Made by a program: the position numbers and the translations under genes | The notes under the pieces: generated by a model | Seen by the model: the letters and a program-made list of their open reading frames with translations, nothing else | Database searches by the model: none | Told to the model about the DNA's origin: nothing | Origin: Escherichia coli | GTDB lineage: Bacteria > Pseudomonadota > Gammaproteobacteria > Enterobacterales > Enterobacteriaceae | NCBI GenBank assembly: GCA_002099625.1 | Contig: GCA_002099625.1_4857.1 | Length of the DNA stretch: 64,000 nucleotides | Reading direction: 5' to 3' (one strand) | In this document: in pieces, positions 1 to 64,000 of the stretch | How the letters are laid out: each line of letters begins with the position of its first letter | Numbering within the stretch: the first letter of the stretch is position 1

Positions 1-208
1 CACCGCCCGGACACAGTTCAGAACGCCCGTAGTTGACCACGGCAAACTCACCCTTCTCCACTGTCACGACTGGTTCATCTTTGTCGCTAAATTTTACAGG
101 TGCGTCGGTTTCCCACATCGGTTTATACTGCGGGAAGTCCTGAATGGTAAAGGCGTTTACTGGCGCAGTAACGCAGAGTATAAACACAGCTAATACAGCA
201 CGCATCAT
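1..208 (-). CDS. secreted or periplasmic protein with N-terminal Sec signal peptide (3' end lies outside window)
   Basis: Minus-strand ATG at 208 (tandem ATG ATG) with GAGGA about 6 nt upstream; translation MMRAVLAVFILCVTAPVNA/FT... has a hydrophobic core and AXA-type cleavage site; reading frame open to position 1. Not in ORF track because partial. Confidence 0.45.
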   Translation of the reverse strand, partial: MMRAVLAVFILCVTAPVNAFTIQDFPQYKPMWETDAPVKFSDKDEPVVTVEKGEFAVVNYGRSELCPGG

Positions 209-210
209 AT

Positions 211-687
211 CTAGTCCTCTTCCAGATAGGGTAGAAGCCAGTCCATTTTCTCCAAACGGTGAATCATGTTGCGAGTGTTTGGCGATACCTGTAAGGCATC
301 ATGGAACTGTTTTTTGAAGTGATGCCAGTGATAAGAGAAAGGTTTTGTTGGATAGCCCGCTTCCTTGAGAACTTCTTCCCACTCCAACCTCTGGATAAGG
401 TGCTCGTCGACCAAAACCTCAACTAAAGCCTTCCAGGCACTCCGACGAAAATGCCGGGACAACCGACGTTTTAAATCGGCATAACTTTTTCTTTTACTGG
501 ACCGTATTGCTGGTGATGTCTTACTGTGATGAAAAGAACGTCTCGTAAGATTCAGAATCTTAACAGGAGTGCCCCTAAGCGAACTGTCTGCAATATTCAG
601 TTCATGCTGAGGAACAAGCTCCACACGGCGGATGACGTTTATACGGGTTCCATCCGTATCTCGTGTTTCGTAAGCAACACGTATCAT
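211..687 (-). CDS. hypothetical basic (Arg/Lys-rich) protein
   Basis: 158-aa ORF, ATG start, tightly packed between neighbours; Arg/Lys-rich middle region. No recognisable motif. Confidence 0.4.
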   Translation of the reverse strand: MIRVAYETRDTDGTRINVIRRVELVPQHELNIADSSLRGTPVKILNLTRRSFHHSKTSPAIRSSKRKSYADLKRRLSRHFRRSAWKALVEVLVDEHLIQRLEWEEVLKEAGYPTKPFSYHWHHFKKQFHDALQVSPNTRNMIHRLEKMDWLLPYLEED

Positions 688-704
688 TATACACTCTCGC
701 TCGT

Positions 705-1190
705 TTAGACGAAATGACCTTCTGCCATCGAAAGAAAAATGGGAACGCTTTCGGCGTAATGTGTTAAAAGCTTTTCCTCCGGTGGCGTGTGTGACGAAAT
801 AACATTGTAGTTCGTCATACGAAAATACCGTTGGCCGTCAGCAGCAATATACCATCGGTCAATCTGGAAGCCTTGTTGGTGAAAGAATCCTAGCGCGGGA
901 ATGTTGGTCGGGTGAACACGACAGCTGACGTGTTTACGATCGGAGTTCTGCTGAAGATACTTAAGCATAAATCTGCCGACACCGCCCCGGCGCGATTCTT
1001 CGGGCACAACCATATAGACCAAATGGCCAGGTTCCCATGCCATGATTCCCCGCACGATATCATCCTCAACAAACATCGTGAGTTTAATAGGCTCCTCACG
1101 GATACTGTTTAAGTCGCGCACCCATTCAACCAGTTCAGGATAAACATTCGCGGGAATCTTATCCTCGACCACATTAATAACAAGCATCAC
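705..1190 (-). CDS. GNAT-family N-acetyltransferase-like protein
   Basis: 161-aa ORF; segment RRGGVGRFMLKYL fits the GNAT motif A pattern (R/Q-x-x-G-x-G/A) used for acetyl-CoA binding; ATGA overlap with upstream gene. Confidence 0.45.
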   Translation of the reverse strand: MMLVINVVEDKIPANVYPELVEWVRDLNSIREEPIKLTMFVEDDIVRGIMAWEPGHLVYMVVPEESRRGGVGRFMLKYLQQNSDRKHVSCRVHPTNIPALGFFHQQGFQIDRWYIAADGQRYFRMTNYNVISSHTPPEEKLLTHYAESVPIFLSMAEGHFV

Positions 1191-1825
1191 TTCTCTCCAC
1201 TAAGCAGGTATCTGGCTTCTGCCAATGACAGGGACGGTTTTAACAGCATGTGTAGCGGCAGGATTGTTGAACGGTGAAACTGTGCCGGTGTTTTTGCCAG
1301 GTGTTCCAGATAGCGATTGACCGACATTTCTTGCCAATCGATAGTAGGACGAACCCAACTTATCTGTAACCATTTCCCCAATGAGACGTCACGCTTACCG
1401 CGTGGCATAATTATACTTAACTTGTACCCGTGGTCAAACTGTCGCGGTGGATGACCCGGCACCCAAGGAACCTCGGGACCTAGCACATCTGTGAGAAACC
1501 CTTCTTTAATTAACACATTTCTGATGGTAGCGAATATCCGTCCTCGTTGCACGGTGATCTCTTTGACATGCGCCATGGCATTTAGTTTACGTTTGGTAAT
1601 CGCAGTAGAGAGTGCACTAACAAACTGCCCTTCAACATACGGCGCGTTCAAACAGCTACGAAACGGCACGACGTAAAACGCTTCCCACAACACTTCTTCA
1701 ACCGCCGACAATAACAACGCTTCTTTCTCAGCTGCAGTAAAATCCACAGACAACATTTTGGTAAACGAACCTAATATAGTGCTAAACGGTAGTAGTACAG
1801 ACCGTTGACGAAATTGTAATTGCAT
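1187..1825 (-). CDS. hypothetical protein
   Basis: 212-aa ORF on the dominant coding strand, tight packing; no motif recognised. Confidence 0.5.
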   Translation of the reverse strand: MQLQFRQRSVLLPFSTILGSFTKMLSVDFTAAEKEALLLSAVEEVLWEAFYVVPFRSCLNAPYVEGQFVSALSTAITKRKLNAMAHVKEITVQRGRIFATIRNVLIKEGFLTDVLGPEVPWVPGHPPRQFDHGYKLSIIMPRGKRDVSLGKWLQISWVRPTIDWQEMSVNRYLEHLAKTPAQFHRSTILPLHMLLKPSLSLAEARYLLSGEK

Positions 1826-1872
1826 TTTTATATTCCTTTTGGTCTTGCTTACACAGTAATTTACGTAGACGT

Positions 1873-1916
1873 AATAAAAAAAATAAGAAGCCTCTTCTCC
1901 CGGAGGAGAAGAGGGC
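1873..1916 (-). terminator. intrinsic terminator downstream of 1921..2493
   Basis: GC-rich hairpin GCCTCTTCTCC-cgga-GGAGAAGAGGGC (1890-1916) followed on the minus strand by a T-rich run (plus-strand A-run 1873-1889). Confidence 0.6.
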
Positions 1917-1920
1917 TTAA

Positions 1921-2493
1921 TTACTCTTTAGGTGCGGTAGTCTGTTGCTTCGCGTTGCTCTTATTCAGCTTATACTCAACGACTTTGGCACCAATGGCCA
2001 TCGAATTGTAAGCAAGCGTCTTAATCGGCCATGTAAAGAACACGGCCTGAGCAAACAAAGGTAAGAGCGCCACAATCAACACATCCGTCAATTCTTGCGG
2101 ATAGTGCAGGTGTGTATCCCAGGCCATTGCTGCGGAGACCAGTACGGTGGTAAGCACCAGTAAAGCGATAAGGACTTTCTGAGGACCTTTTAAATTCGGC
2201 CACAGGGTCAATAACGTTTCTTTGGCGAGCTTTTCATCCATACTCTCCACAGCTGCTTTCGCCTGCGATTCAAACGTCTTCGCCATATTCCCAACCTGTT
2301 CAAGAATCAGGGGGCGCAATGACGTAAGAATCACGTTAGCGGGTTTAGTAACATCAATTTCGACATCACTTCCCAAAGCGGTCTGAGCGGCTGCTTTTAG
2401 TCGGGTGCTCTCTTCCAGGCTTAATTTATTGGTGCCCGCCTGGATAAGAACATCCAACACATCCGTCGAGGCTTCTTGCAAAGACTGCGACAT
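1921..2493 (-). CDS. hypothetical integral membrane protein
   Basis: 190-aa ORF with two or more hydrophobic helices (LIALLVLTTVLVSAAMAW; VLIVALLPLFAQAVFFTWPI). Confidence 0.5.
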   Translation of the reverse strand: MSQSLQEASTDVLDVLIQAGTNKLSLEESTRLKAAAQTALGSDVEIDVTKPANVILTSLRPLILEQVGNMAKTFESQAKAAVESMDEKLAKETLLTLWPNLKGPQKVLIALLVLTTVLVSAAMAWDTHLHYPQELTDVLIVALLPLFAQAVFFTWPIKTLAYNSMAIGAKVVEYKLNKSNAKQQTTAPKE

Positions 2494-2495
2494 CG

Positions 2496-3146
2496 CTATT
2501 TCCTCCGGCGTCTTCCTTTCTGCTTACCGGCCTTAGCTTTAGGAACTTTAACCTTGGGCGGAAGGAGACTATTTAGGTTTAATAAGTTGACCCTGACGAA
2601 GATATTACCCACCGCCACGGCATCGATACTGTGTTCATCCAATACCGATAAGTCGCACCGGGTATGGTTCGCGTAGAGTTTGGTCACCGCTTGTTGCATA
2701 TGCGATTTATCTGTACCCTTTGCTTCCACACCAACGTACGACTTCACAATAATAGGATTAAACCCATGGAGATATTTTTCGGGAAACACGTCCCAAAGCG
2801 TTCGCCGCAACATCAGTTGCAATTCCACCCCAGATTCGTACGCTGAGAGCTTAGCTCTTCGCATGAACGGAGTTTCGGTAGCGACAAAAGTCGGCCTTGC
2901 CAGTTTTAAAAACTCACGAAAGCGTTCTTCTAATTCTACCAAACGCGCATCGCGTTTCCCTACGCACTCACCAAAAGAGCCATTGTGCGTAGGGTCCGCA
3001 ACATGAGCCGTGCCCGCCCAGACAACTTCACCTTGAGGTTGGCCAAATTCCCAGTCGATAACCGCCATCCCAAGATGGGCAGTACCGGGGTCAACAGCCG
3101 CAATCCTCACCATACTGTCGGGTAACCTCGGCTCAGGAATCAGCAT
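2496..3146 (-). CDS. ruvC: RuvC-like Holliday-junction resolvase with basic C-terminal tail
   Basis: N-terminal IAAVDPGTAHLGMAVID resembles the RuvC motif (I-x-G-I-DPG-S/T...G-x-G/A-VI); acidic ATETPF; C-terminal D-x-x-S-IDAVAVG resembles the RuvC D-x-x-DALAIA motif; tail PKVKVPKAKAGKQKGRRRRK. Confidence 0.6.
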   Translation of the reverse strand: MLIPEPRLPDSMVRIAAVDPGTAHLGMAVIDWEFGQPQGEVVWAGTAHVADPTHNGSFGECVGKRDARLVELEERFREFLKLARPTFVATETPFMRRAKLSAYESGVELQLMLRRTLWDVFPEKYLHGFNPIIVKSYVGVEAKGTDKSHMQQAVTKLYANHTRCDLSVLDEHSIDAVAVGNIFVRVNLLNLNSLLPPKVKVPKAKAGKQKGRRRRK

Positions 3147-4033
3147 CAGTTAGCTGTCCCTAAAAACCACGGTGCCGGCTGGCCGATACGGATGGTCAGT
3201 GACAGACGATCGTTGGTCTGTGCCAGGTTAGTGAACAGGGAGATGTAGTACAACGCCTGCACACCGATAGCTTCGTCGTAGCTGAACTGTGAACCGGTAG
3301 CCGACTCACCCGTTTCAGGGGTATCAACGCCAGAGCACAGCGCAATTTCAGAGATAATCGAACTGCGTGGCGTACCACGTAGAATCGCCGTCACGTTCAT
3401 GTATTCCTGAACATCAAACTCAGTCCATGGAATCACCAGGTCCGCGCCCGATTCAACATAACGACCGTCGGGGATCTCTACAGTGCCGTCATCGTCGTAA
3501 TCGTAGTCTGGGAGTTCTTTCGGTACCGGGTTCAGTTCCGCATCGGTATAGACGAAATCTTTGACGGTTTCAACACCGTTTTCGCGAGTGATATCCAGGT
3601 CAGTGGTCTTCACTGCGCGCATGTCGATACGTTTCAGATAATACGCCCAGTAATCCCGCGCGCCGATAGTTTCACGAGTACGGAAAGCGTACTGTTTACG
3701 TTGCTCATCAGATAAGTCATTATCCAATGTACGCAGTACCAATGGAACGCGCGAGAACATCCCTGACGTAATCGGGGATTTCGCGACAGGAACAACGTCT
3801 GCCACAACATCAGACTGATCAACGATGTGACCACGGTTACCCACGCACATGTATCCTAAATGCGGACGTGTAGCGCCATCGGGAACTTTCGAGGTCATGA
3901 GTTTATAAAACTCGTTCATCGTGGATTTCTGTGGGTACTGCACGTCAGCACCTGTCAATAACGCGGTCGTAAGTCGCATCGCGTTAAGAGTCACTGTTGA
4001 CAGTTTACCGTCGTAAACTTTGGTGTTAGCCAT
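3146..4033 (-). CDS. hypothetical protein
   Basis: 295-aa ORF, TAATG-type overlap with downstream gene; no motif recognised. Confidence 0.5.
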   Translation of the reverse strand: MANTKVYDGKLSTVTLNAMRLTTALLTGADVQYPQKSTMNEFYKLMTSKVPDGATRPHLGYMCVGNRGHIVDQSDVVADVVPVAKSPITSGMFSRVPLVLRTLDNDLSDEQRKQYAFRTRETIGARDYWAYYLKRIDMRAVKTTDLDITRENGVETVKDFVYTDAELNPVPKELPDYDYDDDGTVEIPDGRYVESGADLVIPWTEFDVQEYMNVTAILRGTPRSSIISEIALCSGVDTPETGESATGSQFSYDEAIGVQALYYISLFTNLAQTNDRLSLTIRIGQPAPWFLGTAN

Positions 4034-4553
4034 TTAAAAATTCTCCTGGGCGAAACCCGTCGAGTGCCCGTTTAGTTACCAGCTGCGCCAGCTTACGGGG
4101 AGTTGGGTCAACAAAAGTAATCGCAATCGTGCCTTTGAAAGATAGATGGTGCGGGATTAAGCGCGCCTCATACGATTCCATTTCCGGGGTAATCGGTTCA
4201 ACCATGATATCGTAGGTGTCAAGCTGGAGACCCAGCTCATCGACAATATACGGAACTAATTCATGGCTCCATTCTGCCGCACCCTTCGGGACTTCAACCG
4301 TTACGTCTTTAAGTAACTTGTTTAAGTCCGCACGAGTCAGGTAAAACTCTTGGGTGCCGTGTACCCCATTTACAAAGCGCGCCGCAACTTTAGACTCCAC
4401 ACCTTTAGCGCGTCGCTCTGCTTGGGTTAACGGCCACACCCCACGTGGGTTAAACTCGTAGTTATTTTCACTATACGATAACTTAAAAACGTAATTGATT
4501 CTCTCAACCAGAATCTGTTTCGGGGTTTTTGATAAATCTATACGGTATCCCAT
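4026..4553 (-). CDS. hypothetical protein
   Basis: 175-aa ORF on coding strand, short overlap with next gene. Confidence 0.5.
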   Translation of the reverse strand: MGYRIDLSKTPKQILVERINYVFKLSYSENNYEFNPRGVWPLTQAERRAKGVESKVAARFVNGVHGTQEFYLTRADLNKLLKDVTVEVPKGAAEWSHELVPYIVDELGLQLDTYDIMVEPITPEMESYEARLIPHHLSFKGTIAITFVDPTPRKLAQLVTKRALDGFRPGEFLNG

Positions 4554-4560
4554 AAGTCTC

Positions 4561-6744
4561 TCACTTTGGTAATTGGTCTAGCCGGAAGCCATCCATGTCA
4601 CGGTCGGCCACGCGCTCGGCAAGCGTCCACTCCTCAAATGACGTCCGCACACGGATAACATCAATAGGCGGCTGTACCATATCGATCACAACATCCTGCT
4701 CGACCTTCACGCGGATACCAGGGTAGACATTCATCCGCAACTTAATACGTTGCGGGATTGCCATTTCCTTTATCACGGGAGCGACAGGGATGGGCTTATC
4801 CGTCGTCATGAATGAACTACGGCTCACACGCTGCACGTCTGTCAGAGGGTAAATGATATTTGTTGTATCGGCAGCCTCTGCGAGAATATCATCCAGAATC
4901 GGGATGACTGGGTCGGTGACATCGTAGGTGTCAGAACCCATACGTGCGGCAAAATGGACAGTGTACGACGAGAGTTTCGTCATTAACCGCACCATCGCGC
5001 GTTGTATTTCAGCTTGTGAGACAGACGCACGTGTTTCCAGATTAGTGGCCACGTTTAAAGCGTCGGTGGCGATGTCCTGCCAGGTTTCCGCGGAGACTAA
5101 CTCGTAATCAAAACCAAACGTTTTGAAGAACTCGTCGTAATCGCGGTAAGGTAGGTCAAGATCGCACTTATAGTCACGGTAATGGTAGGTAAACAGCATT
5201 GTGCCGGCAGCACGGTCGGCTAGCTTGTGTCGATTATACGAGTAACGGTAACGACGACGCTTCTGCACCATGATTTCGCTGATTTCATCGTACAGCTCAT
5301 CTGCAGACATCAAATTGCCGATAACTTCATGATGCGTGTCCGTGTAATAGTTAATCAACGCATTAAAACGGCCGGGCCATGAGCTTGGCAGATGCTGCTC
5401 CATCTCATCAAAACCAACCCAGCGTTTGATTAGCACACCAAACACGTTCCACACCGGGATTTTATCCAGTGCTACACCCGAATAACCTTTGAAGCTCGCA
5501 TACAAGAACAGTGCCAGCAGCTCTTTTGAAGTGAGCTTTAGCGTGTCCCCGTTCGTTGGGTTAAGAATTTCGTGGTAAATGTTGTACTGTCCACGTGCCA
5601 CGATATGCATCCACTCGTTGAACAAGCCATGCATAAATTCCCAACGTTCGATGGCCTCTGGGTCAATCGCCGTTACCTCAACTAACTTCGTTGGCAGGTT
5701 CGGATACTGCGTCAAGCTCAAACGCCGATCGAGGTCTTCCTGATAGTCAGGTTCGTGCACTGGGTTATTGTACGCCAGATTGATTTCTTTCTGGATGATG
5801 TCAGTTGTGCTAACAATGTCCAGGTCACGACCCGAGTCACGTTCAGTATAGTTAAGCGATGACTGGTAGCCGATCGGGAGAGGTGTCAGGTCATCATCAC
5901 TGCCCGTCGTCGGGTCGTGAATCTGCTGGGCGACCTTATATCCAACAGCAGGCATACCCCAACCCGTCAGCAGGGTGTCAATCATCCAGGTAAAGATTTC
6001 TTCCTTACCAGAGTTACGTTCCCAGTAACGGATGTTGCGATACAGTGTGAATTTCTGCTTGAGGGTCAGGTACGGCATGAACTCGTGCAGTTCTTGGTGC
6101 GAAGCCAAGAACTCGGTCACGTAGTAGGAGTGCGTTTCGGTCGTAAACTGTAACCGTTTGCGGATGTACATGATAAGCCCCGGCCACACCGGGTACTGCT
6201 GCATGTAAAAGGCCAGTACGAAACAGTCGTTGTGAACTTTCCAGCCATCGGCCATGAACCGCACATGTGCCGCACGAATAAAGTTCTCAATATGTGTAAT
6301 TAACGACGTCTCCTGCGGTTCAACTAAAGCAGGATCGTAATACAAAATTGAGCAGTCATCGACACGTATCGCGTATGCAATATCAATCGGATTGAAAGTG
6401 CCTCGAATATATACTGCGTAGTCCGGATACTCGGCGATTAAGTCGTCGATATACTCCGGGTTAGAACGATATACGTTTGAGGTCTTTTTATGACGGGAGA
6501 GGTTCTGCGTCGTTAACTCTATCTGCTCTTGCGTGTCGAGTGACGTAATGTATATCGGCTTGTCGATTGCATGTCGTTTACCTGCTAAGTGTAGGTAATA
6601 CCGCCACGTCTCACGGTTCTCGGAAACGAAACCGCCGTTTTTGGTTATTGCCAGGTTCATCTGTTGTGCGATGCTCTCTGATTTGACAATCAGGGATTTC
6701 GCTAACTGGATAGCCTGGTCACGAAAAATGTTAAATCTCTGCAT
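4561..6744 (-). CDS. hypothetical large protein (727 aa)
   Basis: Long ORF; the track start at 6756 is a TTG, first in-frame ATG is at 6744 (MQRFNIFRDQ...). Start lies 11 bp from the divergent plus-strand start at 6756. Confidence 0.55.
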   Translation of the reverse strand: MQRFNIFRDQAIQLAKSLIVKSESIAQQMNLAITKNGGFVSENRETWRYYLHLAGKRHAIDKPIYITSLDTQEQIELTTQNLSRHKKTSNVYRSNPEYIDDLIAEYPDYAVYIRGTFNPIDIAYAIRVDDCSILYYDPALVEPQETSLITHIENFIRAAHVRFMADGWKVHNDCFVLAFYMQQYPVWPGLIMYIRKRLQFTTETHSYYVTEFLASHQELHEFMPYLTLKQKFTLYRNIRYWERNSGKEEIFTWMIDTLLTGWGMPAVGYKVAQQIHDPTTGSDDDLTPLPIGYQSSLNYTERDSGRDLDIVSTTDIIQKEINLAYNNPVHEPDYQEDLDRRLSLTQYPNLPTKLVEVTAIDPEAIERWEFMHGLFNEWMHIVARGQYNIYHEILNPTNGDTLKLTSKELLALFLYASFKGYSGVALDKIPVWNVFGVLIKRWVGFDEMEQHLPSSWPGRFNALINYYTDTHHEVIGNLMSADELYDEISEIMVQKRRRYRYSYNRHKLADRAAGTMLFTYHYRDYKCDLDLPYRDYDEFFKTFGFDYELVSAETWQDIATDALNVATNLETRASVSQAEIQRAMVRLMTKLSSYTVHFAARMGSDTYDVTDPVIPILDDILAEAADTTNIIYPLTDVQRVSRSSFMTTDKPIPVAPVIKEMAIPQRIKLRMNVYPGIRVKVEQDVVIDMVQPPIDVIRVRTSFEEWTLAERVADRDMDGFRLDQLPK

Positions 6745-6755
6745 CGGAGACCCCA

Positions 6756-9500
6756 ATGGAAGATATTAGTAAATTAACGGGCGACCCCGCGGTAGCTGCC
6801 ATACTGCGTAAGTCCACGAGCCCGTCGGCTCAGCAGCAACGCGGTAAGCGTGAAGATGGCGGCGTTACACCAACCCGTACAGAACTCACGGGCATTGCGA
6901 GTAGCCGCATTCGCACCGTTAAAAATGCCGAACGTATCTTTGATGCGCTCCCTGAGTTAGAGGTCATTGTTACCATCGCGACCTCCTCACTCCTGTCCAC
7001 AAAAGATTTGATTAACACCACGCTGATTTACGACAACGTGGCTGATATCCCGATCGACCTGCGTCAACAGTTGTTGGAACCTGTGCGTGAATTCCATGAC
7101 CACACGCGCCAGTTACCCAACAAACTGTATCAGTGGATTTACGATGCACTGAAATCCAAAGGCGCGAGCCCGGTGTTGCTGATTTCAGATACCGGATTCG
7201 ATGAACTCTTCGGCTTAAAGCCGTCTGTTGCAACCGAATCGTTGCGCCGTAGCCAATCTGACTTCTTTGAACGTCAGTTGGGTATCCTGGGCAAGATTGG
7301 CGGTGAAAACAAACCGAAGGTTGGTGTAGAAAGTATTCTGGGCCGTGCACGTGGCGCTGACAAGCCCACCAAGCCACAAACCATTAAACTTAACTTTGCA
7401 GCAGCCCCTAACAGTCCGTTTAAAGCAGACGGTATGTTAGCTTCCCTGGATATCGTTATCACCGACAACCCGCGTATTACCCTGCTACCAGAGGCTTATC
7501 GCCGTGTGGCACAGGAGAATGCTCGCACCGGCCTGTTCGGTCAGTTAGAGCAGTACGCATATGAACAACCTTCTACGCCGACAGGTGCGTCAGAGTATAA
7601 CGCTGACCAGTTCACAGACAGTGAACAAGAGAAGGCAAAACTCGGTTTAATCAACATCGGCGACCTCAACGAAGCGTACCAGAAAACGCCTGAGCAAAAG
7701 CTTTACGGCGAAGTACCGAAGATGAGTTTCTCCGATGCCAACAAAATCGAATACACGGAACGATTACTGCCAGCAGAGTCCACACTCCCGCTCGTTATCG
7801 GCGACGATGTTCGTAACCCCATAGGTTATCTGGCCATCGTTGACGAAATGGGTAACTTCATTAACTCGCGCTCCACACTTTACGGTGATGCGAACTTCAT
7901 GAACTACCTGAACAACGACGGTATGGTGGATTCAACAATCAACCGTGCGAATCTGGGGATGGGCAACACAACCCGAATCACACCAGACATTGCTAACCGC
8001 TTAACAGCGCGTTATGGTGAAATTGCTGAAGACCAGCTAACCAAAGCTCTGGGTGAGGCGTTGGGTGGTGCTGAGATTAGCATGACAGTAACCGAAACGT
8101 TCAGCCGTATCATGCTGGCGCGCCATCTGGCAAAACGTCATACGCAGGTTATCTATATTCCTGCGGAAAACCTTTGCTATTTTGCCACGGACTTTGATGA
8201 AGATGGTATCGGTGTATCTATTACCGAACGCTCGTTCGTTATCTCTACTGTCCGTATGGCGCTGTTGTTCGCTACCATGAACTCTGCGGTGTTGAACTCT
8301 GCACGTCACATGCAGTACGACATTGAGTTGGCACCAGATGACATGAACGGTCAGAAAACAATTGACCAGCTGAAAACAGACATCATGAACTCCTATAACC
8401 GTCGTCAACCGATGTGGGGGGACATGAACGACACCTGGGCAATGACGACAAACGCAGGTATTGCGTTTAACGTTATTGGTAACGACTACTACGGTAGTAC
8501 CAAAGTGTCTGTGTCGGACACTACGCCGGATTATAAATACCCGGATAAGGATTTCGACGAAGGTCTGTTACGACGTACTTGTCACATCGCAGGTGTTGAC
8601 CCTGACCTGGTAATGACCCCCGAGAACATCGAGTTTGCTTCACAGATCTTCTCTAAATCGTTACTGGTCACCCAGCAGGTTGTTAAGAAGCAAGAGATTC
8701 TCTCTAAGCCACTGACACGTTACGTAGTTAATGGGATGTTGGCCTCTCCGTCGTTGCAATCAGCGATGATTAAAATCATTGCAGAGTACATCAATGCTAA
8801 CGGCAATGGGATGACTACTGACCAGATTACGAAAAAGGTCTCTGAGTATCTGGCTGCGTTTATCAACGGTATGAAAGTAACCTTACCACCGCCAGACACC
8901 TCTGCAGCAGCTTCGCAGATGGAGCTGTTCGATAAACGTACGGAGTTCTTTGAGAAGCTGGCTGATCTGGTTGTAACGGATGACATTGCTGCGCAACTCC
9001 AGCAAGAAGGTATCTCGATGGACCCGAACGATCTGAAGACGATGATCAAATCCTTCTATACGCGCAACTGGCTGCGTAAACAAGGTATTGAAACCGACTT
9101 CTTCGATCTGGTTTACGACGATGATTCTCGTCAGGACAACATCACCATGATGACTGATGAAGCGATGGCTGCTTCGAAAACGCTGATTCAATTGGCGAAA
9201 CGTTTCACCGGGCGACTGGAAACGTTAGCGAAGAATGCCGACCTTGATCCTAACGATGCTTCCGGCGGATTCGGTGGTGGTTTTGATGCGGGCGGTGACA
9301 CCGGCGGTGGTGATGGGGATCTCGGCGGTGGGGGTGACGATGATTTAGACCTCGATCTCGATACGGATAACGGCACCGGTGGTGATAGTACAGAGGAAAC
9401 TACTGAGTCGACCGAAACCACGGAAACAACTACCGAGGGAACGGAAGGCACAGAAGGCGGTGAAGGAACTACCGACGACAACCCAGACAACGTCCTCTAA
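6756..9500 (+). CDS. hypothetical large protein (914 aa) with acidic Gly/Asp/Glu/Thr-rich low-complexity C-terminal tail; possibly virion-associated
   Basis: ATG with GGAGA 5 nt upstream; last ~75 aa are GGFGGGFDAGGDTGGGDGDLGGGGDDDLDLDLDTDNGTGGDSTEETTESTETTETTTEGTEGTEGGEGTTDDNPDNVL; followed by a strong bidirectional terminator. Confidence 0.6.
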   Translation: MEDISKLTGDPAVAAILRKSTSPSAQQQRGKREDGGVTPTRTELTGIASSRIRTVKNAERIFDALPELEVIVTIATSSLLSTKDLINTTLIYDNVADIPIDLRQQLLEPVREFHDHTRQLPNKLYQWIYDALKSKGASPVLLISDTGFDELFGLKPSVATESLRRSQSDFFERQLGILGKIGGENKPKVGVESILGRARGADKPTKPQTIKLNFAAAPNSPFKADGMLASLDIVITDNPRITLLPEAYRRVAQENARTGLFGQLEQYAYEQPSTPTGASEYNADQFTDSEQEKAKLGLINIGDLNEAYQKTPEQKLYGEVPKMSFSDANKIEYTERLLPAESTLPLVIGDDVRNPIGYLAIVDEMGNFINSRSTLYGDANFMNYLNNDGMVDSTINRANLGMGNTTRITPDIANRLTARYGEIAEDQLTKALGEALGGAEISMTVTETFSRIMLARHLAKRHTQVIYIPAENLCYFATDFDEDGIGVSITERSFVISTVRMALLFATMNSAVLNSARHMQYDIELAPDDMNGQKTIDQLKTDIMNSYNRRQPMWGDMNDTWAMTTNAGIAFNVIGNDYYGSTKVSVSDTTPDYKYPDKDFDEGLLRRTCHIAGVDPDLVMTPENIEFASQIFSKSLLVTQQVVKKQEILSKPLTRYVVNGMLASPSLQSAMIKIIAEYINANGNGMTTDQITKKVSEYLAAFINGMKVTLPPPDTSAAASQMELFDKRTEFFEKLADLVVTDDIAAQLQQEGISMDPNDLKTMIKSFYTRNWLRKQGIETDFFDLVYDDDSRQDNITMMTDEAMAASKTLIQLAKRFTGRLETLAKNADLDPNDASGGFGGGFDAGGDTGGGDGDLGGGGDDDLDLDLDTDNGTGGDSTEETTESTETTETTTEGTEGTEGGEGTTDDNPDNVL

Positions 9501-9562
9501 ACAAAAAAGAAAAAGAAATAAGGTTTACCTCTCCCTTCGGGGAGAGGTACCTTTTCTTTTTT
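9501..9562. terminator. bidirectional intrinsic terminator between convergent genes
   Basis: Hairpin TACCTCTCCC-ttcg-GGGAGAGGTA (9526-9549) flanked by an A-run upstream and CTTTTCTTTTTT downstream, so it has a U-tract on either strand. Confidence 0.7.
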
Positions 9563-9863
9563 AATCTTCTGTAGCAGCTTTGGGTTTATTAACCAGTTCG
9601 TCGAGCATGATACCAATCGCCAGAGGGTCGTTCTGGAAAGGTTCTAGCTTTTCCAATACCTTTGTATCCTTTGCTGCTTTTAACGCCTTCAGGAGGCCTT
9701 TACGGGCGTTATAGAAGATTTGCCAGCGACGTCCATGACTGATCGCTGTTTTGGCTTTGTGGAAGTCGGCTAAGAAAGCTTCAGTCGCTTTGTTTTCAGG
9801 TAACTCAAAGCGAAAACGCACACTACGCTCAAAATCCATGTTGACAACAATGAACTTTACCAT
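9561..9863 (-). CDS. hypothetical protein
   Basis: 100-aa ORF, ATG start with GAGG nearby; preceded by an AT-rich palindrome. Confidence 0.45.
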   Translation of the reverse strand: MVKFIVVNMDFERSVRFRFELPENKATEAFLADFHKAKTAISHGRRWQIFYNARKGLLKALKAAKDTKVLEKLEPFQNDPLAIGIMLDELVNKPKAATED

Positions 9864-9875
9864 GCTCGAACCTCA

Positions 9876-9894
9876 TTATAGAGCTACTCTATAA
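9876..9894. promoter_or_regulatory. perfect 8-bp-arm inverted repeat TTATAGAG-cta-CTCTATAA next to the RBS of 9561..9863
   Basis: Read directly; on the minus strand it reads TTATAGAGtagCTCTATAAtGAGGttcgagcATG, i.e. a hairpin or operator immediately 5' of the SD and containing a TATAAT hexamer. Confidence 0.4.
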
Positions 9895-9897
9895 TAA

Positions 9898-10164
9898 TTA
9901 CGCCAGCGTAATGTGGTACTTATCAATGTCAGGGAATCGCTCTTTGATCATCCCGCAGAACATATCTAGCACCGGATCAGTTTTTGCGGCCTTCTCCATC
10001 TCAGGAAAAACGCTACGCAGTGGCACGCCAGGGTTCTGCCCTGCCGTTTTCTTAAGCTCTTCTTTATACTTTGCCAACAGAGATTTAACCCCTGTTGTCT
10101 TCGGGAAGCCACACCCTGCGACCCCATCGTTTTCAAAATAGATTACTGCTTCAACACTAGACAT
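9898..10164 (-). CDS. hypothetical small protein
   Basis: Track ORF starts at a GTG (10182); in-frame ATG at 10164 (MSSVEAVIYFEND...) has GGAG about 9 nt upstream. Confidence 0.45.
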   Translation of the reverse strand: MSSVEAVIYFENDGVAGCGFPKTTGVKSLLAKYKEELKKTAGQNPGVPLRSVFPEMEKAAKTDPVLDMFCGMIKERFPDIDKYHITLA

Positions 10165-10184
10165 TTTAATACTCCATTTCACGG

Positions 10185-10222
10185 TAGAATAAAAAATAAT
10201 AATAGGAGACCCGAAGGTCTCC
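10185..10222 (-). terminator. intrinsic terminator downstream of 10230..11906
   Basis: Hairpin GGAGACC-cgaa-GGTCTCC (10205-10222) followed on the minus strand by a T-rich run (plus-strand GAATAAAAAATAATAATAG). Confidence 0.6.
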
Positions 10223-10229
10223 GTATTAC

Positions 10230-11906
10230 TTAGTACAACACTGGTGCAGTTTTCTCACCATTGCTCAGAAGCAGATAGGTGTGCTGCGGCAGCTGCATCA
10301 ATACAATTGCATGTGGCACGTTTTCCTGCACAGCTTCGTAGATAGATACAACAGGGTCTGCGGTATTGCCCAAAGACGCTACCGTAACCACATCATGCTT
10401 ATCAACGGAATGGTACATGCCTGGAATTACAATAGTGAACTGGCTCTGAATCAGATTAACTACTTTGCCGGAATCGCTCAGCTTAATAGTCAGTTTGCGC
10501 AGAGAGTTCGCCACCATCAAGAACAGGTCACGGAACCAGTCTTCATATTCACTGACGCCGTTGTCGCCAGCGGTTGCAGTGAACAGATCTTTTACGAAGA
10601 AATCAATATCGCTGATTTTGCGTTCGAAATCGATGGCTTTGAACTTCGGCACATCTTTACCGCGCTTAGTGCCCAGCGACAGCGCATTGTGTACCAAGAA
10701 CGTGATGTTCGCCAGGTACGCATTAGCAAAGCGAGAAATCTCACTGATAACCACTTCTGCTTCGCTGCTGTTCGCAATCGCATAATCGTGCAGTTCTTTC
10801 GTGTTCTTACGCAGTTCATCGATCGTACGTTTCACCTTAGCCATGATAGTTTCAACATCTTCTACCAGCGCCAGGCTGTCGAGATCGGATTTCAACGCGT
10901 CGTGCTTAGCAACAAATTGCTTCATGCGTTCGCACATATCAGTGTTAACACCGACCAGATACGCGCGATAACTATCCCGTGCACGCACAATCAGGTCAGC
11001 CCCGTCGTAGAAAACAACCTCTTCATTACCGTTAAAGATATCTTGCAACGGTGTAGCCCAATCACGCGTTTCCGCGTAAACAGATTGCTTAATGCGACTG
11101 TTAGCTTCCTTCGCTGGAATCGACATTTTAAGCTCGGGGGTTTTCAGCTCGTGAAGTGCGTAGTCTTCCATCAAATCAATCTCCTGCAGAATGTTGTTAA
11201 TTGGGCCATTGGTAGTGTCCTTCTCGGTTTCTTCTGTTGCGCCGAGTGGGGAAAGCACTGGGTTATTAACTGTAGCATTAGACACCGGCATTGGTTGTAC
11301 AGGCACCTGTGCTGGTTCAGGCTGGGGCTGTTGTGCTGTGGCTGGGACTACTTGCGCCGGTTGTGGGTTCAGGATAGGATCACTAACCAGGTTAAGACCT
11401 GCACCGCCAGCAATCACGGTTAGTGCCGCATCCGTGTTACCAATCTTAACGCCACCGGATGGCGCAGAAGACATGGTCAAGCCATCAGTAACACGCACAC
11501 CGCCAGAACTGTTACCGCCCAGTAACCCGCCTGCGTTGCTACCACCACCTAAACCACCACTGCCACCCAAACCGCCGGACTGCTGAGAACGAATTTCGGC
11601 AAGAATCTTACCGACTTGTTCCCAAGCATTAACCAGTTTGGTGTGACGATCGTCGTTATACGCGTCGCCTGCGTTATGCACCTGCTGATAGGCAGCTGCT
11701 TTATACGCATCGACTGCATATGCGATAACCTGTGCTTCACTACCCCCTTTGGATGCTGCCCATGCCGCAACATACGTCGCAATCTTTAACGCCTGATCTG
11801 GCGGAATGCTACGACTACGCATCACGTTATTCAACTGCGACAGTACCGCGTCCTGATCGAGGTGTTTAACGATGACGTTTTTGATTTGTTCAACAGTAAT
11901 GCTCAT
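10230..11906 (-). CDS. hypothetical two-domain protein with internal Gly-rich and Pro/Gln-rich linkers
   Basis: 558-aa ORF; internal SGGLGGSGGLGGGSNAGGLLGGNSSGG followed by PQPAQVVPATAQQPQPEPAQVPVQPMPV; AGGAG RBS upstream. Confidence 0.55.
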   Translation of the reverse strand: MSITVEQIKNVIVKHLDQDAVLSQLNNVMRSRSIPPDQALKIATYVAAWAASKGGSEAQVIAYAVDAYKAAAYQQVHNAGDAYNDDRHTKLVNAWEQVGKILAEIRSQQSGGLGGSGGLGGGSNAGGLLGGNSSGGVRVTDGLTMSSAPSGGVKIGNTDAALTVIAGGAGLNLVSDPILNPQPAQVVPATAQQPQPEPAQVPVQPMPVSNATVNNPVLSPLGATEETEKDTTNGPINNILQEIDLMEDYALHELKTPELKMSIPAKEANSRIKQSVYAETRDWATPLQDIFNGNEEVVFYDGADLIVRARDSYRAYLVGVNTDMCERMKQFVAKHDALKSDLDSLALVEDVETIMAKVKRTIDELRKNTKELHDYAIANSSEAEVVISEISRFANAYLANITFLVHNALSLGTKRGKDVPKFKAIDFERKISDIDFFVKDLFTATAGDNGVSEYEDWFRDLFLMVANSLRKLTIKLSDSGKVVNLIQSQFTIVIPGMYHSVDKHDVVTVASLGNTADPVVSIYEAVQENVPHAIVLMQLPQHTYLLLSNGEKTAPVLY

Positions 11907-11937
11907 TGTAAATAATACTCCTTAAGAGATGTAATAA

Positions 11938-13716
11938 TTAGCGGCCGATTTTAGCAATGTCTTCTTCGGTCGGTCTGATGTACGGGTCCAGTTTAGGATT
12001 CCGCATCATTACCAAACTTGGGTTGGTCTTCATGTACGGGTTGAGGATGTTCGCCTTAAACGGTGCCGACTTAGGAATATAATAGACGTTACCACATTCC
12101 AGATGCGACGCGGATGCGTGCTTAGTACGGTCGTTCAAGTTAACGGTCTTGCCTCCTTTCTTCGAACGCTTAGCATCGGTTTCGGTTTGACCGATGGCGT
12201 GCGTAGACACTGCCAATACCATTGATTCTGTAGAGGCATTGAAGAAACTGATACCGCCGTTGCTCGTAATGGTGCGCATCACCAGATTGAGCACGATCTG
12301 TTTGTTCAGTGCGTCTCGAATAGACTTCGCCGCTGTCTCTGGAGTCCGATGTTCCAACTGCCCCAGCTTCCAACGTATTTTCGAGATCGTTGTGGTAAAG
12401 CCACGTTGGCCCAACAGTAAGTAATCGGTTACCGTGAGACGTTTTCCGTACATAGACGGAATATCATCTTGTTTGGTAAGACGAGTACGCACCATCAGCT
12501 GCGTGGTATACCAGAGGAAATCAAACATATCCAAATCATCAGGGATGGACGGATCGTTTGCCATCAGCTCACCACGGAAGGTGCTGTTGACATAGCGTTC
12601 ACATTCCTGGAAGTGGCTGTCCATACTGCGACTCAGTTCGATATCCGAAGGCTTCAGTCCGCGAATACTGCGGCCCAACACTTCACGCCAAGACGCTGCA
12701 GAGTTGAGGTTTGCAATATCTTCGTCCATTGCCATTTCATTAATCTGTGTAAACAGCCCCGGCAGTGTTGGTGCACGACCGTTCTTACTGTTCTGTTTAC
12801 CTGCGTAATAGTGCGCCGCTTTGAAGAATGCGGCAGTCGCTACCAGCAACAGATGTTCGTTTTGATCCCAACGCCCTGCATCGGTGTTAGGCATATCTTC
12901 ACGTTTAACCAACAGCACGTACTGGATGGTCTTCGCGAGTTGTGGCTCACCGGATTGAATCACCACATACTTCGTTAAGTCCACATCACGTACTTTAATT
13001 GCTGGCCAAATCGCCACATCAACGCCCGCATAACGCTTCACGGCTTGTTTAAAGCCATAACGCCCAAAGAGCCAATACATCAGTGGCTTCTCATCGGTGT
13101 CGTGTCCAATCTGTCCGGTTGAGACAAACAGATTCGATGTACCTGGCAAGAACAGCTGCTCAGGGCGACCATTCACCAGAATCTTCGTTGGTTTCTTACA
13201 GAACTTGATCGACACCTTGCGAGTGAAGTCAAAGTTAATAAAGATACCACCATGCTCACGACATATACCAGGTTGATGGATTACAGGTGCTACGTGGTAC
13301 GTTGTACCATAGTAGTTCATTAAGCCGCCACGACGAATAAACGGCAGGCTCATTGGTCGTTGTACCGGGCGAGGATCACCTGGAACTCGGAACGAGGCCA
13401 TTACCATATACGTGTCAGTGGATGAGATGTTAATAATTGACCGGCCACGATTATTTCGTGAATTGTTATCCGACTTCGATAACTTAAAGATAAAAGCTTC
13501 AAACGGCGACATTTGGCGACAACCTAGTACCGTTAACCCTTCTGGTAATTTCGGGTTATCGATTTCATCATACGTCAACTCACGACGTAGAATGGTTGCC
13601 ACACGATCATGTATCCCATCTTTAGCTTGTGTGTACCCAACTCCTTCTGCAATTGCACGATTAAAAGGCACTATTTCGCCTGCCTCTTTAATCTTCCTAA
13701 TCGCATCTTTAAACAC
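11938..13716 (-). CDS. hypothetical protein (592 aa)
   Basis: Long ORF on coding strand; no motif recognised. Confidence 0.55.
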   Translation of the reverse strand: MFKDAIRKIKEAGEIVPFNRAIAEGVGYTQAKDGIHDRVATILRRELTYDEIDNPKLPEGLTVLGCRQMSPFEAFIFKLSKSDNNSRNNRGRSIINISSTDTYMVMASFRVPGDPRPVQRPMSLPFIRRGGLMNYYGTTYHVAPVIHQPGICREHGGIFINFDFTRKVSIKFCKKPTKILVNGRPEQLFLPGTSNLFVSTGQIGHDTDEKPLMYWLFGRYGFKQAVKRYAGVDVAIWPAIKVRDVDLTKYVVIQSGEPQLAKTIQYVLLVKREDMPNTDAGRWDQNEHLLLVATAAFFKAAHYYAGKQNSKNGRAPTLPGLFTQINEMAMDEDIANLNSAASWREVLGRSIRGLKPSDIELSRSMDSHFQECERYVNSTFRGELMANDPSIPDDLDMFDFLWYTTQLMVRTRLTKQDDIPSMYGKRLTVTDYLLLGQRGFTTTISKIRWKLGQLEHRTPETAAKSIRDALNKQIVLNLVMRTITSNGGISFFNASTESMVLAVSTHAIGQTETDAKRSKKGGKTVNLNDRTKHASASHLECGNVYYIPKSAPFKANILNPYMKTNPSLVMMRNPKLDPYIRPTEEDIAKIGR

Positions 13717-13727
13717 ACCGGCCTCCC

Positions 13728-14732
13728 TCAGAGAATCATCCCAACGAGTGCTACCCCTGCAGCCAAATACGCGGGAATGGATTTCAAGAACTCCGAGCTA
13801 TCTTTTCGCTGATAAGCTCGGGACTCGTATTGGTCTTTACGAACATCGGAACGCAACTTAAGCTCATTCGTCTGGATTGCGTTAAGGGTGTTAATCCTCT
13901 CCTTCTCCAGCGCCAGATTATTAAGTTGCGTACGATAATCGAGGTCTTGCCGATTCTTTTTCTCATCGAGATCTTGCAACTTGGCCTGATACGTGGCTTC
14001 CAGCTTCGCACGAACATCTCGCAACTCTGGAATGTTATCGAGCCACCGATAACGCCTCGCTTCATCTTCAGATGCAAACGCCCGGAACGGGGACATCGGG
14101 TCATCGAAAGCGTACATTATCATCTTACCCCCTTCGACACACTCCGCACCACCGATTACCATGTAAATACCCTCGTCGTAATACTTCGATCGAATCGGTT
14201 CGACTTCCAACATCGTTGTATAGAACCTCAGCCACTTTAAAGGTGCTGGGTCTTCGTACTTCTGCACAACTACCACGCCCAAGGCAAATTCTTTACGATC
14301 CCCTCCAGGCTTACCAATAACCTCAGAATCGAGTTTTACTGGTTGGGTAGAGAAAGCCATTCCTAGCTTCTTCAACACCACCAAGTCGCCTCGCATTAAT
14401 GCACCGATATCATCAACTACATACATCAGCGTTGTTTCGCCGTTCGTAGTTAATTCCTTACATATCTGCGCATACTGCTTTGGCGAATGTGCGTCGCGCA
14501 AACCAGATAGGTTAGCACCGTTCGCAAACACCGTATAGGTCACGTAAATAACAATCCCAAATTCCGCCGCTGTGGTGGACGACGGGGCTAAAACAAAATG
14601 CCCGCCACTGAGTTCAGTGACGTAAATGGGAAACCCGGTATTATTTTCGTACGTGATAGTCTTCGACACGGCACCACGGTGCATGGGCCGCTGGGTTAGC
14701 GTTGGCTGAACGTCTAAATCATAACGGTTCAT
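13728..14732 (-). CDS. hypothetical protein with coiled-coil region and C-terminal transmembrane anchor
   Basis: Track start at 14756 is a TTG; first ATG at 14732 (MNRYDL...). C-terminus ...FLKSIPAYLAAGVALVGMIL is hydrophobic; 15-mer promoter motif lies 39 nt upstream of the ATG. Confidence 0.5.
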   Translation of the reverse strand: MNRYDLDVQPTLTQRPMHRGAVSKTITYENNTGFPIYVTELSGGHFVLAPSSTTAAEFGIVIYVTYTVFANGANLSGLRDAHSPKQYAQICKELTTNGETTLMYVVDDIGALMRGDLVVLKKLGMAFSTQPVKLDSEVIGKPGGDRKEFALGVVVVQKYEDPAPLKWLRFYTTMLEVEPIRSKYYDEGIYMVIGGAECVEGGKMIMYAFDDPMSPFRAFASEDEARRYRWLDNIPELRDVRAKLEATYQAKLQDLDEKKNRQDLDYRTQLNNLALEKERINTLNAIQTNELKLRSDVRKDQYESRAYQRKDSSEFLKSIPAYLAAGVALVGMIL

Positions 14733-14771
14733 TGAGCATCCCAGTAATAATACCAAAAGAATTATTCACGT

Positions 14772-14786
14772 AGATAATATCTATCT
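14772..14786 (-). promoter_or_regulatory. conserved 15-mer AGATAATATCTATCT (copy 1 of 5), putative phage promoter
   Basis: Exact 15-mer shared with four other sites; 39 nt upstream of the ATG of 13728..14732 on the minus strand. Confidence 0.55.
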
Positions 14787-14837
14787 CAGATTACTTTGGG
14801 CACGGGTTCATACCCAGTGCCCGTAACGTAAAAAACT

Positions 14838-15536
14838 TTAGGGTATTAGGCGTTGGGCTATTTCGCGGAGTTGGTCGCGGGTTAAATCAGCCAACTTCTG
14901 GTCGCCGAAGCCCAACTTCAGACCCAGCTCGTATCCAGCTTGCGGATACGTGTTCGTGTTTGCTACTGAGAGGAGTGCATCGGCTATCTTTACCATCGTT
15001 AACTCGAGAGACGCATACGGGGCGGGGATCGGCTGATTCACGATTTGGTAATTATAACGCACTGCGGCGTTATCGTAGTCAAACTCCATCCTTCTGCCGA
15101 GAACGTTAAACGACTCCGCAGAATAACTACCAAATGGGTGATTGGCTTTTTCCCACAAATCTTTCCGTTCAGTAAACCCAGTCGCGAAGTTCTGACGTAT
15201 GGTGTCGAATATTTGCGTTGCCTGGCTAGGGTGTATATTTTTCAGCTCATTGTAGTCGTAGTCGGCGATGGAATATAGAGTGAACACAACACCGTTTATA
15301 TTTAACTGCGGATAATCCATCCGCAGACTATCATCACCTTGTAAATGAAGTTCCCACATCCTCACCCACTGCAATATCGCACTTACCGCATCGTGACTGA
15401 GATAAAAATTAGTAGGTTCTTCAGAATTTTCACGGAAGGGAACAGAGCATTCCGATGCAAAAAAGCCGGCTGCCATAAATCCTCTGCCGTCGAACATAGG
15501 CGCAACTAATCTTGATTTTTCTAAATTGATTACCAT
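14838..15536 (-). CDS. hypothetical protein
   Basis: 232-aa ORF, ATG with AAGGAGA RBS; promoter motif 40 nt upstream, terminator further upstream. Confidence 0.55.
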   Translation of the reverse strand: MVINLEKSRLVAPMFDGRGFMAAGFFASECSVPFRENSEEPTNFYLSHDAVSAILQWVRMWELHLQGDDSLRMDYPQLNINGVVFTLYSIADYDYNELKNIHPSQATQIFDTIRQNFATGFTERKDLWEKANHPFGSYSAESFNVLGRRMEFDYDNAAVRYNYQIVNQPIPAPYASLELTMVKIADALLSVANTNTYPQAGYELGLKLGFGDQKLADLTRDQLREIAQRLIP

Positions 15537-15576
15537 TACTGTCTCCTTAAGTTAAAACCGAACGACTCTCTCCCTA

Positions 15577-15591
15577 AGATAATATCTATCT
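15577..15591 (-). promoter_or_regulatory. conserved 15-mer AGATAATATCTATCT (copy 2 of 5), putative phage promoter
   Basis: Exact 15-mer; sits between the capsid-candidate terminator (15602-15640) and the start of 14838..15536, 40 nt from the ATG. Confidence 0.55.
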
Positions 15592-15601
15592 ATAAATTTT
15601 T

Positions 15602-15640
15602 AGAAAAAAAGAAAAAGCTTACTCCCCGAAGGGAGTAAGC
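15602..15640 (-). terminator. intrinsic terminator downstream of the major capsid candidate
   Basis: Hairpin GCTTACTCCC-cgaa-GGGAGTAAGC (15617-15640) followed on the minus strand by TTTTTCTTTTTTTCT. Confidence 0.7.
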
Positions 15641-15671
15641 TAATCTTAGGCAACGTAATCCTTACGGATTA

Positions 15672-17969
15672 TTAGCCGCCAGCGCCTTCACCGCCAGTAC
15701 CTGGCTGGGTACCGCCGCCAACATCACCAGCATTACCACCGTCAGTACCGCCGGTACCGTTGGAAGTAGTAGTGACGTTGAACGCCAGTTTCTCTTCCAC
15801 GAACTTGGTGATACCTTTAATCCAGATCAGACCAGTGATCGGGCAGTGGCAGATGTGCGCGTTACGAGGCTGTACTGCCAGCTCTTTGCTGGTAGCGCCG
15901 TTACGCTGGATGTTGATGTTGGTTACCATGATCGGAGACCAGAAGTGGTTACCCCAGTTCAGAACACAGTAAGAACCATCATCAGCGGTTGGAACTTTCA
16001 GAACCCACTGCAGGCGGCGAGTCCAGCTGCCGTCAGCTTCGTTCTTCACACGCCAGCGGTCATCGTTGGTGGTGATAACTTCGTACTCGTAGCGATCGCC
16101 CAGCAGACGCTGGTCACCCTGAACCAGCAGCAGCATTGCAGCAGTCGGTTCGTCAGTTGCGATAACAACTTTCGGCAGTGCGTTCGGGTCCGCAGTCAGC
16201 AGGCGCAGAGCCGGCATGAAGCGAGAGTCCTGGATAGCACGAGTTACCTGGTCACCGATACGCTGTACCAGACCCTGACGGGCGTTGATGAGCGCATCTT
16301 TGGTATCCAGAGACTGGATCACTTTGTCCACTTCGTAGTCGCTTTCGCTGTACCACGGAGCAACCCAGTGACGGCCCAGGCCGCGGATAGCAGGTTTGTC
16401 CCACGGAGTGATCATGGACGCAGCTGCGTTCTTAACCGCTTCGGTGTAAGACAGAGTCTGAGTGATAGCCAGCATTTCGTTACGGATGTTAACCGCAGAA
16501 ACGAGGTCGTCCAGACGTTCGGTGTCGTCGTATTCAACGCCAACCGGAGATTTGGTCATGATCGGAGAACCGTACTGCAGTTTGTAGTTCTCTTGTTCCC
16601 AAATCGGGTCGAGCAGAAGGCCCTGGGTTCTCCGGTTCTCGTTGGTACGAGTACCGTCGAAGCGCCAGCCCAGCAGCTCCAGTTTCAGGTTGTCGATGAT
16701 CACTTTACCGGTGCCGCTTTCGATATCAACAGCAGTACCAGTTGCGTCGTACAGACCTTCGATTTCCAGAGACGGTGCAGTCACGTCAACACGACCAGAG
16801 AACTGACCGTTGGTGAACAGAGACATGCTGATGTTCATGGAATAACGAATGGTGTAATCGTTCTGTGCCAGAGCGGCCAGTGCCGGGATTTCAGCACCTT
16901 TCCAGTCCAGAGACTTGGCGTTCAGGGAGAACACGGTGCGACGGAACTGCAGGACCAGCTCACGGCCATCACCTTCAGGAGGACGCTGGAAAGTAGCGAA
17001 CTGCATGTCGCGTACGTTCAGTTTGATCAGCGCACCATCTTTCGCTTCTTCGGTCGGCTTACGCACAGACAGCAGCAGGCTACCCAGCGCCGCACCCGGT
17101 GCGATTTCGTCGGTTTCATCGTAACCTTCCTGCACGATACCCGGATGGGCAGACAGCTGGAACAGGTTCAGACGACGTTCAGAGAAGCTCAGGTAGTTGG
17201 TCGGATACGCCGGCACACGACCCAGCTGAACGTTTTCGTTTTCGATGATGTCTTCGGATACGAAGAACTTCGCGTTCTCGCCGGTTTCCATCACGTAAGG
17301 AACGATACGGATAGCATCGTCCTGCAGGACTTTGTGGTTAGACAGCGCGTTATGCAGCGGCTGACGGTTGTCTTCAACCACGTCTTTGGTCAGCAGGGCG
17401 TTCAGGATACCACGAGTTACAGTAGTAACTTTGGTACGAACGGTGATGCCGACGTCGTTGGTGTCCACAGTGATGGTCGGGAACAGGGTTTCTGCAAACT
17501 TGGATTGAGTTTCCAGAGCACGCACGTTCAGCGTCCAGGTCAGACCCAGGTTTTTGTCCAGGTCTTTGTTGGTGTAGTATTCGGTTGCGACCAGCGGAGT
17601 TTTACCGTAGTCAGCAGCCAGAGATGCTGCACCGGAAATAGCGATCGGCATGTAGCTGGCATATTCCGGCTTCGCGCTCTCAGCAGCAACACGGGTCATG
17701 AAGTCATCTTCGTGACCGGCAGCAGCCAGAATCATCGCAGAAGCAACCTGAGCAGCGTGGCTCATGGTTTTGCCAGGGTTTACAGCTTCGTAGTGCTGCT
17801 GAGCAGTGTCACGCAGGTTGGTGAAGCCGGCAGCATTTTTACGTACAGATTCGCCAACGGCTACGGTTTGCCATACGTCATTAGCGGAAGAGCCTGCCTT
17901 GGCAGCAGCGACCAGAGCATTGCCCTGCTGAACCAGCTGGTCCAGACTAGCGATACGGGTATCTTTCAT
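15672..17969 (-). CDS. putative major capsid protein (765 aa) with Ala-rich propeptide-like N-terminus and Gly-rich C-terminal tail; tail sheath is the alternative
   Basis: Strongly host-like codon bias (CTG, CGT, GGT, AAC dominate), own strong terminator, size in the range of phiKZ-type capsid proteins; N-terminal ~130 aa contain several S/A/G-x-E sites (AGHE, VGE, VATE). No homology search done. Confidence 0.45.
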   Translation of the reverse strand: MKDTRIASLDQLVQQGNALVAAAKAGSSANDVWQTVAVGESVRKNAAGFTNLRDTAQQHYEAVNPGKTMSHAAQVASAMILAAAGHEDDFMTRVAAESAKPEYASYMPIAISGAASLAADYGKTPLVATEYYTNKDLDKNLGLTWTLNVRALETQSKFAETLFPTITVDTNDVGITVRTKVTTVTRGILNALLTKDVVEDNRQPLHNALSNHKVLQDDAIRIVPYVMETGENAKFFVSEDIIENENVQLGRVPAYPTNYLSFSERRLNLFQLSAHPGIVQEGYDETDEIAPGAALGSLLLSVRKPTEEAKDGALIKLNVRDMQFATFQRPPEGDGRELVLQFRRTVFSLNAKSLDWKGAEIPALAALAQNDYTIRYSMNISMSLFTNGQFSGRVDVTAPSLEIEGLYDATGTAVDIESGTGKVIIDNLKLELLGWRFDGTRTNENRRTQGLLLDPIWEQENYKLQYGSPIMTKSPVGVEYDDTERLDDLVSAVNIRNEMLAITQTLSYTEAVKNAAASMITPWDKPAIRGLGRHWVAPWYSESDYEVDKVIQSLDTKDALINARQGLVQRIGDQVTRAIQDSRFMPALRLLTADPNALPKVVIATDEPTAAMLLLVQGDQRLLGDRYEYEVITTNDDRWRVKNEADGSWTRRLQWVLKVPTADDGSYCVLNWGNHFWSPIMVTNINIQRNGATSKELAVQPRNAHICHCPITGLIWIKGITKFVEEKLAFNVTTTSNGTGGTDGGNAGDVGGGTQPGTGGEGAGG

Positions 17970-17981
17970 TTCAAGTTTACC

Positions 17982-18506
17982 TTATTTAGATAAATGACAT
18001 GCGTACAACTGCGTCAGCACTTCGTGCGCAGCAAACTGCGTCGACGTACTGAACGTATCATCCACGACACGAGTCTTGGGACGCATATATTTAAAAAGTT
18101 CTGCGCAGAACATCTTTTTCGCAGCGTGGTCTTCACTTAAAGAAAAACCCGGTCCGGATTTAGCTTCTGCAAAAGACGCCACAACAACATCGCCACGTTG
18201 TGAGAACACCCAACGTAAACGACCGTCGAATGATTCCCCATATAAATCAGCAAGGGTTTCATTCGTACCTTTCTCAACCAGGTTTAAGACCTGGTCATAA
18301 TAAAGAGTCGGAAGTGCAGGTGGTGCCATAATCGATTTATAAATCGAAATAGGGTCACTCACTGGCAGTATGATGGAACTAAAGCCCGACGAGCAGTCAT
18401 ATAACCAGTTAAAGAAGCTTGCTTGGAGTTCCTCCAACTTTTTAACGCCAGCCCCTTTATCTATGTTAGATTGAACTTCCCACGGTGGACTAAAACGAAT
18501 TTGCAT
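17982..18506 (-). CDS. hypothetical protein
   Basis: Track ORF extends to 18560 and overlaps the divergent plus gene; the ATG at 18506 (MQIRFSPPWEV...) with GGAG about 10 nt upstream is the likelier start. Confidence 0.45.
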   Translation of the reverse strand: MQIRFSPPWEVQSNIDKGAGVKKLEELQASFFNWLYDCSSGFSSIILPVSDPISIYKSIMAPPALPTLYYDQVLNLVEKGTNETLADLYGESFDGRLRWVFSQRGDVVVASFAEAKSGPGFSLSEDHAAKKMFCAELFKYMRPKTRVVDDTFSTSTQFAAHEVLTQLYACHLSK

Positions 18507-18520
18507 TTTAAGGATGCTCC

Positions 18521-20083
18521 ATGAATAGTAAAATGATGTTGATAACCGCCTTAGCCGCACTGTATACAGAATCTATGCTGACGGACCCTAGCAAGGATCA
18601 TGATGTCATAAGAAAAGTTCTGATGCAGATCAAGCTTCCGGAATATGCGGAAGATGGCGAAGAGCGCTTTGCACTCATCGAGATCAAGGACATTATCACA
18701 TCTATCATAGACGGCGGCATGGAATACGACCACGCGAGCGTTATGAAGCGCTTGAAGCTGGCCACCACTCAAGTACGTCCTCTATACGATACGATTACCA
18801 AATTCCTCGAAGACGATTTGCCCGAGGAAGAAGACAAACGTACCGAGCATCTTAATCGACAACTGTCTCAATATTATTTCCAATTACGTCAATGTTTACA
18901 GAGCGTCGAACTCAAAACAAAAATGGGTCGCGCGTTCGGAGCATTGAATGGAACTGAGACACGTGTTGATCTGAACACCGCAGTGCTCGAACTCAAAGAG
19001 GCGCTATCTACGTTCGGTGAACGCTCTCATAATAAGATTCCATCACTGGTTGGTGAGCTGGTTACGGATAATCGTGCTCCGTTTGTTAAAGTGTTCGACT
19101 CGATTAACAAGAAAGCAGCAGGTAATGGTTTGCAGACGGGCTGGAAAGCCATTAACCAAATGCTCGGTTGTAACAAAGGGATTACCGAAGAACTGTGGCT
19201 AATGCCGGCGTTACCTTTTAACTGTAAGTCTTTGTTCAGTCTCTTACTGAGCTTGTCGATTCCTATCTTCAACACGCCTGAGAAAGTAATGGCGGATGTG
19301 AAGGGCACACTGCAACCAATTATTCTTGACTTGAGTTTAGAAAACGAACTCGACGTTAACTTAGCTTACGGCTATCAAGCACTGTACGGTCATTTTGAAG
19401 GACAAGTTCCACAGATGACCATTGCCCAAGATGCGACCGCTGAAGAGAAGTTAGCACACACAACAGCAATGTCTGATTACCTCTGTGGTAAGATTCGCGC
19501 AAACGGTTGGGACTACGTTTTCCAAAAGCACACCAACTCCGATTTTAAAGTGCACTACATCAACGACCTTATTCTCGACTTACGTCGTCGCGGTTATCAT
19601 GTTGTTGGCATTCGCGCAGACTACTTAGGCACAATCAGCAAAGCAGGACACGGCAACGGTATTGCCGGGAGTGATATCAAAGAAATTTATCGTATTGCTC
19701 GTAACATCCAAGTGGTACGCAACCGTGGGTTCTTAATTGCCCCACACCAGATTTCCCCAGAAGGTAAGCGCTTAAAAGCGTTAGACCCGGTAGGTTTCTG
19801 TAAGAACTTACCTGGTCGTGGTCTTTACGATAGTTGTTCGAGCCTTGATAACGAGGCCGATGGTGAAATGTATTTTAACAAGCGTGTGGTCAACGGCCAT
19901 AGCTTCTTAGAAGTTCAACGCGGTAAGCACCGCACCATTATCGATACTAAAGAATCTTATCACTACACAGTGATACCTTTCCAGGATGTTGGCATCCTGC
20001 CTTGGGATTGTGATAAAGAAGAAACCGTAACAGCGTCGTCTATCAACTTCTTCACCGGTGGAATGGGTGATGATTTGTTCTAA
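18521..20083 (+). CDS. hypothetical protein (520 aa)
   Basis: ATG with AAGGA 6 nt upstream; lone plus-strand gene in a minus-strand block; followed by GC-rich hairpins. Confidence 0.55.
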   Translation: MNSKMMLITALAALYTESMLTDPSKDHDVIRKVLMQIKLPEYAEDGEERFALIEIKDIITSIIDGGMEYDHASVMKRLKLATTQVRPLYDTITKFLEDDLPEEEDKRTEHLNRQLSQYYFQLRQCLQSVELKTKMGRAFGALNGTETRVDLNTAVLELKEALSTFGERSHNKIPSLVGELVTDNRAPFVKVFDSINKKAAGNGLQTGWKAINQMLGCNKGITEELWLMPALPFNCKSLFSLLLSLSIPIFNTPEKVMADVKGTLQPIILDLSLENELDVNLAYGYQALYGHFEGQVPQMTIAQDATAEEKLAHTTAMSDYLCGKIRANGWDYVFQKHTNSDFKVHYINDLILDLRRRGYHVVGIRADYLGTISKAGHGNGIAGSDIKEIYRIARNIQVVRNRGFLIAPHQISPEGKRLKALDPVGFCKNLPGRGLYDSCSSLDNEADGEMYFNKRVVNGHSFLEVQRGKHRTIIDTKESYHYTVIPFQDVGILPWDCDKEETVTASSINFFTGGMGDDLF

Positions 20084-20216
20084 CGAACACTGGGGAGCTT
20101 AGGCTCCCCTACGGGCAGTTTATGCGTCCTGCCAAGATCAAAAAAAAATACGACGAACTATTTATATGCATGGAATTACCCGAGTGTTCCAGCACTCGGG
20201 TAAGAGTTATTTCATG

Positions 20217-20363
20217 TTAACTTTTGTTTAGTAGTATTTCACCTCCTAAACCCTTGATACGACGAACAGTGTTCTGCTTGGGCGCAGTCAACTGTTGTAC
20301 ACGTTGGTTGAATTGGGTTTGCTTAACGTAATAGTTAAGTATTTGCGAACGTAGTTGTTCCAT
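20217..20363 (-). CDS. small Gln-rich protein (48 aa), paralogue 1 of a tandem pair
   Basis: ATG at 20363 with AAGGAGG RBS; MEQLRSQILNYYVKQTQFNQRVQQLTAPKQNTVRRIKGLGGEILLNKS; followed by hairpin CCCGAGTG-ttccag-CACTCGGG (20179-20200). Track ORF is a longer upstream extension. Confidence 0.4.
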   Translation of the reverse strand: MEQLRSQILNYYVKQTQFNQRVQQLTAPKQNTVRRIKGLGGEILLNKS

Positions 20364-20476
20364 GTAGTGCCTCCTTAGGCAGGTTGTTAATATATCGCTG
20401 CGCTGTGGTGGTACACAATGCACCGATATACTGTCACGGGAGTTAAAAGGGGTGCTCGAACACCCCTGGTTAGTGT

Positions 20477-20632
20477 TACTTCTTATTGAAGATGATGTCA
20501 CCTCCTAGTCCTTTAATGGTACGGGTGGAAGTCTGCGTTGGGCGGCTAACCTCTTGCAGACGTTGTTGAAAAGCGACTTGTTTCAGCTGTTGCTGACGCA
20601 GTTGTTGCATAAAGGTATTCATGTTAACCTCT
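20477..20632 (-). CDS. small Gln-rich protein (51 aa), paralogue 2 of a tandem pair
   Basis: ATG at 20632 with GAGG RBS; MNTFMQQLRQQQLKQVAFQQRLQEVSRPTQTSTRTIKGLGGDIIFNKK; shares the C-terminal motif R-x-IKGLGG(D/E)I with paralogue 1; followed by hairpin AGGGGTG-ctcgaa-CACCCCT (20448-20467). Confidence 0.4.
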
Positions 20633-20648
20633 AAGTGGATGTGAATAA

Positions 20649-20688
20649 GCTCTCTCCTTCGGGAGAGAGCGCCTTTTATTTTCTTTTC
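20649..20688 (+). terminator. plus-strand-oriented hairpin plus T-tract with no plus-strand gene upstream
   Basis: GCTCTCTCC-ttcg-GGAGAGAGC (20649-20670) followed by GCCTTTTATTTTCTTTTCGG on the plus strand; sits back-to-back with the minus terminator at 20691-20729. Confidence 0.4.
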
Positions 20689-20690
20689 GG

Positions 20691-20729
20691 AAAATAAATA
20701 TAAAACCCTCTTACCCGAAGGTAAGAGGG
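20691..20729 (-). terminator. intrinsic terminator downstream of 20736..21596
   Basis: Hairpin CCCTCTTAC-ccgaag-GTAAGAGGG (20706-20729) followed on the minus strand by TTTTATATTTATTTT. Confidence 0.6.
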
Positions 20730-20735
20730 GTACTA

Positions 20736-21596
20736 CTACGGTTTATAATCAACTTCGTTGATCTTGCCGCAAGCCGGACAAGCAATGTTCATTGTCTGCG
20801 AAGTATAGCGATGGGTTCTCGGTACTGTAGCGACATGGTTGCGGTTACAGCCGGAACACGTCCAGCCAACCACTGGTGCCTTCGATTGTTTCTGGGCAGG
20901 TGTGTCTTCTTTTAACAATGCGACTACCGCGTGAAATTTACGAAGCTCTGCGTTAACATGCGCTTCCCAGTCGGCGTCCAAACGCGCCGTGAACCAACGT
21001 TGAATCTTCTGGCCAAGTCCGTCTTGATTTTCTTCTTCATGGGACATCACAAACTTGAGATTTGCACGACCCCATTGCACGACGTTCTCTACTTTAATCC
21101 CGTCTACGGTGTCGCTGATTGGCGTATAGTTAAAAGTTGGATAGGTGAGATAACAAGCTTCAGCTGTTGCAAAGACAGTATTGCCTTCAAACAGTGCCAT
21201 GGCCTCATCGCCCTTAGCATCCTTCTGTGCGGCTTCCAATCGTGGGCAATGGAAACCTTCAAGTTGCTGGATTTTGGTCGTTAGCACATTGATACCCTGT
21301 AGCACGGCAATGCGCTTTTTGCTGTCTGTGATCGTCGCCATTACCTTGCACAACGCGCGCGAGATAGCGCTATACATTGACGTTTTGCGGTTTTCATCGA
21401 GGAAACGCTCTTGCTGCTCCAGGTCGTAAGAAGACAGGCCGTAGCTCTGCCCTTCGACCAACACGACATAAGTACGACGTTTGTCGCGGTCCAGCTGGAC
21501 AATGGCCGCATCGGTTAACGGATCGCTAGCCAATACTTCGTGGTTGGGAGGTAGGGGGAAATCCGAACTTTTGATAAAATCAGTAATGCTGTACAT
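20736..21596 (-). CDS. hypothetical protein with C-terminal zinc-ribbon (four Cys)
   Basis: 286-aa ORF; C-terminus CSGCNRNH...CPACGKINEV is a C-x2-C...C-x2-C pattern; AAGGA RBS. Confidence 0.55.
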   Translation of the reverse strand: MYSITDFIKSSDFPLPPNHEVLASDPLTDAAIVQLDRDKRRTYVVLVEGQSYGLSSYDLEQQERFLDENRKTSMYSAISRALCKVMATITDSKKRIAVLQGINVLTTKIQQLEGFHCPRLEAAQKDAKGDEAMALFEGNTVFATAEACYLTYPTFNYTPISDTVDGIKVENVVQWGRANLKFVMSHEEENQDGLGQKIQRWFTARLDADWEAHVNAELRKFHAVVALLKEDTPAQKQSKAPVVGWTCSGCNRNHVATVPRTHRYTSQTMNIACPACGKINEVDYKP

Positions 21597-21599
21597 TTT

Positions 21600-22022
21600 T
21601 TAGTCCTTAAGAGAGTTAATAAAGTCATCTAAACTAATATCACGGAATGGGAAGTAAACACCTTCAAGCGGAATCGTGTAGTGTTCACTAATGGCACGTT
21701 GCCAATCCAGAACAGTTGCAGGGTAGTTCACAACCTCAAAGTTAGGATGCGTGATTGGCGGAATTGCGTTGTAAACATAGCCGTTAATATTTTTCGATGG
21801 GAACGCTGCACGGAACTTCGGCTCCATGTAGAACATTTCTTCTTTTACTTCCTGGCCTTCCCAGAAACGATAGCCACCCTTACCGTCAGGAATATAAATC
21901 GCCTTGTCACGGGGTATAGGGGAATCCTTGGATAGCGGAACAAATCGCCCGTACTGGTCAAGAACCATCCAGTCAGTGTCATTCTTTAAATACTTTTGGA
22001 GCTTCTCATTAATCATTTTCAT
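21600..22022 (-). CDS. hypothetical protein
   Basis: Track ORF extends to 22097 across a terminator hairpin; the ATG at 22022 (MKMINEKLQKY...) with AAGGA RBS is the likelier start. Confidence 0.45.
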   Translation of the reverse strand: MKMINEKLQKYLKNDTDWMVLDQYGRFVPLSKDSPIPRDKAIYIPDGKGGYRFWEGQEVKEEMFYMEPKFRAAFPSKNINGYVYNAIPPITHPNFEVVNYPATVLDWQRAISEHYTIPLEGVYFPFRDISLDDFINSLKD

Positions 22023-22033
22023 GTTCCTTAGGC

Positions 22034-22061
22034 AAAAAATAATACCACCCGTAGGTGGTAT
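22034..22061 (-). terminator. intrinsic terminator downstream of 22075..22263
   Basis: Hairpin TACCACC-cgta-GGTGGTA (22043-22060) followed on the minus strand by TATTATTTTTTGCC. Confidence 0.5.
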
Positions 22062-22074
22062 TAAATTATCTATA

Positions 22075-22263
22075 CTACTTCTTCCCGAGTTCCCCACGGA
22101 ACTTCGCCAGCTCTTCTTTCCAGTCCGGCTTCGGTAGTGCGCTTTTCGGCCCCACGATAAACGTACGTTCTGAGGTTTGCGGATTCACCTCTACTGTTTC
22201 GTTATCTTCCACTTCGCGAAGCACGATTCCGTTTTTACCATCGTAATTAACTAAAACGCCCAT
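22075..22263 (-). CDS. hypothetical small protein (62 aa)
   Basis: ORF in a chain of TAATG-overlapping small genes. Confidence 0.35.
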   Translation of the reverse strand: MGVLVNYDGKNGIVLREVEDNETVEVNPQTSERTFIVGPKSALPKPDWKEELAKFRGELGKK

Positions 22264-22445
22264 TAGTAAATCTCCTGCTGCATTGGAAACACATTACCTG
22301 TCGGTGAGACGAGTAAGACTTGCGCGGTAACGTGAACAATTTCTTCTTCGTCCTGATGACGAACACCGTTAGTGAGATTATCCCACTCACGTTTAACACG
22401 AGGGTGAGATAAGAACTCGGCAAACTGCGTATCAGAAAAGTCCAT
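22263..22445 (-). CDS. hypothetical small acidic protein (60 aa)
   Basis: ATG at 22445 shares a TAATG overlap with the stop of the upstream mini-gene; MDFSDTQFAEFLSHPRVKREWDN... Confidence 0.35.
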   Translation of the reverse strand: MDFSDTQFAEFLSHPRVKREWDNLTNGVRHQDEEEIVHVTAQVLLVSPTGNVFPMQQEIY

Positions 22446-22588
22446 TAGCCGCGACCTGTGCACATGGCAACAGAGTTACCGTTATCGATGCATTTGTTGT
22501 AATCTTGAGTTACAGTGATAGACAGTACCGCGAAAGCAACAACAGCAACGATTGCGAAGATGGCACGTTTATGGTTACGAGTTAACAT
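22445..22588 (-). CDS. small single-pass membrane protein (47 aa), below the ORF-track size cutoff
   Basis: ATG at 22588 with AGGAG 8 nt upstream; MLTRNHKRAIFAIVAVVAFAVLSITVTQDYNKCIDNGNSVAMCTGRG; first gene after the 24-bp promoter motif. Confidence 0.4.
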   Translation of the reverse strand: MLTRNHKRAIFAIVAVVAFAVLSITVTQDYNKCIDNGNSVAMCTGRG

Positions 22589-22640
22589 GGTAATACTCCT
22601 TTAGCTTAATAGTCGATTGAGTTGATAGATTGTCTTCTAT

Positions 22641-22664
22641 CACCTAGGTAATATATATCTGAAA
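22641..22664 (-). promoter_or_regulatory. conserved element CACCTAGGTAATATATATCTGAAA (copy 1 of 2), putative phage promoter
   Basis: 24/24 identity with 31146-31169 and similar over ~40 bp; about 50 nt upstream of the ATG at 22588; minus-strand reading contains TATATATTAC. Confidence 0.5.
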
Positions 22665-22695
22665 TTATTTTTATTCAGAGTACACCCTCTATAAC

Positions 22696-22725
22696 GCTCT
22701 CAAACGCGTTTTGAGAGCTTTTATC
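22696..22725 (+). terminator. perfect 9-bp-stem hairpin with downstream TTTT on the plus strand, in an intergenic regulatory island
   Basis: GCTCTCAAA-cgcgt-TTTGAGAGC (22696-22718) followed by TTTTATCAC; no plus-strand gene upstream, so it may be an RNA structure or a binding-site palindrome rather than a terminator. Confidence 0.35.
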
Positions 22726-22727
22726 AC

Positions 22728-22786
22728 TTTAGAGGGTCGTTCTACCGTTAGAGTGGCTTTAGAAGGTTGTGTGTGCGTTTAGAGGG
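22728..22786. repeat. four imperfect direct repeats of TTAGAG(G/T)G-like units
   Basis: TTTAGAGGG (22728-22736), GTTAGAGTGG (22747-22756), TTTAGAAGG (22758-22766), TTTAGAGGG (22778-22786), spaced 11-20 bp. Confidence 0.45.
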
Positions 22787-22823
22787 CTAAAATAAAGAGA
22801 CCTGGTCTCACAAGGAGACCAGG
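22786..22823 (-). terminator. intrinsic terminator downstream of 22831..23628
   Basis: Hairpin CCTGGTCTC-acaag-GAGACCAGG (22801-22823) followed on the minus strand by TCTCTTTATTTTAGC. Confidence 0.6.
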
Positions 22824-22830
22824 CACACTT

Positions 22831-23628
22831 TTACATCAAATCCAGGCTCTGAGAGACCGCAACTTCCGGTTCACTGATGCCGCTGGTCACTGACAATGTA
22901 AAGCGACGATCGTTAATCACTTCAACTGCCTCGCTCGCACGCAGTGAATACTTATCGGCGATTGGCAGTACACTGTTATCGTTCTGTGGCGGCAGAATCT
23001 GTGCCGGGAACGGAATGTACGAGTTGAAAGTGATATACGGACCGACTTGCATCATCGGGAACACTTCGTTCACGTTATTCGACATCCCTTCATCCGAAGA
23101 GATAACGGAGTGACGCAGACAGGCACGCAAGCCAACGGTGTACTCCGGATCGCGCGATTCGCCGATCAGTGCGAAACGGAACACGTTGAAATCGTAGTCG
23201 TCTGCAGCGAAGTGTTCTGGCAGGATACGCTGTACGTATTCAGGGTAAGTGGTCACGTCACCCGGAATAACATTCACGGCGAGTTTCTGTGCCAGGAAAT
23301 ACGCATTCGCGAAACCGTACTGCCCCGCCAGCGCAGCTGATATCGGTGCAGTGGTTACGCAGTGCAGGAACAAGTGATAACCCAGCCCGCCTTTATCTTC
23401 GATTGCCAGGTCCTTCTTACTCTGCACACCGTCAGCAGTATAAATAACTGCCACTGTTTTATCCAACGTTGATGCCATGACAAAATCCAACTGCACCTCA
23501 CCGCTTTGCGGCAGTACCTTAACCAGGCGATCCCAGAGCTTGGTCGGTTTGGTGAAGTTAGCGGCTTCGTACGCATCAATGTCGAGAACAGTTTGGCCGG
23601 TCATGCGAAAGGTGTGAATCGCTTTCAT
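22831..23628 (-). CDS. hypothetical protein
   Basis: 265-aa ORF on coding strand. Confidence 0.55.
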   Translation of the reverse strand: MKAIHTFRMTGQTVLDIDAYEAANFTKPTKLWDRLVKVLPQSGEVQLDFVMASTLDKTVAVIYTADGVQSKKDLAIEDKGGLGYHLFLHCVTTAPISAALAGQYGFANAYFLAQKLAVNVIPGDVTTYPEYVQRILPEHFAADDYDFNVFRFALIGESRDPEYTVGLRACLRHSVISSDEGMSNNVNEVFPMMQVGPYITFNSYIPFPAQILPPQNDNSVLPIADKYSLRASEAVEVINDRRFTLSVTSGISEPEVAVSQSLDLM

Positions 23629-23671
23629 TGCAATATTTTCCTTAAGGTTACTTACGGGTCATACTAGATGA

Positions 23672-24985
23672 CTAAGCTGTAAATTTTTCATCTTTGAGCC
23701 AAAGACTCAGTTGTGATTGGGTGTTATAGCGTCCTGATGCCATCGTTTGACCGTCGACAGCAGACTGGAACACTTCACCCACCAACGTGCCGTAGCGGGT
23801 ATAGACCCCATACTCGTTGGCAAAAACGTATTTTACTGGCATACCGGGATATAGGATGCCGTGCGTTGATCGGTTCCAGGTTGTTTGCACAATCGTACCC
23901 AGACCCATCTCCAGTTTAGACCGCTGTGGTTTATCGGTATCGCTAAAGTGCTTATCAGGATCGATTGGTGCGTTAACCACACCACCTGGATACGCAGCAG
24001 GGTCGGCCTGTGCCACAAATTTATCAGGTGTGGTCATACTGATGTCGCCAGGCGTAAATGAACTACTACGCCCATCCAACACACGTACAGACCCTACCCG
24101 GTAACCCGTACCCTGGTTAAGCGCGGCCTGGTCACGGTATTCCAAACTACTGGTGTCGCCGCCACAAATCAGATAGATAACATTACCCGCGATATCGGTG
24201 GTGCGGTCAATGTGAGCAGCCTGTTCACGAGGCAAGTTATAAATGACCAGTTTAGGCTTCGTTGTGTTATTAAACTTCAACGAGTCCCAAGGTCGATACA
24301 GATACCATCGTTGTAGGTATTGGAAGACCCCAATACCTTTGCTGTAAACACCGTAATGGTTCTGCAGATAATCAAACACGCTTAAGAAGTCTTCGGAGTC
24401 TGGTATAACGATGTCCCGATATGCCTGCTGTTCTTCTTCATCGTATTCAATCCCTTTCAACTGCCCCTCTGCAGCCACCCCTTCCGGCAACGTATCCGCC
24501 AATATCGAGCGAGCCACTGTTAACCCATCTGTTTCGTGGTAGATGCCGCCCACTTGACGATTACGCAGGAACCACATCGACTCATCCATCAGCTCCAATG
24601 TTACCAATGCGATAGATTTCTCATCAGACTGACTCAAGAACATCGTCGGTGATTCCGCGTTGTGGTCGCGGTTATTTATCACGATGCCGCGGTAGTTAAA
24701 GACCCCTGCGATTTTCTGTCCACGACGCAGTAACAGCTTTACCTTCAAATCCCCTTCTGCGGACGATGTGATCATTCGCATGTGGCTGTAGGGGATAGCC
24801 AAGGTGAGATGTGTCAATAAACAGATATCACGCGTAAAGTGACCGGTGTGAATGATAGACAGCATCTTCAACACCGTCACTGGGGCACCGTGCACCGTGA
24901 GGAATATCCCGTAGTCGATAGCCGGTAACCCCCGAGCATTAGCGATGTGACCGTTCGCCATCTGTTGTAACCGACCAAACGACAT
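23672..24985 (-). CDS. hypothetical protein (437 aa)
   Basis: Long ORF on coding strand; no motif recognised. Confidence 0.55.
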   Translation of the reverse strand: MSFGRLQQMANGHIANARGLPAIDYGIFLTVHGAPVTVLKMLSIIHTGHFTRDICLLTHLTLAIPYSHMRMITSSAEGDLKVKLLLRRGQKIAGVFNYRGIVINNRDHNAESPTMFLSQSDEKSIALVTLELMDESMWFLRNRQVGGIYHETDGLTVARSILADTLPEGVAAEGQLKGIEYDEEEQQAYRDIVIPDSEDFLSVFDYLQNHYGVYSKGIGVFQYLQRWYLYRPWDSLKFNNTTKPKLVIYNLPREQAAHIDRTTDIAGNVIYLICGGDTSSLEYRDQAALNQGTGYRVGSVRVLDGRSSSFTPGDISMTTPDKFVAQADPAAYPGGVVNAPIDPDKHFSDTDKPQRSKLEMGLGTIVQTTWNRSTHGILYPGMPVKYVFANEYGVYTRYGTLVGEVFQSAVDGQTMASGRYNTQSQLSLWLKDEKFTA

Positions 24986-25524
24986 TAGCGACCTCCTCGG
25001 GCTCTATAAGCGTACTCAATACGTTTCATAATCGTATCATTAAAACGGTGGAGTTTAGACTCCAGGCGGACCTGTCCAAATAACGACTGAACACAGTCCG
25101 CCATCGTTGCGGTGGGTTTCTTGAAATACCCGTAGCGGTTAGCCACAGGAAACAGTTTCGAAGCCAGCACATTGAACTGACGCAACCCTTCGATAGGGAC
25201 TTCCCGGTAAATCAGCGTCGGGTTCTCCAGATAGTTCAGCCAGTCCGCAAGGTGTTCCATAATCCACCCGTACACTTTAATCCCGTCATGCGGGTCGTGT
25301 ACATCCAACGCACCACCTGTCGCTAAATACTCGGCAGCTTCTGAGGGGTGCAGATAGATAGGCTTCATGTTCAGTAACAACGCTTGTCGTTTCTTCGGGT
25401 CTTCTGGCAAGAACAATCCGTGTTCCTGACTGGCGTAGGTTGTGATGGTTGCGTATTCCGGTACCCGGAAGAACACCCACGCTTTAAACAGCATAAATGC
25501 TGCACTGCGCTTCTTCTCCGACAT
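24985..25524 (-). CDS. hypothetical protein
   Basis: 179-aa ORF, overlap-coupled to neighbours. Confidence 0.5.
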   Translation of the reverse strand: MSEKKRSAAFMLFKAWVFFRVPEYATITTYASQEHGLFLPEDPKKRQALLLNMKPIYLHPSEAAEYLATGGALDVHDPHDGIKVYGWIMEHLADWLNYLENPTLIYREVPIEGLRQFNVLASKLFPVANRYGYFKKPTATMADCVQSLFGQVRLESKLHRFNDTIMKRIEYAYRARGGR

Positions 25525-25526
25525 TA

Positions 25527-26882
25527 CTACCTCGCGTATTTCAAAATCACGTAGACCATCGGGACGTAATAGAACTGACTGTCCTTCGGTAAAGCCAGCA
25601 CCAATTCTGCTAAACGCGCAGCCACTTCACTAGGTACTGGTTGTTTGTTCAGATACAGGTACAAACAATGCTCCAGAACCGAGCTATACGAGCCGCTATA
25701 GAACGTTTCGCTTAACAGGTAGGGTTTATACGTCAACGGCAGAAAAGCCACCATATCCTCGCCTGCGTTGCCCTGATACTCAGGGAACATAACCGGTTCG
25801 AATGCTTCGAACTCTGGCCACTCCCCATCGTACGTTGCCAACTGACGAATCTGTGATGTAAAGTAACGCGTTGAACTGAACTGTGACCATGCGATGGTGT
25901 TGCGGGTCTGCATCGTTCTGAACGTGCGCGGGTTAACTGCGCTGCATTCTTTCTCGACGTAAGGTAGCAGTTCTGGCTGTTGATTTAACAACACCGTGAA
26001 CAGCGTTTCGATATCTTGCACGGGTTTCGGCGGGTGCGGGTAAATACGGATATCTTTACCAACGGTTCGAAGACCGATACCCTTCACAAACATCGCCAAG
26101 AAGACGTCGTAGTAGCCGCCTGCCTTTAACCCGTCGAGTTTCCAGTCGCGTGGATAAGCAAGGGTTTCTAAACTGGTATCGTAGAAGCGACGGACAAACG
26201 TCGTCTCAATGTCCTTAATGCGGTCTCCCAGCTCCAGGAACGTACGATATTCGTTGGGGGTCAGTAAGGTATCACCACCGGTCCACGCACGCTCACGGAC
26301 GTAATGGAGCGTTCTGACGGTACACAGACGAATCGTCTCTGCAATCTGCGGCGTAATCTCGTACAACATCGTGTAACGTATTTGATACGTTGCAATTTTG
26401 TTGTTCGACATTCGGGTAACGGTAGTGATGTTAAACAGTCCGTGTCGATGATCACCTATTGGGGCAACGAAGAAGTCTCCTTCATTCGGTGTAATCGATG
26501 CTACCAAGGTCGACGTCCCGGTCAGTTCGAAAGTCTTACGTTGTTCGTCCTGCGTACGGTCGAGCGGTGCGTTAACACGTAATGACAGATTAACAATCTT
26601 AAGCAGCTGTTGCGTAGGGCTGTCATTCTGAGTATCGAACATCGTCTTCGGATCGTTACGACCCGACAACGCGTGATAAAAATCAACCGGCCATTCAGAA
26701 CCTTCGTTGTATTGCAGGAGATACTGTTTCGGAATCCTGTCGAAGTCCGTTACCGTGGTGCGGGTTGGAATCGTTACCAAGTTGCTGGCTTCTTTCACCC
26801 CGTCCTGCGGTTTATTGATAATCGGAATTTCAGGTTCAACAGGAACGAATTTAGTATCACCCCTCTTGTTCGCCTTGAGCAT
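25527..26882 (-). CDS. hypothetical protein (451 aa)
   Basis: Long ORF on coding strand. Confidence 0.55.
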   Translation of the reverse strand: MLKANKRGDTKFVPVEPEIPIINKPQDGVKEASNLVTIPTRTTVTDFDRIPKQYLLQYNEGSEWPVDFYHALSGRNDPKTMFDTQNDSPTQQLLKIVNLSLRVNAPLDRTQDEQRKTFELTGTSTLVASITPNEGDFFVAPIGDHRHGLFNITTVTRMSNNKIATYQIRYTMLYEITPQIAETIRLCTVRTLHYVRERAWTGGDTLLTPNEYRTFLELGDRIKDIETTFVRRFYDTSLETLAYPRDWKLDGLKAGGYYDVFLAMFVKGIGLRTVGKDIRIYPHPPKPVQDIETLFTVLLNQQPELLPYVEKECSAVNPRTFRTMQTRNTIAWSQFSSTRYFTSQIRQLATYDGEWPEFEAFEPVMFPEYQGNAGEDMVAFLPLTYKPYLLSETFYSGSYSSVLEHCLYLYLNKQPVPSEVAARLAELVLALPKDSQFYYVPMVYVILKYAR

Positions 26883-28359
26883 TATCGGCTCCTCTGATGG
26901 CTATAATCGTGGTATTAAATTGCGTCAACAGGACACGGCGATAGAACTTCGTGATTTCATCAATCACACTTGGTGGTAACACAGGTTTATCCCACCACCA
27001 ATCCGGGCAATCCCAATCTGGGAATAACCACTCAATAAGCACTTTTGCCGCTTTTGGATAAAGATGCAGTGGCCATAAGTCCAGATTACGCCAGTCGTGT
27101 ATTGCCGACTCTGTTAAGTAGTACGCTTTCTCGACATGAACTTCACGGTTACGTAGCGAGAAGACACCGTTTTCCCAATGGTAGAAACGTGGTTCAATGA
27201 TTTGACCGTTCTCGAACAACTCCATACGGATAATGCCCGTCTGACCTGTCGGGTCTATCGTGCGGCAGTGTTCAATATAAGGAACCACCTCAGCGTTCCA
27301 AACATACGGCAGGTCGTCAATGCTACAAACTTCAGGATCGGTCATGTTTTCTTCACCGAATGCTACATCGGTGCCGAACACATGCAGAAGCTTTGCTTTT
27401 AGCGGCGAGTGTGTACGTTCAAACTGTTCTGTCGGTGACAGCAGATACGGTAGGCGTAAGAACTGGCGAGATTCATTAATCCACCAAGTACCGTCAAGGT
27501 TCTTTTGCTGTTGGTGACGTTGCACGCCCTCTTCATTACTCACAAACGGTGGGTCTATCTCAGGCCACCATTCATCAGGCAACGGTGTCTGGTTGATGAT
27601 GTACGGGTAGGTAATCACCACCTCTTCGGGTCGCTGATATGAGAAGCGTATAACGAAGCTGGTCTCGTAATGGTTTTCGTCGTTATCCCAGGTAGGAGAG
27701 ATAACATCGTAAACCGTCTCGATACGGGTTGGTGCGTAGCGTACCGCTAAGACATTCTGACCACCGGCGACATTACCTGTGGTGAAAACGTCTGGTGTGA
27801 AGTGCGCCTTTAGATAATCTTTAAAGTCGTCGTACTTCGGCACACGTGTCCCTGCGGCGATATAGCATTCGTTCAATAGCTTAAGCGCGGGCTTTGGAAT
27901 CAGGTAGTACGCTTCGGATTCCGTCATGGTCGAATAGCGACCCATGTCGATAAGTGAATCCAGGCGGTTCGCCCAACGTAACAATTCGTCGCGTGATGGG
28001 CCGACACGCCGGAGCGTGATGGTCACGTTATACATTACGCGGACAGGAGCAGCGCGTACTTGGTCTTCGGGATTATGGAAGAATGGAATCTCTGCCGCTA
28101 ACCCAACTTGACGGTTAATGCGTGCGCGTTCATCACGTTCTTCTTCCACTTCGACGTAGACACGGTTCGGTGCTGAATAGTCCACCGGTGTCTCATCGCC
28201 GAGCGTAGAGCCTGGCTGATGGGCGGTGTTGAAGCTATCCGTGAAAACAACACTGGCACGTTCAATACCAGATTCGTTTAGCACACGTTCTACGACGCCG
28301 TCGACCACAGCTTTGCGCATGGTCTTGTCCAACGACGGAATTTCAAAATACTGTTGCAT
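26857..28359 (-). CDS. hypothetical protein (500 aa)
   Basis: Long ORF on coding strand; Trp-rich N-terminal region. Confidence 0.55.
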   Translation of the reverse strand: MQQYFEIPSLDKTMRKAVVDGVVERVLNESGIERASVVFTDSFNTAHQPGSTLGDETPVDYSAPNRVYVEVEEERDERARINRQVGLAAEIPFFHNPEDQVRAAPVRVMYNVTITLRRVGPSRDELLRWANRLDSLIDMGRYSTMTESEAYYLIPKPALKLLNECYIAAGTRVPKYDDFKDYLKAHFTPDVFTTGNVAGGQNVLAVRYAPTRIETVYDVISPTWDNDENHYETSFVIRFSYQRPEEVVITYPYIINQTPLPDEWWPEIDPPFVSNEEGVQRHQQQKNLDGTWWINESRQFLRLPYLLSPTEQFERTHSPLKAKLLHVFGTDVAFGEENMTDPEVCSIDDLPYVWNAEVVPYIEHCRTIDPTGQTGIIRMELFENGQIIEPRFYHWENGVFSLRNREVHVEKAYYLTESAIHDWRNLDLWPLHLYPKAAKVLIEWLFPDWDCPDWWWDKPVLPPSVIDEITKFYRRVLLTQFNTTIIAIRGADNAQGEQEG

Positions 28360-28395
28360 TAGCTGTCCCTCGTTGTAGTCATATCACTGGCCTAA

Positions 28396-28430
28396 AACGC
28401 AAAAAAAAGAAAGGGAGCCGAAACTCCCTT
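28396..28430 (-). terminator. intrinsic terminator downstream of 28437..28766
   Basis: Hairpin AAGGGAG-ccgaaa-CTCCCTT (28411-28430) followed on the minus strand by TCTTTTTTTTGCGTTTT. Confidence 0.65.
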
Positions 28431-28436
28431 CGTGTT

Positions 28437-28766
28437 TTAGTGGGCCAGCCAAGCTAGCTGCCACTTCTTACATTTTATTCCGCTGTGTCCAACCGGATTG
28501 CGGATAATGTCCATCGTTTTCCCGACAACGAATTCAATCATCTTGTCTGATAGCATTTTACCCATCGCGATAGAGAGGGCCGTAACCTGATCAGGGTCAT
28601 CGATGTACGCATAGACCGGCTCATTACTGCCGAAGATAAGATAGAAGGAACCCTCGCAGGCCACGATTGAGGTCAGTGGCACGATGCACCCGGTATACAC
28701 TCTCGCCAGTTCAGCCGCTTTTGGGGTTACTTCCATTACGTAACCCTTAACAGATTTCTTTTCCAC
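28437..28766 (-). CDS. hypothetical protein
   Basis: 109-aa ORF immediately downstream of the DHFR gene. Confidence 0.5.
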   Translation of the reverse strand: MEKKSVKGYVMEVTPKAAELARVYTGCIVPLTSIVACEGSFYLIFGSNEPVYAYIDDPDQVTALSIAMGKMLSDKMIEFVVGKTMDIIRNPVGHSGIKCKKWQLAWLAH

Positions 28767-28767
28767 T

Positions 28768-29319
28768 TTAAACTCCAGCGATACGATTTAAAATTTGATA
28801 CGTCCAACGGTGCGTGTGTTTCTGGCCGTCGGGTAAATGGGTCATGGTGTAGTCGACTTGAAAAACATCTCTGTCGATTTCTGGGAAGAAAGCATCGGCA
28901 CCTTCAACAGCGATGTCAATACGCGATAGATAGATACGATCCACTCGAGCGAGGGTTTGATGATAAATTGATGCGCCACCAATAATCATCACCTCTTGCT
29001 CTTTCCCGGTATCTTTCTCAATACGTTCCAGAGCTTTGATAGCTAAGTCAATACTCGTGTGATACGTCACCAAACGCATGTCCGTGTGTTCTTCCCGGCC
29101 ACTAATATAAGCTTCTGGGTTACGAGTAACGATTAAGTTACCGCGGTTAGGCAAAGGACGACAACCTAACGATTCCCAGGTCTTACTACCCATGATAACG
29201 TTCTTCCCTGTGGTAATTGCCTTAAAGTTAGCCAGGTCGGCAGGCAGACGCCACGGCAGTTCATTGTTTTTACCGATGGCATTGTTGCGGTCCATCGCGA
29301 CGATAATAGAGAGTTTCAC
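28768..29319 (-). CDS. folA: dihydrofolate reductase
   Basis: 183 aa; IVAMDRNNAIGKNNELPWRLPADLANFK... and VIMGSKTWESLGCRPLPNRGNLIVTR... match the canonical DHFR N-terminal half (compare E. coli FolA [32 protein letters not shown]...[21 protein letters not shown]), plus MIIGGASIYHQTLARVDRIYLSRID. Confidence 0.85.
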   Translation of the reverse strand: MKLSIIVAMDRNNAIGKNNELPWRLPADLANFKAITTGKNVIMGSKTWESLGCRPLPNRGNLIVTRNPEAYISGREEHTDMRLVTYHTSIDLAIKALERIEKDTGKEQEVMIIGGASIYHQTLARVDRIYLSRIDIAVEGADAFFPEIDRDVFQVDYTMTHLPDGQKHTHRWTYQILNRIAGV

Positions 29320-29687
29320 GGTTTGCTCCTACGGGCTTTAGATAATTCTTTCATTGCGTGGCGTAAATGGCGACTAAATTCAAGACGGCTATACGAGAAT
29401 GTCACCGGATAGTCCAGAATCACCGACAGTGATACCGTTCTGGCATCCACATCGACCAACAGACTGTTCGTACAGCAACCTGCAAACATCCCACCACCAA
29501 CCAACGGCCTCTTAAGCCTAATAGTTAGCGTGCCAAGCCATTCCCTGTCGCCGAGCAGCAACAAGGCCTCTGCCAGGTCTTCTTCAACTATCGCTAGACA
29601 GTATTCGTCATCTCGTACACGGAGGCGAATCTGCGGTTCTACGTTTGCGGTTTCTGGCATCATCTCAAATTTAAATTTATCGGTCAT
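29316..29687 (-). CDS. hypothetical protein
   Basis: 123-aa ORF, ATGA-coupled to the DHFR gene. Confidence 0.5.
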   Translation of the reverse strand: MTDKFKFEMMPETANVEPQIRLRVRDDEYCLAIVEEDLAEALLLLGDREWLGTLTIRLKRPLVGGGMFAGCCTNSLLVDVDARTVSLSVILDYPVTFSYSRLEFSRHLRHAMKELSKARRSKP

Positions 29688-29693
29688 CTCACA

Positions 29694-29727
29694 ATCCCAA
29701 AAAAGAAGGTGGCTTGTTAGGCCACCT
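29694..29727 (-). terminator. intrinsic terminator downstream of 29735..30280
   Basis: Hairpin AAGGTGGC-ttgttag-GCCACCTT (29705-29727) followed on the minus strand by CTTTTTTGG. Confidence 0.55.
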
Positions 29728-29734
29728 TATTAAA

Positions 29735-30280
29735 TCATTGAACCATACGCTGCGCGTCGTAAGACGGTGCGAGGTTCACAACACGACCATGTAGAGTTTG
29801 CTCTGCTTCGTCTAACAGGTCATCGCGTACGAGCGTCTGGCGAATGTAAAGCGTTGCCCGTATCCCCTCAGCGCTGTAAGGCGCGGTGACCATTTTGGTC
29901 TGGTAACCTTCAATCGTCACCGGAACACGCTCGCCATTACGACGAACAAAATGCTCCAGCTTACCGTAATCGTGACTGCAGACTTTAGACATGTCAGACA
30001 ATCCCGCATCGATTAAGTATTTCCAAAGACTGACGATGCCTTCTGAGCAATGTTTGTTAAGTTCACCTTCGACGACAAACTCGTACCCACCGTACGTTAG
30101 AATGTGCGTGCCTGCTGAACGACGGTCACATTCTAAAATGAACACGCCCAGACCAATCATAACCGGACGTGGGATTGTCATGACACTGGTACTAAATTGC
30201 AGCGTAGTAACCTCATCCCAAAGGGGCGATGATTTGTCGTTGCTTACACTAATAACATCTTTGAGATTGACACGTTTCAT
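29735..30280 (-). CDS. hypothetical protein
   Basis: 181-aa ORF on coding strand. Confidence 0.5.
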   Translation of the reverse strand: MKRVNLKDVISVSNDKSSPLWDEVTTLQFSTSVMTIPRPVMIGLGVFILECDRRSAGTHILTYGGYEFVVEGELNKHCSEGIVSLWKYLIDAGLSDMSKVCSHDYGKLEHFVRRNGERVPVTIEGYQTKMVTAPYSAEGIRATLYIRQTLVRDDLLDEAEQTLHGRVVNLAPSYDAQRMVQ

Positions 30281-30338
30281 TATAAATACTCCTTACGATT
30301 AATGGTCGATTACATACGGTTTCAGGCTAACGTAATAT

Positions 30339-31100
30339 TTACGCTGCTGGTTCTTCAGCGGTTTTCACTTCAACTGGTTTCATCAACGAGTTCGCACAGT
30401 CGAAGATAGCATCCAGGAAACCACGGAACGGCTTCATGGCTTCACGCTGGGCGTTCTGACGTTCTTCTTCAATTGCTTCTTCTTGCGCCTGAATTTCTTC
30501 AGCAGTCAGCTCTGGGTGTTCCGTCATGCTTTCTGCCAGGGTCATCACTTTCGGCTGCGCATTCAGAATCGGAATACGGCGGATGACCTTGGTGATATTC
30601 CCGAGCTTCATGCCACCCAGCATGGTATCGAACAGCGTACCGAAATCTTGCAGTGGGTCTTCGCTGATTTCCAGTACCGCCGGAGTCGCAACCAGACCAA
30701 AGGCAATGACCAATTCAACGGCAGTGTCAGTGACGTGCGCAGCGAACGGGGTGTCTTCCATCTGCAGGTAATTGTTGCCATTATAGGTCACCGGAATGAA
30801 TTTGATTTCTTCCCCTTTCTTCAGTCGCAGTGTATCGACTGCGGCTTTGTACTGAACTTCGTACAGTTCCGGTTTAACACCGTCAACGTTATCCAGTGTA
30901 AAGAGCAGGTCACCAACCGCCATACGGCGCGGCAGTTTGCGTTTGTTGATTTCGCGCAGCCAGACTTGTAAGCCGGTGAATTGAATTGGGGACAGTCTAA
31001 TTTTAAAGCCGTTGGTTGCTTGCAGGATAGCACCGTCGTCTTCGCTACGTTCGATAGAGCCATTAGCCAGAGTAAGCAGATTGATAGTTTTCATTTTCAT
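30339..31100 (-). CDS. hypothetical protein
   Basis: 253-aa ORF; first gene downstream of the second copy of the 24-bp promoter motif. Confidence 0.5.
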   Translation of the reverse strand: MKMKTINLLTLANGSIERSEDDGAILQATNGFKIRLSPIQFTGLQVWLREINKRKLPRRMAVGDLLFTLDNVDGVKPELYEVQYKAAVDTLRLKKGEEIKFIPVTYNGNNYLQMEDTPFAAHVTDTAVELVIAFGLVATPAVLEISEDPLQDFGTLFDTMLGGMKLGNITKVIRRIPILNAQPKVMTLAESMTEHPELTAEEIQAQEEAIEEERQNAQREAMKPFRGFLDAIFDCANSLMKPVEVKTAEEPAA

Positions 31101-31145
31101 ATTCCTTAAGTAATGGTCAGTTAGTAAAGCAAATCATTGTTTGCT

Positions 31146-31169
31146 CACCTAGGTAATATATATCTGAAA
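31146..31169 (-). promoter_or_regulatory. conserved element CACCTAGGTAATATATATCTGAAA (copy 2 of 2), putative phage promoter
   Basis: 24/24 identity with 22641-22664; lies between the terminator 31187-31227 and the ATG at 31100, about 45 nt upstream. Confidence 0.5.
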
Positions 31170-31186
31170 ATTATTGTAATCGGAGA

Positions 31187-31227
31187 CAAAAAAAGAAGAG
31201 GTAAATCCCCCACCGAAGTGGGGGATT
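31187..31227 (-). terminator. intrinsic terminator downstream of tandem paralogue A
   Basis: Hairpin AATCCCCC-accgaagt-GGGGGATT (31204-31227) followed on the minus strand by TACCTCTTCTTTTTTTGTC. Confidence 0.65.
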
Positions 31228-31238
31228 CGCCAGTCTAA

Positions 31239-32498
31239 TTACTTAGACTTTTCATACGCACCGATACCAGCGCTGATGTAGCCGTTAACGCCGGCGATCA
31301 GGTTTTTCTGGCCAGTTGCAACGCAACGTTCGGTCCAGGAGATGTACTGGTTCGCAACGGTGATTGCACGACGCGCAACACGGACGTTGGAAGTCAGTTC
31401 AGCATTGTCATCGATCTTCACGCCGTCGATACGTTTCAGCAGCGCCTCAATAGCCCGCTCGTACGATTCTTGAGCCTGGTTATTTTTGTGGTACGCTTTC
31501 ACGTTCTCTTCGACTGCTTTACCCAGCTGGTTGAAGAACGCAACCAGAGAAGACAGCGTCTGAGCAGACGGAGTAGAAACAGATTTTTCTACGCTGCCTT
31601 CAGCATCGATAACGGTGAAGGAAGCTTCCAGGTCATCCCCGTTCACTTTCACGTCAGCTTTACCGATCTGGTTACCCAGCAGTTGAACTTCGCCCGCTTT
31701 GCCTGCAGTGGCTTTGTTAACCGCTGCTGCGAAGCCGCTGTTCAGTTTGCCGCCTTCAACTGCGCTGACCATGCTGGTTGCAGCTTTGACCACTGCATCC
31801 TGCTCGCCGTAGATGCTGCCGATAGTAGACAGAACACCTTTCAGTGCATTGATGTCGTCACCAACAAACTTACCACCGGTGGTCAGGTTCTTAATGAACC
31901 CACCGCTAATGGTGTCTTTCTTCTGCTTGCCCAGGCCACGCAGAGCCGCGTCATATTTCTTAGCGCGCGCCTGAATGGATTTACCCTGGTTGCTGAACTT
32001 GAGCCAGCGATCTTTGATTTTACGGCCTTGTTCTTTCAGCCAGTCGAAGATACGCTGCAGGAACGCTTTGATGTCGTCCCACAGTGATTCGCGAGCAACC
32101 TGACGGCGTTTACGTGCGCCGTAAGATTCCTGCGCAACGCTTACGCGGTGATCAAATGCCCAACGTTTACGGATAGATTCCTGCGCAACGTCCAGCTGCT
32201 CAGCAGCTTCGTCAGGCATATCTTCTTCCACTTCCATTGGCTCTTCGCCATCTTCGCCTTCACCGTCAGCGGCGGCTTCAGCAGCATCAACTGCATCCAG
32301 CTGTGCATCAGTTTCGTCACCGTCTTCTGCCAGCACGTCTGCTTCTGCGTCCAGCTGGTCGATCGGTTTGGTGTCATGCTCGATGTCAGCCAGAGTACCT
32401 TCCACGGACTCAGCCGGCAGCTCGATACCATCTGGAACGACAGTGCCTGCGCCTTCGACAGATTCACGAGCGAGTTTACTTTTTACAAAGTTTGCCAT
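31239..32498 (-). CDS. abundant alpha-helical Ala/Lys-rich protein, tandem paralogue A (419 aa); candidate internal head or scaffold-like virion protein
   Basis: Strong codon bias; N-terminal 15 aa (MANFVKSKLARESVE) and C-terminal AGIGAYEKSK identical to the neighbouring gene; acidic N-terminal ~105 aa ending VAQE then basic SIRKRWA. Confidence 0.6.
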   Translation of the reverse strand: MANFVKSKLARESVEGAGTVVPDGIELPAESVEGTLADIEHDTKPIDQLDAEADVLAEDGDETDAQLDAVDAAEAAADGEGEDGEEPMEVEEDMPDEAAEQLDVAQESIRKRWAFDHRVSVAQESYGARKRRQVARESLWDDIKAFLQRIFDWLKEQGRKIKDRWLKFSNQGKSIQARAKKYDAALRGLGKQKKDTISGGFIKNLTTGGKFVGDDINALKGVLSTIGSIYGEQDAVVKAATSMVSAVEGGKLNSGFAAAVNKATAGKAGEVQLLGNQIGKADVKVNGDDLEASFTVIDAEGSVEKSVSTPSAQTLSSLVAFFNQLGKAVEENVKAYHKNNQAQESYERAIEALLKRIDGVKIDDNAELTSNVRVARRAITVANQYISWTERCVATGQKNLIAGVNGYISAGIGAYEKSK

Positions 32499-32575
32499 CT
32501 TTTTCTATCCTCTAGGCGGTACGCCGTGTACCGCCATTAATGATTTGTCAACTGACGTTCAGTACGTAAAGCGGA

Positions 32576-33853
32576 TTAAGCTTTAGACTTTTCGTACGCG
32601 CCAATACCAGCACCGATGTAGCCGTTCAGGCCGCTGATAACAGTGTTACCAACGTGAGCCACAGCACGGTTCAGAGTCTGGTAGTTACGCACAGCCTGGT
32701 CAGCCGCAGTGCGTGCATTACGCAGCGCTTCCCACTCGCCTTCGTCGTTGGATTTTTTCAGAGCGGCAGCAGCTTTGGCAGCAGCCTCTTCCAGTTTCTC
32801 AACGTCAGCGTCGTAGCTGCGGAAGTCTTGCAGGACTTTCTCGAAGCCTTTACCGATAACGTCCAGGGCAGACGCAGCAGATGCCAGTGCAGAAATAGCC
32901 GGAGTAGCGATTTCTTTCGTTTCAGAAACGTCACCCGTCGACAGGAAGGCCACTGCGGTGAATTCCTGACCGCCTGCCAGAGTTTTGCTGCCGGTCTGTA
33001 CATAGGCGTTGCCTGGCAGTGCCAGAACTTTCTGACCGCCTTCGCCGTCTTCGAATTGCGGCAGTGCGCGCAGTTTCTTCGCAGCGGTACCAAACAGGGC
33101 AACGTCAACAGCGCCTTTAGCAGCGGTTGCGGTACCGTCTGAAGTTTTGGTGATCGCTACAGCAGAGTCAGCCGCCTGAGAGGACAGCTTGTTGATGGCA
33201 TCTTTCGCTTTACCGCCGGTCAGCTCTTTCGCGATAGCGATAGAGTTGGCCACATCGAATTCACCTTCGATAGACAGTTTGCTAATAAAGCCACCAGAAA
33301 TGTTTTCTTTCTTCTGTTTGCCGAGCTTACGCAGCATCTCCTGGTAAGCTTTCGCACGTTTCTGCGCGGACTTACCAACGTTGATGTACTTCAGTTTCAG
33401 CTCTTTCGCTTTCGCGATAACTGCTTTACACAGTTCAACGAAGCGTTCGAACAGATCTTTCAGGGTTTCTTTCCAGCCTTCCTGAGCTGCTTTGGTCATG
33501 CCACGGCCGCGACGATAAGATTCGCGTGCCAGTTTGGTACGATCGATAGCCCAACGCTTACGGATAGATTCCTGCGCCACTTCGGTGTGAGCGATGGCTT
33601 CTTCAGGCATCTCTTCACCGTTTTCGATTTTTTCGTCAGCAGCGTCGATAGCAGCTTCGGTACGCTCGGTATCAGCAGCCAGGGTTTCCTGGTCACCATC
33701 GAGCTGTTCCAGCTGACCGTCGATAGACGCAACTTCTGCCAGCTGAACGTCGATGTTCTCTTCTGCCGGTTCAACGTTGCTCAGACCGTCGATTACGTCG
33801 CCGGTAGCTTCAACGGACTCGCGGGCGAGTTTACTTTTTACAAAGTTTGCCAT
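32576..33853 (-). CDS. abundant alpha-helical Ala/Lys-rich protein, tandem paralogue B (425 aa)
   Basis: Same N- and C-terminal peptides as paralogue A; shared internal blocks AQESIRKRWA, LGKQKK-x-x-ISGGFI, GLNGYI-x-AGIGAYEKSK; codon-biased. Confidence 0.6.
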   Translation of the reverse strand: MANFVKSKLARESVEATGDVIDGLSNVEPAEENIDVQLAEVASIDGQLEQLDGDQETLAADTERTEAAIDAADEKIENGEEMPEEAIAHTEVAQESIRKRWAIDRTKLARESYRRGRGMTKAAQEGWKETLKDLFERFVELCKAVIAKAKELKLKYINVGKSAQKRAKAYQEMLRKLGKQKKENISGGFISKLSIEGEFDVANSIAIAKELTGGKAKDAINKLSSQAADSAVAITKTSDGTATAAKGAVDVALFGTAAKKLRALPQFEDGEGGQKVLALPGNAYVQTGSKTLAGGQEFTAVAFLSTGDVSETKEIATPAISALASAASALDVIGKGFEKVLQDFRSYDADVEKLEEAAAKAAAALKKSNDEGEWEALRNARTAADQAVRNYQTLNRAVAHVGNTVISGLNGYIGAGIGAYEKSKA

Positions 33854-33886
33854 TTGTTTCGGTTCCTTTGGTTATAACCCAATTAC

Positions 33887-33920
33887 ACGCCCCTAGATAA
33901 GGGGCCCCCTTAGGGACGTG
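33887..33920. promoter_or_regulatory. nested dyad symmetry (CACGCCCCTA ... TAGGGACGTG enclosing TAAGGGG-c-CCCCTTA) between 33910..34467 and paralogue B
   Basis: Read directly; overlaps the stop codon of the upstream gene and lies about 35 nt upstream of the paralogue B start; no U-tract on the minus strand. Confidence 0.35.
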
Positions 33921-34467
33921 CGATTTTTAAAAACACTGCTAACGACGAGATCATATCGGATAACCCGTTCGGACGTGTCAACCAACGTGCCAGCAGTTCG
34001 TGGTCTGCATAAGATAATAGACGCCGGTCAGGCGTGTACGTCTGATGCGCAGTTCCCATACGGCGAACTTGCCCACTACGACCGTAAGCCGCAGCAAGAA
34101 GTCGTGAGCCCAGAGAACCAGTTCGCTCTACTTGCTTAGTAGAGTGGATATCGTTCATGTACGATACCAGAAGAACGGACCACTGTCCTGTTGACACTGT
34201 ACGGCGTTTACCGTCAAGTATGAACGATGCAGTTTCGTTATAGAACGTATTAAACGTAAAACCGACCTGCGGATATTCGTCATATAATACTTGTTGGACA
34301 GAGTCAGCGCCCATCATGCGGAAATACGGCAACACAACGGCTGCAGCTTCCAGGGTTTCATGTATCAGTTCGTCGTCATGAACCAGCACGGGGTTTTGGG
34401 TCAGTTTCGCCATGTAGTTTTTAATCAACTTCTCGGCGAGGTTAAAATTCTGGTCATTGTCAAACAT
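33910..34467 (-). CDS. hypothetical protein
   Basis: 185-aa ORF on coding strand. Confidence 0.5.
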   Translation of the reverse strand: MFDNDQNFNLAEKLIKNYMAKLTQNPVLVHDDELIHETLEAAAVVLPYFRMMGADSVQQVLYDEYPQVGFTFNTFYNETASFILDGKRRTVSTGQWSVLLVSYMNDIHSTKQVERTGSLGSRLLAAAYGRSGQVRRMGTAHQTYTPDRRLLSYADHELLARWLTRPNGLSDMISSLAVFLKIARP

Positions 34468-34490
34468 GAGACTCTCCTGATAATACGGTC

Positions 34491-35423
34491 TTAGACCAGA
34501 CCGTATTTTTTCTCCAGACGTTCACGTTTGTACTTGAGTTCCATCAAACGCTTTTCGTGCGCTTCGATGAGTTTCTCAATGTGCACGTCCCCTTCACCGG
34601 CAGCCAGTTGTTTCTTGTACAACAGAATACGCAGCTCAGTCGCTTTCGCGGCTTCCACGCACTCGTCGTAACGATCCATTTGCCATTCTGCAATGTTCAG
34701 ACGCACGCGGTAAATAATCGACAGCGGGAACGGAACGGAGGACATACCCAGTGGGTCAGTGGTGTTCGAACCGAACTGCTGAACCAATTGGCTATATGTC
34801 TCTTCGTCAAACACCGCTTCAGGTATCTCAGCGTAGTCTGCTTTCAGTTTGGTAATGGGGGTTGCCAGGACGCGCACCGCAATACAGAAAGACGTCTTAC
34901 GAGTTTGCAGATACTGAAGGTCTTTCGGACCGATTCCCTTCACTGCAATGTTCGAGTCTTGTACAGCGGCAATCTCTTCGGCCGTGATGTAGTTAATCAG
35001 GGTGCTAGCGTAACCGACGAAGAATTCGATCATATCCAGCAACTGCAACACGGTTTGTTTGTTGAACGTTAGAGATGATGTCACTAACGTCTTCCCGATG
35101 TCGCGGTCGATACACTGCTCCAGGAAAGGTCGCAGCGCCTGTACGTTCTGCATAGACGCGATGACGTACTCCAGCATACTTGCGTTACGTAACCCTTTAA
35201 CTTCCAAACCGGAGCTATGCAGGTACTTAACGATTTCAGTAGAAAGGTCAGCAACAGGCTTCGCTTTAAATGGCTTACCCTGGATACTTCCTACCAGTTC
35301 CTGGAGGTTCTGGAACTGTGGCTCTAACGCAGCAATCGAGTCGCAGTTAGATGACAGTTGGTTTTTTAAGTTCGTGGCTTCGAAGCTCGGCAGCAACATC
35401 GCCAACATATTCGGAATCGGCAT
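34491..35423 (-). CDS. hypothetical protein
   Basis: Track ORF starts at 35468 and overlaps the upstream gene by 35 nt; the ATG at 35423 (MPIPNMLAML...) just after the upstream stop is the likelier start. Confidence 0.5.
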   Translation of the reverse strand: MPIPNMLAMLLPSFEATNLKNQLSSNCDSIAALEPQFQNLQELVGSIQGKPFKAKPVADLSTEIVKYLHSSGLEVKGLRNASMLEYVIASMQNVQALRPFLEQCIDRDIGKTLVTSSLTFNKQTVLQLLDMIEFFVGYASTLINYITAEEIAAVQDSNIAVKGIGPKDLQYLQTRKTSFCIAVRVLATPITKLKADYAEIPEAVFDEETYSQLVQQFGSNTTDPLGMSSVPFPLSIIYRVRLNIAEWQMDRYDECVEAAKATELRILLYKKQLAAGEGDVHIEKLIEAHEKRLMELKYKRERLEKKYGLV

Positions 35424-35433
35424 TCTTTTCCCC

Positions 35434-36552
35434 TTACAGTACCGGATTCGCGCCGACGCGATAGGCATCGATGATTTTGTTTACATCGCCGCTACCGGAC
35501 TTCGCCTTGCTAAAGTCTGATTTGTCGAGTTCTTGAGACCCGGTCTGACCACGCGTATAAATGGTTACACGGTTCCAGGTCTGGTCGACAACCACGTAGT
35601 AAACAGTCAGGGTGTCTTTGAACACACGCTGGCGGATATTGTAATCATCGAAGTCACCGCCCAGCTGAGCAGTCAGATCGTCGATAGTTTCTTGAGAAAC
35701 CACCATAACCGAAGACGCGTTGTTGATGGATGGGCTCAGCGTCAGCAGGCCAGACAGCCAGTTGGCGTTTTTCTTTTCCATCATCTTACGGTAATAACCG
35801 GACTTATCACGGAAGCGGTTCTTACGGTATTCTTCAATGAGGTCATTACACAGCGCGATATCTTTCGCGTAGCTGAGAGAACCGACCTTCGCACGCAGCA
35901 CACGTTCCCAGAAGGTTTTGGTTTGATCGCTGAACGCAATGAGCGTTTTCATTTCGTCGGTCGGCAGAGACTTCACATCAAGACGCAGACGCATCGGCAG
36001 CTCGACTTTATTACCGTCACGTTCGAAGGTAACAGAGAACACTTTACCGTTGGACAGACCTTCTTGATCATGCAGGAGCTTCAGCGTGTTGTTCGGCAGC
36101 ACAGAACCTGCGGACGATTCAGTCGCTACTTTGTTATCGGATTTCTGGCGACGGGATTCACCGACCGCAAGCCCGATTTTATCGTATGACGGCAGCGCGT
36201 GACGGGAGGACTCGCCGATTGCGAAAGACGCTAAGCGAGAACCCGAACGTGCAGCCGCGTCGAGGGCATTACGACGGGTGCTAACCTGGTCAAGCGTACC
36301 AAGGATATCAACCTCAGGAACACCTACCAGAATTGAGATGGCGGTAAGTTGGTTGCCCGCGAGCAGGATTTGGATTTTCTCCAGAATACCTGGCAGGTAA
36401 TCTAAGCCCAACAGACTTTGTTCAACCAGCGTGGTGTGCTCGTTGTACAGCACAGAGTTGAATTCTTCCGTCGATTCCGCCCGCTGGCGAAGCAGCATGG
36501 GAAACTTAGAAAGAAAGGAGACGAGCGATGTCTCAAATGTTTTTTCTGCCAT
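35434..36552 (-). CDS. hypothetical protein (372 aa)
   Basis: ATG at 36552 with GGAG on the minus strand inside the palindrome CTCCGGAG shared with the divergent plus-strand gene. Confidence 0.55.
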   Translation of the reverse strand: MAEKTFETSLVSFLSKFPMLLRQRAESTEEFNSVLYNEHTTLVEQSLLGLDYLPGILEKIQILLAGNQLTAISILVGVPEVDILGTLDQVSTRRNALDAAARSGSRLASFAIGESSRHALPSYDKIGLAVGESRRQKSDNKVATESSAGSVLPNNTLKLLHDQEGLSNGKVFSVTFERDGNKVELPMRLRLDVKSLPTDEMKTLIAFSDQTKTFWERVLRAKVGSLSYAKDIALCNDLIEEYRKNRFRDKSGYYRKMMEKKNANWLSGLLTLSPSINNASSVMVVSQETIDDLTAQLGGDFDDYNIRQRVFKDTLTVYYVVVDQTWNRVTIYTRGQTGSQELDKSDFSKAKSGSGDVNKIIDAYRVGANPVL

Positions 36553-36574
36553 TTTTAACTAAACTCCGGAGTTA

Positions 36575-37837
36575 ATGATGAGTAACGAGACCGATAAGAA
36601 CGATCCGGGGTATGACCCGAATACCGACTACGACAATTCGTATCAAAACCCGAATAATATCGATGCAGTACCATCGGTCGCCGACTACTTTGACCGTCGA
36701 CTGTCCGATGCGAAACCCACCACGGCGTACAACGTTAATGATGAGTTATCGGGTTGGAATGACCGTATCCGTCTTACGTTAGGTTTGGGTCTGGCTGCGC
36801 AGCGTGTGACCAACCCCTACATGGGGTTCAACCATATGATGGCGTCGAACCCGACGCCTGTTAACCGTGAGTACGGTGGCCTAACCTTCATTACCCGCCC
36901 TGACTTCAACTTGTGCTTTGACAACATTGCCAACTCGCGCAAGATGTCGAACATGGCTTCTCAGCCGAAATCGTCACTCGACTATTCCATTCTGGCAGCG
37001 TTAGACCCAGATTTTGAATTGGGGTTCTCTGATTCACCGATGGAAGATGGACGAAGAAAGAACCGTTTGGGCACGCCATTCATGAAGGACATTATGTTTG
37101 ACAATCTTCAGGCATTCATACCATTGCTGAGTACGCAGATGCTGAGCCTCTCGGGGATGCCTGACCAGTCTGTCGATAACTGGATGTCTGAAGAAGGTTT
37201 AATGCGCGAACAGTGGGGTATGGTTGACTCCACACATGAAATCAATAACCAGTACAGCATGTCAATGTCGCTGAACAACCCATACGGCAACCCTATCATG
37301 CGAATGATGGGCGTGTGGCTGGAATATATGTCCGGCATTAAGATGGGTAAGTTCAAACCGAAGATGCGTAATTCCATCCAACGTCGCATTGACTACCAGT
37401 CGAGGATGTACGGGTTTAAATACGACGCGCTCGGAAACATCACTCGTTTCTGGACAGCGTGTGTTTGTTGGCCAATGAACGATAACGCCGGTCAAATGGC
37501 GAATGTCGATAACACCAAGCCTCAATTAAATGACGACACCACAATTAACCTCAACTGGCAATGCATCGGGGCGCGCTTCGATGACCCATTGTACATGGAG
37601 ATGTTCAACTTGACGGTGTCTATGTTTAACCCGGATATGATGCCGCAACCAGGGAGCGTTGCAGCGGGCAACTTTATCCCGATTGCTGAAGACCAGCTTG
37701 TGCCGATTGCACCACAGCTACTACCGCTGTTCAACTACTACGGCTATCCGCACATCGACTCCCTGCGTCGTAAACTGACCTGGTATGTTTATCAGGCAGA
37801 TTACCAATTCATCCTTAAACGAGCGGGCTTACTGTAA
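36575..37837 (+). CDS. hypothetical protein (420 aa)
   Basis: ATG at 36575 with GGAG 10 nt upstream; only 22 bp separate it from the divergent minus-strand start. Confidence 0.55.
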   Translation: MMSNETDKNDPGYDPNTDYDNSYQNPNNIDAVPSVADYFDRRLSDAKPTTAYNVNDELSGWNDRIRLTLGLGLAAQRVTNPYMGFNHMMASNPTPVNREYGGLTFITRPDFNLCFDNIANSRKMSNMASQPKSSLDYSILAALDPDFELGFSDSPMEDGRRKNRLGTPFMKDIMFDNLQAFIPLLSTQMLSLSGMPDQSVDNWMSEEGLMREQWGMVDSTHEINNQYSMSMSLNNPYGNPIMRMMGVWLEYMSGIKMGKFKPKMRNSIQRRIDYQSRMYGFKYDALGNITRFWTACVCWPMNDNAGQMANVDNTKPQLNDDTTINLNWQCIGARFDDPLYMEMFNLTVSMFNPDMMPQPGSVAAGNFIPIAEDQLVPIAPQLLPLFNYYGYPHIDSLRRKLTWYVYQADYQFILKRAGLL

Positions 37838-40797
37838 TGACTACGAAAACGTACGACGCATTATCGAAAGACTTGCTACTGATGGCACATAACCCATCAG
37901 CAATGCAGTCATTAATGCTGAACCAGCTCCAAGACGTGCAGGACGCCGACGGGCAAATCCTGCTACGTGACCCGACCGACCCGGTGGTCTACATGACCGA
38001 AGTCGGAATTACGATGGGTCACACGATTATCCAGGGCGATCGGGACACCATTCCGAAAATGTTCCCCTCTATGGCACAAACTCACGACGATCTGTTTCGC
38101 CATATGTCTGACGTGGATTATGTCGATGTTTTTGCCCAGCCATCACAAGCGACCTTACTGTTGCTTCTAGATGTCGACTCTCTATTAGCGAAGGCGATGC
38201 CGTTAAACGTGGCAGGTATTCGTAAAGTCGTGATTCCACGGGATACCGTCTTTACTGTTTCAGGTTACAACTTTGCCATTCAGTATCCCATCGAAATTCG
38301 AGTGCTGCCGTATGGTACCGTTGATAATCCAGCCTTCCAGGTCTTGTGGATTACCGAAACCCAGTCACCGATATCGCCCGTAACCACTAACGCGTTGGAC
38401 TGGGAACTGACAAGTGTTCCTAGCACACCGTCGCAGATACTGGCTATCCGTATTCCGGTGATGCAGTACAGTGTAAAGGACGAGAACGATACGTTGTTGG
38501 GGCAGAACACGTTTGTGATGACGCGCACGTTCACCAACAAGTTCTTCTACGCACGGGTGTGGAATAAACCGTCCAATTCAAACACCTGGACAGAAATCCA
38601 CCACACGCACAGTCGTGACGTTTACGATCCAAACACACCTACGGCGCTGATTCAAGTCGTTAACCAATCCATTCGCTGTACGATACCGTCTATCTACATG
38701 GCGAAGAACCTGGTAAGTGGTGAAATCCGCATGGACGTATATACGACCATCGGGCCACTCGACCTCGACGTTTCTGCATTTCCGGCGGACGAATACACCT
38801 TCTCATTGCGCGACTTGAACGGTGAATACGACGCGGGATACATCAATCCGTTGAAATCATTCTCCATCAAAATGTTGGTTGCGGAAGAAGGCAGTTACGC
38901 CACCGGGGGGCGTACACAACTTTCGTTTGATGAGCTGCGTGACCGTGTGGTAAACAATGCAGTGGGGATTCGCAAACTGCCAGTAACAGAGAAACAGTTA
39001 GAAGCCACGGTATCGGATTACGGCCTGACCTTGTCCAAGCCGAACGATTACGTAACTGGGCGTACTTACTTCCTGACTGCGCCGATGCCGGAGTCCACGT
39101 TATCTAAAGTGAGTTCCCCTATCGGGACCATCACCGCCCCGCTGTACTTTAGCTGGGATGAACTGGTGAAACTGCCGACGGTCCGTATTAACGGCAACCG
39201 TTTGACGATTGAGCCGGATACGCTGTATCGCTTCACGGATACCAGTCTGCAAATCGATGCGGAGATGACCATCCTTGCGAAGACCATGCGTAAAGAAGAT
39301 TTGGTTAACGCGGGTAACACTAACCGTTACCTGTTCACGCCGTTCCATTACGTGGTGGACATTAACAACAAATCTTGCGATGTTCGTATTTACCAACTCG
39401 ATAAACCGCAGTTGAACTCAAAACGTTTCGTTAGCACCAACGTGACAACGGAGCTGAGTGTTGTCACTGCAGATTATCAGATTGAGAAAACGAGCGAAGG
39501 TTATATCCTGCGCACTGTGACTAAGTCAGAACCGCCATACCAGGCGTTAAGTGATGACCAAGTCTTTGCACAGATTTCCTTCTCGCCACGCAACGCAGAC
39601 GGTAAGTTGGCGTACATCAACGGCACCTTAGTGGGTCGTCAAGGTTCGGAGCGTGTATGGGAATTCTTGTTGAAAACCAATCTCGATGTTGACCGTAACG
39701 ATGAGCTGATTATCAACAACACCCGAATCACCACCGAAGTGGATGTGGACACACCTGCACCGTTGTTAACCGAGTATAACGTGTTCTACGGCTGTACGGG
39801 TTACTACCCCGGTAATTACGAACGCGCTGAAATGGATACAATGATTGTACCGCCTGCACGCGATGGTATTGGGATTACTCATGAGATTTTCAAAATCGAG
39901 CTGGGTAAAGCCATGTCCTATTACTGGCGAAAAGCACGTGCAGTAACAGACAGCATCAACTACGAATACTACCAGAAGGATGTTCTGGCGTATTGGGAAA
40001 AGGATGTTATTAAAACCAAAGACGATGGTGTAACGCCTGAGTATACGTACGACCCTAATGCTGTTCCACCGTTGCAAATCACGTACCTGCATCGCAAAGG
40101 CGATCCGAAAATAGACCCGGCCACCGGTGAACAAGAAATCGCACACCACGTTGGGGAGCAAATCTTCGACGGGAACGGTCAGCCTATTATTGCGAAGCCG
40201 CGCAGTATTAAGTTCCGTAGTGAAATGGCTGTCTTTGATGCCCGTTATAAGTTCGCAACCACGAAAGCGGTTAAAACGTACCTTGATAGCGTAATTGACA
40301 ACATCATCAACTATGTTACGGTGGTACTGCCTAATCTGAAACCGCTGCTGTTGGAGCAAACTGAAGGCTTCTTTGTTCCTATCACCACGATGGGTTATAT
40401 CGACGTACGTACCGAAGACGGGGTTGTGTCACCACTGCCTGCTGAAAACCAGTTCACTGTCAAATATTACCTCACGGCAGCGAACCGCGCAAACAGCGAG
40501 CTTCTGGCACAAATCCGGAAACGGACTTCGCAAGTCATTAACGATTATCTGTCAACACATCTGACCGTTTCAGCAACCGAGATTGGTAATGCGCTACGCA
40601 CCACGCTTAACGATGCCATTATCGGTGTTGAACTCGACGACATGGGGCCAGATAAAGACCTGCGACTGTTCACTGTCATCACCGAAGCGGCACGTGCCAC
40701 GATTGGTAAGAAGCTCGATATCGAAGCCAATGGCGACATCGGTTTGAAAGATGACATCGTACTGTCGTACAACCGTCACGATACCGAAAAAGAATAA
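37837..40797 (+). CDS. hypothetical large protein (986 aa), possibly virion structural
   Basis: Long ORF ATGA-coupled to the upstream gene; followed by a strong bidirectional terminator; no motif recognised. Confidence 0.6.
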   Translation: MTTKTYDALSKDLLLMAHNPSAMQSLMLNQLQDVQDADGQILLRDPTDPVVYMTEVGITMGHTIIQGDRDTIPKMFPSMAQTHDDLFRHMSDVDYVDVFAQPSQATLLLLLDVDSLLAKAMPLNVAGIRKVVIPRDTVFTVSGYNFAIQYPIEIRVLPYGTVDNPAFQVLWITETQSPISPVTTNALDWELTSVPSTPSQILAIRIPVMQYSVKDENDTLLGQNTFVMTRTFTNKFFYARVWNKPSNSNTWTEIHHTHSRDVYDPNTPTALIQVVNQSIRCTIPSIYMAKNLVSGEIRMDVYTTIGPLDLDVSAFPADEYTFSLRDLNGEYDAGYINPLKSFSIKMLVAEEGSYATGGRTQLSFDELRDRVVNNAVGIRKLPVTEKQLEATVSDYGLTLSKPNDYVTGRTYFLTAPMPESTLSKVSSPIGTITAPLYFSWDELVKLPTVRINGNRLTIEPDTLYRFTDTSLQIDAEMTILAKTMRKEDLVNAGNTNRYLFTPFHYVVDINNKSCDVRIYQLDKPQLNSKRFVSTNVTTELSVVTADYQIEKTSEGYILRTVTKSEPPYQALSDDQVFAQISFSPRNADGKLAYINGTLVGRQGSERVWEFLLKTNLDVDRNDELIINNTRITTEVDVDTPAPLLTEYNVFYGCTGYYPGNYERAEMDTMIVPPARDGIGITHEIFKIELGKAMSYYWRKARAVTDSINYEYYQKDVLAYWEKDVIKTKDDGVTPEYTYDPNAVPPLQITYLHRKGDPKIDPATGEQEIAHHVGEQIFDGNGQPIIAKPRSIKFRSEMAVFDARYKFATTKAVKTYLDSVIDNIINYVTVVLPNLKPLLLEQTEGFFVPITTMGYIDVRTEDGVVSPLPAENQFTVKYYLTAANRANSELLAQIRKRTSQVINDYLSTHLTVSATEIGNALRTTLNDAIIGVELDDMGPDKDLRLFTVITEAARATIGKKLDIEANGDIGLKDDIVLSYNRHDTEKE

Positions 40798-40843
40798 AAA
40801 GCACTACCCTCTCCTTCGGGAGAGGGTAGCCTTTTATTTTATT
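40793..40843. terminator. bidirectional intrinsic terminator between convergent genes
   Basis: Hairpin CTACCCTCTCC-ttcg-GGAGAGGGTAG (40804-40829) with CTTTTATTTTATTC downstream and an A-run upstream. Confidence 0.7.
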
Positions 40844-42572
40844 CGCCGTCAAGCATGTTTTTGCGATTATTGCCTTTCACCAACGGGTTACGTTTGGCCA
40901 GGTTCAGTATCGTCTGCAGTGTAGCGGCAGCACCGCAACAACGACGCACCAACGACAGGTTACGTCGCAAGCCGACGAAGAGGTCTTCATCCCCGTCTGG
41001 GGAGAATAACACCATCGAGAGTTCACGACCGTCGGTACGCAGGCCAGAAGGCTGATTAAGCTCATTCATGATGACTTCGCTAATCAGGTTAACGTATTCA
41101 ACGTTATCCTTGGTTGCTTTCTGGAACTGCTCCAACACTTTAATCGTGTTGTTAACCGCCTTATCCAGCGCACTGTAACGATTCAGGTTAGTCGCAGCGG
41201 TGTCGTTGGTAAAGCCTTGTTTACCTAACGTTACCACTACAGCCAGCAACTCACGTTCGTCACCAACCGATAACGTGCCTGCCTGGCGCATTTGCTCTAA
41301 GCACTCGCGTCCCAAGAACGCAGATGCTTGTGCGTTGACCAATACCTTACCAGGCACGAAGTCCACACCATCATCATGACCCACTAAACCACGAACTTTG
41401 TTTTCTGGGATAACGACCAAAGGTGCAGTAGCGTATTCGAATCCTTTGCGGGAAACGTCGCTGATGATGAAGTTCATCGTGGTGTTCAGCTGCGCTAACG
41501 CCTGACCGAAAATAAGCGCGGTGTCGTGTGCTGCTTTGTTAACTTGCTTACCGTTGTGCGTGGTGGTTGAACCTTGCTGATTCTTAAAACCTTCGGCGAC
41601 GCTTGGGTCAATCATCGCTTTAAAGGCACTCTGGAGCGAGCCAAAGTAGCCGATAAGTTCGCTGGCAACATTCGACATCTGATGGAAGTTCAACAGGTTC
41701 GGAATACGCACACCGGCTTCGCGAGCAGACTTCGGTAACGCCTGCCAGGCTTTCTTACCCACTTCAATCGGGTAGATACCGTACGTCACGTTATGTTGTA
41801 ACAGGGTATCTAACAGATCGTGAATAACCTGCTGGCTTGACTGACGTTTCTTAGTGTAGCCTTTGAACAACTCAGTGAACGGCGAACGACCCAGTGCGCT
41901 GCTCAAGTCGTTCAGATACTCTTCCGCGTTCATGTTCGTAAACACTTCGTCGGCCATCGCGATAGCCAAGTTCAGGTTTTCCAGGTCACGACCTTTCAGA
42001 CCCTTAGAGGCTTCGATGTATGCATCTTTCACTGCGCTGATTTTCAGCTGACCGATGATAGTGTTTTCGGTCTGGGAGAAACTCTCTGCTTTTTCGCCGA
42101 CTTTCTCAGCGTAACCTTCGCCGTCGAATTCGCCATTACCAGCAAACCCGTTACCATTGCTGATAATCCAACCGATGATTTTGATAATCGCGGTCATGAT
42201 TAACACAACCAATCCCACTTTACCTGCATTTGCCCAGGATTCGAGCGCAACAATAGTCTCTTTCTGGTGCGTGCGGGTATAGTTCGAGGTCAGGATTTTG
42301 CGAACGGCTTCGGGAATTGTACCTGGGCGAGAAGATTCAACCGCGACGGCGACATCTTTCGACAGACCTGCGCGACGAACTTCGTCAAGAATCGCTTCAA
42401 TTTGCAGAATCAGTCGAGAGCCGTAGATTAAGTCGGCTTCGTTGCGTTGCATGTACAGATTGAGCTGGTTGACAGAATCAATACGCTCGGCCATACGTGA
42501 ACGCAGGACTTCACCGATCTCCCCCAAACGCCATTTGGGGTGGGTGGCGTTACCTGTCATTTCCATGCTCAT
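40839..42572 (-). CDS. hypothetical protein with one predicted transmembrane helix (577 aa)
   Basis: Long ORF; hydrophobic segment VGLVVLIMTAIIKIIGWII. Confidence 0.55.
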   Translation of the reverse strand: MSMEMTGNATHPKWRLGEIGEVLRSRMAERIDSVNQLNLYMQRNEADLIYGSRLILQIEAILDEVRRAGLSKDVAVAVESSRPGTIPEAVRKILTSNYTRTHQKETIVALESWANAGKVGLVVLIMTAIIKIIGWIISNGNGFAGNGEFDGEGYAEKVGEKAESFSQTENTIIGQLKISAVKDAYIEASKGLKGRDLENLNLAIAMADEVFTNMNAEEYLNDLSSALGRSPFTELFKGYTKKRQSSQQVIHDLLDTLLQHNVTYGIYPIEVGKKAWQALPKSAREAGVRIPNLLNFHQMSNVASELIGYFGSLQSAFKAMIDPSVAEGFKNQQGSTTTHNGKQVNKAAHDTALIFGQALAQLNTTMNFIISDVSRKGFEYATAPLVVIPENKVRGLVGHDDGVDFVPGKVLVNAQASAFLGRECLEQMRQAGTLSVGDERELLAVVVTLGKQGFTNDTAATNLNRYSALDKAVNNTIKVLEQFQKATKDNVEYVNLISEVIMNELNQPSGLRTDGRELSMVLFSPDGDEDLFVGLRRNLSLVRRCCGAAATLQTILNLAKRNPLVKGNNRKNMLDGE

Positions 42573-43012
42573 GAAATTTGCCCTTTCAATTCTGCCATGT
42601 AGAAACCAACCACTTCCATAAAGCGGCTAATCCACAGACCGACGGTTTCCCAGATATCTTCCCCGAGTGCCTGGTTGAAAATCTCACGAACTGAGAAACT
42701 TTCCAGAGCTTTAGCGCCACCATACACGTTGCAGTAACGATTGCAGTACAGACCCACGGTCATGTCCTCAATCACGCCCAAATCAACACAGTACAGCTCG
42801 TTAACGTCAGAGACGATGTTACGCATTACCGGACGTAAAAACGTCCCAGCGGCCTCTGCAGCGCCATATTGGCCATTATCAGCCAGTACCGCGTTATACG
42901 CCAGTGAGAAAGCAACCAGGCCGGTCAAAGCACGTTGGGCGTGTACACCTTTCCCTTCGTTGGTACGTTTGAAATCCAGTACCAGGTTATTTAAAGAAAC
43001 TTTATGCGTCAT
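42569..43012 (-). CDS. hypothetical protein
   Basis: 147-aa ORF, ATGA-coupled. Confidence 0.5.
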   Translation of the reverse strand: MTHKVSLNNLVLDFKRTNEGKGVHAQRALTGLVAFSLAYNAVLADNGQYGAAEAAGTFLRPVMRNIVSDVNELYCVDLGVIEDMTVGLYCNRYCNVYGGAKALESFSVREIFNQALGEDIWETVGLWISRFMEVVGFYMAELKGQIS

Positions 43013-43027
43013 GTTAAGTACCCTTAC

Positions 43028-44380
43028 TTAGGAAGAAGTCGCCTGACTAAGCTTCGCAGAAGCCACACGCAGGTCATTAGAAAGATAGCGTTCCATCGTA
43101 CGCTGATAATCCACCCCAGCACGTTCACGACGACCACCAGGGGTCAACGTTTTCATGATGAAGCTAAAGACGTTGTCTTTGTCTTTCACGGTTTTCAGTA
43201 ATTCGTCGATAGACGCAATGCCCTGCAGAATACGTTTACGATGTTCGTTCGCTTCTTTCGTGGTGCTACCTTTTAAGGTGTTCAGCTCCTCCACTAAGTT
43301 ACGACGCATCGTCTCAAAACGTTCCTGCGGCGGATCGTAGATGGTGTTGCGTGGGTCGTTCACAATCAGGCCGAACGCGACTGAGATAGTCGTGAAGAAC
43401 AGGCCGACTGGGTTGGACGATGCCACAATCAGCAGCGAAACGTTAAGCATTTCCAGCATCAGATGCACACCGTAGTTCATGTACGACGCGTTCCGGCAGA
43501 GATAGAATTGAGACGTTTCGATTTTGTACAGGGCTGACGCCAGGTACGGGGCTGCACCAAAGCGAGCTGCGAAGTCATCTGCAGCACGTTCCCAGGTACG
43601 GTTAGCGAACCCTTCCGAACCGGTAACAAACGGACGCTCAAGCAGAATGTCTGTCACCAGATGCATGTAGATGTTCTCTTTAGACATCTCTTTGCAGATA
43701 GTTTCCGGCTGATTCACTTTGGTGTTCAGCATACGTTCAACGTCTTTTACGACTTTCAAACGCACAGTCGGGTCTTCGGTTTGCATCATGCGGTTCGCTG
43801 CAGCATCCGCAATCAGGTTCGTTACTACCGTACGCATCAAGGTACGGAAATAGTAATAGACGTGGCCGACTTCATGTAGAATAATCGCCGCGACTTCTAA
43901 ATCCGTTAACTCGATACCGGTCAGTAGTTTCGGGGTCAGCCAAAGTGGGGACGGCACCTTGCTGAGTTCGCCTGAAAGCTTCGCATTTTTATCGTCGAAC
44001 TCGCCGTTCAGCTCGTTCTCTTTTAAGAACTTACTGTAGACATCCAGGTCGGTGTTGCCCTGCACCATCTTGCGTTGCAGGTCGGCGATGATTGGGTTGT
44101 TCGCGTCGAGCTTCGGTGGCTCCACACCCGCAAACACAACGTCCGCCACACCTAAGTCGGACCCGTTACGAGGCAGGACTGTAATACCGTTGTTGTCAAA
44201 GACCCAGGCAGCAATACCAGAACTCTGATAACCCGCTGGCGAGAAGTCGCCCGCATCACGGAACTTACGTACCACTTCCGCCAAAGAGGCGAGTTTCTTT
44301 TTATCTTGGAATCCGATGGACTCCGAGGCCACGGCTTTCGCGTCGGCCAACGAGGTTATGTGCTTTTGCCAGTGTCCCAT
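43028..44380 (-). CDS. HExxH zinc-metallopeptidase-like protein
   Basis: 450-aa ORF containing AAIILHEVGHVYYY (HExxH in a hydrophobic helix context); the third zinc ligand was not identified. Confidence 0.45.
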   Translation of the reverse strand: MGHWQKHITSLADAKAVASESIGFQDKKKLASLAEVVRKFRDAGDFSPAGYQSSGIAAWVFDNNGITVLPRNGSDLGVADVVFAGVEPPKLDANNPIIADLQRKMVQGNTDLDVYSKFLKENELNGEFDDKNAKLSGELSKVPSPLWLTPKLLTGIELTDLEVAAIILHEVGHVYYYFRTLMRTVVTNLIADAAANRMMQTEDPTVRLKVVKDVERMLNTKVNQPETICKEMSKENIYMHLVTDILLERPFVTGSEGFANRTWERAADDFAARFGAAPYLASALYKIETSQFYLCRNASYMNYGVHLMLEMLNVSLLIVASSNPVGLFFTTISVAFGLIVNDPRNTIYDPPQERFETMRRNLVEELNTLKGSTTKEANEHRKRILQGIASIDELLKTVKDKDNVFSFIMKTLTPGGRRERAGVDYQRTMERYLSNDLRVASAKLSQATSS

Positions 44381-44450
44381 TTAGACGTTCCTTTTAGAAA
44401 ATACGTTACCCACAAATCAGTATAGCAGACACCATATTTGAGAGTAGACC

Positions 44451-46235
44451 ATGGAAATCAATACCTATTACGCACCCGAGGATGTCATCGCTAAAGAGTG
44501 CAAGCACGTCGCTTATGCGACGGACGAAGAAAAAGAAAATGACTTTGTCCTCATCAAAGAGGTCATCCATACTAAGGATGGCAGGCTTATCCCGCGCTTG
44601 GTAATGCGTGAGAATTTAAAGCGTCCGGTGTACGTTACCCGTGAAGAATATCGTAACCACCAGGAGAAAAAAGAGTTCGAAGAAAAAGGAAAATGTCAAG
44701 AACTCTGGACTACTGATGCGCAGATGGCGAAGACGTTGCAGATGGGTTTAGGTGCGCGTTTCCCTGACCCGAAAAAGAACCTGCGGCGTGTTTGTACTAG
44801 CCCGTACGTTTATTGGGCCGACTTACCGATTACCAGCTGGATTAAACAGAAATACTTAAAACGCTGGCCGAACAACATCAGTCCTAACCGTCTTTGCGTA
44901 TACGACGTGGAGACCAACGAAAAGGACGGCACGAAGGAACCCTGGATCGTGTCATTTATCTTAGATGATGAAATCCATTTCTTTGGTGCTAAGAACTATA
45001 TGGACCGTATCGGTAAAAACGCGGAAGAAGTCATTCTCAAAAAAGCACAGGAACTGTTAAGCAAAATCGAGTTCGACGAGAAAGACAAAAAGACTGGCGA
45101 GAAGGTGACAAAGACCAAAGACATTATCAGTGGTTATAAAATCTTCACCTATACCTGCGCTACAGCAGGGCAGTGTATCGTCAGGATGTTCGAAGAGATT
45201 CATCCGCGTCTTCCTGATTTGCTGGTCGCATGGAACCACCAGTTCGATATTTCACGCATGTTAGAAACCTTGCAGAAAGAAGGTATCGATCCGCTGGGTG
45301 TCTTTAACCATCCGGATGTGCCGGAGAAATACCGTCGTCTGTGGTTTAAAGAAGACCAGGCGAACAAAAAGACGGAATCCAAGTCACTCACCAAAGCACC
45401 GTCTCAACAGTGGCACGTACTCTACTGTACTGCGTCTTTCTACTGTGTGGATGCCATGGTGCTGTTTCGTTCGTTGCGTGTCCACGAAGGGCAACGTCCT
45501 TCGTACAAGTTATCTGCCATACTGTACACCGAACTCGGTTTACACAAACTCGACATTCCTGGACTGCCGTATGAAGATAACCTGCAATGGCACATAAAAG
45601 CACAACGGGACTACCCTGCCGAATATGCCGTATACAACATGATGGATAACTTGTTAATCGTGTTGCTGGATAAGAAGACGAACGACCTGTCTTCAGCAAT
45701 ATCCATTCTGGCAGGTTTCTCAATGTACGATATCTTCCCGTCGCTACCAAAACGTATCTGCGTGGCCTTTACCTATTATCTGTATGACAAAGGATACGTC
45801 ATCGGTTCCGTAGGGTCTGCAATGCGTAACGATTACGATGAAGAGGTTATCGGTACAGACGGTTGGATTGTTACCCTGACGGCATGTATGAATGCTGAGA
45901 ACGGTCTGAATAACATTCTGGAGGAGATTGACGAATATTACTCTGCGTTCCGTGGTCAAACTGCGGATGCGGACTTAACCCAGGCTTACCCATCGGCCAC
46001 AAACATGATGAACCAGTCTCGTGAGACCACACTCATTGAGCTGCTATCCATCAATGGGGTTAGTGAAGAGATTCGACGTCGCACGGGCGTCAACTTAACT
46101 GCTGGGCGAGTTAATGCCATGGAAATAGCGACAGACTTCTTCTGCTTACCGGACAAAGACACTGTCCTGTCTACGTTCTTACGTAAGCAAGGGGAAGTAG
46201 TGACAGAGCCTATGGAGTACATCTGCGGGTTCTAA
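44451..46235 (+). CDS. DnaQ-like 3'-5' exonuclease domain protein, probable N-terminal fragment of a split family-B DNA polymerase
   Basis: Exo I LCVYDVETNE (D-x-E), Exo II AWNHQFDISRM (N-x2-3-FD), Exo III YAVYNMMDNL (Y-x3-D) in the correct order and spacing; no clear polymerase motifs A/B/C in this 594-aa ORF. Confidence 0.6.
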   Translation: MEINTYYAPEDVIAKECKHVAYATDEEKENDFVLIKEVIHTKDGRLIPRLVMRENLKRPVYVTREEYRNHQEKKEFEEKGKCQELWTTDAQMAKTLQMGLGARFPDPKKNLRRVCTSPYVYWADLPITSWIKQKYLKRWPNNISPNRLCVYDVETNEKDGTKEPWIVSFILDDEIHFFGAKNYMDRIGKNAEEVILKKAQELLSKIEFDEKDKKTGEKVTKTKDIISGYKIFTYTCATAGQCIVRMFEEIHPRLPDLLVAWNHQFDISRMLETLQKEGIDPLGVFNHPDVPEKYRRLWFKEDQANKKTESKSLTKAPSQQWHVLYCTASFYCVDAMVLFRSLRVHEGQRPSYKLSAILYTELGLHKLDIPGLPYEDNLQWHIKAQRDYPAEYAVYNMMDNLLIVLLDKKTNDLSSAISILAGFSMYDIFPSLPKRICVAFTYYLYDKGYVIGSVGSAMRNDYDEEVIGTDGWIVTLTACMNAENGLNNILEEIDEYYSAFRGQTADADLTQAYPSATNMMNQSRETTLIELLSINGVSEEIRRRTGVNLTAGRVNAMEIATDFFCLPDKDTVLSTFLRKQGEVVTEPMEYICGF

Positions 46236-46287
46236 AACAAAAAAAAGAAAGGCCTCTCTACCCTAGGGTAGAGAGGTACTTTTATTT
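46236..46287. terminator. bidirectional intrinsic terminator between convergent genes
   Basis: Hairpin CCTCTCTACC-ctag-GGTAGAGAGG (46253-46276) with TACTTTTATTT downstream and AAAACAAAAAAAAGAAA upstream. Confidence 0.7.
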
Positions 46288-46786
46288 AGCCGCCGAAGGC
46301 GTGCATAACCAGCGAACGCAGGTCCGGGTCGTTCAAGCGACGGGCCAGGCGGTCAACGTCGTTGGTATCACGGAAACGGCCTTTATCGGCGCAACGTGCG
46401 TAACGAATCAGCATGTTAATAAAGATAACGAAGACTTCACGTTCGTCACGATTCGGGAAGTTCTCACTGATACGGTTATTAGCAGCCGGTGCGTAGAAAA
46501 TACCGTTACGGTGCTTATTAGCCGCTTCTACAAAGGCGTAGAAACCATCCAGGAAGGCCTGACCGCGCAGTTTAAACAGCTCACGGAAAGAGTGATGCAG
46601 CTTATTATACGCATCTTTCTCAGCCTGGGTACCAGATGGTTTACGTGGGCCGGCATTGTTACCTGCTTCATCGAGCATCGTGGTGATCAGTTTAACACGA
46701 TATTGGTCGTCGTTGCTGTAAGAAGCGCTATCACGGACCACGCCTTCTGTACGCGGGTCAAGGGTAGTAGTGTCTTTCTTAGTCAT
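46286..46786 (-). CDS. hypothetical protein
   Basis: Track ORF starts at 46861 and overlaps the upstream gene by 62 nt; the ATG at 46786 (MTKKDTTTLDPRT...) is the likelier start. Confidence 0.45.
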   Translation of the reverse strand: MTKKDTTTLDPRTEGVVRDSASYSNDDQYRVKLITTMLDEAGNNAGPRKPSGTQAEKDAYNKLHHSFRELFKLRGQAFLDGFYAFVEAANKHRNGIFYAPAANNRISENFPNRDEREVFVIFINMLIRYARCADKGRFRDTNDVDRLARRLNDPDLRSLVMHAFGG

Positions 46787-46799
46787 GAGGAAACAATCC

Positions 46800-48098
46800 T
46801 TAGGTGATGTGGAATTTAGGGATGTACTCTTTAACCACGGTTTCACGACCGTGCATCGCACCCATTGCAGTGGTCATAACGTTCGAGAAGCCGGAAGAGA
46901 TATCCGCAGCGATTGCCCGTGGCTCTTCTGCTTTGTGTGCAGAGGCGCACGCCGCACAACAGTCTACGTGACCTTGCTGACATAAGATGGGTCGGCGGAG
47001 TCGAACAACTTTACCAAATTGAGTTTTCAAATACTCTTCAGTAAGTTGGGTAACTTTACCGTTAATCATCGCGTTCATGCCAACATAACGCTTGTAGTTA
47101 TACTGGTTAATTACAAGTGCATGTGTCAGTTTTGTCCCGCAATCTCCAGGCACGATTTTGTGGTTCTGGAAGATCATCTGGATGATACGTACTTGCTCCC
47201 CGCCCTTGGCAGTTTCTGCACCACGCATGAAGGAACCTTCTCGCGTATCATTGAATTTCTCTACCAGATACTTCATCCCGGTCTGATCAACTTCCATCAG
47301 ACTCGTTGGGATTAAGGTAAAATCTGCCCCTTCTTTAAAAGCGGTCTGAATACCGTACATCAGCATCAGCTTACGGCGACGCATACGCGCTTTAGGCGAG
47401 CTGTAGAACTCAACGGACTGGTCGCCACTCAACCACTCTTTATCAAGTTCGTCGAGAGCTTTTTCAATCATAACGATAACCGCAGGGTTATCCAGCTCGT
47501 CTTTATGCTTCAACAGCAACGCATCACGTACCTTATACGCGTCAGGATGCGTTGTAAGGCTTCTAATAGTACCGGTTGGGGCTATCCCACGACACAACGG
47601 GGCAAGCTCGTGTAGACCCCCTACAAAGCGTCCTATCATGTATGGTCGAATCGCGTCTTCGTTGTCTGGATCGGTGTCATCATATTCCACACAACGTTCG
47701 TACATCTCTTTACGGTAGGCTAGCGGGTCACGAGACTCTGCCAGATACGGGAGACGGGTACCGAAAGCGTAATAGATAGCAATCCAGTTAAAGACATAGC
47801 GACCCACGGTAGTCGGAATAGGACCAGCTAAACCTGGGTACATCTCAGGACGCAATTCAAACTGCTCTTCCGGCACGAACAGCTCTTCATCTTTTTTGCA
47901 CCCTTCAATCGGCACCCACTTGGTTTCTTCGTTTTCCCAGTAATGGGGCAAGCCGTCAATGTAGTTCAGGTCGTATTGCTCAGGTGGCTCACCTTTTTCA
48001 TTAAAGATAGCCACGTTGAAAACCGCAATACGCCACACCAGTCTACGCCAAGCTTCTGCTTTACACGCAGCGACCAGATAATCAATCTTGTTCATCAT
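46800..48098 (-). CDS. hypothetical protein with Cys-rich C-terminal cluster (432 aa)
   Basis: Long ORF; C-terminal CQQGHVDCCAACASAHK suggests a metal-binding site. Confidence 0.55.
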   Translation of the reverse strand: MMNKIDYLVAACKAEAWRRLVWRIAVFNVAIFNEKGEPPEQYDLNYIDGLPHYWENEETKWVPIEGCKKDEELFVPEEQFELRPEMYPGLAGPIPTTVGRYVFNWIAIYYAFGTRLPYLAESRDPLAYRKEMYERCVEYDDTDPDNEDAIRPYMIGRFVGGLHELAPLCRGIAPTGTIRSLTTHPDAYKVRDALLLKHKDELDNPAVIVMIEKALDELDKEWLSGDQSVEFYSSPKARMRRRKLMLMYGIQTAFKEGADFTLIPTSLMEVDQTGMKYLVEKFNDTREGSFMRGAETAKGGEQVRIIQMIFQNHKIVPGDCGTKLTHALVINQYNYKRYVGMNAMINGKVTQLTEEYLKTQFGKVVRLRRPILCQQGHVDCCAACASAHKAEEPRAIAADISSGFSNVMTTAMGAMHGRETVVKEYIPKFHIT

Positions 48099-48966
48099 CT
48101 ACCTCCGCGTCCCCACTAGCGTATATGACTTTCAACGCTTCCAATCCTTTCCGCAAGATTTCTCCAGGCGGGACGTTGTCGACGTTCAACAGGGCAAGGT
48201 TCTTTTCTAAGTCACCGTAAGCCCCGTCAAACTCCGCATGAGGAATAATCGATAAGCCCACTGCATACATTGTCAGCAAATCAATTTCGCTAATGTCTTC
48301 TACGCGAAACTCTAACGACTGCTGCACTACCGTTAAGTCTGGCTCAGCAGGCAGATTCATAAAGACAAACGCTGACGGGTTCTCAGGGAACAACCGCAAG
48401 TAAGTGACGATACGCTCTTGGCGCACATCATCGCTGTTTCGTTTCTGGCTTTCCAACGACTCTGCTGCTAAGAAGTTTTCCATCACGGTAAGCACGCGTG
48501 GACTTACAACAGTAATCAGGTCTTCAAAGTGCAGGTTTTCGTCACCGTAAACATAACGACACATGTTCTCCAGGATATACTCTGGTGTCTCACCAGAGGA
48601 GACGATCCCGTAAAGAGCGTCGCTATCTTCAAACTCTTCGAAGGCTTCCAACACACCGTGAAGGATACGTACGGTTTCTTTCGGTTTCTGGAAGACGATT
48701 TGTGGATTAAGTCCGATACCGAGGCGGTTGCCTAATCCAACCGCTACCTTCACGATAATGGATTCCAGACGGACAGTTTCGTCCGCGGGGTCAGACAACG
48801 GGTTGCTATAAACATCGGATAACGCCACATCGTAACCGTAATCCATACCGAGCGTCACTAAATCTAGCATCGGTGCTGCACGACCTTCGTGACGGTTGAC
48901 TGTCAATACAGCCGCATAGTCGGTATAAATATCAATCATGGCTCTGTTCCATAGTGAAAAGGGCAT
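48082..48966 (-). CDS. hypothetical protein
   Basis: 294-aa ORF on coding strand. Confidence 0.5.
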   Translation of the reverse strand: MPFSLWNRAMIDIYTDYAAVLTVNRHEGRAAPMLDLVTLGMDYGYDVALSDVYSNPLSDPADETVRLESIIVKVAVGLGNRLGIGLNPQIVFQKPKETVRILHGVLEAFEEFEDSDALYGIVSSGETPEYILENMCRYVYGDENLHFEDLITVVSPRVLTVMENFLAAESLESQKRNSDDVRQERIVTYLRLFPENPSAFVFMNLPAEPDLTVVQQSLEFRVEDISEIDLLTMYAVGLSIIPHAEFDGAYGDLEKNLALLNVDNVPPGEILRKGLEALKVIYASGDAEVDDEQD

Positions 48967-48979
48967 TCATACCAAGGCG

Positions 48980-49010
48980 AATAAAAAAAGAAAACGGGGC
49001 CGAAGCCCCG
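48980..49010 (-). terminator. intrinsic terminator downstream of 49019..49390
   Basis: Hairpin CGGGGC-cgaa-GCCCCG (48995-49010) followed on the minus strand by TTTTCTTTTTTTATTCGCC. Confidence 0.6.
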
Positions 49011-49018
49011 AATTTCTA

Positions 49019-49390
49019 TTAATGTCCCGTCAGATCTTTCTCCAGCTCCTTTAACGCACGTTCACCTGCCACCTGTTCGCCGGCTTTGGCGATAATCGCT
49101 TTGCGACGACGGATGTTGTCGAGCATCAGGAGTATCTGCCAGCGAGGGCGGTCGAGGAACTCGTCTATCGACATCCGGTAGTTTTCACCGACCTCTTCAC
49201 GTAAGTAAGTGGCGTACCAGATATCGTAAAGACTACCGTATACCGGGTTTTCAAAATCCGACAACCCTACCTGATGGTCGCCGGTATTAAGAGCCAGTGT
49301 ACGGTCATACGCTTCCAGAAGCTCGTTATGGGCTTCCTGATACGTAATAGGACGTGTGCTACGCTGCTTGAAGAGAGAGGTGGTATCCAT
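49019..49390 (-). CDS. hypothetical protein
   Basis: 123-aa ORF. Confidence 0.5.
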   Translation of the reverse strand: MDTTSLFKQRSTRPITYQEAHNELLEAYDRTLALNTGDHQVGLSDFENPVYGSLYDIWYATYLREEVGENYRMSIDEFLDRPRWQILLMLDNIRRRKAIIAKAGEQVAGERALKELEKDLTGH

Positions 49391-49434
49391 CTTGAGCGTT
49401 GTGATGATTTGCTCGGACGGAACGTCTTCCTGGT

Positions 49435-51405
49435 CTAGCCAATATCGGCGTATTGATCCAGCAAGAATTTCTGAATCTCGGACACCACTCGAGAGAGCAC
49501 GAAAAAAACCCTGTCCGGTGAGATGGTAACAATACCACGATACAGACCGTCTTTCTCGCCGTGTGTTTTACCGCACGCCGGGCAGCGTTTACCCATGTAA
49601 CCGAATACCGCTAAACGTGTACGTTCGTTGTATTCAGCAATTGCGTTTTCAAACTGGCCAACGTAGATACGGTCGGAAGACAGCTCTTCTAGCATCTCAA
49701 CGATTTTCGCTGTGTCGGTTTCAGTTTGTGGGATAACCTGCATTTCACCGTTTACTTCACGTTGCTCGTTAACAGTGATAGATTTCACCATGTGAGCATA
49801 GCGCGTTAAGCGACGGGCTTCCGCAGTTAAACGCATATGGGATTCACGTTCACGCTCGGTAGCAAATTCAGACAGCGCTGCCGTAGTTGACGCGTTAACA
49901 TCTTCAATCCACTTCTCAGTGGAGTCAAAGAAGCTACCCAGGGTAGAACGGCCAAATTCAACACGCACGTCGTGGTATTCAAATACCGAGGATGGGTCAA
50001 CCTGATGCGCCGCGATATATTCGCGCTGTTCAGCAATGGAAATCACTGGACGCTCAGTACCGCGTTGACGTGCCCACAGTTGTTTCTGCAGGTCGCTAAA
50101 CAGACCGGAACCGAAACGGATACAGCGTGCGATATTCAGCTTCACATCTTCCTGCTGAGTACAACCGTCCTCACCGCACATCAGCGTCCATGGAATACCA
50201 GACGGCCATTTCGCTTGCAGCGGACCCAGAATTACCAGCCAGTAGTCAGCCAGATCAATGGTATCCAACAGCACAGTACGCAGATCGTTACCCGCGCAGT
50301 CGATGGTTGCTTCAGTAACAAACTGAAGTGCGAATTCAACCATGTGACGCATGTACACACCAGAAGACGACGACAGCATCAAACCGTAGGTCTGCATACC
50401 GATGGTCGCAGTTTCCAGTGTGAGGCGCATGTCGAAGTCACAAAGGTCACGTTCATGCGGTGCGCGGAAGCCCACGTAGATACCTGTGGCCGGCAACCAA
50501 ACCATATTCGGAATACCCGACTTACGTACACGGCGCAAAGCAGCCAGCGCGCCAGTGTGCATATTGTCACGCGGTGCAATAGCACCAGAAGCCTTACCGT
50601 CCGGCAACATCACACGCTGTTCCCAAGCGGTGTCGCCACGGTCCAGTGCACCCGCGAATGCTGGTACGCCGTCCTGTAGACGTGGCGGGGTCATGTTCAA
50701 AGCACGATAGATGTCGTCGTATACCTGTTGCTGTTCAGGGCTTTCGAATAGCAGCCGGCCGTCTTTCGGTGAACGTTTAATATTACCGAGGAACTTTTGC
50801 AGGGAGTCTGCAATGATGTTAGGGTCTTGTTTCAGACCAATCAACATCTTCGACTGTGTCAGAATACGATCAGCTTCGTCTTCACCCATTTCGGCAGTTT
50901 CAGCTAAATGGGTATTACCGAAGTTAATCTCACGCACCTGTTGTTGTTCCGGAACCTTCGGTGCTGCATCTTCCATTTCTTTTACAGCCGGCTGGGCCGG
51001 TGCAACCGCTTCCGGAGCTTTTGGCTGCGGAGCAGGTTCTACCGCAGGCGCTTTCTCTACTACCGGTTCCGGGGCACGATGTAGGTGCTCCTGCACCTGT
51101 TCAGCAAAAGTCTGAGGTGCCGGTGGTACAGGCGCAGCAGGTTCAGGCAACGCCTCTTCTACAAACGTCGGACGCTCAAGCTTAGGCTCAGGACGATGAT
51201 AGTGTTGGTGATAAACTTCTTCTGCACGGGCAAAAGAAAAATCGGGATTGGCTTGTTTAATAGCCATGATGATTGCATCCGAGGTCGCGTCATCAGGCAC
51301 GGTCGGAAGAATCATCTCTTGTTGGGTAGCAGCCGCCACAGGGGCTGGCTGGTCGGGATTAGGGCGACGGGCATTACCCGGACGCTGATCTTGGATCTCA
51401 GACAT
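49435..51405 (-). CDS. hypothetical protein with Pro/Ala-rich N-terminal linker and C-terminal CxxC motif (656 aa)
   Basis: N-terminal PAAPVPPAPQ...APAVEPAPQPKAPEAVAPAQPAV; C-terminal KRCPACGKTHGE. Confidence 0.55.
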   Translation of the reverse strand: MSEIQDQRPGNARRPNPDQPAPVAAATQQEMILPTVPDDATSDAIIMAIKQANPDFSFARAEEVYHQHYHRPEPKLERPTFVEEALPEPAAPVPPAPQTFAEQVQEHLHRAPEPVVEKAPAVEPAPQPKAPEAVAPAQPAVKEMEDAAPKVPEQQQVREINFGNTHLAETAEMGEDEADRILTQSKMLIGLKQDPNIIADSLQKFLGNIKRSPKDGRLLFESPEQQQVYDDIYRALNMTPPRLQDGVPAFAGALDRGDTAWEQRVMLPDGKASGAIAPRDNMHTGALAALRRVRKSGIPNMVWLPATGIYVGFRAPHERDLCDFDMRLTLETATIGMQTYGLMLSSSSGVYMRHMVEFALQFVTEATIDCAGNDLRTVLLDTIDLADYWLVILGPLQAKWPSGIPWTLMCGEDGCTQQEDVKLNIARCIRFGSGLFSDLQKQLWARQRGTERPVISIAEQREYIAAHQVDPSSVFEYHDVRVEFGRSTLGSFFDSTEKWIEDVNASTTAALSEFATERERESHMRLTAEARRLTRYAHMVKSITVNEQREVNGEMQVIPQTETDTAKIVEMLEELSSDRIYVGQFENAIAEYNERTRLAVFGYMGKRCPACGKTHGEKDGLYRGIVTISPDRVFFVLSRVVSEIQKFLLDQYADIG

Positions 51406-52060
51406 TAGCCGCTTCCTCGGTTTCTACTACAACGTCGTTGTGATCGACGATGGCGTTTTTAGGGAGTTCTTTCGAATTATTAGCCAAAGCTTCGGCCAAC
51501 AGAACTTCGGCTTGTTCCACGGTATGACCGTTATTCAGCGCCTGCTTCACGAACTTCACTTTCGCGTTATACGTGGAGAAGATTTCGATACTGGTGCCCT
51601 GAATATCCATCGCAAGCATGTTTGCCCGCTGGTCAATCAGGGACAGTTCGGTGTGGTCGACGTGGAACTGGTCTTTGATTTCTTTCCACGTTTTGCTGTT
51701 ATCGTTCAGCATGTCAAACACCGGCACCGCCTTAGCGTCTGCCTCAACAATCAGTTTACCGAACAGCTCTTTGCCCTGTTGGCACATGCCAAGGAAAGCC
51801 GCCTGTGCTTCATCCAGCGCTTTCAATGTGAAAGCTTTCAGCTCTTCGTGCGCAATGGCTTCAGTTACTTCACGCTCCCGATCGATTTTGCCTGACAGGA
51901 ATTCGGTACTTTCGATAAACACAGCTTGTTTTTTCAACACAGACTGCATCATCGCCTTGACGAAATCGCGTGCGTCTTTACGTGGGTTATAAGCGGGTTT
52001 CTTTTTGCGACGACTCATCGTAATAATCCTTTTGAAATTAGGGGTTGGGTGTATACACAA
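51398..52060 (-). CDS. hypothetical protein with basic N-terminus
   Basis: 220-aa ORF; MSRRKKKPAYNPRK... Confidence 0.5.
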   Translation of the reverse strand: MCIHPTPNFKRIITMSRRKKKPAYNPRKDARDFVKAMMQSVLKKQAVFIESTEFLSGKIDREREVTEAIAHEELKAFTLKALDEAQAAFLGMCQQGKELFGKLIVEADAKAVPVFDMLNDNSKTWKEIKDQFHVDHTELSLIDQRANMLAMDIQGTSIEIFSTYNAKVKFVKQALNNGHTVEQAEVLLAEALANNSKELPKNAIVDHNDVVVETEEAANV

Positions 52061-52078
52061 TATACACCCAAAACGTGA

Positions 52079-52462
52079 TTAACTTGCATCGTGTGGAACA
52101 GTCACCCAATCGTGCCATTTTTCAGAGTAAAGCCGATAAGCCATCTTTGGATTCTGATCGACGCTACCGGCCGGGTTCTCATTCCACAACACGTACGTAT
52201 ATAACTCGTACGACGAAGTGTTACGGATACTTGACGTGCGGGTGACGTAGTACGTCAACCCGCGTTGGTTAAGGAACAGGCCGCTGTAATGTTCAGTGAC
52301 CATGTAGTAGTGAAACGCCTGGTTGATAGTGGCGTCGGTGCAGAGTTTCTTAGCGACGTCTTCTACGCCGGGATACGCCTTTAGAATGTTTTCGAGAAAA
52401 CTTGCTAAAGTCATTCCGATGTAGGGTGGCAGCGGCTCTGCTGGACGCGGCGGAGTGAGCAT
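52079..52462 (-). CDS. hypothetical protein
   Basis: 127-aa ORF; overlaps the 3' end of the helicase ORF in another frame, so the exact start is uncertain. Confidence 0.35.
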   Translation of the reverse strand: MLTPPRPAEPLPPYIGMTLASFLENILKAYPGVEDVAKKLCTDATINQAFHYYMVTEHYSGLFLNQRGLTYYVTRTSSIRNTSSYELYTYVLWNENPAGSVDQNPKMAYRLYSEKWHDWVTVPHDAS

Positions 52463-54056
52463 GTGATTTCCTTACAACGTAGGGGGATGTCGCGATACGG
52501 AACGACAATACGACATCCTTGAGTGATTTCTGGCGGGCATTCAGGTAATTGCAATGCTTCGGTACGTTATACGCATGGAATAACCACACCGTTGGGTCTA
52601 TTTCACCCCATTCGTTGTGGAGAATCTTACGTGGACGACCGGCCATCTGTTCGTTCAGTTGCTGGTCTTCTACCGGGGTTGAAATGTACATGTGTACCAA
52701 CCCAGGTTTATCGACCGCAGTCCCCGCTTTCCCCGGTGTGGAGATAGAGAAGTCTGCTTGGATAAAGTCGTCATACGAATCGCCTGCATTATATTTCGCC
52801 ACCATCAACGGATGGAATACAGGGTCACGCGATAACTTATCTTTCACATACTCGGTAAAGAACTCACACATCGCTACCGTAGCAAAGAGTATCAAACATT
52901 TTTGGCCAGGTTGATACCGTTTAAGGAACGATTTCTCAACCACATCCCAGATCATGTTCGCGTATTCTAAATGCAAGTTCTCTTTAATCAGCTTCCCTTC
53001 GAAGAGTTTGTGGTTATACGGCGTCATCTTCGACGCCCACCACGCAAACTTCTTATCATCCAGTCGATAGTACAACGCCTTCACGTCAACCACCGGAATG
53101 ATTGGAATACTGATTCGGTACTCCATTGGGAAACGTTCTAAATACCGCTCCGCGATAAAGGCTTTACTGCTACCCGGCTTAAGGGTTGCAGACATCTCTA
53201 TCGATGCCGGAGGGTTCAACATTATACCAGCCATGTAAACGAGGTGAAAATGCTCGTGCACCTCATCCATCGCCACCAGACCCACACCCAGAACATCATA
53301 AAACGTATCCAGGTCCACAGGGTTAGTCGCAGCAGTGTTAATGTACTCCTTCAGGAAACGCTGTAGAGAGACCGTGGGGAGGATTATTACCTTAATACCA
53401 CGACTATCTAACTCTCCCGACTTACCCATCTCCAGCGCGTCGTAAATCGCCTGTACGCCTGTACAAACTAACACCTCGTCACGAAGTATACGAAGTCCTG
53501 TTTCATCATCACAGACGTCAAACAGCCATTTGGGAACGTACGACGGACGGTGAATCAATGCGGTACGGGTTCCCCGTTTAACCATCGACTTCATACACGA
53601 CTTCGTCTTCCCACGACCTGTCTGAATGGCGAAGATTGTCTGTGGTCGGTTTGGATCGGACGCTGCATCCACAACCTCGTTCTGATAGTAGAAACGCGAC
53701 TCCGGATCGCTTTCTACCATCGAGAAGCCGTAGTTATCAAATGTACAGCAGTAAGGTGTTCCTCGCTCAGGATGGTGCTCTGTCAGCTTGTACTGAAAAG
53801 CATATTCAATTGCTGCTCGTTGGAGGATATGTTTAATCTTCTCAGCGAACACTTTATGGAAAATGAACGTCCTTAAAGACGGAATGTGGGCGTAGTACGC
53901 GTCACCGCGTTCCGTAGTTATTCGTCCATGTTGCTTGCCCATCTTTGGGGCGTGCATATTCTCTTCGGCCCACGCGAGTATGGCCCTTTCAGCCTGGCGG
54001 ATAGGGACTTCAACCCGTACCCCCATACTCGTGTAAGTCATTTGAATTTCTACCAT
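52350..54056 (-). CDS. superfamily-2 DExH-box helicase
   Basis: Walker A AIQTGRGKTKS; Walker B/DExH LVAMDEVHEH; motif III MSATLK; motif VI-like QMAGRPRK. Track start at 54113 translates the terminator hairpin; the ATG at 54056 (MVEIQMTYTS...) is the likelier start. Confidence 0.7.
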   Translation of the reverse strand: MVEIQMTYTSMGVRVEVPIRQAERAILAWAEENMHAPKMGKQHGRITTERGDAYYAHIPSLRTFIFHKVFAEKIKHILQRAAIEYAFQYKLTEHHPERGTPYCCTFDNYGFSMVESDPESRFYYQNEVVDAASDPNRPQTIFAIQTGRGKTKSCMKSMVKRGTRTALIHRPSYVPKWLFDVCDDETGLRILRDEVLVCTGVQAIYDALEMGKSGELDSRGIKVIILPTVSLQRFLKEYINTAATNPVDLDTFYDVLGVGLVAMDEVHEHFHLVYMAGIMLNPPASIEMSATLKPGSSKAFIAERYLERFPMEYRISIPIIPVVDVKALYYRLDDKKFAWWASKMTPYNHKLFEGKLIKENLHLEYANMIWDVVEKSFLKRYQPGQKCLILFATVAMCEFFTEYVKDKLSRDPVFHPLMVAKYNAGDSYDDFIQADFSISTPGKAGTAVDKPGLVHMYISTPVEDQQLNEQMAGRPRKILHNEWGEIDPTVWLFHAYNVPKHCNYLNARQKSLKDVVLSFRIATSPYVVRKSHAHSAASSRAAATLHRNDFSKFSRKHSKGVSRRRRRR

Positions 54057-54070
54057 GCTGCCCCTCTTCG

Positions 54071-54099
54071 CACAAAAAAAGAGGGGCGCAAGGCCCCTC
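54071..54099 (-). terminator. intrinsic terminator downstream of 54103..56208, overlapping the helicase RBS
   Basis: Hairpin GAGGGGC-gcaa-GGCCCCTC (54081-54099) followed on the minus strand by TTTTTTTGTG; the downstream CGAAGAGGGG can alternatively pair with the 3' arm. Confidence 0.55.
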
Positions 54100-54102
54100 G
54101 GT

Positions 54103-56208
54103 TTACAACTCAATTACCACAGCGGCTCCTAGGTCATCGTACAACGATGCCGGGATTTTGTACTCGGTATAAAAACCAACGCGATCGATATTCCCCTGCT
54201 GTCCTTCAAACAACAACATCGGAATTGCCGAGCGCAAACTAATGAGCGTGTTGTGATCGACAAACCGTTTCCCGGTGGCATTAGTAGAATCCTCACTGTC
54301 AAATCCTACTGCCGGGAACGGATTGGTTGGCGACTCTACACGAGATATCGCCAACATAATCGCAATATGCGTCATCGGTATACCACTCAGCTTACGCTGG
54401 ATATACTTAAACGTGTCCATCAACGCATAAGTACACTGTTTCTCTGTAGCACCACCCATCTCAACCAACGTCACTGGTTTCACACGACCTTGTTTCTTGT
54501 TCAGCTTCACAGTCGATGCCGTGTTGATGATTTCCACAATGTCTTCGTTCTTATCGGCAGCAATCGAACGGAGCTTGGTTTCTAAGCCGGCTACGAACTC
54601 TGCCATCGATTCAGAACGGTTGGTGTAGACCAGGACCGGGTGTTTCGGGTTCCATCCTTTTAAGGGGATTTCTACTGTCTTCTTCTCGATACGAATGTTC
54701 GCTCGTTGTTTCAAGAAGTAGTGCAGGAACGGTTTAGAGAAGTTCCCACAAACACCCATTCGCACATCGATAGAATCCGCAGCGATTATCTGCCCATCTT
54801 CTAAACGACGTTGGAAAGTTAAGTCGGTGATTTCTGGTAATGCCGTTTCATCAATTGCATCGAGATCTTCATGATACGCAATCTGGCTCAGCTCCGAATA
54901 AATTTTGTCGGTAACAACCAACTCGTATTCTGACCAATTCCCACGCTGTGGTTTTGGCAGCAAGCACAACCCTTTCAGAGAGTTATGTTTGTATTCGGTC
55001 ATATACTCACGCATACGTGGGGTGAGTACCAGGTTGAGCAGATAACGCAAGAAGTCAAGGTGCTTGGTAGAGAGAATTCCCTGTGTACCCTTTTCCGAGA
55101 TGGACGTGGACGCCAGGTGACCTGGTGACGTACCTTCAGAGAGGTTATAAATCAAATCCCCCATACAGGTCGCACAGATGGACTGATTCGCCATCTCTTT
55201 ACAGGTCATGGCACTACGGAAGACCAGCGGTTTGCCAACCAGGTCTGCGTATCCACCTTTCTCAAATCTCAACCACGGACCATTATCGCCTTCTAAACGA
55301 TAACGCATCCCCACCATCGCTTTATAGGCACGCTCATCCAGCTGCGTATCCTTAAACGTGTAGCGGTGTGCGTGAGTTGTACCGCAGTCGTCGTACGTGA
55401 AATACATCAGTACGTTTGCTGCCAACTGCAGTTTACGTGAGGCGTATTCTGCTTCGGCAATCTTGTCAGTGTTGTACAAGTGGGAACGTGAAGTTGCACC
55501 GGATTCTTTCAAACGCGAAATAACCGAGTGCATTCCGGTAAAGAAGCCTTCCCACACCTGATTGGTGTATACACGTGAGTCAATTTCTGACGTTTTACCA
55601 CGCACGAAGGCTTGCAGTACCTGGTTCATCTTCACAGTACCGTCCAGTACCGACATCACGACCGGGTTATACCGTAGCGCAGGGTCTTTGAAGATTTTCT
55701 CGATAAGCTTGTACGCTTCTTCAACCATATCCTGACCATCTTCATCGTAGCCAGTAGGGTATTGCACTTCCCACTGACGGATGAGTTCGAAGTTCGGGTG
55801 GTCGTAGATCTCCATCATCGTATCAAAGTCGATTGTCGTACAATAGGACAGCAAGTTCTTCACTGTCATGTTGAACGCATCGGCGTAGACATGTTGACTC
55901 AGGATATAACGCGTTTCAGCAAGGTCGACACCTGCTTTACGGGCCAGTACCGCTGCTTCCGACATAAAGTCCAGATGCAGGTCATCTGTTGCTACCTGAC
56001 CTGGACGATACGCCATGGTCGATGGAGTGGGCACCTGCGGATACAGACGCGACACACCCCAATACGGCCAGCTGAGTTTGATGTGGCGACTAGACATTTC
56101 CAACGACTTACCATCGTCGAATGTCACGTAATAACGCCCGCGTAGTTTCCACACCTGATCAGAGTTAAGCATACGCAAATCACGTACGTGTACAGAACGA
56201 CCCGCCAT
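54103..56208 (-). CDS. hypothetical large protein (701 aa); possible RNA polymerase beta-prime-like C-terminal fragment
   Basis: TAATG overlap with the RNAP beta fragment gene; EKGTQGILSTKH weakly resembles the beta-prime trigger-loop motif GTQLTMRTFH. The RNAP assignment is tentative and the NADFDGD motif is absent. Confidence 0.5.
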   Translation of the reverse strand: MAGRSVHVRDLRMLNSDQVWKLRGRYYVTFDDGKSLEMSSRHIKLSWPYWGVSRLYPQVPTPSTMAYRPGQVATDDLHLDFMSEAAVLARKAGVDLAETRYILSQHVYADAFNMTVKNLLSYCTTIDFDTMMEIYDHPNFELIRQWEVQYPTGYDEDGQDMVEEAYKLIEKIFKDPALRYNPVVMSVLDGTVKMNQVLQAFVRGKTSEIDSRVYTNQVWEGFFTGMHSVISRLKESGATSRSHLYNTDKIAEAEYASRKLQLAANVLMYFTYDDCGTTHAHRYTFKDTQLDERAYKAMVGMRYRLEGDNGPWLRFEKGGYADLVGKPLVFRSAMTCKEMANQSICATCMGDLIYNLSEGTSPGHLASTSISEKGTQGILSTKHLDFLRYLLNLVLTPRMREYMTEYKHNSLKGLCLLPKPQRGNWSEYELVVTDKIYSELSQIAYHEDLDAIDETALPEITDLTFQRRLEDGQIIAADSIDVRMGVCGNFSKPFLHYFLKQRANIRIEKKTVEIPLKGWNPKHPVLVYTNRSESMAEFVAGLETKLRSIAADKNEDIVEIINTASTVKLNKKQGRVKPVTLVEMGGATEKQCTYALMDTFKYIQRKLSGIPMTHIAIMLAISRVESPTNPFPAVGFDSEDSTNATGKRFVDHNTLISLRSAIPMLLFEGQQGNIDRVGFYTEYKIPASLYDDLGAAVVIEL

Positions 56209-58445
56209 TATTTATCCTCCCGAATTGGACGCACTAATTCAAAACCTTCACAGCGATGGATGTTACGTATCATCCTGTCAATCTGCGAATCACCCATTGG
56301 TAGTTTCTTACGATCGACCAGCACCCCTGGATTGGTTGGTGTTGGCGAGTTATACAGCCCCGTTACGATCGCACGGTGTACCGCTGGGTTATTAGCGCGG
56401 TCATGAGTTTCGGGGAAGTTGCCCGGACCAAAGCCGTCGGTAAGACGCTGCTCGGAAGGACCACCCCACTTCAACCCTTTCAGGTTAATCGGATATGAAC
56501 CACGTCCTTGGTTGGATGCATCAATACAACCCAAATAGTTCGTGTACATCGACGAGATACTGGAGAACTCACGACCGGTTTTATCCAGGCGCAGAGTCTC
56601 TACCATGCCGACGTAGAACTGGTTCTTCGTCCACTCTTTCTCACCCTGATAGTTAGTAATCAGTAGCTTAGACTTGCGTGGTGCATACTCGCCTAGAGCA
56701 CGGCAGATTTCTACCTGGGTGGCATTCAATTCGTGGGGAAGCCAGATACGAATCGTGAAGTCGTAAATCTCTTTAAAGAGTTCCAGACGTGACCCAGTAT
56801 CCGGGTGACTGGCATTGAGATAGAATGTCCAGCGTGGGTTATAGCGATCGATATAGTCCATCAGGATTTCCCAGGCTTCATCAACCTGGTTGGCGGCAAG
56901 TAATGGTTTCAACCGCATCTTCAACTGCTCGGATGCAGCAGACCAATACATGTGGAACAGCGCAGCATAAGTCGAACGACGAATTACGGCGTTCATGGAA
57001 CGAATGACATGCACACGTTCTCCGAACTCGTTAATCGGCATTTCTTCATCAGGCCGCACTGCGCCCACGATACCTTTTGTACCTGAACGGTCGGTGATTT
57101 TCGATGAGACGGTAACTGGGATTGGATAACGTACCACGATGCGTATCGTGTAACTACCAATTGGGTCCCAGAGACCACGCTGAACCGGCTGCGCCAGTTT
57201 GTTCAACACGTTCTTATCAGCAGAACGGTTATACTCGCCTTTGCGCATGGCTTCATCGTATTCACGACCAATCTCTTCACGGAAGTCGTTATAGACTTCA
57301 TACGTCTCAGAACAGAACGCCTTGTCGAGAATCTCAAACGCTTTCGGTGACCAGACAATATTCTTGTCCTTGGACATCGCAAAATAGAACCGCACGATAT
57401 CATTGTAAAAACGTTTCAAAGCGTTCGCGTAGTGATCTAACTCGCGTTTGTTCTCTTCGGTACATGCGATATTGTTAACACCACGATCGCATTTGGTTTC
57501 GTCCCGCCATACCTGAATATCAACGACACGAGAACCAGTACGTTCCATCTTTTCAAAGTCGCCAGCCTGACGCGCTTTGTAATGCTCAGGGTCGGCATCA
57601 ACATACTCACAACGGTCGAAGTGCGGAGAGATATGTTGTGTTTCGCCCACGTGTGAGTCAATAGCCGCCCACAGCTTATCGAAACGACGCGCGGCTATAA
57701 CCAACCCATCATCGCGAATTGCCTGTCCTTTATTGGGCAGGTACTGTGGTCGACGAACGCCATCAATACCCGTTGTCCCATACGTATCAAGCAGGTACTC
57801 GTCGTCGCGCAAGGTAAAGTCGATTGCACGCAAACCATAAGCGTGCATCGCCTTCGCTGCAGTTTCGGAGATGGTGTACGAGTCCTCGATAATGTCCGGG
57901 TGCGACATTGTCACAGTGTGCAGGTTGACCCCATCGACAAACTCACCGTCTTTCTGTGCCGGCAGCACGGTAAGCATTTCATCTTTTTCCAGGTGCTGAG
58001 TCTGCCCGCGCAGCAACGCCTGAAGTTTCCCAGTAGCCTCTTTCTTAGACGAGAAAATGTTATCGTGGTTGGTGTAATACTTGATATCGATTACATCAAT
58101 CATCACTTTGCGCTGGTTGGTTAAATCTGCGCGCGTGAAGAAGATAACATGTTGGAGCGGATCGTGATCCCCTTCACGACCATAGCGTGCAAAAACAGCT
58201 GCACGAGTAACACCTTCTTTGGTTGTGTAACTGCACACGGTACCACTATCTTCCACGATATCGTTAAAACAATAATCGTGGTAGTTCACATCAGCGCCGG
58301 TAAAATGGATAGTCGGGTCTGGATTGTCCAGTGGTACCGCCGACTTCATATGTCCACCCACCATTGAGGCACGTGCCCCAGATACGCCAGTGATATTCAC
58401 CTCACGGTCAGCAACGCTTGACATGAGTTCGACTGGTGTTTTCAT
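56208..58445 (-). CDS. multisubunit RNA polymerase beta subunit, C-terminal fragment (745 aa)
   Basis: DRSGTKGIVGAVRPDEEMPINEFGERVHVI aligns with the conserved bacterial RpoB block [30 protein letters not shown]; downstream LKGLKWGGPSEQR resembles LGGKAQFGGQR. ATG with AAGGAG RBS; promoter 15-mer 30 nt upstream. Confidence 0.65.
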   Translation of the reverse strand: MKTPVELMSSVADREVNITGVSGARASMVGGHMKSAVPLDNPDPTIHFTGADVNYHDYCFNDIVEDSGTVCSYTTKEGVTRAAVFARYGREGDHDPLQHVIFFTRADLTNQRKVMIDVIDIKYYTNHDNIFSSKKEATGKLQALLRGQTQHLEKDEMLTVLPAQKDGEFVDGVNLHTVTMSHPDIIEDSYTISETAAKAMHAYGLRAIDFTLRDDEYLLDTYGTTGIDGVRRPQYLPNKGQAIRDDGLVIAARRFDKLWAAIDSHVGETQHISPHFDRCEYVDADPEHYKARQAGDFEKMERTGSRVVDIQVWRDETKCDRGVNNIACTEENKRELDHYANALKRFYNDIVRFYFAMSKDKNIVWSPKAFEILDKAFCSETYEVYNDFREEIGREYDEAMRKGEYNRSADKNVLNKLAQPVQRGLWDPIGSYTIRIVVRYPIPVTVSSKITDRSGTKGIVGAVRPDEEMPINEFGERVHVIRSMNAVIRRSTYAALFHMYWSAASEQLKMRLKPLLAANQVDEAWEILMDYIDRYNPRWTFYLNASHPDTGSRLELFKEIYDFTIRIWLPHELNATQVEICRALGEYAPRKSKLLITNYQGEKEWTKNQFYVGMVETLRLDKTGREFSSISSMYTNYLGCIDASNQGRGSYPINLKGLKWGGPSEQRLTDGFGPGNFPETHDRANNPAVHRAIVTGLYNSPTPTNPGVLVDRKKLPMGDSQIDRMIRNIHRCEGFELVRPIREDK

Positions 58446-58475
58446 TCGTAAATGCTCCTTTTGGTTACCTCGGTA

Positions 58476-58490
58476 AGATAATATCTATCT
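58476..58490 (-). promoter_or_regulatory. conserved 15-mer AGATAATATCTATCT (copy 3 of 5), in a 66-bp divergent intergenic region
   Basis: Exact 15-mer; 30 nt from the minus-strand ATG at 58445 and 21 nt from the plus-strand ATG at 58512, so it could serve either gene. Confidence 0.55.
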
Positions 58491-58511
58491 GTTTTATTTT
58501 AAGGAGAGACG

Positions 58512-58835
58512 ATGCTAGATAAATTTGCTACCTTATCCGAAATAATACCTTCGCCTGATTCGACCAAGTATAAGGTGTTGCATGACTATACAGACTTCCT
58601 TCGCAAACACCCAGATACTACAGAAGAAGTTGTTGACCCAAAATATGCCTACCCAGAGGTACACAGTTTCTACGCGTACTGTCGTCTCAAACAGTACGAT
58701 AATAGTATTATTTATCCGATGATGTTAATGAACGGAATTTCTACTCCGTTTGATTTCACGCCAGAGATAAGGACCTTATTGGTTCCTAGTGTCGGTGTGG
58801 TAAGTAACATCTTATCGACTATCGTAGAATCTTGA
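58512..58835 (+). CDS. hypothetical small protein (107 aa), visibly more AT-rich than its neighbours
   Basis: ATG with AAGGAGAG RBS; lone plus-strand gene; lower GC and different codon usage by eye. Confidence 0.5.
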   Translation: MLDKFATLSEIIPSPDSTKYKVLHDYTDFLRKHPDTTEEVVDPKYAYPEVHSFYAYCRLKQYDNSIIYPMMLMNGISTPFDFTPEIRTLLVPSVGVVSNILSTIVES

Positions 58836-58866
58836 AAAAAAGAAGGGACGCCCAGTCCCTTCTTTC
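58834..58866. terminator. terminator hairpin between convergent genes
   Basis: Hairpin GAAGGGAC-gccca-GTCCCTTC (58842-58862) with an A-run upstream (U-tract for the minus strand) and a weak TTTCT downstream. Confidence 0.5.
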
Positions 58867-58872
58867 TAACGC

Positions 58873-60240
58873 TTAACGTAAATTAGCTGATGAGAATGGT
58901 AGGTTGCCTAAACTGCTGCTACTTCCGCCACCTAAACCACCCAGACCACCTAACACGTCACTACTCCCTCCTAAGAGGTTGGTGCTACCGCCGCCCAACT
59001 GCGTGCTACCCCCCAAGAGATTATTACTACTTCCCAGCAAACCAGAACCCAGACCACTTTCTTTCGTCACCGCATTACCACGCAGCGCCTCACCGAGAGA
59101 CAGTTCTTTAATTGTCCCTTTCGGTAAATGGCCGTTGTTCTCACGCAGCGCTTCCTGAATCTTCGGTGCTAACGCATTGAAGCTATTAGCTGAAGACGCC
59201 TGTTGCGCTTTCTTCGCACGGAAATAGTTTACCGGATCGTTGAGATCAAGATTTTCCTGCGGAGCTTGTTGAGAAGCTAAAGCAACGACCGGCTTTGTGC
59301 CGGCAGGTGTACGCCCGATACGGAAATCCGTTGCGGTGGTGTCTGTTGCCTGATCGGTGCGTGGGCCGGTATTATACGGCAGAGTTTGGATAACGTTATC
59401 ATAAACGCTCATGTTATCCAGTTGGCCAATCCATTCTTCTTCTAACGGACGCAGTGGAGTGTGGTCACGCAGACCACGAACCACTTGATTGTAGTTGGTC
59501 ACGTATTGTGCCCAACCGCGTGCCAAAGAACCGAAGTACGGACGCGGATCGTTAGAACCCGTAACCGAAGGATACCAACCAAACACTGCAGTGAGCAGGT
59601 TAAAGATAATGACCTTATCCTGCTTACGCTGGAGCTTGGCACCGAAGAATGTTGCCGTACCATCCAGCGACTCTTCTTCAAACATGTGTTTGTAGTTCGC
59701 CACACGGATATATTTGATACCTTCAATGGTCATATCGCTGGAGATGAAGATACTGGTGATCTTTGTCTTTTTATCTTCTTCCAGCAACCCGTAAACGTAG
59801 TTCTTCACTGCGTGCCAGCTCTGAACCAGTTTCTTATCCATCGTTGGATCTTTCAGGTCAGCACAAACCACATCGCTTAAAAACTTCTTGTACGCTGCCA
59901 GACGGATATTTTTTCCTTCGGCTGCTGTTTCCAAAATCGCATCGATTAACTCGAAGCTTTTCAGGAAGAGGTTCGCGTTGATGGCTTTCTTCAGGAAACG
60001 AATCGTTCCAGATTCGCCAGCCAGTACCGATTCACACAGTGGGTGGAACGCATGACATTCACTACCTTCGTCATCTTCCAACCCACGCTTAATCATCGCT
60101 GCAGTTGGAAGCACCAAGCGGCGCTTCACTTTGTTGTAGGTGAACATTGCCGGATGACCATCATCGATAGTCAGCATGTCACCTTCGAATCCGTATCCGA
60201 GCGAGGTCAGAAACGAACGGTAGAATTCAATCAATTTCAT
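58873..60240 (-). CDS. hypothetical protein with Gly/Leu/Ser-rich low-complexity C-terminal tail (455 aa)
   Basis: C-terminal ~60 aa GLGSGLLGSSNNLLGGSTQLGGGSTNLLGGSSDVLGGLGGLGGGSSSSLGNL... Confidence 0.55.
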   Translation of the reverse strand: MKLIEFYRSFLTSLGYGFEGDMLTIDDGHPAMFTYNKVKRRLVLPTAAMIKRGLEDDEGSECHAFHPLCESVLAGESGTIRFLKKAINANLFLKSFELIDAILETAAEGKNIRLAAYKKFLSDVVCADLKDPTMDKKLVQSWHAVKNYVYGLLEEDKKTKITSIFISSDMTIEGIKYIRVANYKHMFEEESLDGTATFFGAKLQRKQDKVIIFNLLTAVFGWYPSVTGSNDPRPYFGSLARGWAQYVTNYNQVVRGLRDHTPLRPLEEEWIGQLDNMSVYDNVIQTLPYNTGPRTDQATDTTATDFRIGRTPAGTKPVVALASQQAPQENLDLNDPVNYFRAKKAQQASSANSFNALAPKIQEALRENNGHLPKGTIKELSLGEALRGNAVTKESGLGSGLLGSSNNLLGGSTQLGGGSTNLLGGSSDVLGGLGGLGGGSSSSLGNLPFSSANLR

Positions 60241-60252
60241 GGTTAATAATCC

Positions 60253-61953
60253 TTAATCAATGAGACCGTTGCCGAGTCCGTTTCCGCCTATACCGCCTAA
60301 GCCACCACCCAGGTCAAGACCTCCAAGAGGATCTAAGCCACCTGTGTTAGTTGGAATGTTAGATAGCATTCGACCCCGGCCTTGGCCTTTCTCGAATTCT
60401 GTATAACCTTCTTCCACGGCTTTCAACAGCGTTGCGGTGTTCTGTGCCAGCTCACCAACGTATTTGAGATCGGTGGTGTTGCCGGTATGGAGACGGAATT
60501 GCATAAACGACGCGTAGGTGTAATATTCCAGCGGTTCGTCGTCGACACGGATTTCAATACGAGTAACGGTCCCCAACAATGCGGTGACCAGCATGTGGCA
60601 GCGAATATGGTTATGTTTAGTAACCTGAACCATCGCTTCTTTCATGTTCTGCAAGAAACGACGACCTAATGCAGCAGGTAACTGATGGTGCGTGATGCTG
60701 CTGACTGAGTTAGGAATAACTTCCAACGTAGGCTCTATCATGATATCTGTGTTGCGGTTATCAAAGACAAAGCTCACTTCACCAATCAGGTTACGTGACA
60801 TAATCGGCCCGATAGACATAGCCAGATCATACGCAACTAGACTACCCTGCGTGGAGAAGCCATTACGTCCAATCCAGTGGTCGGTTTGGTTAACCAGCCC
60901 TGCACCCAACCCACGGCGACTTGCCAGCGCCAGCGATTCACGGATACATTCATCCAACCGCATTGGGTTGACAATCGCATTACGCAAATCAGCCAAACGG
61001 AACGTCGCCTTACTGGTTGCTTTCCAACCGCCAGATACATCAGACATCCCGTTCTGGAGTGCTTGACGCATCGCAGCAATCAGTTCGTGGTTGCTGTAGT
61101 TACGGATAACACCACGCTGCTTCAATTCAGATTCAACGCCGATGGAGTTATTACCTGCAAAGAAGCTTTCCACGCTACCGAGTTCGGTATCTACCCCAGA
61201 GCTTGCCAGATACGCATTACTGATGGCAGATACGTAGTTTTCTGGACGCTGGAGTTGGGATACCATCAACTGTGGTGCAGAGCTACTGGTTGCGGATAGC
61301 ACAGAGTCGCTCGTTGGGACGAACTTCTCACCGCTATTCATTTCAATACGTTTTACCATGTCCGCTGCTTTCGCGATCGAAATGATATCTACCGTACTTT
61401 CTGTTTGACCTTCAACAGACAGCGCTTTCGATAAAACGTAGTTATCCAGTAGACGGAATGAGTCTGGGTTCAATGTTTTGCCGCCCAGGGCATCGTGTGT
61501 ATACGTTGCCTGTAAGCCGTAGATGTCGTTAATGTACAACACCATATCGTCCGGCAGCAGGCTACCCAGGCTGGTTTCTGCCTGACTGGTATAACCGGAT
61601 ACGATGTATTGCGTTTCCTGAGTGCGTGTTGCATTCAGAGGTTTAGCAATAAACACCGCCACGAAGTTAAAGATACCGGTATCACGTGATTCCCATTGGA
61701 ACTGTACAGGACGATTGTCATCATCGGACACGTTGATGAATGGACGCTCAAAACCATTCTGGGTGCCATCGAAGCCCACGATGGCAGATAATGCTTCTTG
61801 ATACTGCTGTGTTCCCACAGCTTTTTCCCCGCCCAGTTCAACCGCTGCTGCTAAGTCATCCAGTGCACCCGTCGATGCGTTAAAGCCGATGCGGCGACGA
61901 ACTTGCTCTGGAACATCGTAGACCGGATACATCAGTAGATTTACAAGCTGCAT
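60253..61953 (-). CDS. hypothetical protein with Gly/Leu-rich C-terminal tail (566 aa)
   Basis: C-terminus GGLDPLGGLDLGGGLGGIGGNGLGNGLID; adjacent to another Gly-tailed protein. Confidence 0.55.
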   Translation of the reverse strand: MQLVNLLMYPVYDVPEQVRRRIGFNASTGALDDLAAAVELGGEKAVGTQQYQEALSAIVGFDGTQNGFERPFINVSDDDNRPVQFQWESRDTGIFNFVAVFIAKPLNATRTQETQYIVSGYTSQAETSLGSLLPDDMVLYINDIYGLQATYTHDALGGKTLNPDSFRLLDNYVLSKALSVEGQTESTVDIISIAKAADMVKRIEMNSGEKFVPTSDSVLSATSSSAPQLMVSQLQRPENYVSAISNAYLASSGVDTELGSVESFFAGNNSIGVESELKQRGVIRNYSNHELIAAMRQALQNGMSDVSGGWKATSKATFRLADLRNAIVNPMRLDECIRESLALASRRGLGAGLVNQTDHWIGRNGFSTQGSLVAYDLAMSIGPIMSRNLIGEVSFVFDNRNTDIMIEPTLEVIPNSVSSITHHQLPAALGRRFLQNMKEAMVQVTKHNHIRCHMLVTALLGTVTRIEIRVDDEPLEYYTYASFMQFRLHTGNTTDLKYVGELAQNTATLLKAVEEGYTEFEKGQGRGRMLSNIPTNTGGLDPLGGLDLGGGLGGIGGNGLGNGLID

Positions 61954-61965
61954 TTTAAATACTCC

Positions 61966-63600
61966 TTAAGAATTAAACCATTCAACTTCTTCTAACTTGC
62001 GACGTGCATTCAACACCATAAACTCCGCCAGGCTATTGTGCAGTGACAAGTGAGGTATATAGTTTGGCTGATCCGTCTCACACTTCAGCAGCGCAGCTGC
62101 TTCTGGTGTAGCCCTGAGATGGAACAGATACGGGTTGATGTGATCCTTGTGTAACAAGGTCAGTGATTCCCGTGGTGTAGATTGCGGTTCGAGATTACGC
62201 GGGTTGCGATACTCCTGAAGATAATATCTATCTAAATCTGCTTTGAGTTCAGATCGAATTGGGTCGGCTGCATAACCGGCAGACATCTCAGAACGCACCA
62301 TATTGCAACTTAACAGTTGCGCAACGTCATACATTCCATAATTGAGATAAGTTGCCTGTGCCAACGCCATACCGTAGCGAAACGCTTCTGGCCCACATTC
62401 AGTATACGTCTTATAATGCGCGCTACGATGGAGTGCTAATGCGACTAACCATTCGTGCAACGTATAGACAGGACCGTCATGTGTTGCCAGTTGCGAATCA
62501 ATCAATAACTTAACATCTGCTGGAGCGGCATTATCCAGACGCATTGTTTTCAAGAAAGAGCGGTATTCTTTAAATACGTACTCGGTACGGACGTATTCTT
62601 TCATCTGTGCAGGAGAACGTGCCTGCACCAAATCCATGGCGTTTATCTTACCCTTTTCGCCATTGAATACCACACTTTCCGGATGCGCTTTTAACAGCAC
62701 CGGCTGGTTAGAGATTTTGTTTGCAAAACCTGTTTCAATCTCTTGTTTAACCAGAAAATACATGCCGGTGACGATATTGTTGTTAACCATGATTTCAACC
62801 GGTAATTCACCACCGACTTCACGGACAGCCAACAATTTAATAATAGCATACGCCAGGATATAATCTTCCATCATATCCGTGCCATAGCCCCGCACCGTAG
62901 CCAGTACCGACAAACTGGTGCTGTTCGTACCTTTGTTTGCCAGTTCTTTTTCTACCTTTTCCATCACTGTCTGTAGGAACCCACGCAGTTTCGGAATAGC
63001 AGGTAAAGACATGACTTCCGTGTCTTGAAGCATCTCCAGACAGTATGTCAGATTGTACACCATTTTCCGGTGTGTTTCGATTGGCAAGTTCTTACCTATC
63101 GGGAACGTCCCCATGGTGAGGAACACCGGAATATACGGTTTAATCATCAGAACCAGTATCAACAACTCGTAATAGTCCGGACGAATGTACGTCATCGCTT
63201 CCGGATAATTACTGTTCATTTCATCGTGCGTATCTTCCATGTTCTGCGGAATCCACAGCTTATCGATGGGATACAGCTTACGATACACTTCGGCCTTGTG
63301 GAACTTCGCAATCGTCTGCACAATCTTCGGCATGTGCTTACGCTGCGTTTCCGTCGATTCGTTTGCCAGCTCGTCCAGCATCAGATACGCCATGAACAGT
63401 TCATCTTGTTCGTCTGGCGTTAAATAATCCCACACGCGTTGTAATTCCATGAAGAGAATGTTGTCGCGTGCAATCTGTTTACCTTTAACAGTGATGTAGT
63501 CGGGTGCGTTGTTATCCTTCCGATAACGTAAGCCAATAAATGTGACCTCTTGACCGTGATGCTCGATTGTCATCCGGTCTTTAATCTTCGTAATTTTCAT
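61966..63600 (-). CDS. hypothetical protein (544 aa)
   Basis: ATG with GGAG RBS; promoter 15-mer 34 nt upstream; one further 15-mer copy is embedded in its 3' coding region. Confidence 0.55.
   Translation of the reverse strand: MKITKIKDRMTIEHHGQEVTFIGLRYRKDNNAPDYITVKGKQIARDNILFMELQRVWDYLTPDEQDELFMAYLMLDELANESTETQRKHMPKIVQTIAKFHKAEVYRKLYPIDKLWIPQNMEDTHDEMNSNYPEAMTYIRPDYYELLILVLMIKPYIPVFLTMGTFPIGKNLPIETHRKMVYNLTYCLEMLQDTEVMSLPAIPKLRGFLQTVMEKVEKELANKGTNSTSLSVLATVRGYGTDMMEDYILAYAIIKLLAVREVGGELPVEIMVNNNIVTGMYFLVKQEIETGFANKISNQPVLLKAHPESVVFNGEKGKINAMDLVQARSPAQMKEYVRTEYVFKEYRSFLKTMRLDNAAPADVKLLIDSQLATHDGPVYTLHEWLVALALHRSAHYKTYTECGPEAFRYGMALAQATYLNYGMYDVAQLLSCNMVRSEMSAGYAADPIRSELKADLDRYYLQEYRNPRNLEPQSTPRESLTLLHKDHINPYLFHLRATPEAAALLKCETDQPNYIPHLSLHNSLAEFMVLNARRKLEEVEWFNS
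62219..62233 (-). promoter_or_regulatory. conserved 15-mer AGATAATATCTATCT (copy 4 of 5), embedded in coding sequence
   Basis: Exact 15-mer inside 61966..63600 (encoding DRYYLQ), about 265 nt upstream of the start of 60253..61953; candidate internal promoter. Confidence 0.4.
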
Positions 63601-63634
63601 TATAGTTGAACTCCGCGAATAGTCGATTGCACTG

Positions 63635-63649
63635 AGATAATATCTATCT
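63635..63649 (-). promoter_or_regulatory. conserved 15-mer AGATAATATCTATCT (copy 5 of 5), putative phage promoter
   Basis: Exact 15-mer 34 nt upstream of the ATG at 63600. Confidence 0.55.
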
Positions 63650-63696
63650 CAATCTTCTTACAGTGTGTGTTGCAGGACCACGCATAAGCGTTAATA

Positions 63697-63735
63697 GCCC
63701 AAGGTTTCCCTTGGGCGTATTTTTTATTTTGTTTC
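63697..63735 (+). terminator. hairpin plus T-tract oriented for the plus strand, located just past the stop of a minus-strand gene
   Basis: GCCCAAGG-tttc-CCTTGGGC (63697-63716) followed on the plus strand by GTATTTTTTATTTTGTTTC; on the minus strand it is preceded by an A-tract and lacks a U-tract. Confidence 0.45.
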
Positions 63736-64000
63736 TTAGAGGAATTCGTCGTAAGAATCAGTGGTTGCTGGAGGTGCAGATTGTTGCTGTTGATAACCGC
63801 CGCTACGCTGACCGCCACCCTGGCCACCGCCGTATCCGCCACGACCGAAGCTACCACCACCTTGCTGGAATTCACGCGGCTTATATTTCTCTTCCAGGTT
63901 CTGTAAGAACTTCTCGAAGTTAGTGATAAACGCACGTGCACAGCGCTCAGCAAGTTCTAAATCAGAAACCTGCTGGCCGTCGCGGAAAATACGGAAACCT
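63736..64000 (-). CDS. protein with Gly/Gln-rich RGG/YGG-type tail and acidic C-terminal tip (N-terminus outside window)
   Basis: Frame read by hand: ...NLEEKYKPREFQQGGGSFGRGGYGGGQGGGQRSGGYQQQQSAPPATTDSYDEFL-stop. Differs from the track ORF 63600..63953, which runs across the promoter and hairpin in another frame. Confidence 0.45.
   Translation of the reverse strand, partial: GFRIFRDGQQVSDLELAERCARAFITNFEKFLQNLEEKYKPREFQQGGGSFGRGGYGGGQGGGQRSGGYQQQQSAPPATTDSYDEFL

Follow-up and report, generated by a model that had tools for sequence, protein, structure and literature searches.

A terminator arm that may mask the helicase ribosome-binding site downstream of the nvRNAP β′ gene in SPN3US-like jumbo phages

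The 46-nt gap between the gene for the β′ subunit of the non-virion RNA polymerase (nvRNAP) and the DNA helicase gene of an SPN3US-like phage holds a canonical intrinsic (Rho-independent) terminator, by the criterion of a stem-loop followed by a U-run, and the 3′ arm of this terminator is predicted to pair alternatively with the Shine-Dalgarno (SD) sequence of the helicase. The explanation that we prefer, and to which we give about an even chance, is that the junction is bistable and that the element limits translation of the helicase on mRNA that has read through the terminator. The first-pass annotation had likened the layout to attenuation or translational control. The first is contradicted by the position of the competing strand, which lies 3′ of the U-tract; the second is favoured by the comparative evidence, since the three-way complementarity is invariant, the SD is atypical and the ribosome-binding site (RBS) is an outlier in structure.

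The window (the whole 64 kb stretch of DNA analysed) belongs to a nucleus-forming jumbo phage, a relative of the giant Salmonella phage SPN3US. The product of the upstream gene, gp35, has been named the nvRNAP β′ subunit and carries conserved regions a17-a20 in its C terminus (PMC5105663). The helicase is a conserved core gene whose product has to be made, and its N terminus is conserved from Met1 among relatives. The features of the region are collected in the table.

Table. Features of the β′-helicase junction and its surroundings (window positions)
Feature	Position	Strand	Basis or remark
Early (virion-RNAP type) promoter motif AGATAGATATTATC, upstream of the β-like gene (56208-58445)	58477..58490	-	motif scan
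nvRNAP β′ subunit gene, SPN3US_0035 / SEGD1_038 homologue (gp35)	54103..56208	-	ORF list; PHROG 3015 'RNA polymerase beta subunit', E = 8e-241
Stop codon (TAA) of the β′ gene	54105-54103	-	
Terminator 5′ arm GAGGGGC (segment A)	54099-54093	-	begins 3 nt past the stop codon; identical to the SD segment
Terminator loop CUUGC	54092-54088	-	varies among relatives
Shared strand: terminator 3′ arm GCCCCUC (segment B), anti-SD mimic	54087-54081	-	partner is the 5′ arm or the helicase SD
Terminator U7 tract	54080-54074	-	first three U pair with the GAA upstream of the SD; the remainder is the alternative-hairpin loop
Spacer GUGCGAA	54073-54067	-	read from the sequence
Helicase SD GAGGGG (54066-54061), inside GAAGAGGGGC; segment GAGGGGC is 54066-54060	54069-54060	-	3′ strand of the core alternative helix
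Predicted SD- and AUG-sequestering alternative hairpin, whole	54094-54052 (5′ strand 54094-54078, loop 54077-54070, 3′ strand 54069-54052)	-	MFE and centroid
Start codon (AUG) of the helicase	54056-54054	-	
SF2-type DNA helicase gene, SPN3US_0036 (gp36), phiKZ gp75 homologue	52350..54056	-	PHROG match: PHROG 16 'DNA helicase', E = 3.8e-58

Read on the minus strand, the junction runs UAA-ACC-GAGGGGC-CUUGC-GCCCCUC-U7-GUGCGAA-GAGGGGC-AGC-AUG. The consensus scan found a terminator-like hairpin of seven pairs, six of them G-C, with a 5-nt loop and TTTTTTT directly after it; the hairpin energy for this phage is -13.2 kcal/mol. The terminator is unidirectional, since the plus strand has no T-tract. 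That it abuts the helicase start is plain from the minus-strand coordinates, as had been noted before, but the distance of 15 nt first given needs correcting: the AUG follows the U-tract by 17 nt and the stem by 24 nt. Formation of 3′ ends by the phage polymerase in this U-tract may be expected by analogy with the phiKZ polymerases, which stop at hairpin-plus-U terminators with partial read-through (PMC10914365). The transcript that reaches the terminator likely starts at the early promoter motif upstream of the β-like gene. Motifs of this type, whose nature has been described (PMC7598289), have seven matches in the window against 0.05 expected, and the one at the β-gene junction is conserved in five genera. 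No other copy was found between the β-gene promoter and the helicase.

All energies given here for the junction are in-silico predictions. Folding of the junction, the check suggested in the first-pass annotation, gave the alternative fold as the minimum free energy (MFE) structure of a 76-nt minus-strand RNA (-28.9 kcal/mol, z = -3.3), and none of 200 shuffled sequences folded equally well. The competing stem does include the helicase SD, as had been proposed, and is larger than the CCCCUC/GAGGGG pairing first seen: its core is ten contiguous pairs between GCCCCUCUUU and GAAGAGGGGC, and past a one-base bulge it takes in part of the terminator loop, which brings the AUG into the helix too. In this phage the extension is made by the UGC of the loop, which pairs with a GCA that runs from just upstream of the AUG into it. 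The alternative hairpin is predicted at -24.4 kcal/mol against -14.6 kcal/mol for the terminator, and the predicted barrier on the direct path from terminator to alternative is 6.6 kcal/mol here and 6.6-9.5 kcal/mol over the folded relatives.

The balance between the two folds is predicted to differ among relatives. The alternative hairpin can form in all ten clade representatives, and in none of them is it less stable than the terminator (-14.4 to -20.4 versus -12.9 to -13.7 kcal/mol); six of the ten have the SD paired in their MFE fold. The probability of the alternative stem, in contexts of 110 and 320 nt, is 0.67-1.0 in Seoulvirus, 0.97-1.0 in Erskinevirus and 0.8 in Derbicus. In Huxley it ranges from 0.25 to 0.8 and changes with the folding context. 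In the Wellington-like phages additional GAGAGA:UCUUUU pairs lengthen the terminator, which is the full predicted winner (alternative probability 0.0). Masking of the SD would therefore be non-uniform across the family. Burial of the AUG is predicted in Seoulvirus, Erskinevirus, part of Machinavirus and a metagenomic clade. This loop/AUG extension is lineage-specific and does only weakly better than permuted loops, with a fraction of 0.03-0.15 in four clades and 0.3-1.0 elsewhere.

The predicted retention of the terminator fold in the Wellington-like phages and the limited spread of the loop-AUG extension are what would be expected if the junction were an ordinary terminator followed by an ordinary SD, the match between a G-run SD and a C-rich arm being a by-product without selected function. 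We regard this as unlikely, though it is the strongest of the competing explanations. It also draws on the purine-rich, SD-like arms (GGGAG, GAGAGG, AAGGUGG) that are common in the terminators of this phage, and on the lack of covariation that would indicate selection for the alternative helix. Relatives were collected from phage GenBank records (blastn and tblastn), IMG/VR and JGI metagenomes, and gave 20 distinct junctions from at least six clades, with flanking DNA identity down to ~65% and helicase identity down to 54% at the amino acid level. Compensatory or triple changes were sought in all of them and none was seen, the paired segments being invariant: both arms and the GAGGGG core of the SD are the same in 20/20 junctions, and the U-tract is changed at one position in one clade. 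The variable parts are the terminator loop (10 variants), the spacer from stop codon to hairpin and that from SD to AUG; the SD-AUG spacing was scored as variable in the conservation analysis, whilst our feature list records it as conserved in all relatives. Some 5′ arms were placed out of register in the MAFFT alignment of the junctions.

Other observations are left unexplained by a chance pairing of ordinary parts. Of five orthologous terminators compared over five genera, four have stems that change or are replaced, and only the stem at the helicase junction is frozen. A frozen stem would be expected where the same strand has to match two partners and one of these has to match 16S rRNA as well. 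Such invariance points to constraint without proving that the alternative helix is what is constrained. The SD itself is also unusual. The usual SD of this phage is UAAGGAG, and GAGGGG serves as SD for the helicase alone among 46 annotated starts, never drifting to the usual AAGGAG; of the ten copies of GAGGGG in the 64 kb, only that at the helicase junction precedes a start codon. By a simple-count estimate, a perfect 7-nt match within ~25 nt is expected at ~10^-3 per junction, and pairing of this kind between arm and SD is absent from the other co-directional terminator-to-gene junctions. A candidate second example, a GAGGG-type SD junction next to the terminator at 28431-28410, was rejected when folding showed no arm-SD pairing.

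The helicase RBS is also among the most structured. The predicted cost of opening positions -15 to +3 at the helicase start is 13.6, 13.2 and 8.8 kcal/mol in three genera, where medians are 5.2-5.6 kcal/mol and the helicase ranks 2/46, 1/45 and 4/44, respectively. The few starts ranked above it have no canonical SD, are mostly GTG or TTG and may be mis-annotated. Opening the helicase RBS is thus predicted to cost ~8 kcal/mol more than that of the median gene of the region.

The folds could also be read as transcriptional attenuation, with the alternative stem acting as an antiterminator, possibly one governed by a ribosome standing on the stop codon close by. Most clades have the hairpin starting 3-4 nt past the stop codon, the Wellington-like phages 6 nt past it, and terminators so near a stop codon are repressed in E. 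coli by the trailing ribosome (PMC4824070). The order of transcription makes attenuation unfeasible, however, because the competing SD strand (54069-54060) is transcribed after the U-tract and is absent when the decision to terminate is made. The SD segment is the sole competitor found, and none transcribed before completion of the terminator was seen. Nor was a sensing device found upstream of the terminator: there are only the 3-6 nt between stop codon and hairpin, no conserved small ORF, and no Rfam family (cmscan of 53700-54500, both strands) at E <= 1. A small ORF that starts in the terminator loop was considered and set aside, since its frame, length and presence are not conserved in other clades. 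It has a UUG start here, 13 codons and a UAG end overlapping helicase codons 2-3, and in Erskinevirus it has an AUG start and 9 codons; a loop AUG or UUG occurs in some clades only, so that there is no conserved leader ORF. Moreover, SPN3US and Asesino form a nucleus in which transcription is physically separate from translation (PMC13282480), and such a phage can neither tune termination with a ribosome nor use transcription-translation coupling in general. Attenuation is in our judgement very improbable.

Returning to masking of the RBS, the proposed mechanism treats the junction as three segments: A (GAGGGGC), B (GCCCCUC and the U-tract) and A′, the (GAA)GAGGGGC of the helicase SD. From its canonical anatomy, the A:B hairpin would form once the phage RNA polymerase has transcribed A, the loop, B and U7, and a fraction of the transcripts from the early promoter upstream of the nvRNAP genes would end there. 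On read-through RNA A′ would emerge 7 nt past the U-tract, dock on it through a UUU:GAA toehold and displace the identical segment A by branch migration. Folding suggests that this would yield the more stable B:A′ hairpin, extending in this phage through the former terminator loop and burying the AUG. Since the mRNA is made in the vesicle or phage nucleus but translated in the cytoplasm, it would already be refolded when it met ribosomes, and helicase initiation would be strongly damped. Compared with the output of the polymerase subunits, that of the helicase may in this way be lowered twice, through partial termination and through masking of the RBS, and the element would shield translation of the helicase from a strong early operon that reads through. 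Such masking, if real, would allow a nucleus-forming jumbo phage to set very different outputs for neighbouring genes of one early operon by means of one element of 46 nt with an RNA strand in a double role. The junction would then also offer a mutable target for the study of post-export mRNA control in Chimalliviridae, on which a literature search found no data, and, for synthetic biology, a compact natural part combining terminator and read-through silencer. If masking is not real, the junction is a well-conserved intra-operon terminator.

The closest precedent is in phage T4, and masking at the helicase junction is best read, by analogy, as a variant of the same principle. The e, soc, 49 and I-TevI mRNAs of T4 are masked in long early transcripts, ~100-fold in the case of e, by structures that are conserved among related phages (PMC3014915). 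As in T4, the downstream SD and/or AUG at the helicase junction is predicted to be buried in a stable local helix on read-in transcripts. The helicase junction differs in that one strand doubles as masking strand and as 3′ arm plus U-tract of a functional-looking terminator, making the masking and terminator folds mutually exclusive, and in that no internal promoter was found, whereas in T4 a late promoter in the 5′ strand of the helix unmasks the late transcripts. A fully T4-like temporal switch would have the early read-through RNA masked and the helicase translated from a later transcript that starts in or just after the 3′ arm and thus has no masking strand. Such a switch would follow the logic of T4 e and I-TevI (PMC3014915) and would resolve how an essential gene is expressed behind a masked RBS, but it is quite improbable. 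The 3′ arm and the SD are only 9-14 nt apart, conservation among genera does not extend upstream of the hairpin, and the gap has neither the early motif AGATAKATATTAYC nor a phiKZ-type late TATG (PMC7598289), a result that weighs only weakly against a middle or late promoter. No unmasked helicase transcript or promoter was found. A search of the literature turned up no 3′-end, structure-probing or expression data for the SPN3US group, and nothing on SPN3US promoters, terminators or transcriptomes that bears on the β′-helicase junction.

For RBS masking on read-through mRNA there are other possible routes to relief: cleavage in the U-rich stretch, a protein that holds A:B or binds GAGGGGC, or S1-assisted unfolding from the U-rich loop. 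A ribosome ending translation of the upstream gene was rejected as a means of relief by translational coupling. The footprint of a terminating ribosome reaches ~10 nt beyond the stop codon and so covers the 5′ arm and not the 3′ arm; such a ribosome could therefore favour masking rather than relieve it. A subfamily-wide two-state switch, in which a trans-acting input moves the RNA between a terminator hairpin with an open SD and the SD-sequestering hairpin, is possible but doubtful. The input might be an RNA-binding protein from phage or host, cutting of the U-rich stretch by an endonuclease, or the ribosomes that terminate 3 nt before the 5′ arm, and it would set the timing or the amount of helicase made once the mRNA had been exported. 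Were such a switch to exist, it would be a new class of phage riboregulator, with one strand serving as terminator arm and anti-SD.

A bound protein might also account for the invariance by itself, if the repeated GAGGGGC or the hairpin were an operator and conservation reflected protein recognition rather than competition between RNAs. One example would be autogenous translational repression of the T4 gp43 or gp32 kind, with the helicase or a polymerase subunit as the repressor, and operators that overlap an RBS have precedent in T4 (PMC3014915). It is the sequence that is conserved and not merely the structure, with a loop that is free to vary, and this suits an operator. The spacing of the two GAGGGGC copies, on the other hand, varies from 28 to 33 nt among relatives, no other copy of the motif lies at a gene start in the window, and there is no candidate binding protein. 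We consider an operator of this kind improbable, and it would be compatible with an RNA switch, through which the protein could act.

Each half of the proposed arrangement, termination and masking, has parallels in other systems. The rpsU-T1-dnaG-rpoD operon of E. coli has an internal attenuating terminator, and its downstream replication gene is lowered relative to the upstream genes. In Bacillus subtilis trpE an SD-sequestering hairpin forms on TRAP-bound read-through transcripts, and the IS10 transposase is subject to fold-back inhibition on read-in transcripts. These two resemble the helicase junction in having a second, translational lock only on transcripts that escape or bypass transcriptional control; unlike it, trpE needs bound TRAP and IS10 needs a promoter inside the element. 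To our knowledge neither uses the terminator's own arm as anti-SD, and we know of no alternative pairing with the downstream RBS described for rpsU-T1-dnaG-rpoD or for the 5′-UTR terminators of phiKZ. The phiKZ terminators, which have two modes of read-through, resemble the junction in that an intrinsic terminator inside a transcription unit lowers the downstream gene (PMC10914365).

The element is not found in phiKZ, PhiPA3 or Eowyn, whose helicases are ~25-27% identical; PhiPA3 and Eowyn have unrelated hairpins. In phiKZ, gp74-gp75 has the same gene order, nvRNAP β′ followed by helicase, but the two genes overlap by 17 nt and have no hairpin or U-tract between them. Among the sequences compared, only the SPN3US-Erskinevirus-Machinavirus-Derbicusvirus-Wellingtonvirus group has the terminator/SD design.

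In the window, which is 99.3-99.9% identical to Enterobacteria phage SEGD1 (Salmonella phage SPN3US is a close relative; phages of this type are jumbo phages of ~240 kb in the genus Seoulvirus), all genes relevant to the junction lie on the minus strand. The gene preceding the helicase is homologous to that for SPN3US gp35, described by Thomas et al. as the non-virion RNA polymerase beta' subunit, with conserved regions a17-a20 at its C terminus (PMC5105663). The 46-nt gap between the two genes reads UAA, ACC, GAGGGGC, CUUGC, GCCCCUC, UUUUUUU, GUGCGAA, GAGGGGC, AGC and AUG. An intrinsic terminator of textbook anatomy (seven pairs, six of them G-C; predicted hairpin energy -13.2 kcal/mol) is made up of the first GAGGGGC, the loop, GCCCCUC and seven Us, whilst the second GAGGGGC is the helicase Shine-Dalgarno (SD) region, with six bases between GAGG and AUG. 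Because the two purine segments are identical, the pyrimidine arm is able to pair with either. The first-pass annotation had proposed a competing stem that includes the helicase SD, and folding of the 76-nt junction RNA, the check it called for, predicts this alternative hairpin and not the terminator, with a larger pairing than had been claimed. The core is ten contiguous pairs of GCCCCUCUUU with GAAGAGGGGC; past a single bulged base the helix continues as UGC and CC, from what was the terminator loop, paired with GCA and GG around the AUG. The fold has a predicted energy of -28.9 kcal/mol (z = -3.3); all 200 shuffled sequences were less stable. The terminator does lie just 5' of the helicase start, though at a distance of 17 nt (U-tract) or 24 nt (stem) rather than the 15 nt first put forward.

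A 13-codon ORF (54091-54050, minus strand) has a UUG start in the terminator loop, with GAGGGG of the 5' arm as a possible SD, and a UAG stop overlapping the second and third helicase codons. Its Erskinevirus counterpart has an AUG start and nine codons; the ORF is not conserved in other clades.

Coordinates of the polymerase and helicase genes and of the copies of the 14-nt motif
Feature	Position	Strand	Basis
RNA-polymerase beta-like gene	56208-58445	minus	Pfam RNA_pol_Rpb2_6; PHROG 3295
Second polymerase gene (SPN3US_0035 in SPN3US)	54103-56208	minus	PHROG 3015, E = 8e-241
Helicase gene (SPN3US_0036 in SPN3US)	52350-54056	minus	PHROG 16, E = 3.8e-58
AGATAKATATTAYC copies	63649-63636, 62233-62220, 58490-58477, 31165-31152, 22660-22647, 15591-15578, 14786-14773	minus	motif count

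The arrangement exceeds chance on four lines. GAGGGG is scarce, with 10 copies on both strands of the window, only the helicase copy preceding a start codon. The usual SD in the region is UAAGGAG or a close variant, and among the 46 annotated SEGD1 starts GAGGGG is used only at the helicase. The free energy needed to unpair positions -15 to +3, computed with the preceding 60 nt included, is 13.6 kcal/mol for the SEGD1 helicase (rank 2 of 46), 13.2 kcal/mol in Erwinia phage Asesino (1 of 45) and 8.8 kcal/mol in Huxley (4 of 44), against medians over genes of 5.2-5.6 kcal/mol in these three phages; the few starts that outrank the helicase have no canonical SD and are mostly GTG or TTG. Lastly, pairing of a terminator arm with the SD of the next gene is absent at the other co-directional terminator-to-gene junctions of the window.

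Homologous junctions gathered from GenBank phages, IMG/VR and JGI metagenomes comprise 20 distinct sequences, from Seoulvirus (three sublineages), Erskinevirus, Machinavirus, Derbicusvirus, Wellingtonvirus and one uncultured clade, with identities down to ~65% in flanking DNA and 54% in the helicase. The arms GAGGGGC and GCCCCTC and the SD core GAGGGG are invariant in all 20, and the T-tract is altered at a single position, in the Derbicus clade. The terminator loop is variable (ten sequences, 4-5 nt between the arms), as are the spacers from stop codon to hairpin and from SD to AUG. At four other orthologous junctions compared over five genera as a control, every terminator alters or wholly swaps its stem, often by compensatory changes and frequently keeping a cUUCGg-type loop. 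For a strand with two partners, one of which also pairs with 16S rRNA, change needs three or four simultaneous substitutions, and the frozen triple matches what a bistable element would predict. With all paired segments invariant there is no covariation among the 20 junctions, so the alternative helix is not demonstrable statistically.

In Erwinia phage Derbicus the annotated GTG start of the helicase, gp38, falls within the conserved SD (GUGAGGGG; 10745-10757 of the examined stretch). The true start is likely to be the conserved AUG 12 nt downstream, which has the SD spacing of all relatives.

Predicted energies across the family are -12.9 to -13.7 kcal/mol for the terminator hairpin and -14.4 to -20.4 kcal/mol for the alternative. 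The estimated direct-path barrier from the first to the second is 6.6-9.5 kcal/mol, and the first U-tract residues are predicted to pair with A/G just 5' of the SD, giving a toehold for branch migration; with this barrier and toehold, the terminator fold should escape kinetic trapping once the SD is made. In longer contexts the alternative stem has a probability of 0.67-1.0 in SEGD1, 0.97-1.0 in Asesino, ~0.8 in Derbicus and, varying with context, 0.25-0.8 in Huxley. It is 0.0 in Wellington, where pairing of GAGAGA with the U-tract lengthens the terminator. The helix extends into the loop and AUG in Seoulvirus, Erskinevirus, ChrisDB-type Machinavirus and the uncultured clade, and not in the others; where it does so, native loops are better than 85-97% of permuted loops. 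Since both outcome and extension differ by clade, the conserved property would be the competition rather than a uniform outcome. The main rival, that the complementarity is incidental, accounts for the Wellington case and for the missing covariation, but leaves unexplained why this stem is uniquely invariant, why a unique non-canonical SD has been frozen and why the ribosome binding site is a structural outlier; we consider it unlikely, whilst giving it real weight.

The window has seven copies of the 14-nt motif AGATAKATATTAYC, against 0.05 expected. AT-rich motifs of this kind upstream of early operons are virion RNA polymerase promoters in this phage family (PMC7598289), and AGATAKATATTAYC, which orthologous junctions share in five genera, is most likely the corresponding early promoter of this group. 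The copy at 58490-58477, located immediately 5' of the beta-like gene in the divergent region, is among those kept in five genera. The motif was not found between this copy and the helicase, and neither it nor the phiKZ late TATG element was found in the 46-nt gap; thus the simplest transcription unit runs from this promoter through beta, beta', the terminator, the helicase and the following genes to the next terminator at 49010-48995. The polymerases of phiKZ stop at hairpin-plus-U sites, with partial read-through at many (PMC10914365). The AGATAKATATTAYC copy at 62233 lies inside the 544-aa ORF SEGD1_032, ~270 nt from its end.

Of the two kinds of control first suggested for the junction, translational control is plausible, given the invariant three-way match and the folding, whereas attenuation fails on the order of the parts. 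The competitor of the 5' arm is the SD, which, being 3' of the U-tract, has still to be transcribed when termination is decided; attenuation is thus essentially excluded. No conserved leader ORF was found among the 20 junctions, loop start codons occurring only in some clades and differing in frame and length. Terminators a few bases after a stop codon are modulated by the ribosome in E. coli (PMC4824070), but SPN3US and Asesino form a phage nucleus that keeps transcription apart from translation (PMC13282480), which makes such modulation unlikely at this junction.

Under translational control, the 3' arm and U-tract of the terminator would sequester the helicase SD, and in the window phage also the AUG, on read-through transcripts, and uncoupling from transcription would give the RNA time to adopt the more stable fold before ribosomes arrive. 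The 5' arm begins 3 nt beyond the beta' stop codon and would be covered by a ribosome completing that gene, whereas the 3' arm would stay free; such a ribosome could only promote masking. Opening the helicase ribosome binding site costs ~8 kcal/mol more than at the median gene of the region, which suggests, as a rough estimate, one to two orders of magnitude less translation; T4 gene e shows a 100-fold reduction with a comparable hairpin (PMC3014915). The element may therefore act as a double brake, holding the helicase to a low output compared with the polymerase subunits and also shielding it from read-through of a strong early operon. Relief of the mask might come from cleavage in the U-rich stretch, from unfolding that S1 assists and that begins at the U-rich loop, or from a protein, either one stabilising the terminator fold or one binding GAGGGGC.

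Among described systems the nearest in principle is that of T4, where e, soc, 49 and I-TevI have their translation initiation regions masked on long early transcripts (PMC3014915). Unlike in T4, the masking strand at the junction is the terminator's own arm, the same 60-nt segment folding either into the terminator or into the mask, and there is no sign of an internal promoter. A T4-type switch with a putative internal promoter is improbable, and a sequence-specific protein operator at the junction only a little less so; either would act through or beside the same RNA competition. Further parallels are the SD-sequestering hairpin of B. subtilis trpE and IS10 fold-back inhibition, and Rfam holds no family matching the junction region. 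On comparative and thermodynamic grounds the element appears to be a variation on a known masking principle, a neat, deeply conserved small regulatory design that would hardly surprise a specialist.

The beta'-helicase gene order is kept across Chimalliviridae, whilst junction design depends on lineage: in phiKZ the beta' and helicase genes (gp74/gp75; 1084-1100 of the examined stretch) overlap by 17 nt with no hairpin or terminator, and PhiPA3 and Eowyn have other hairpins. From these comparisons, the gene order predates the element.

Most window terminators (1914, 9526, 15641, 20729, 40804/40830, 46252/46276) carry pyrimidines in the 5' arm and purines in the 3' arm (CCUCUC...GAGAGG), often with UUCG-type loops and often bidirectional between convergent genes, and resemble the phiKZ terminator motif (PMC10914365). 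The four purine-first terminators (54099, 49010, 29728, 28431) are all intra-operon, with a same-strand gene close behind. A second conserved motif, GTGTATATTGTGTA, occurs at ~52020-52075, after helicase/gp040, and in the SEGD1 046/047 divergent region (~44380-44451); in SEGD1 and Asesino it lies within a hairpin that lacks a U-tract, and Huxley has the motif and no hairpin. A related motif, CTATAyTGAT, is also present, and the two may represent a second promoter class.

The window helicase is an intein-free allele. The close relatives SPLA5c, SPLA3, JN03, EC001 and Lh1B carry a 1038-bp in-frame insertion in this gene, which in SPLA5c (helicase CDS at 101-2845 of the examined stretch, mis-annotated as 'terminase large subunit') is a 346-aa Hint and LAGLIDADG homing-endonuclease intein (Pfam LAGLIDADG_3, E = 3.8e-10). 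The insertion site corresponds to ~53606-53607, between helicase codons 150 and 151, at GRGK|T of the Walker A motif. Identity is 93% on the N-extein side and 99% on the C-extein side, which suggests a co-conversion tract. Further downstream, 49019-51405 holds two ORFs (49435-51405 and 49019-49390), like Asesino gp56 and gp57, where SEGD1 annotates one 2388-nt CDS (SEGD1_042); the two either differ by a frameshift or show a discrepancy that stems from annotation or sequencing.

Follow-up and report, generated by a model that had tools for sequence, protein, structure and literature searches.

β and β′ C-terminal subunit genes of a split non-virion RNA polymerase in an SPN3US-type jumbo phage

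The gene pair and its flanking elements

The stretch of DNA analyzed here (64,000 nt, hereafter the window) is ~99% identical to DNA of Salmonella phage SPN3US, and by this measure it belongs to the species Seoulvirus SPN3US in the genus Seoulvirus, an SPN3US-type giant Salmonella phage; an earlier note on this DNA had pointed to a phiKZ-like jumbo phage, which this placement bears out. Our focus is a pair of adjacent minus-strand genes assigned to a non-virion RNA polymerase (nvRNAP), together with the following features:

56208..58445, minus strand: nvRNAP β C-terminal subunit (β-C), 745 aa, corresponding to SPN3US gp34 (SPN3US_0034); from phrog_3295, PF00562, profile and fold matches
54103..56208, minus strand: nvRNAP β′ C-terminal subunit (β′-C), 701 aa, corresponding to SPN3US gp35 (SPN3US_0035); from phrog_3015, profile and fold matches and Thomas et al. 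2016
56206..56220, minus strand: β-C/β′-C junction, consisting of GGAGG, a 7-nt spacer and TAATG; read from the sequence
58476..58490, minus strand: exact 15-mer AGATAGATATTATCT, lying 30 nt 5' of the β-C start codon and a candidate promoter element for early transcription by the virion RNAP
63635..63649, minus strand: a second 15-mer identical to the first, 34 nt 5' of the start codon of the gp68-like gene
14772..14786, minus strand: exact copy of the 15-mer heading a gp76-like / β-N / gp78-like gene block
54074..54099, minus strand: intrinsic-terminator-like hairpin GAGGGGC-cttgc-GCCCCTC followed by T7; from a terminator scan and sequence reading
11938..13716, minus strand: nvRNAP β N-terminal subunit (β-N), 592 aa, corresponding to SPN3US gp77 and orthologous to phiKZ gp123; from phrog_2943 and 7ogp_E
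61966..63600, minus strand: homolog of gp68 (in phiKZ the sigma-like fifth nvRNAP subunit), corresponding to SPN3US gp30; from phmmer, BLASTP and phrog_3209

The two-gene region matches SPN3US at 98.9% DNA identity across all 4343 bp, and the gene junction, the upstream 15-mer and the neighboring genes are all as in SPN3US. The pair differs from SPN3US gp34/gp35 by strain-level substitutions only: the 745-aa protein carries one amino-acid difference from gp34 (and is identical to its counterpart in Proteus phage 7), and the 701-aa protein carries two from gp35. Both genes are under strong purifying selection, with 46 of the 49 changed codons synonymous and 3 nonsynonymous. Product names for the pair vary among database records: some give 'beta subunit 2 / beta-prime subunit', some SPFM records give 'hypothetical protein', and the Proteus phage 7 record gives 'alpha subunit', a mislabel.

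The stop/start overlap described in the earlier note is real: the β-C stop codon TAA (56210..56208) and the β′-C ATG (56208..56206) have one base in common, and GGAGG (56220..56216) stands 7 nt 5' of that ATG. Translational coupling of the two genes, as the note proposed, is plausible, and the 1-nt overlap with its internal GGAGG would favor roughly equimolar synthesis of β-C and β′-C. A competing account, bearing on coupling only, is that the overlap reflects incidental compact packing and that the GGAGG of β′-C drives its translation independently, without functional coupling. The well-placed Shine-Dalgarno sequence fits this account, as does the frequency of overlaps among same-strand gene pairs in the SPN3US region (a 1-nt overlap in 9 of 73, any overlap in 20 of 73), and in distant relatives the junction is instead a gap of 19 nt (Vibrio pVa-21) or 30 nt (phiKZ), with the downstream genes having their own ribosome-binding sites. 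Against it, four genera keep an overlap (1 nt in Stratton and Huxley, 4 nt in CR5) even where protein identity falls to 58%, and the phiKZ enzyme contains both products as stoichiometric partners (PMC4666361). We consider incidental packing a real possibility, though the less probable of the two.

The 15-mer occurs as five exact copies in the window, on the minus strand in every case; allowing up to three mismatches yields 9 matches where 1.26 are expected, a count reached in 0 of 100 shuffles. Its position 5' of β-C is conserved in the Erwinia phages Stratton and Huxley and in Cronobacter CR5. RNAP-encoding jumbo phages have an AT-rich early-promoter motif of ~10 nt (PMC7598289), with which the 15-mer agrees, and it is likely an early promoter. 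It was not found directly upstream of gp23, the SPN3US β′ N-terminal gene, so a copy of its own is not general to nvRNAP genes. At the other end of the pair, the hairpin begins 3 nt past the β′-C stop codon and folds at -14.7 kcal/mol (z -2.18). In Stratton, Huxley and CR5 the stem is kept but the loop differs; pVa-21 has an unrelated hairpin and T-run at the equivalent place 3' of β′-C. The window hairpin and T-run would act as a terminator, and this anatomy suggests a two-gene transcription unit with the AT-rich, promoter-like 15-mer on its 5' side and the hairpin with T7 on its 3' side.

Homology to RNA polymerase subunits

The earlier note had recognized the 745-aa protein as a fragment of β by its RpoB block, GTKGIVGAVRPDEEMPINEFGERV, and both open reading frames of the pair are present exactly as claimed, as is the block (residues 455-478). 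The sole Pfam match of this protein, PF00562 (Rpb2 domain 6; aa 430-507), encloses the block and scores 24.1 bits, barely clearing the gathering score of 23.4. Far stronger are the match to phrog_3295 (E 6e-268) and those of the β-C family profile, which aligns full length with phiKZ chain 7ogp_C (E 4.7e-97) and with residues 657-1253 of E. coli β (E 7e-21). An AF2 model (pLDDT 79.8) finds 8que_C as its best Foldseek match (9e-42), followed by AR9 chain 7s00_C (2.5e-32) and then bacterial β (~1e-24). Both lysines in β's double-psi beta-barrel (DPBB), K449 and K457, are conserved. The fragment reading thus stands: the protein is the ortholog of phiKZ gp71-73, covering E. coli β ~657-1253.

The note was more guarded about the 701-aa protein, calling it possibly β′-like on the strength of a trigger-loop-like motif, which proves to be GTQGILSTKH at residues 374-383. 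Among 19 homologs with identity down to 21%, five of its residues never vary (Q376, L379, S380, K382, H383), and T381 scarcely does. Mapping from phiKZ gp74 (PMC8287921) places the bridge helix at ~229-266, a Zn site at C275/C336/C345/C348 (cysteines invariant among the homologs compared) and the trigger helix/loop at 360-383. The protein matches phrog_3015 (E 8e-241), and its family profile aligns full length with phiKZ chain 7ogp_D (E 3e-119) and with E. coli β′ 715-937 (E 1.7e-8). The best Foldseek match of its AF2 model (pLDDT 74) is 8que_D (2e-28); global TM-scores of the fold matches are low despite strong E-values because the pTM of the model is low (0.48). Thomas et al. 2016 (J Virol) had named SPN3US gp35 the nvRNAP β′ subunit (PMC5105663). 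On these alignments the protein is identified more precisely as the C-terminal half of β′ and the ortholog of gp74, with bridge helix, Zn site and trigger loop.

How a profile search turns out depends on the models used. With Pfam RpoB/RpoC models only, β passes at threshold and β′ does not (PF04998, 17.1 bits against a gathering score of 28.5), and the test that the earlier note had set for RpoB homology is therefore borderline. Searched with family profiles, both proteins match solved RNAP chains, and by this evidence their homology to RNA polymerase is far beyond chance. In sequence and in fold, the pair are full-length homologs of phiKZ gp71-73/gp74 and of cellular β/β′, and the alignments show residues of the catalytic architecture to be kept: in β the two DPBB lysines, and in β′ the bridge helix, the cysteines of the Zn site and the trigger loop together with its histidine.

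A non-virion enzyme and its partner subunits

Whether the polymerase is of the virion or non-virion type, a question the earlier note had left to virion proteomics, is settled by gene families, gene order and the published SPN3US virion proteome, which place the pair as orthologs of the non-virion set. For phiKZ gp68, gp69, gp70, gp71+73, gp74 and gp75, each positional counterpart in the window shares the best PHROG, and the window gene order agrees with the phiKZ nvRNAP cassette. Membership in the virion-packaged enzyme (vRNAP), which transcribes early genes, is very improbable and effectively refuted. The two sets are paralogous, and the 701-aa protein does match the virion-type phrog_2962 weakly (E 1.7e-6), but the best families of the pair are those of gp71-73 and gp74 (E 1e-240 or better), and the family of the virion paralog phiKZ gp80 is taken by a different window gene (46800..48098, E 1e-175). 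Thomas 2016 (PMC5105663) further assigned SPN3US gp240, gp241, gp218, gp42 and gp244 to the virion enzyme by mass spectrometry, and placed gp35 and gp77 in the nvRNAP.

Of the missing fragments, the β N-terminal one lies in the window (11938..13716): this protein matches phrog_2943 (E 8e-188), the family that includes phiKZ gp123, and 7ogp_E (E 3e-20), and its SPN3US equivalent, gp77, was described by Thomas 2016 as the N-terminal fragment of nvRNAP β (PMC5105663). The β′ fragment bearing NADFDGD, which the earlier note had also expected, is absent from the window but present in the 99%-identical SPN3US genome as the DFDGD-bearing gp23, just beyond the window. The gp68-like protein, annotated as hypothetical in SPN3US (gp30), matches 7ogp_B across aa 47-434 (phmmer, E 2.8e-6) and phiKZ gp68 in pairwise BLASTP (1e-13), shares phrog_3209 with the latter, and occupies the equivalent place in a conserved SbcD...helicase gene order.

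The remotest alternative, that the fragmentation is an artefact (whether of sequencing error or a frameshift, of an intein or unspliced intron, or of host-acquired cellular rpoB/rpoC decaying into pseudogenes), can draw on the fact that interruptions do occur in the β-C family, since the phiKZ ortholog carries an intron with an HNH endonuclease gene, but it is effectively refuted by conservation: both window ORFs are uninterrupted, lengths of ~690-760 aa are kept in dozens of phages and metagenomic contigs at identities down to ~22%, and nearly all differences from SPN3US are synonymous. In addition, an Rfam search of the window returned no intron matches, the purified phiKZ enzyme contains the corresponding products as separate polypeptides (PMC4666361), and β-C is followed by the C-terminal half of β′ rather than its N-terminus, so that a simple frameshift could not restore a cellular-type gene.

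We therefore regard gp34/gp35 as the β-C and β′-C subunits of a five-subunit nvRNAP in an SPN3US-type jumbo phage, with a probability of roughly 95%. Nothing in the pair is new: annotations of these genes existed before, and purification and cryo-EM structures have been achieved for the phiKZ counterparts.

Relation to phiKZ, AR9 and cellular polymerases

The closest characterized system is the phiKZ nvRNAP (PDB 7OGP, 7OGR, 8QUE, 9RJS; Yakunina 2015; de Martin Garrido 2021), whose gp71-73 and gp74 are full-length orthologs of the window pair. The two share PHROG families, the order β-C, β′-C, helicase with a gp68-gp69-gp70 cassette upstream, and the DPBB lysines, Zn cysteines, bridge helix and trigger helix, although protein identity is only ~20-29%. 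They differ in that the phiKZ intron (HNH endonuclease gp72) splits the GxKG...MP block whereas the window gene is uninterrupted, in the 30-nt gap in place of a 1-nt overlap, and in a small divergent gp33-like gene that lies between the gp70-like gene and β-C in the window. Bacillus phage AR9 (PDB 7S00, 7S01, 7UM0, 7UM1) has the same kind of split β/β′ enzyme, which recognizes promoters in the uracil-containing template strand (PMC7598289, PMC9209446); its chains are the second-best sequence and fold matches of both window proteins. It is a more distant relative. Cellular bacterial RpoB/RpoC share a homologous catalytic core at ~12-15% identity. β′ is split after the DPBB, as in cyanobacteria (RpoC1/RpoC2; PMC7598289), and the β′-C family aligns with residues 131-343 of cyanobacterial RpoC2; the β split site is without cellular counterpart. 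Unlike the cellular enzyme, the phage polymerase splits both large subunits and would be without α, ω or a canonical sigma factor.

In phiKZ, early genes supply the five stoichiometric, separate polypeptides of the nvRNAP, an enzyme that transcribes from late promoters (PMC4666361). By analogy with the phiKZ and AR9 literature, the window pair would be transcribed early by the injected virion RNAP, and the five polypeptides would assemble without α or ω, with the gp68-like subunit perhaps taking a sigma-like role. The nvRNAP would then be imported into the phage nucleus and may transcribe the late genes in a rifampicin-resistant manner, independently of the host.

Two C-terminal polymerase halves

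The two genes lie on the minus strand, where the earlier note had placed them:

56208..58445, minus strand, beta-C (745 aa; SPN3US gp34 equivalent, phiKZ counterpart gp71-73)
54103..56208, minus strand, beta-prime-C (701 aa; SPN3US gp35 equivalent, phiKZ counterpart gp74)

Over these 4343 bp the DNA shares 99.0% identity with Proteus phage 7 and 98.9% with Salmonella phage SPN3US (species Seoulvirus SPN3US, genus Seoulvirus), and 31 related jumbo-phage records match it over at least 80% of its length. The genes correspond to SPN3US_0034, labelled 'putative DNA-directed RNA polymerase beta subunit 2' in its record, and SPN3US_0035, labelled 'beta-prime subunit', from which they differ at 25 and 24 nucleotides, respectively. 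In both ORFs together, 46 codons differ synonymously and 3 nonsynonymously from SPN3US, and the beta-C protein is identical in the window and Proteus phage 7. The codon comparison took in SPN3US and Proteus phage 7 and left out Erwinia phage Stratton, where internal indels shift the register of an ungapped comparison and give an implausible nonsynonymous count. As the changed codons are nearly all synonymous, both genes are under strong purifying selection.

The motifs that had drawn attention to the pair proved real, confirming the earlier observation: the RpoB-like block occupies beta-C residues 455-478 (GTKGIVGAVRPDEEMPINEFGERV), the TAA stop of beta-C (56210..56208) has one base in common with the next ATG (56208..56206) to give TAATG, and the 701-aa protein carries a trigger-loop-like GTQGILSTKH at residues 374-383. 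In the RpoB/RpoC profile search that the note had proposed, Pfam gave weak signals, with PF00562 (Rpb2 domain 6) matching beta-C residues 430-507 just above its cut-off (24.1 versus 23.4 bits) and PF04998 (Rpb1 domain 5) falling below it on beta-prime-C (17.1 versus 28.5 bits), so that Pfam alone would not have identified the latter. Profiles specific to phages were decisive. Beta-C matches phrog_3295 over its full length (E 6e-268) and beta-prime-C likewise matches phrog_3015 (E 8e-241). Among solved structures, the two sequences matched phiKZ gp71-73 (7ogp_C) for beta-C and phiKZ gp74 (7ogp_D) for beta-prime-C. For each family we then aligned homologs with as little as ~21% identity and ran the resulting profiles (A1 for beta-C, A2 for beta-prime-C) against the PDB, which strengthened these matches to E 4.7e-97 and E 3e-119, respectively, both over the full length. 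These matches, together with the folds, support the earlier interpretation of a beta C-terminal fragment followed by a beta-prime-like fragment in a jumbo phage.

Profile A1 is collinear with E. coli beta residues 657-1253 over its positions 4-630 (E 7e-21) and also reaches archaeal, Pol I/III and vaccinia second-largest subunits. An AlphaFold2 model of beta-C (pLDDT 79.8, pTM 0.71) retrieved phiKZ 8que_C first in Foldseek (9e-42; TM 0.65-0.69), then AR9 7s00_C (2.5e-32), then E. coli and other bacterial beta subunits (~1e-24). The phiKZ structure paper describes landmark residues that include two DNA/RNA-contacting DPBB (double-psi beta-barrel) lysines (PMC8287921). The phiKZ pair, K386 and K394, corresponds by alignment to K449 and K457 of beta-C, both invariant in 18 homologs. 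Beta-C thus has the DPBB domain with its lysines, the collinearity and the fold of the C-terminal half of beta/Rpb2.

For beta-prime-C, positions 179-386 of profile A2 align with E. coli beta-prime 715-937 (E 1.7e-8), and the profile also aligns with T. thermophilus beta-prime 1003-1242 and reaches cyanobacterial RpoC2 131-343. Its AlphaFold2 model (pLDDT 74.2, pTM 0.48) matched 8que_D (2e-28), AR9 7s01_D (1e-14) and bacterial beta-prime (~1e-9), with low TM-scores (0.2-0.34), as the arrangement of the model's domains is uncertain. The bridge helix of phiKZ gp74 (242-279) maps to beta-prime-C residues ~229-266 and the trigger helix (365-383) to 360-378, running on to H383. Within GTQGILSTKH, Q376, L379, S380, K382 and H383 are invariant in the family alignment, and four Zn cysteines (C275, C336, C345, C348), which align with phiKZ gp74 C288, C341, C350 and C353, are invariant in 19 homologs. 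Bridge helix, trigger-loop histidine, four-cysteine Zn site and fold together make this protein the C-terminal half of beta-prime/Rpb1.

The trigger loop itself reads L-S-T-K-H at beta-prime-C residues 379-383 (minus strand, DNA approx. 55060..55074); four of these residues, L, S, K and H, never vary in the family and T hardly does, phiKZ-like members included. E. coli beta-prime has GTQLTMRTFH at residues 927-936, so that H383 corresponds to the trigger-loop His936 and the counterpart of L-S-T-K-H is M-R-T-F-H (932-936), with Ser and Lys taking the places of Arg933 and Phe935 in this family. Since L-S-T-K-H is conserved here as against M-R-T-F-H in E. coli, the NTP-contacting arginine of bacteria has been replaced in this lineage. 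More generally, reading motifs from raw sequence can correctly pick out an RNA polymerase so divergent that Pfam barely detects it.

The non-virion polymerase and its other subunits

We compared the genes around the pair with their positional counterparts in phiKZ, all of them on one strand:

61966..63600, minus strand, gp68 family (phrog_3209)
60253..61953, minus strand, gp69/Imp1 family (phrog_3141)
58873..60240, minus strand, gp70 family (phrog_3520)
56208..58445, minus strand, gp71+gp73 family, beta-C (phrog_3295)
54103..56208, minus strand, gp74 family, beta-prime-C (phrog_3015)
52350..54113, minus strand, gp75 helicase family (phrog_16)

For every position tested between gp68 and gp75, the window protein and its phiKZ counterpart have their best PHROG in common, and the order SbcD ... 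gp68-gp69(Imp1)-gp70-beta-C-beta-prime-C-helicase is common to phiKZ gp65-gp75 and SPN3US gp27-gp36. The top PDB matches of both proteins, by profile and by fold, are chains of solved non-virion RNA polymerases (nvRNAP), while the virion-type beta-prime family phrog_2962 (phiKZ gp80) matches another gene, 46800..48098 on the minus strand (SPN3US gp42, E 1e-175). Virion mass spectrometry assigned gp240, gp241, gp218, gp42 and gp244 to the virion-packaged polymerase (vRNAP) of SPN3US, and the same study designated gp35 the beta-prime subunit of the nvRNAP and gp77 the N-terminal piece of its beta subunit (Thomas et al. 2016, PMC5105663). On the strength of the PHROGs, the gene order and these assignments, the two genes are orthologs of the non-virion paralogs gp71-73 and gp74, not of the virion paralogs. 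Placing the pair in the non-virion polymerase refines the first reading, and the refinement counts three of the five subunit genes within the window.

The gene at 46800..48098 (minus strand) is itself a homolog of the vRNAP beta-prime middle fragment (SPN3US gp42, phiKZ gp80), and the window therefore holds parts of both phage RNA polymerases. Two other genes, 60253..61953 and 58873..60240 (both minus strand), sit between the gp68-like gene and beta-C and are family members of phiKZ gp69 and gp70, respectively. The phiKZ protein gp69 is Imp1, the protein-import factor of the phage nucleus. The gp70 link comes from phrog_3520 and BLASTP (6e-13), the Imp1 link from a common PHROG and gene order, pairwise BLASTP detecting no similarity. 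Pfam returned nothing useful on the neighbouring cassette proteins.

The earlier note had suggested looking elsewhere for the remaining fragments, and the search succeeded in part within the window. The N-terminal half of beta (beta-N) lies at 11938..13716 on the minus strand (7ogp_E, E 3e-20; phrog_2943 in common with phiKZ gp123), and the sigma-like fifth subunit at 61966..63600 on the minus strand (7ogp_B, E 2.8e-6; pairwise BLASTP 1e-13; phrog_3209 in common). The window thus encodes members of both the gp123 and gp68 families. The beta-prime fragment with the catalytic motif is absent from it, since none of the six frames contains DFDGD or DxDGD; in the 99%-identical SPN3US reference genome this fragment is gp23 (17704-19299), about 4-6 kb past the right end of the window, which carries NGDFDGD and matches phiKZ gp55 (7ogp_A, E 5e-39) and E. 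coli beta-prime 329-480. The (N)ADFDGD-type motif is therefore found through the reference genome. With beta-N, the gp68-like gene, beta-C and beta-prime-C in the window and gp23 in SPN3US, all five nvRNAP subunits are accounted for.

A gene directly 3' of beta-N (10230..11906, minus strand), 99.6% identical to SPN3US gp78, had been a candidate for the sigma-like subunit; it is ruled out, the real gp68 homolog being 61966..63600. It has no match in the PDB by sequence or profile search, and hhalign detects no similarity to phiKZ gp68 or to gp124, which holds the same position in phiKZ. SPN3US gp78 is reportedly essential and non-virion, and its amber mutant lacks virion proteins (PMC5105663). 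In each of the seven phages checked, a gene of this type lies 30-35 nt downstream of beta-N, and only the SPN3US/Erwinia/Cronobacter clade has the family. A role tied to nvRNAP or to late transcription is a guess.

In phiKZ, early genes encode the five separate, stoichiometric polypeptides that make up the nvRNAP, a stable complex that transcribes late promoters, resists rifampicin and lacks alpha and omega (PMC4666361; PMC7598289). There, gp68 occupies the place of sigma and is required for promoter binding and formation of active enzyme (PMC8287921). From orthology we infer that the enzyme encoded here would work as the phiKZ and AR9 polymerases do, as shown for phiKZ, and that it would be absent from virions, expressed early, directed to late promoters and resistant to rifampicin.

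Gene structure and annotation in related phages

The beta-C gene of phiKZ is interrupted within the conserved GxKG...MP block by an intron with an HNH endonuclease gene (gp72), so that the gp71 product ends in '...FHGGN' and gp73 starts with 'MPIDENG', whereas the beta-C gene in the window is continuous. A further difference is a small, divergently oriented gene (58512..58835, gp33-like) that separates the gp70-like gene from beta-C in the window and is conserved in four of four relatives examined. Across the whole window, an Rfam search at gathering thresholds detected neither an intron nor any other RNA family, and a tRNA scan was likewise empty.

Several records of related phages need correction. 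Both nvRNAP genes of Proteus phage 7 (MT679221, 30802-35144) are labelled 'DNA-directed RNA polymerase alpha subunit', which is wrong because such phages have no alpha homolog. Their small divergent neighbour is labelled 'putative baseplate wedge protein'; the evidence here is phrog_3455, which leaves that label unsupported. In the SPN3US record, gp30 (the gp68-like fifth subunit), gp31 (Imp1-like), gp77 (beta-N) and the gp70-like gene are called 'hypothetical protein', and some SPFM records label both nvRNAP genes hypothetical. Salmonella phages SPFM1, 5, 7-10, 12, 14 and 15 (LR5359xx) align to the window as ~17 short pieces per kb, and their polymerase proteins reach high HMMER scores, yet BLASTP covers 3-9% of the query. 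This suggests that the assemblies are full of small indels and frameshifts, which would make their protein entries unreliable.

A promoter-like element, the junction and a terminator-like hairpin

The window contains five exact copies of the 15-mer AGATAGATATTATCT, each on the minus (coding) strand, and two identical variants with two mismatches (AGATATATATTACCT) emerged from a scan allowing up to 3 mismatches:

Copies and variants of the 15-mer element
58490..58476, minus strand, exact, 30 nt upstream of the beta-C ATG
63649..63635, minus strand, exact, 34 nt upstream of the gp68-like ATG
14786..14772, minus strand, exact, heading the gp76-like/beta-N/gp78-like block
15591..15577, minus strand, exact, upstream of ORF 14838..15536
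62233..62219, minus strand, exact, within the gp68-like ORF, 265 nt upstream of the Imp1-like gene start (61953)
22660..22646, minus (coding) strand, 2-mismatch variant
31165..31151, minus (coding) strand, 2-mismatch variant, ~50 nt upstream of ORF 30339..31100

That scan counted 9 sites where 1.26 were expected, and none of the shuffles attained 9. The copy at 62219..62233 is a possible internal promoter serving the Imp1-like and gp70-like genes, and the two variants probably belong to this promoter-like class as well. In Erwinia phages Stratton and Huxley and in Cronobacter CR5, the element's core holds the same position upstream of beta-C; more copies precede SPN3US gp5, gp9, gp22 and gp30, and none lies directly upstream of SPN3US gp23. 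An AT-rich early-promoter motif of ~10 nt can reportedly be found in every jumbo phage that encodes RNA polymerases (PMC7598289). The 15-mer fits this motif and is consistent with early expression of the pair, short of proof. Our literature search found no experimentally mapped SPN3US early promoter, and a sigma-70 scan of 53800..58900 gave no enrichment (4 sites versus 6.8 expected).

One of the copies (15577..15591) belongs to a 232-aa ORF of its own (14838..15536, minus strand; phrog_15414), which lies in a ~600-bp segment flanked by the genes for the major capsid protein and the gp76-like protein. Judged by coordinate offset, the segment is missing from the SPN3US reference; SEGD1 and many SPFM and SPLA genomes carry it. 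It is a presence/absence polymorphism within the species.

Downstream, 3 nt past the beta-prime-C stop codon, lies a hairpin (GAGGGGC-cttgc-GCCCCTC, -14.7 kcal/mol, z -2.18) followed by a T7 run at 54074-54080. Its stem is kept, with a different loop, in Stratton, Huxley and CR5, and Vibrio phage pVa-21 has an unrelated hairpin and T-run at the same spot. With the 15-mer upstream and the hairpin downstream, the pair looks like a two-gene unit running from putative promoter to putative terminator. The mechanically called helicase ORF (52350..54113, minus strand; phrog_16) starts at a TTG (54113) and would overlap the end of beta-prime-C and the hairpin; the start annotated in SPN3US, an ATG at ~54056 just past the hairpin and T-run and preceded by GAGGGG, is more likely the true one.

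At the junction, GGAGG stands 7 nt upstream of the beta-prime-C ATG. The genes overlap by 1 nt in SPN3US, Stratton and Huxley and by 4 nt in CR5, and are separated by 19 nt in pVa-21 and 30 nt in phiKZ. Of 73 neighbouring pairs on the same strand in the SPN3US region, 9 overlap by 1 nt in the same way and 20 overlap by any length, so the junction is typical of this phage's gene packing; coupling would be plausible between two stoichiometric partners, but not distinctive.

The biological importance of the pair is small: the genes are annotated and discussed in SPN3US, and the structure and activity of the phiKZ and AR9 polymerases are published. What was already known comprises SPN3US annotation, genetics and proteomics and phiKZ and AR9 structure and biochemistry; the only mildly new elements are how the operon is laid out (15-mer, conservation of the junction, terminator) and which annotations need correcting. 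The practical value lies in annotation clean-up (Proteus phage 7, SPFM, SPN3US gp30/gp31/gp77) and in an operon map that can be tested (the 15-mer as candidate promoter, the junction and the terminator) in a jumbo phage amenable to genetics. The most far-reaching reading of that map is a dedicated bicistronic early operon, in which the 15-nt element would be a perfectly conserved vRNAP promoter, the hairpin a conserved intrinsic terminator, and the overlap, conserved in the SPN3US/Erwinia/Cronobacter clade, would enforce coupled, possibly co-translational assembly. We regard this as unlikely, giving it roughly one chance in five. Were it true, the two C-terminal halves would together build the active-site cleft of an RNA polymerase that has no alpha-subunit assembly platform, and having the genes side by side would in part make up for the absent assembly subunits.

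Follow-up and report, generated by a model that had tools for sequence, protein, structure and literature searches.

The window analysed here is a stretch of DNA of 64,000 nucleotides, and the junction described below lies close to its right-hand end, between two genes that are both encoded on the minus strand. The region 62000-64000 shares 99% identity with approximately 34 jumbo phages of the SPN3US type (Seoulvirus), among them Escherichia phage EC001 (MN445185.1), and from this sequence match the window is assigned to an SPN3US-like jumbo phage, that is, a phiKZ-related member of Seoulvirus. It aligns in reverse complement with EC001 between approximately 24851 and 89652, and therefore its minus strand is the main gene strand in the deposited genomes; it is called the gene strand below. 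The entire EC001 genome (240,200 bp, 269 CDS) was used as the genome-wide control. Compared with the window, at 53609-53617, EC001 has about 1.05 kb extra within the helicase CDS (record positions 35234-36280), possibly an intein or a mobile insertion. The window segment 14846-15472, located in a 232-residue gene (14838-15536), is without counterpart in EC001. A search of the literature found no transcriptome of SPN3US-type phages.

The features of the junction are collected in Table 1. The upstream gene codes for a protein of 216 amino acid residues with a Gly-rich C-terminus, which matches phrog_3284, a family of unknown function (PHROG match, E = 6e-65); searches of Pfam and the PDB with this protein gave no match. 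Its TAA stop codon occupies 63736-63738. The upstream operon comprises the genes from approximately 16806 to 25115 in EC001 numbering. The downstream protein matches PHIKZ068 of phiKZ in tblastn (E = 3e-7, with 78% of the query covered) and also a gene of KTN4 annotated as 'non-virion RNAP subunit', while phmmer relates it to the chain 7ogp_B in the PDB (E = 2.8e-6). By these similarities the product is identified as a predicted PHIKZ068-like subunit of a non-virion RNA polymerase of the phiKZ type. When IMG/VR was scanned with this protein, SPN3US itself was the sole return. Five neighbouring proteins found nothing in Pfam and only function-unknown families in PHROGs.

Table 1. Coordinates of the features at the junction and of the related leader boxes in the window.
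Feature	Position	Strand	Basis or remark
Upstream gene, 3' part	63736..64000, runs past window end	minus	EC001 annotation ACEC001_0320
A-rich spacer from stop codon to hairpin, GAAACAAAATAAAAAATAC on the gene strand	63717..63735	minus	sequence
Stem-loop GCCCAAGG-GAAA-CCTTGGGC, gene-strand reading	63697..63716	minus	sequence, folding, conservation
TTATGCG box, 9 nt 3' of the hairpin	63681..63687	minus	conserved as YTATGYG
Predicted early promoter, virion-RNA-polymerase type, facing lower coordinates	63623..63657, core 15-mer 63635-63649	minus	PWM, consensus
5' leader of downstream gene	63601..63634	minus	box ATCGACTAT at 63619-63627; ribosome-binding site GGAG at 63611-63614
Downstream gene, predicted 544-residue PHIKZ068 homologue	61966..63600	minus	tblastn, phmmer, phrog_3209
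Box ATCGAC(C/T)AT, copies	63619-63627, 22609-22617, 30302-30310, 56015-56023	minus	pattern match
Box ATCGAC(C/T)AT, intragenic copy	58814-58822	plus	pattern match

The 15-mer AGATAATATCTATCT at 63635-63649 belongs to a repeated element, which has nine matches in the window when up to three mismatches are allowed, against 0.84 expected; seven copies of the early promoter are present in the window. Read on the gene strand, the sequence GATTGAGATAGATATTATCTCAGTGCA matches the published early-promoter consensus, which is TTTCARRYAKATATTATYWAAGTG in N1M2/OBP and TATATTAC in phiKZ, is directional and has been predicted in related jumbo phages (PMC7058600). All jumbo phages with their own RNA polymerases have an AT-rich element centred near -10 of the early genes, and according to a review this element must be recognised by the virion polymerase (PMC7598289). 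A PWM was derived from 22 curated EC001 promoter copies, which share the asymmetric 35-nt consensus aaaaTTTC-AGATAGATATTATCT-aaGTGAg. Every one of these copies is oriented with the gene strand. Intergenic DNA contains 20 of them, and the distance to the following ATG is mostly 30-60 nt. In the EC001 genome the PWM gives 24 gene-strand matches with 10 bits or more, versus 4 on the opposite strand. The copy at the junction has no upstream TTTC and is among the lower scorers, with 32.0 bits in the forward direction (24.3 bits in the leave-one-out calculation) and only -0.4 bits as its best reverse score. In the reverse reading the invariant T at motif position 10 is broken, and the TTTC and GTG flanks are absent. 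The copy thus agrees with its class in the consensus match and in the many intergenic, co-oriented copies located shortly upstream of genes. As judged from this sequence asymmetry, the promoter is predicted to direct transcription leftwards into the PHIKZ068-like gene and away from the hairpin. The presence of an early promoter ahead of a non-virion polymerase subunit gene is itself a prediction of the known transcription scheme.

This orientation bears directly on a suggestion of the earlier note on this DNA, namely that the 15-mer, followed within 50 nt by a hairpin, might produce a short plus-strand RNA. Both elements are present with a gap of 47 nt, but the promoter faces away from the hairpin, and therefore no short plus-strand RNA should originate from it; the arrangement of promoter, 47 nt and terminator fails as a short-RNA unit because the promoter has the opposite orientation. 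Such a transcript would be about 70 nt long (approximately 63652-63725), with the hairpin and its T-run as terminator. The 11-nt core AGATA-N-TATCT is indeed palindromic and reads in reverse at 13-19 bits at four other promoters, short RNAs made from a promoter with a close terminator are documented in phiKZ and 201phi2-1 (PMC10914365, PMC11512511), and the candidate RNA folds at z = -3.3. However, besides the negative reverse score and the co-orientation of all curated promoter copies with the genes, the 47-nt spacer is the least conserved stretch of the junction. No Rfam 15 family reached its gathering score anywhere in the window, and a scan of 63500-63850 gave a single match at chance level (E = 0.28; 16.6 bits, the threshold being 43). 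We give this RNA hardly any credence.

Several related promoter arrangements were seen elsewhere. The four promoters with reverse scores of 13-19 bits are at window 14772-14786 and at EC001 7765, 16652 and 191161; since three of the four adjoin an oppositely oriented gene in divergent intergenic regions, they are possibly bidirectional. A genuine promoter-then-terminator element, like those giving the phiKZ short RNAs, is located at 164260-164330 of EC001 (MN445185.1), where a hairpin and T-run (GGCTACC-CTCG-GGTAGCC tattctttttt) lie 28 nt behind an early promoter and in the same orientation, within the 5' leader of the gene 164357-164758. Within the PHIKZ068-like reading frame itself there is a perfect early-promoter 15-mer on the minus strand at 62219-62233 (PWM 29.6 bits). 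It is positioned 265 nt ahead of the start of the next gene (60253-61953) and may be an internal promoter.

The leader of the downstream gene contains the segment GCAATCGACTATTCGCGGAG, which is invariant across Seoulvirus and Erskinevirus. The box ATCGAC(C/T)AT found in this leader has five matches in the window compared with 0.98 expected. EC001 contains it 16 times (15 on the gene strand), and the nine intergenic copies are all 27-30 nt upstream of a start codon. The general context is aATCGACyATTAatcTAAGGAG...ATG, and some copies have no early promoter upstream. This box may represent another class of promoter, or an element of the leader.

The hairpin has a stem of 8 bp, including 6 G-C pairs, and a loop of 4 nt, and it can be extended to 63693-63720 with one bulge. 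In the plus-strand reading it is GCCCAAGG-TTTC-CCTTGGGC with the loop UUUC, and it is followed within 3 nt of the stem by the T-run GTATTTTTTATTTTG (63720-63730; 8 T in 9). The presence of this hairpin with a plus-strand T-tract amid minus-strand genes, as pointed out in the earlier note, is confirmed by the gene at 61966-63600 on one side and the gene ending at 63736 on the other. The T-run is the complement of the A-rich spacer that follows the upstream stop codon. On the gene strand the hairpin begins 19 nt 3' of the TAA codon, and its 3' flank, UAUUAACGC, has 3 U in 9. This flank is not a U-tract, and therefore poor termination is expected there by the rules for bacterial RNA polymerase. 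The calculated folding energy is -17.4 kcal/mol (z = -6.7) for the minus-strand RNA and -15.4 kcal/mol (z = -4.6) for the plus-strand RNA, so that the gene-strand structure is more stable by 2 kcal/mol.

Judged by the usual definition of an intrinsic terminator, the plus strand has the stem-loop and the U-tract, but the hairpin is not downstream of a co-oriented unit or promoter on that strand; the plus-strand gene nearest to it, 58512-58835, has its own hairpin. The minus strand has the stem-loop shortly after a co-oriented stop codon, but not the 3' U-tract. The hairpin is not a classical bidirectional terminator because it is located between co-directional and not convergent genes: an A-tract is present on one side only, and the genes to the left and right are both minus-strand genes. 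No sigma-70 promoters were found on the plus strand near the hairpin, and phiKZ-type phages are reported to transcribe without the host polymerase (PMC10914365).

It is important to compare this arrangement with the terminators used elsewhere by the phage. A scan for hairpins with a T-run covered the 90 intergenic regions between co-directional genes in EC001, 10.7 kb altogether, with dinucleotide shuffles as the control. Lenient criteria gave 41 sense-oriented and 7 anti-oriented sites, and strict criteria gave 32 and 2 (2/34), respectively, compared with approximately zero in the shuffles. The sense terminators mostly have UUCG loops. The phage thus uses conventional gene-strand hairpin and U-tract terminators, and a general mode of termination by an A-tract followed by a hairpin was rejected (32-41 conventional against 2-7 anti-oriented sites). 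The proposal in the earlier note of an unconventional minus-strand terminator with an upstream A-tract is consequently retained only in part: a stem-loop without a U-tract is conserved at the end of the operon, as described below, but the upstream A-tract is not the general mode of this phage.

The strict anti-oriented pair consists of the junction hairpin and EC001 69836-69857, which is window 20649-20670. The latter has a UUCG loop and a T-run on the plus strand, and it is arranged back-to-back with a minus-strand terminator at 20706-20729. It is an ordinary plus-gene terminator because a 520-residue plus-strand helicase gene (18521-20083) is located upstream, with a first candidate terminator (20176-20203) between them. 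The earlier statement that the site 20649-20688 has no plus-strand gene was therefore mistaken. The site 22696-22725, which had been listed as a further hairpin of the same kind, is weak: the 23-nt near-palindrome at 22696-22718 has only a weak T-run, TTTTATCACTTT, and falls short of the terminator criteria applied here, and the same spacer also contains a conventional minus-strand terminator at 22800-22824. The other strong intergenic terminator-like sites on the plus strand of the window (9526, 20176, 20649, 40804 and 46252) all follow plus-strand genes. By the strict criteria, the hairpin at 63697 is the only strong plus-oriented hairpin with a T-run in the window without an upstream plus-strand gene. 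This orphan site may serve an unrecognised plus-strand transcript.

Some additional features of these spacers can be mentioned. Two paralogous minus-strand reading frames of about 48 residues with good ribosome-binding sites (20476-20622 and approximately 20217-20364, in the region 20084-20735) are located between the helicase stop codon and the distal terminator, and only one of them is annotated in EC001. The near-palindrome at 22696-22718 is surrounded by three to four copies, one inverted, of the boxes CCCTCTAAA / TTTAGAGGG. On the gene strand, this cluster (22684-22790) closely precedes an early promoter (22646-22660), and the repeated boxes could be regulator binding sites. The convergent genes 58512-58835 (plus) and 58873-60240 (minus) have a common hairpin at 58837-58867, with a strong T-run, TTTTTTT, for the minus-strand gene and a weak one, TTTCTAACG, for the plus-strand gene. 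Because the latter is weak, plus-strand read-through antisense to the following genes is conceivable.

Relatives of the junction were collected by tblastn against a phage collection and selected by their common gene order. The comparison included pEa_SNUABM_29 and SPAsTU (Seoulvirus, about 77% DNA identity), Asesino and phiEaH2 (Erskinevirus), Kwan (Wellingtonvirus), pEa_SNUABM_10, ChrisDB and Caitlin (Machinavirus), and Phobos and CR5 (Derbicusvirus). Eleven relatives, drawn from five genera, all carry a GC-rich stem-loop (8-11 bp) at the same position close behind the stop codon, and the early promoter comes 25-50 nt later. The sequences of the stems are wholly different between the genera. 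The stem pairs were counted in a loop-anchored alignment, as MAFFT misaligned the bare hairpins; all 80 of the 80 pairs are canonical, with 2-4 pair types at each of the 8 positions. The hairpins of the different genera could be independent replacements and not homologues. A similar association is found within EC001, where about 9 of the 22 early promoters have a hairpin 10-45 nt upstream on the gene strand, after the preceding stop codon.

The replacement of the stem sequence with retention of the pairing points to a nucleic-acid structure rather than a site for a sequence-specific protein. The inverted repeat might otherwise act as DNA, as a protein-binding palindrome or a cruciform that regulates the early promoter or the TTATGCG box, and its distances to the promoter (47 nt) and to the conserved box (9 nt), both of them downstream, would be suitable for such a role. 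The near-perfect palindrome at 22696-22718, with its flanking CCCTCTAAA boxes, is a comparable case. However, what is kept between the genera is the pairing, the GC-richness and a loop of 3-4 nt, and wobble pairs are found in Phobos and phiKZ, which makes a role at the level of DNA highly improbable.

Additional features of the relatives indicate which strand is read. The gene-strand loops include GAAA, GAGA, GAGA, UACG and UUCG, which are stable GNRA or UNCG tetraloops, in 5 of the 11 relatives, while none of the antisense loops is stable. The only wobbles, G-U in Phobos and U-G in phiKZ, both keep the stem paired in the gene-strand RNA, whereas the antisense RNA would have A-C mismatches there. 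A gene-strand U-tract was found in none of the 11 relatives, the nearest being AUUUCUAAC in Phobos. The YTATGYG box, 9-11 nt past the hairpin, is present in Seoulvirus, Erskinevirus, Wellingtonvirus and one Machinavirus despite the variable spacer; in Seoulvirus about half of the positions in the spacer after this box differ. The box resembles the core TATG of the phiKZ late promoter (motif in PMC7598289). As a genome-wide promoter class, TTATGYG was rejected, with 3-5 intergenic gene-strand copies compared with about 1.7 expected.

The antisense flank of the hairpin is T-richer in 9 of the 11 relatives, although to different degrees. It is T-rich in Seoulvirus and moderately so in Machinavirus. 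The A-run beside the stem is strong in Seoulvirus only; Erskinevirus, Wellingtonvirus and Machinavirus have it in a weaker form or at another position. The segment AAAAATAC adjoining the stem is invariant in three Seoulvirus lineages, with one A more in JN03. These data could be explained by a dedicated terminator for plus-strand, that is antisense, transcripts, in which case the hairpin would serve no separate purpose on the gene strand. The transcripts might come from putative promoters of the non-virion polymerase in or beyond the PHIKZ068-like gene, or by read-through from the gene 58512-58835, and the purpose would be to keep plus-strand RNAs from running antisense into the upstream early operon. 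The complete set of intrinsic features on the plus strand, the invariant Seoulvirus A-run and the T-richer flanks agree with this explanation, as does the weak T-run of the gene 58512-58835. In addition, transcript mapping in phiKZ and other phages has revealed antisense RNAs as well as terminators of antisense orientation (PMC10914365), and about 9% of the experimentally mapped phage terminators are antisense to genes (PMC10914365).

However, neither a plus-strand gene nor a recognisable plus-strand promoter was found upstream of the hairpin. The antisense reading frames that overlap the PHIKZ068-like gene begin and end at different places in the relatives pEa29 and SPAsTU, and a hidden plus-strand gene upstream of the hairpin was rejected for this reason. 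The T-run is missing in Derbicusvirus and phiKZ and is displaced by 7-8 nt from the stem in Erskinevirus, yet the hairpin persists in all of them. The stable tetraloops and the wobble pairs also favour the gene strand. A terminator dedicated to antisense transcripts is thus rather unlikely in our judgement. A more specific version, in which an antisense terminator was purpose-built at the 5' edge of the PHIKZ068-like gene, so that it would define a discrete plus-strand RNA complementary to the leader and promoter or block pervasive antisense transcription by the polymerases of the phage, we regard as improbable. If true, the element and the conserved TTATGYG box would together form a conserved regulatory node setting the amount of the non-virion RNA polymerase.

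The anatomy of the junction, the orientation of the promoter, and the conservation and covariation of the stem are directly established. They allow us to propose, as the explanation that we favour on balance, a conserved gene-strand stem-loop at the end of an operon, placed before a directional early promoter and potentially acting also as an antisense terminator by means of its A-rich leader. The elements on the gene strand are arranged in the order phrog_3284 stop codon, 19-nt A-rich spacer, 8-bp GAAA stem-loop, TTATGCG box, early promoter (presumably recognised by the virion RNA polymerase), 34-nt leader and PHIKZ068-like gene. The stem-loop most probably works in the gene-strand transcript, where the RNA of the upstream operon would end with it; it could be a leaky terminator for the phage polymerases, or a hairpin protecting the 3' end. 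An operon-end element for the phage polymerases is preferred because the strand-specific features, tetraloops and wobbles, favour the gene-strand transcript. In Seoulvirus, the T-run would complete an intrinsic terminator on the plus strand, which may stop stray antisense transcription entering the upstream operon. This second role is plausible because the T-run is invariant in Seoulvirus and the plus-strand terminator is strong. A function in termination or at the 3' end, on either strand, is thus proposed from sequence features. The conserved A-run of Seoulvirus suggests selection on something that the gene-strand model leaves unexplained.

A leaky terminator or a 3'-protecting hairpin would fit this group of phages, since transcript ends in 201phi2-1 are often not predicted to be intrinsic terminators, 52 of the 132 mapped terminators being predicted as intrinsic (PMC11512511), and since the terminator motif of phiKZ is a stem-loop followed by TTAT and not by a long U-run (PMC10914365). 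The rules of termination by multisubunit phage RNA polymerases are poorly known, and the hairpin at this junction is a defined test case of how these unusual enzymes end or pause transcription. A usable regulatory map for SPN3US-type phages results from the promoter matrix taken together with the terminator census.

The comparison with known systems separates what is familiar in this junction from what is not. The promoter shows no essential difference from the early promoters of the phiKZ-related phages (PMC7058600, PMC7598289): the same extended sequence, the same asymmetry and many intergenic copies tens of nucleotides before genes are found, although the copy at 63635-63649 is without the upstream TTTC. 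The short leader RNAs of phiKZ (T102) and 201phi2-1 (PMC10914365, PMC11512511) are alike in having a promoter and a hairpin within 50 nt. However, in those phages the promoter and the terminator point the same way, the defining criterion being the same strand and less than 250 nt, while here they are opposite. The intrinsic terminators mapped by ONT-cappable-seq, including antisense and bidirectional ones (PMC10914365), are alike in the GC-rich stem-loop just after a stop codon. The difference is that here the U-tract is on the geneless strand and the gene strand has none, unlike the 32-41 EC001 terminators.

A further counterpart is the junction of PHIKZ067 and PHIKZ068 at positions 57905-57935 of phiKZ. 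It has the same gene order and layout: a 12-bp stem-loop, with a gene-strand U-G wobble in the stem but no U-tract, is placed 9 nt past the stop codon, and after about 45 nt come the early promoter TATATTAC and PHIKZ068. It differs in that the sequences are unrelated, no A-run precedes the stem, so that there is no antisense T-run, and TATG directly follows the stem. The phage, the type of promoter and the kind of junction are known, and the layout is standard for this phage group. The remaining oddity is a deeply conserved operon-end hairpin that has no U-tract of its own but carries, in Seoulvirus, a conserved antisense T-run.
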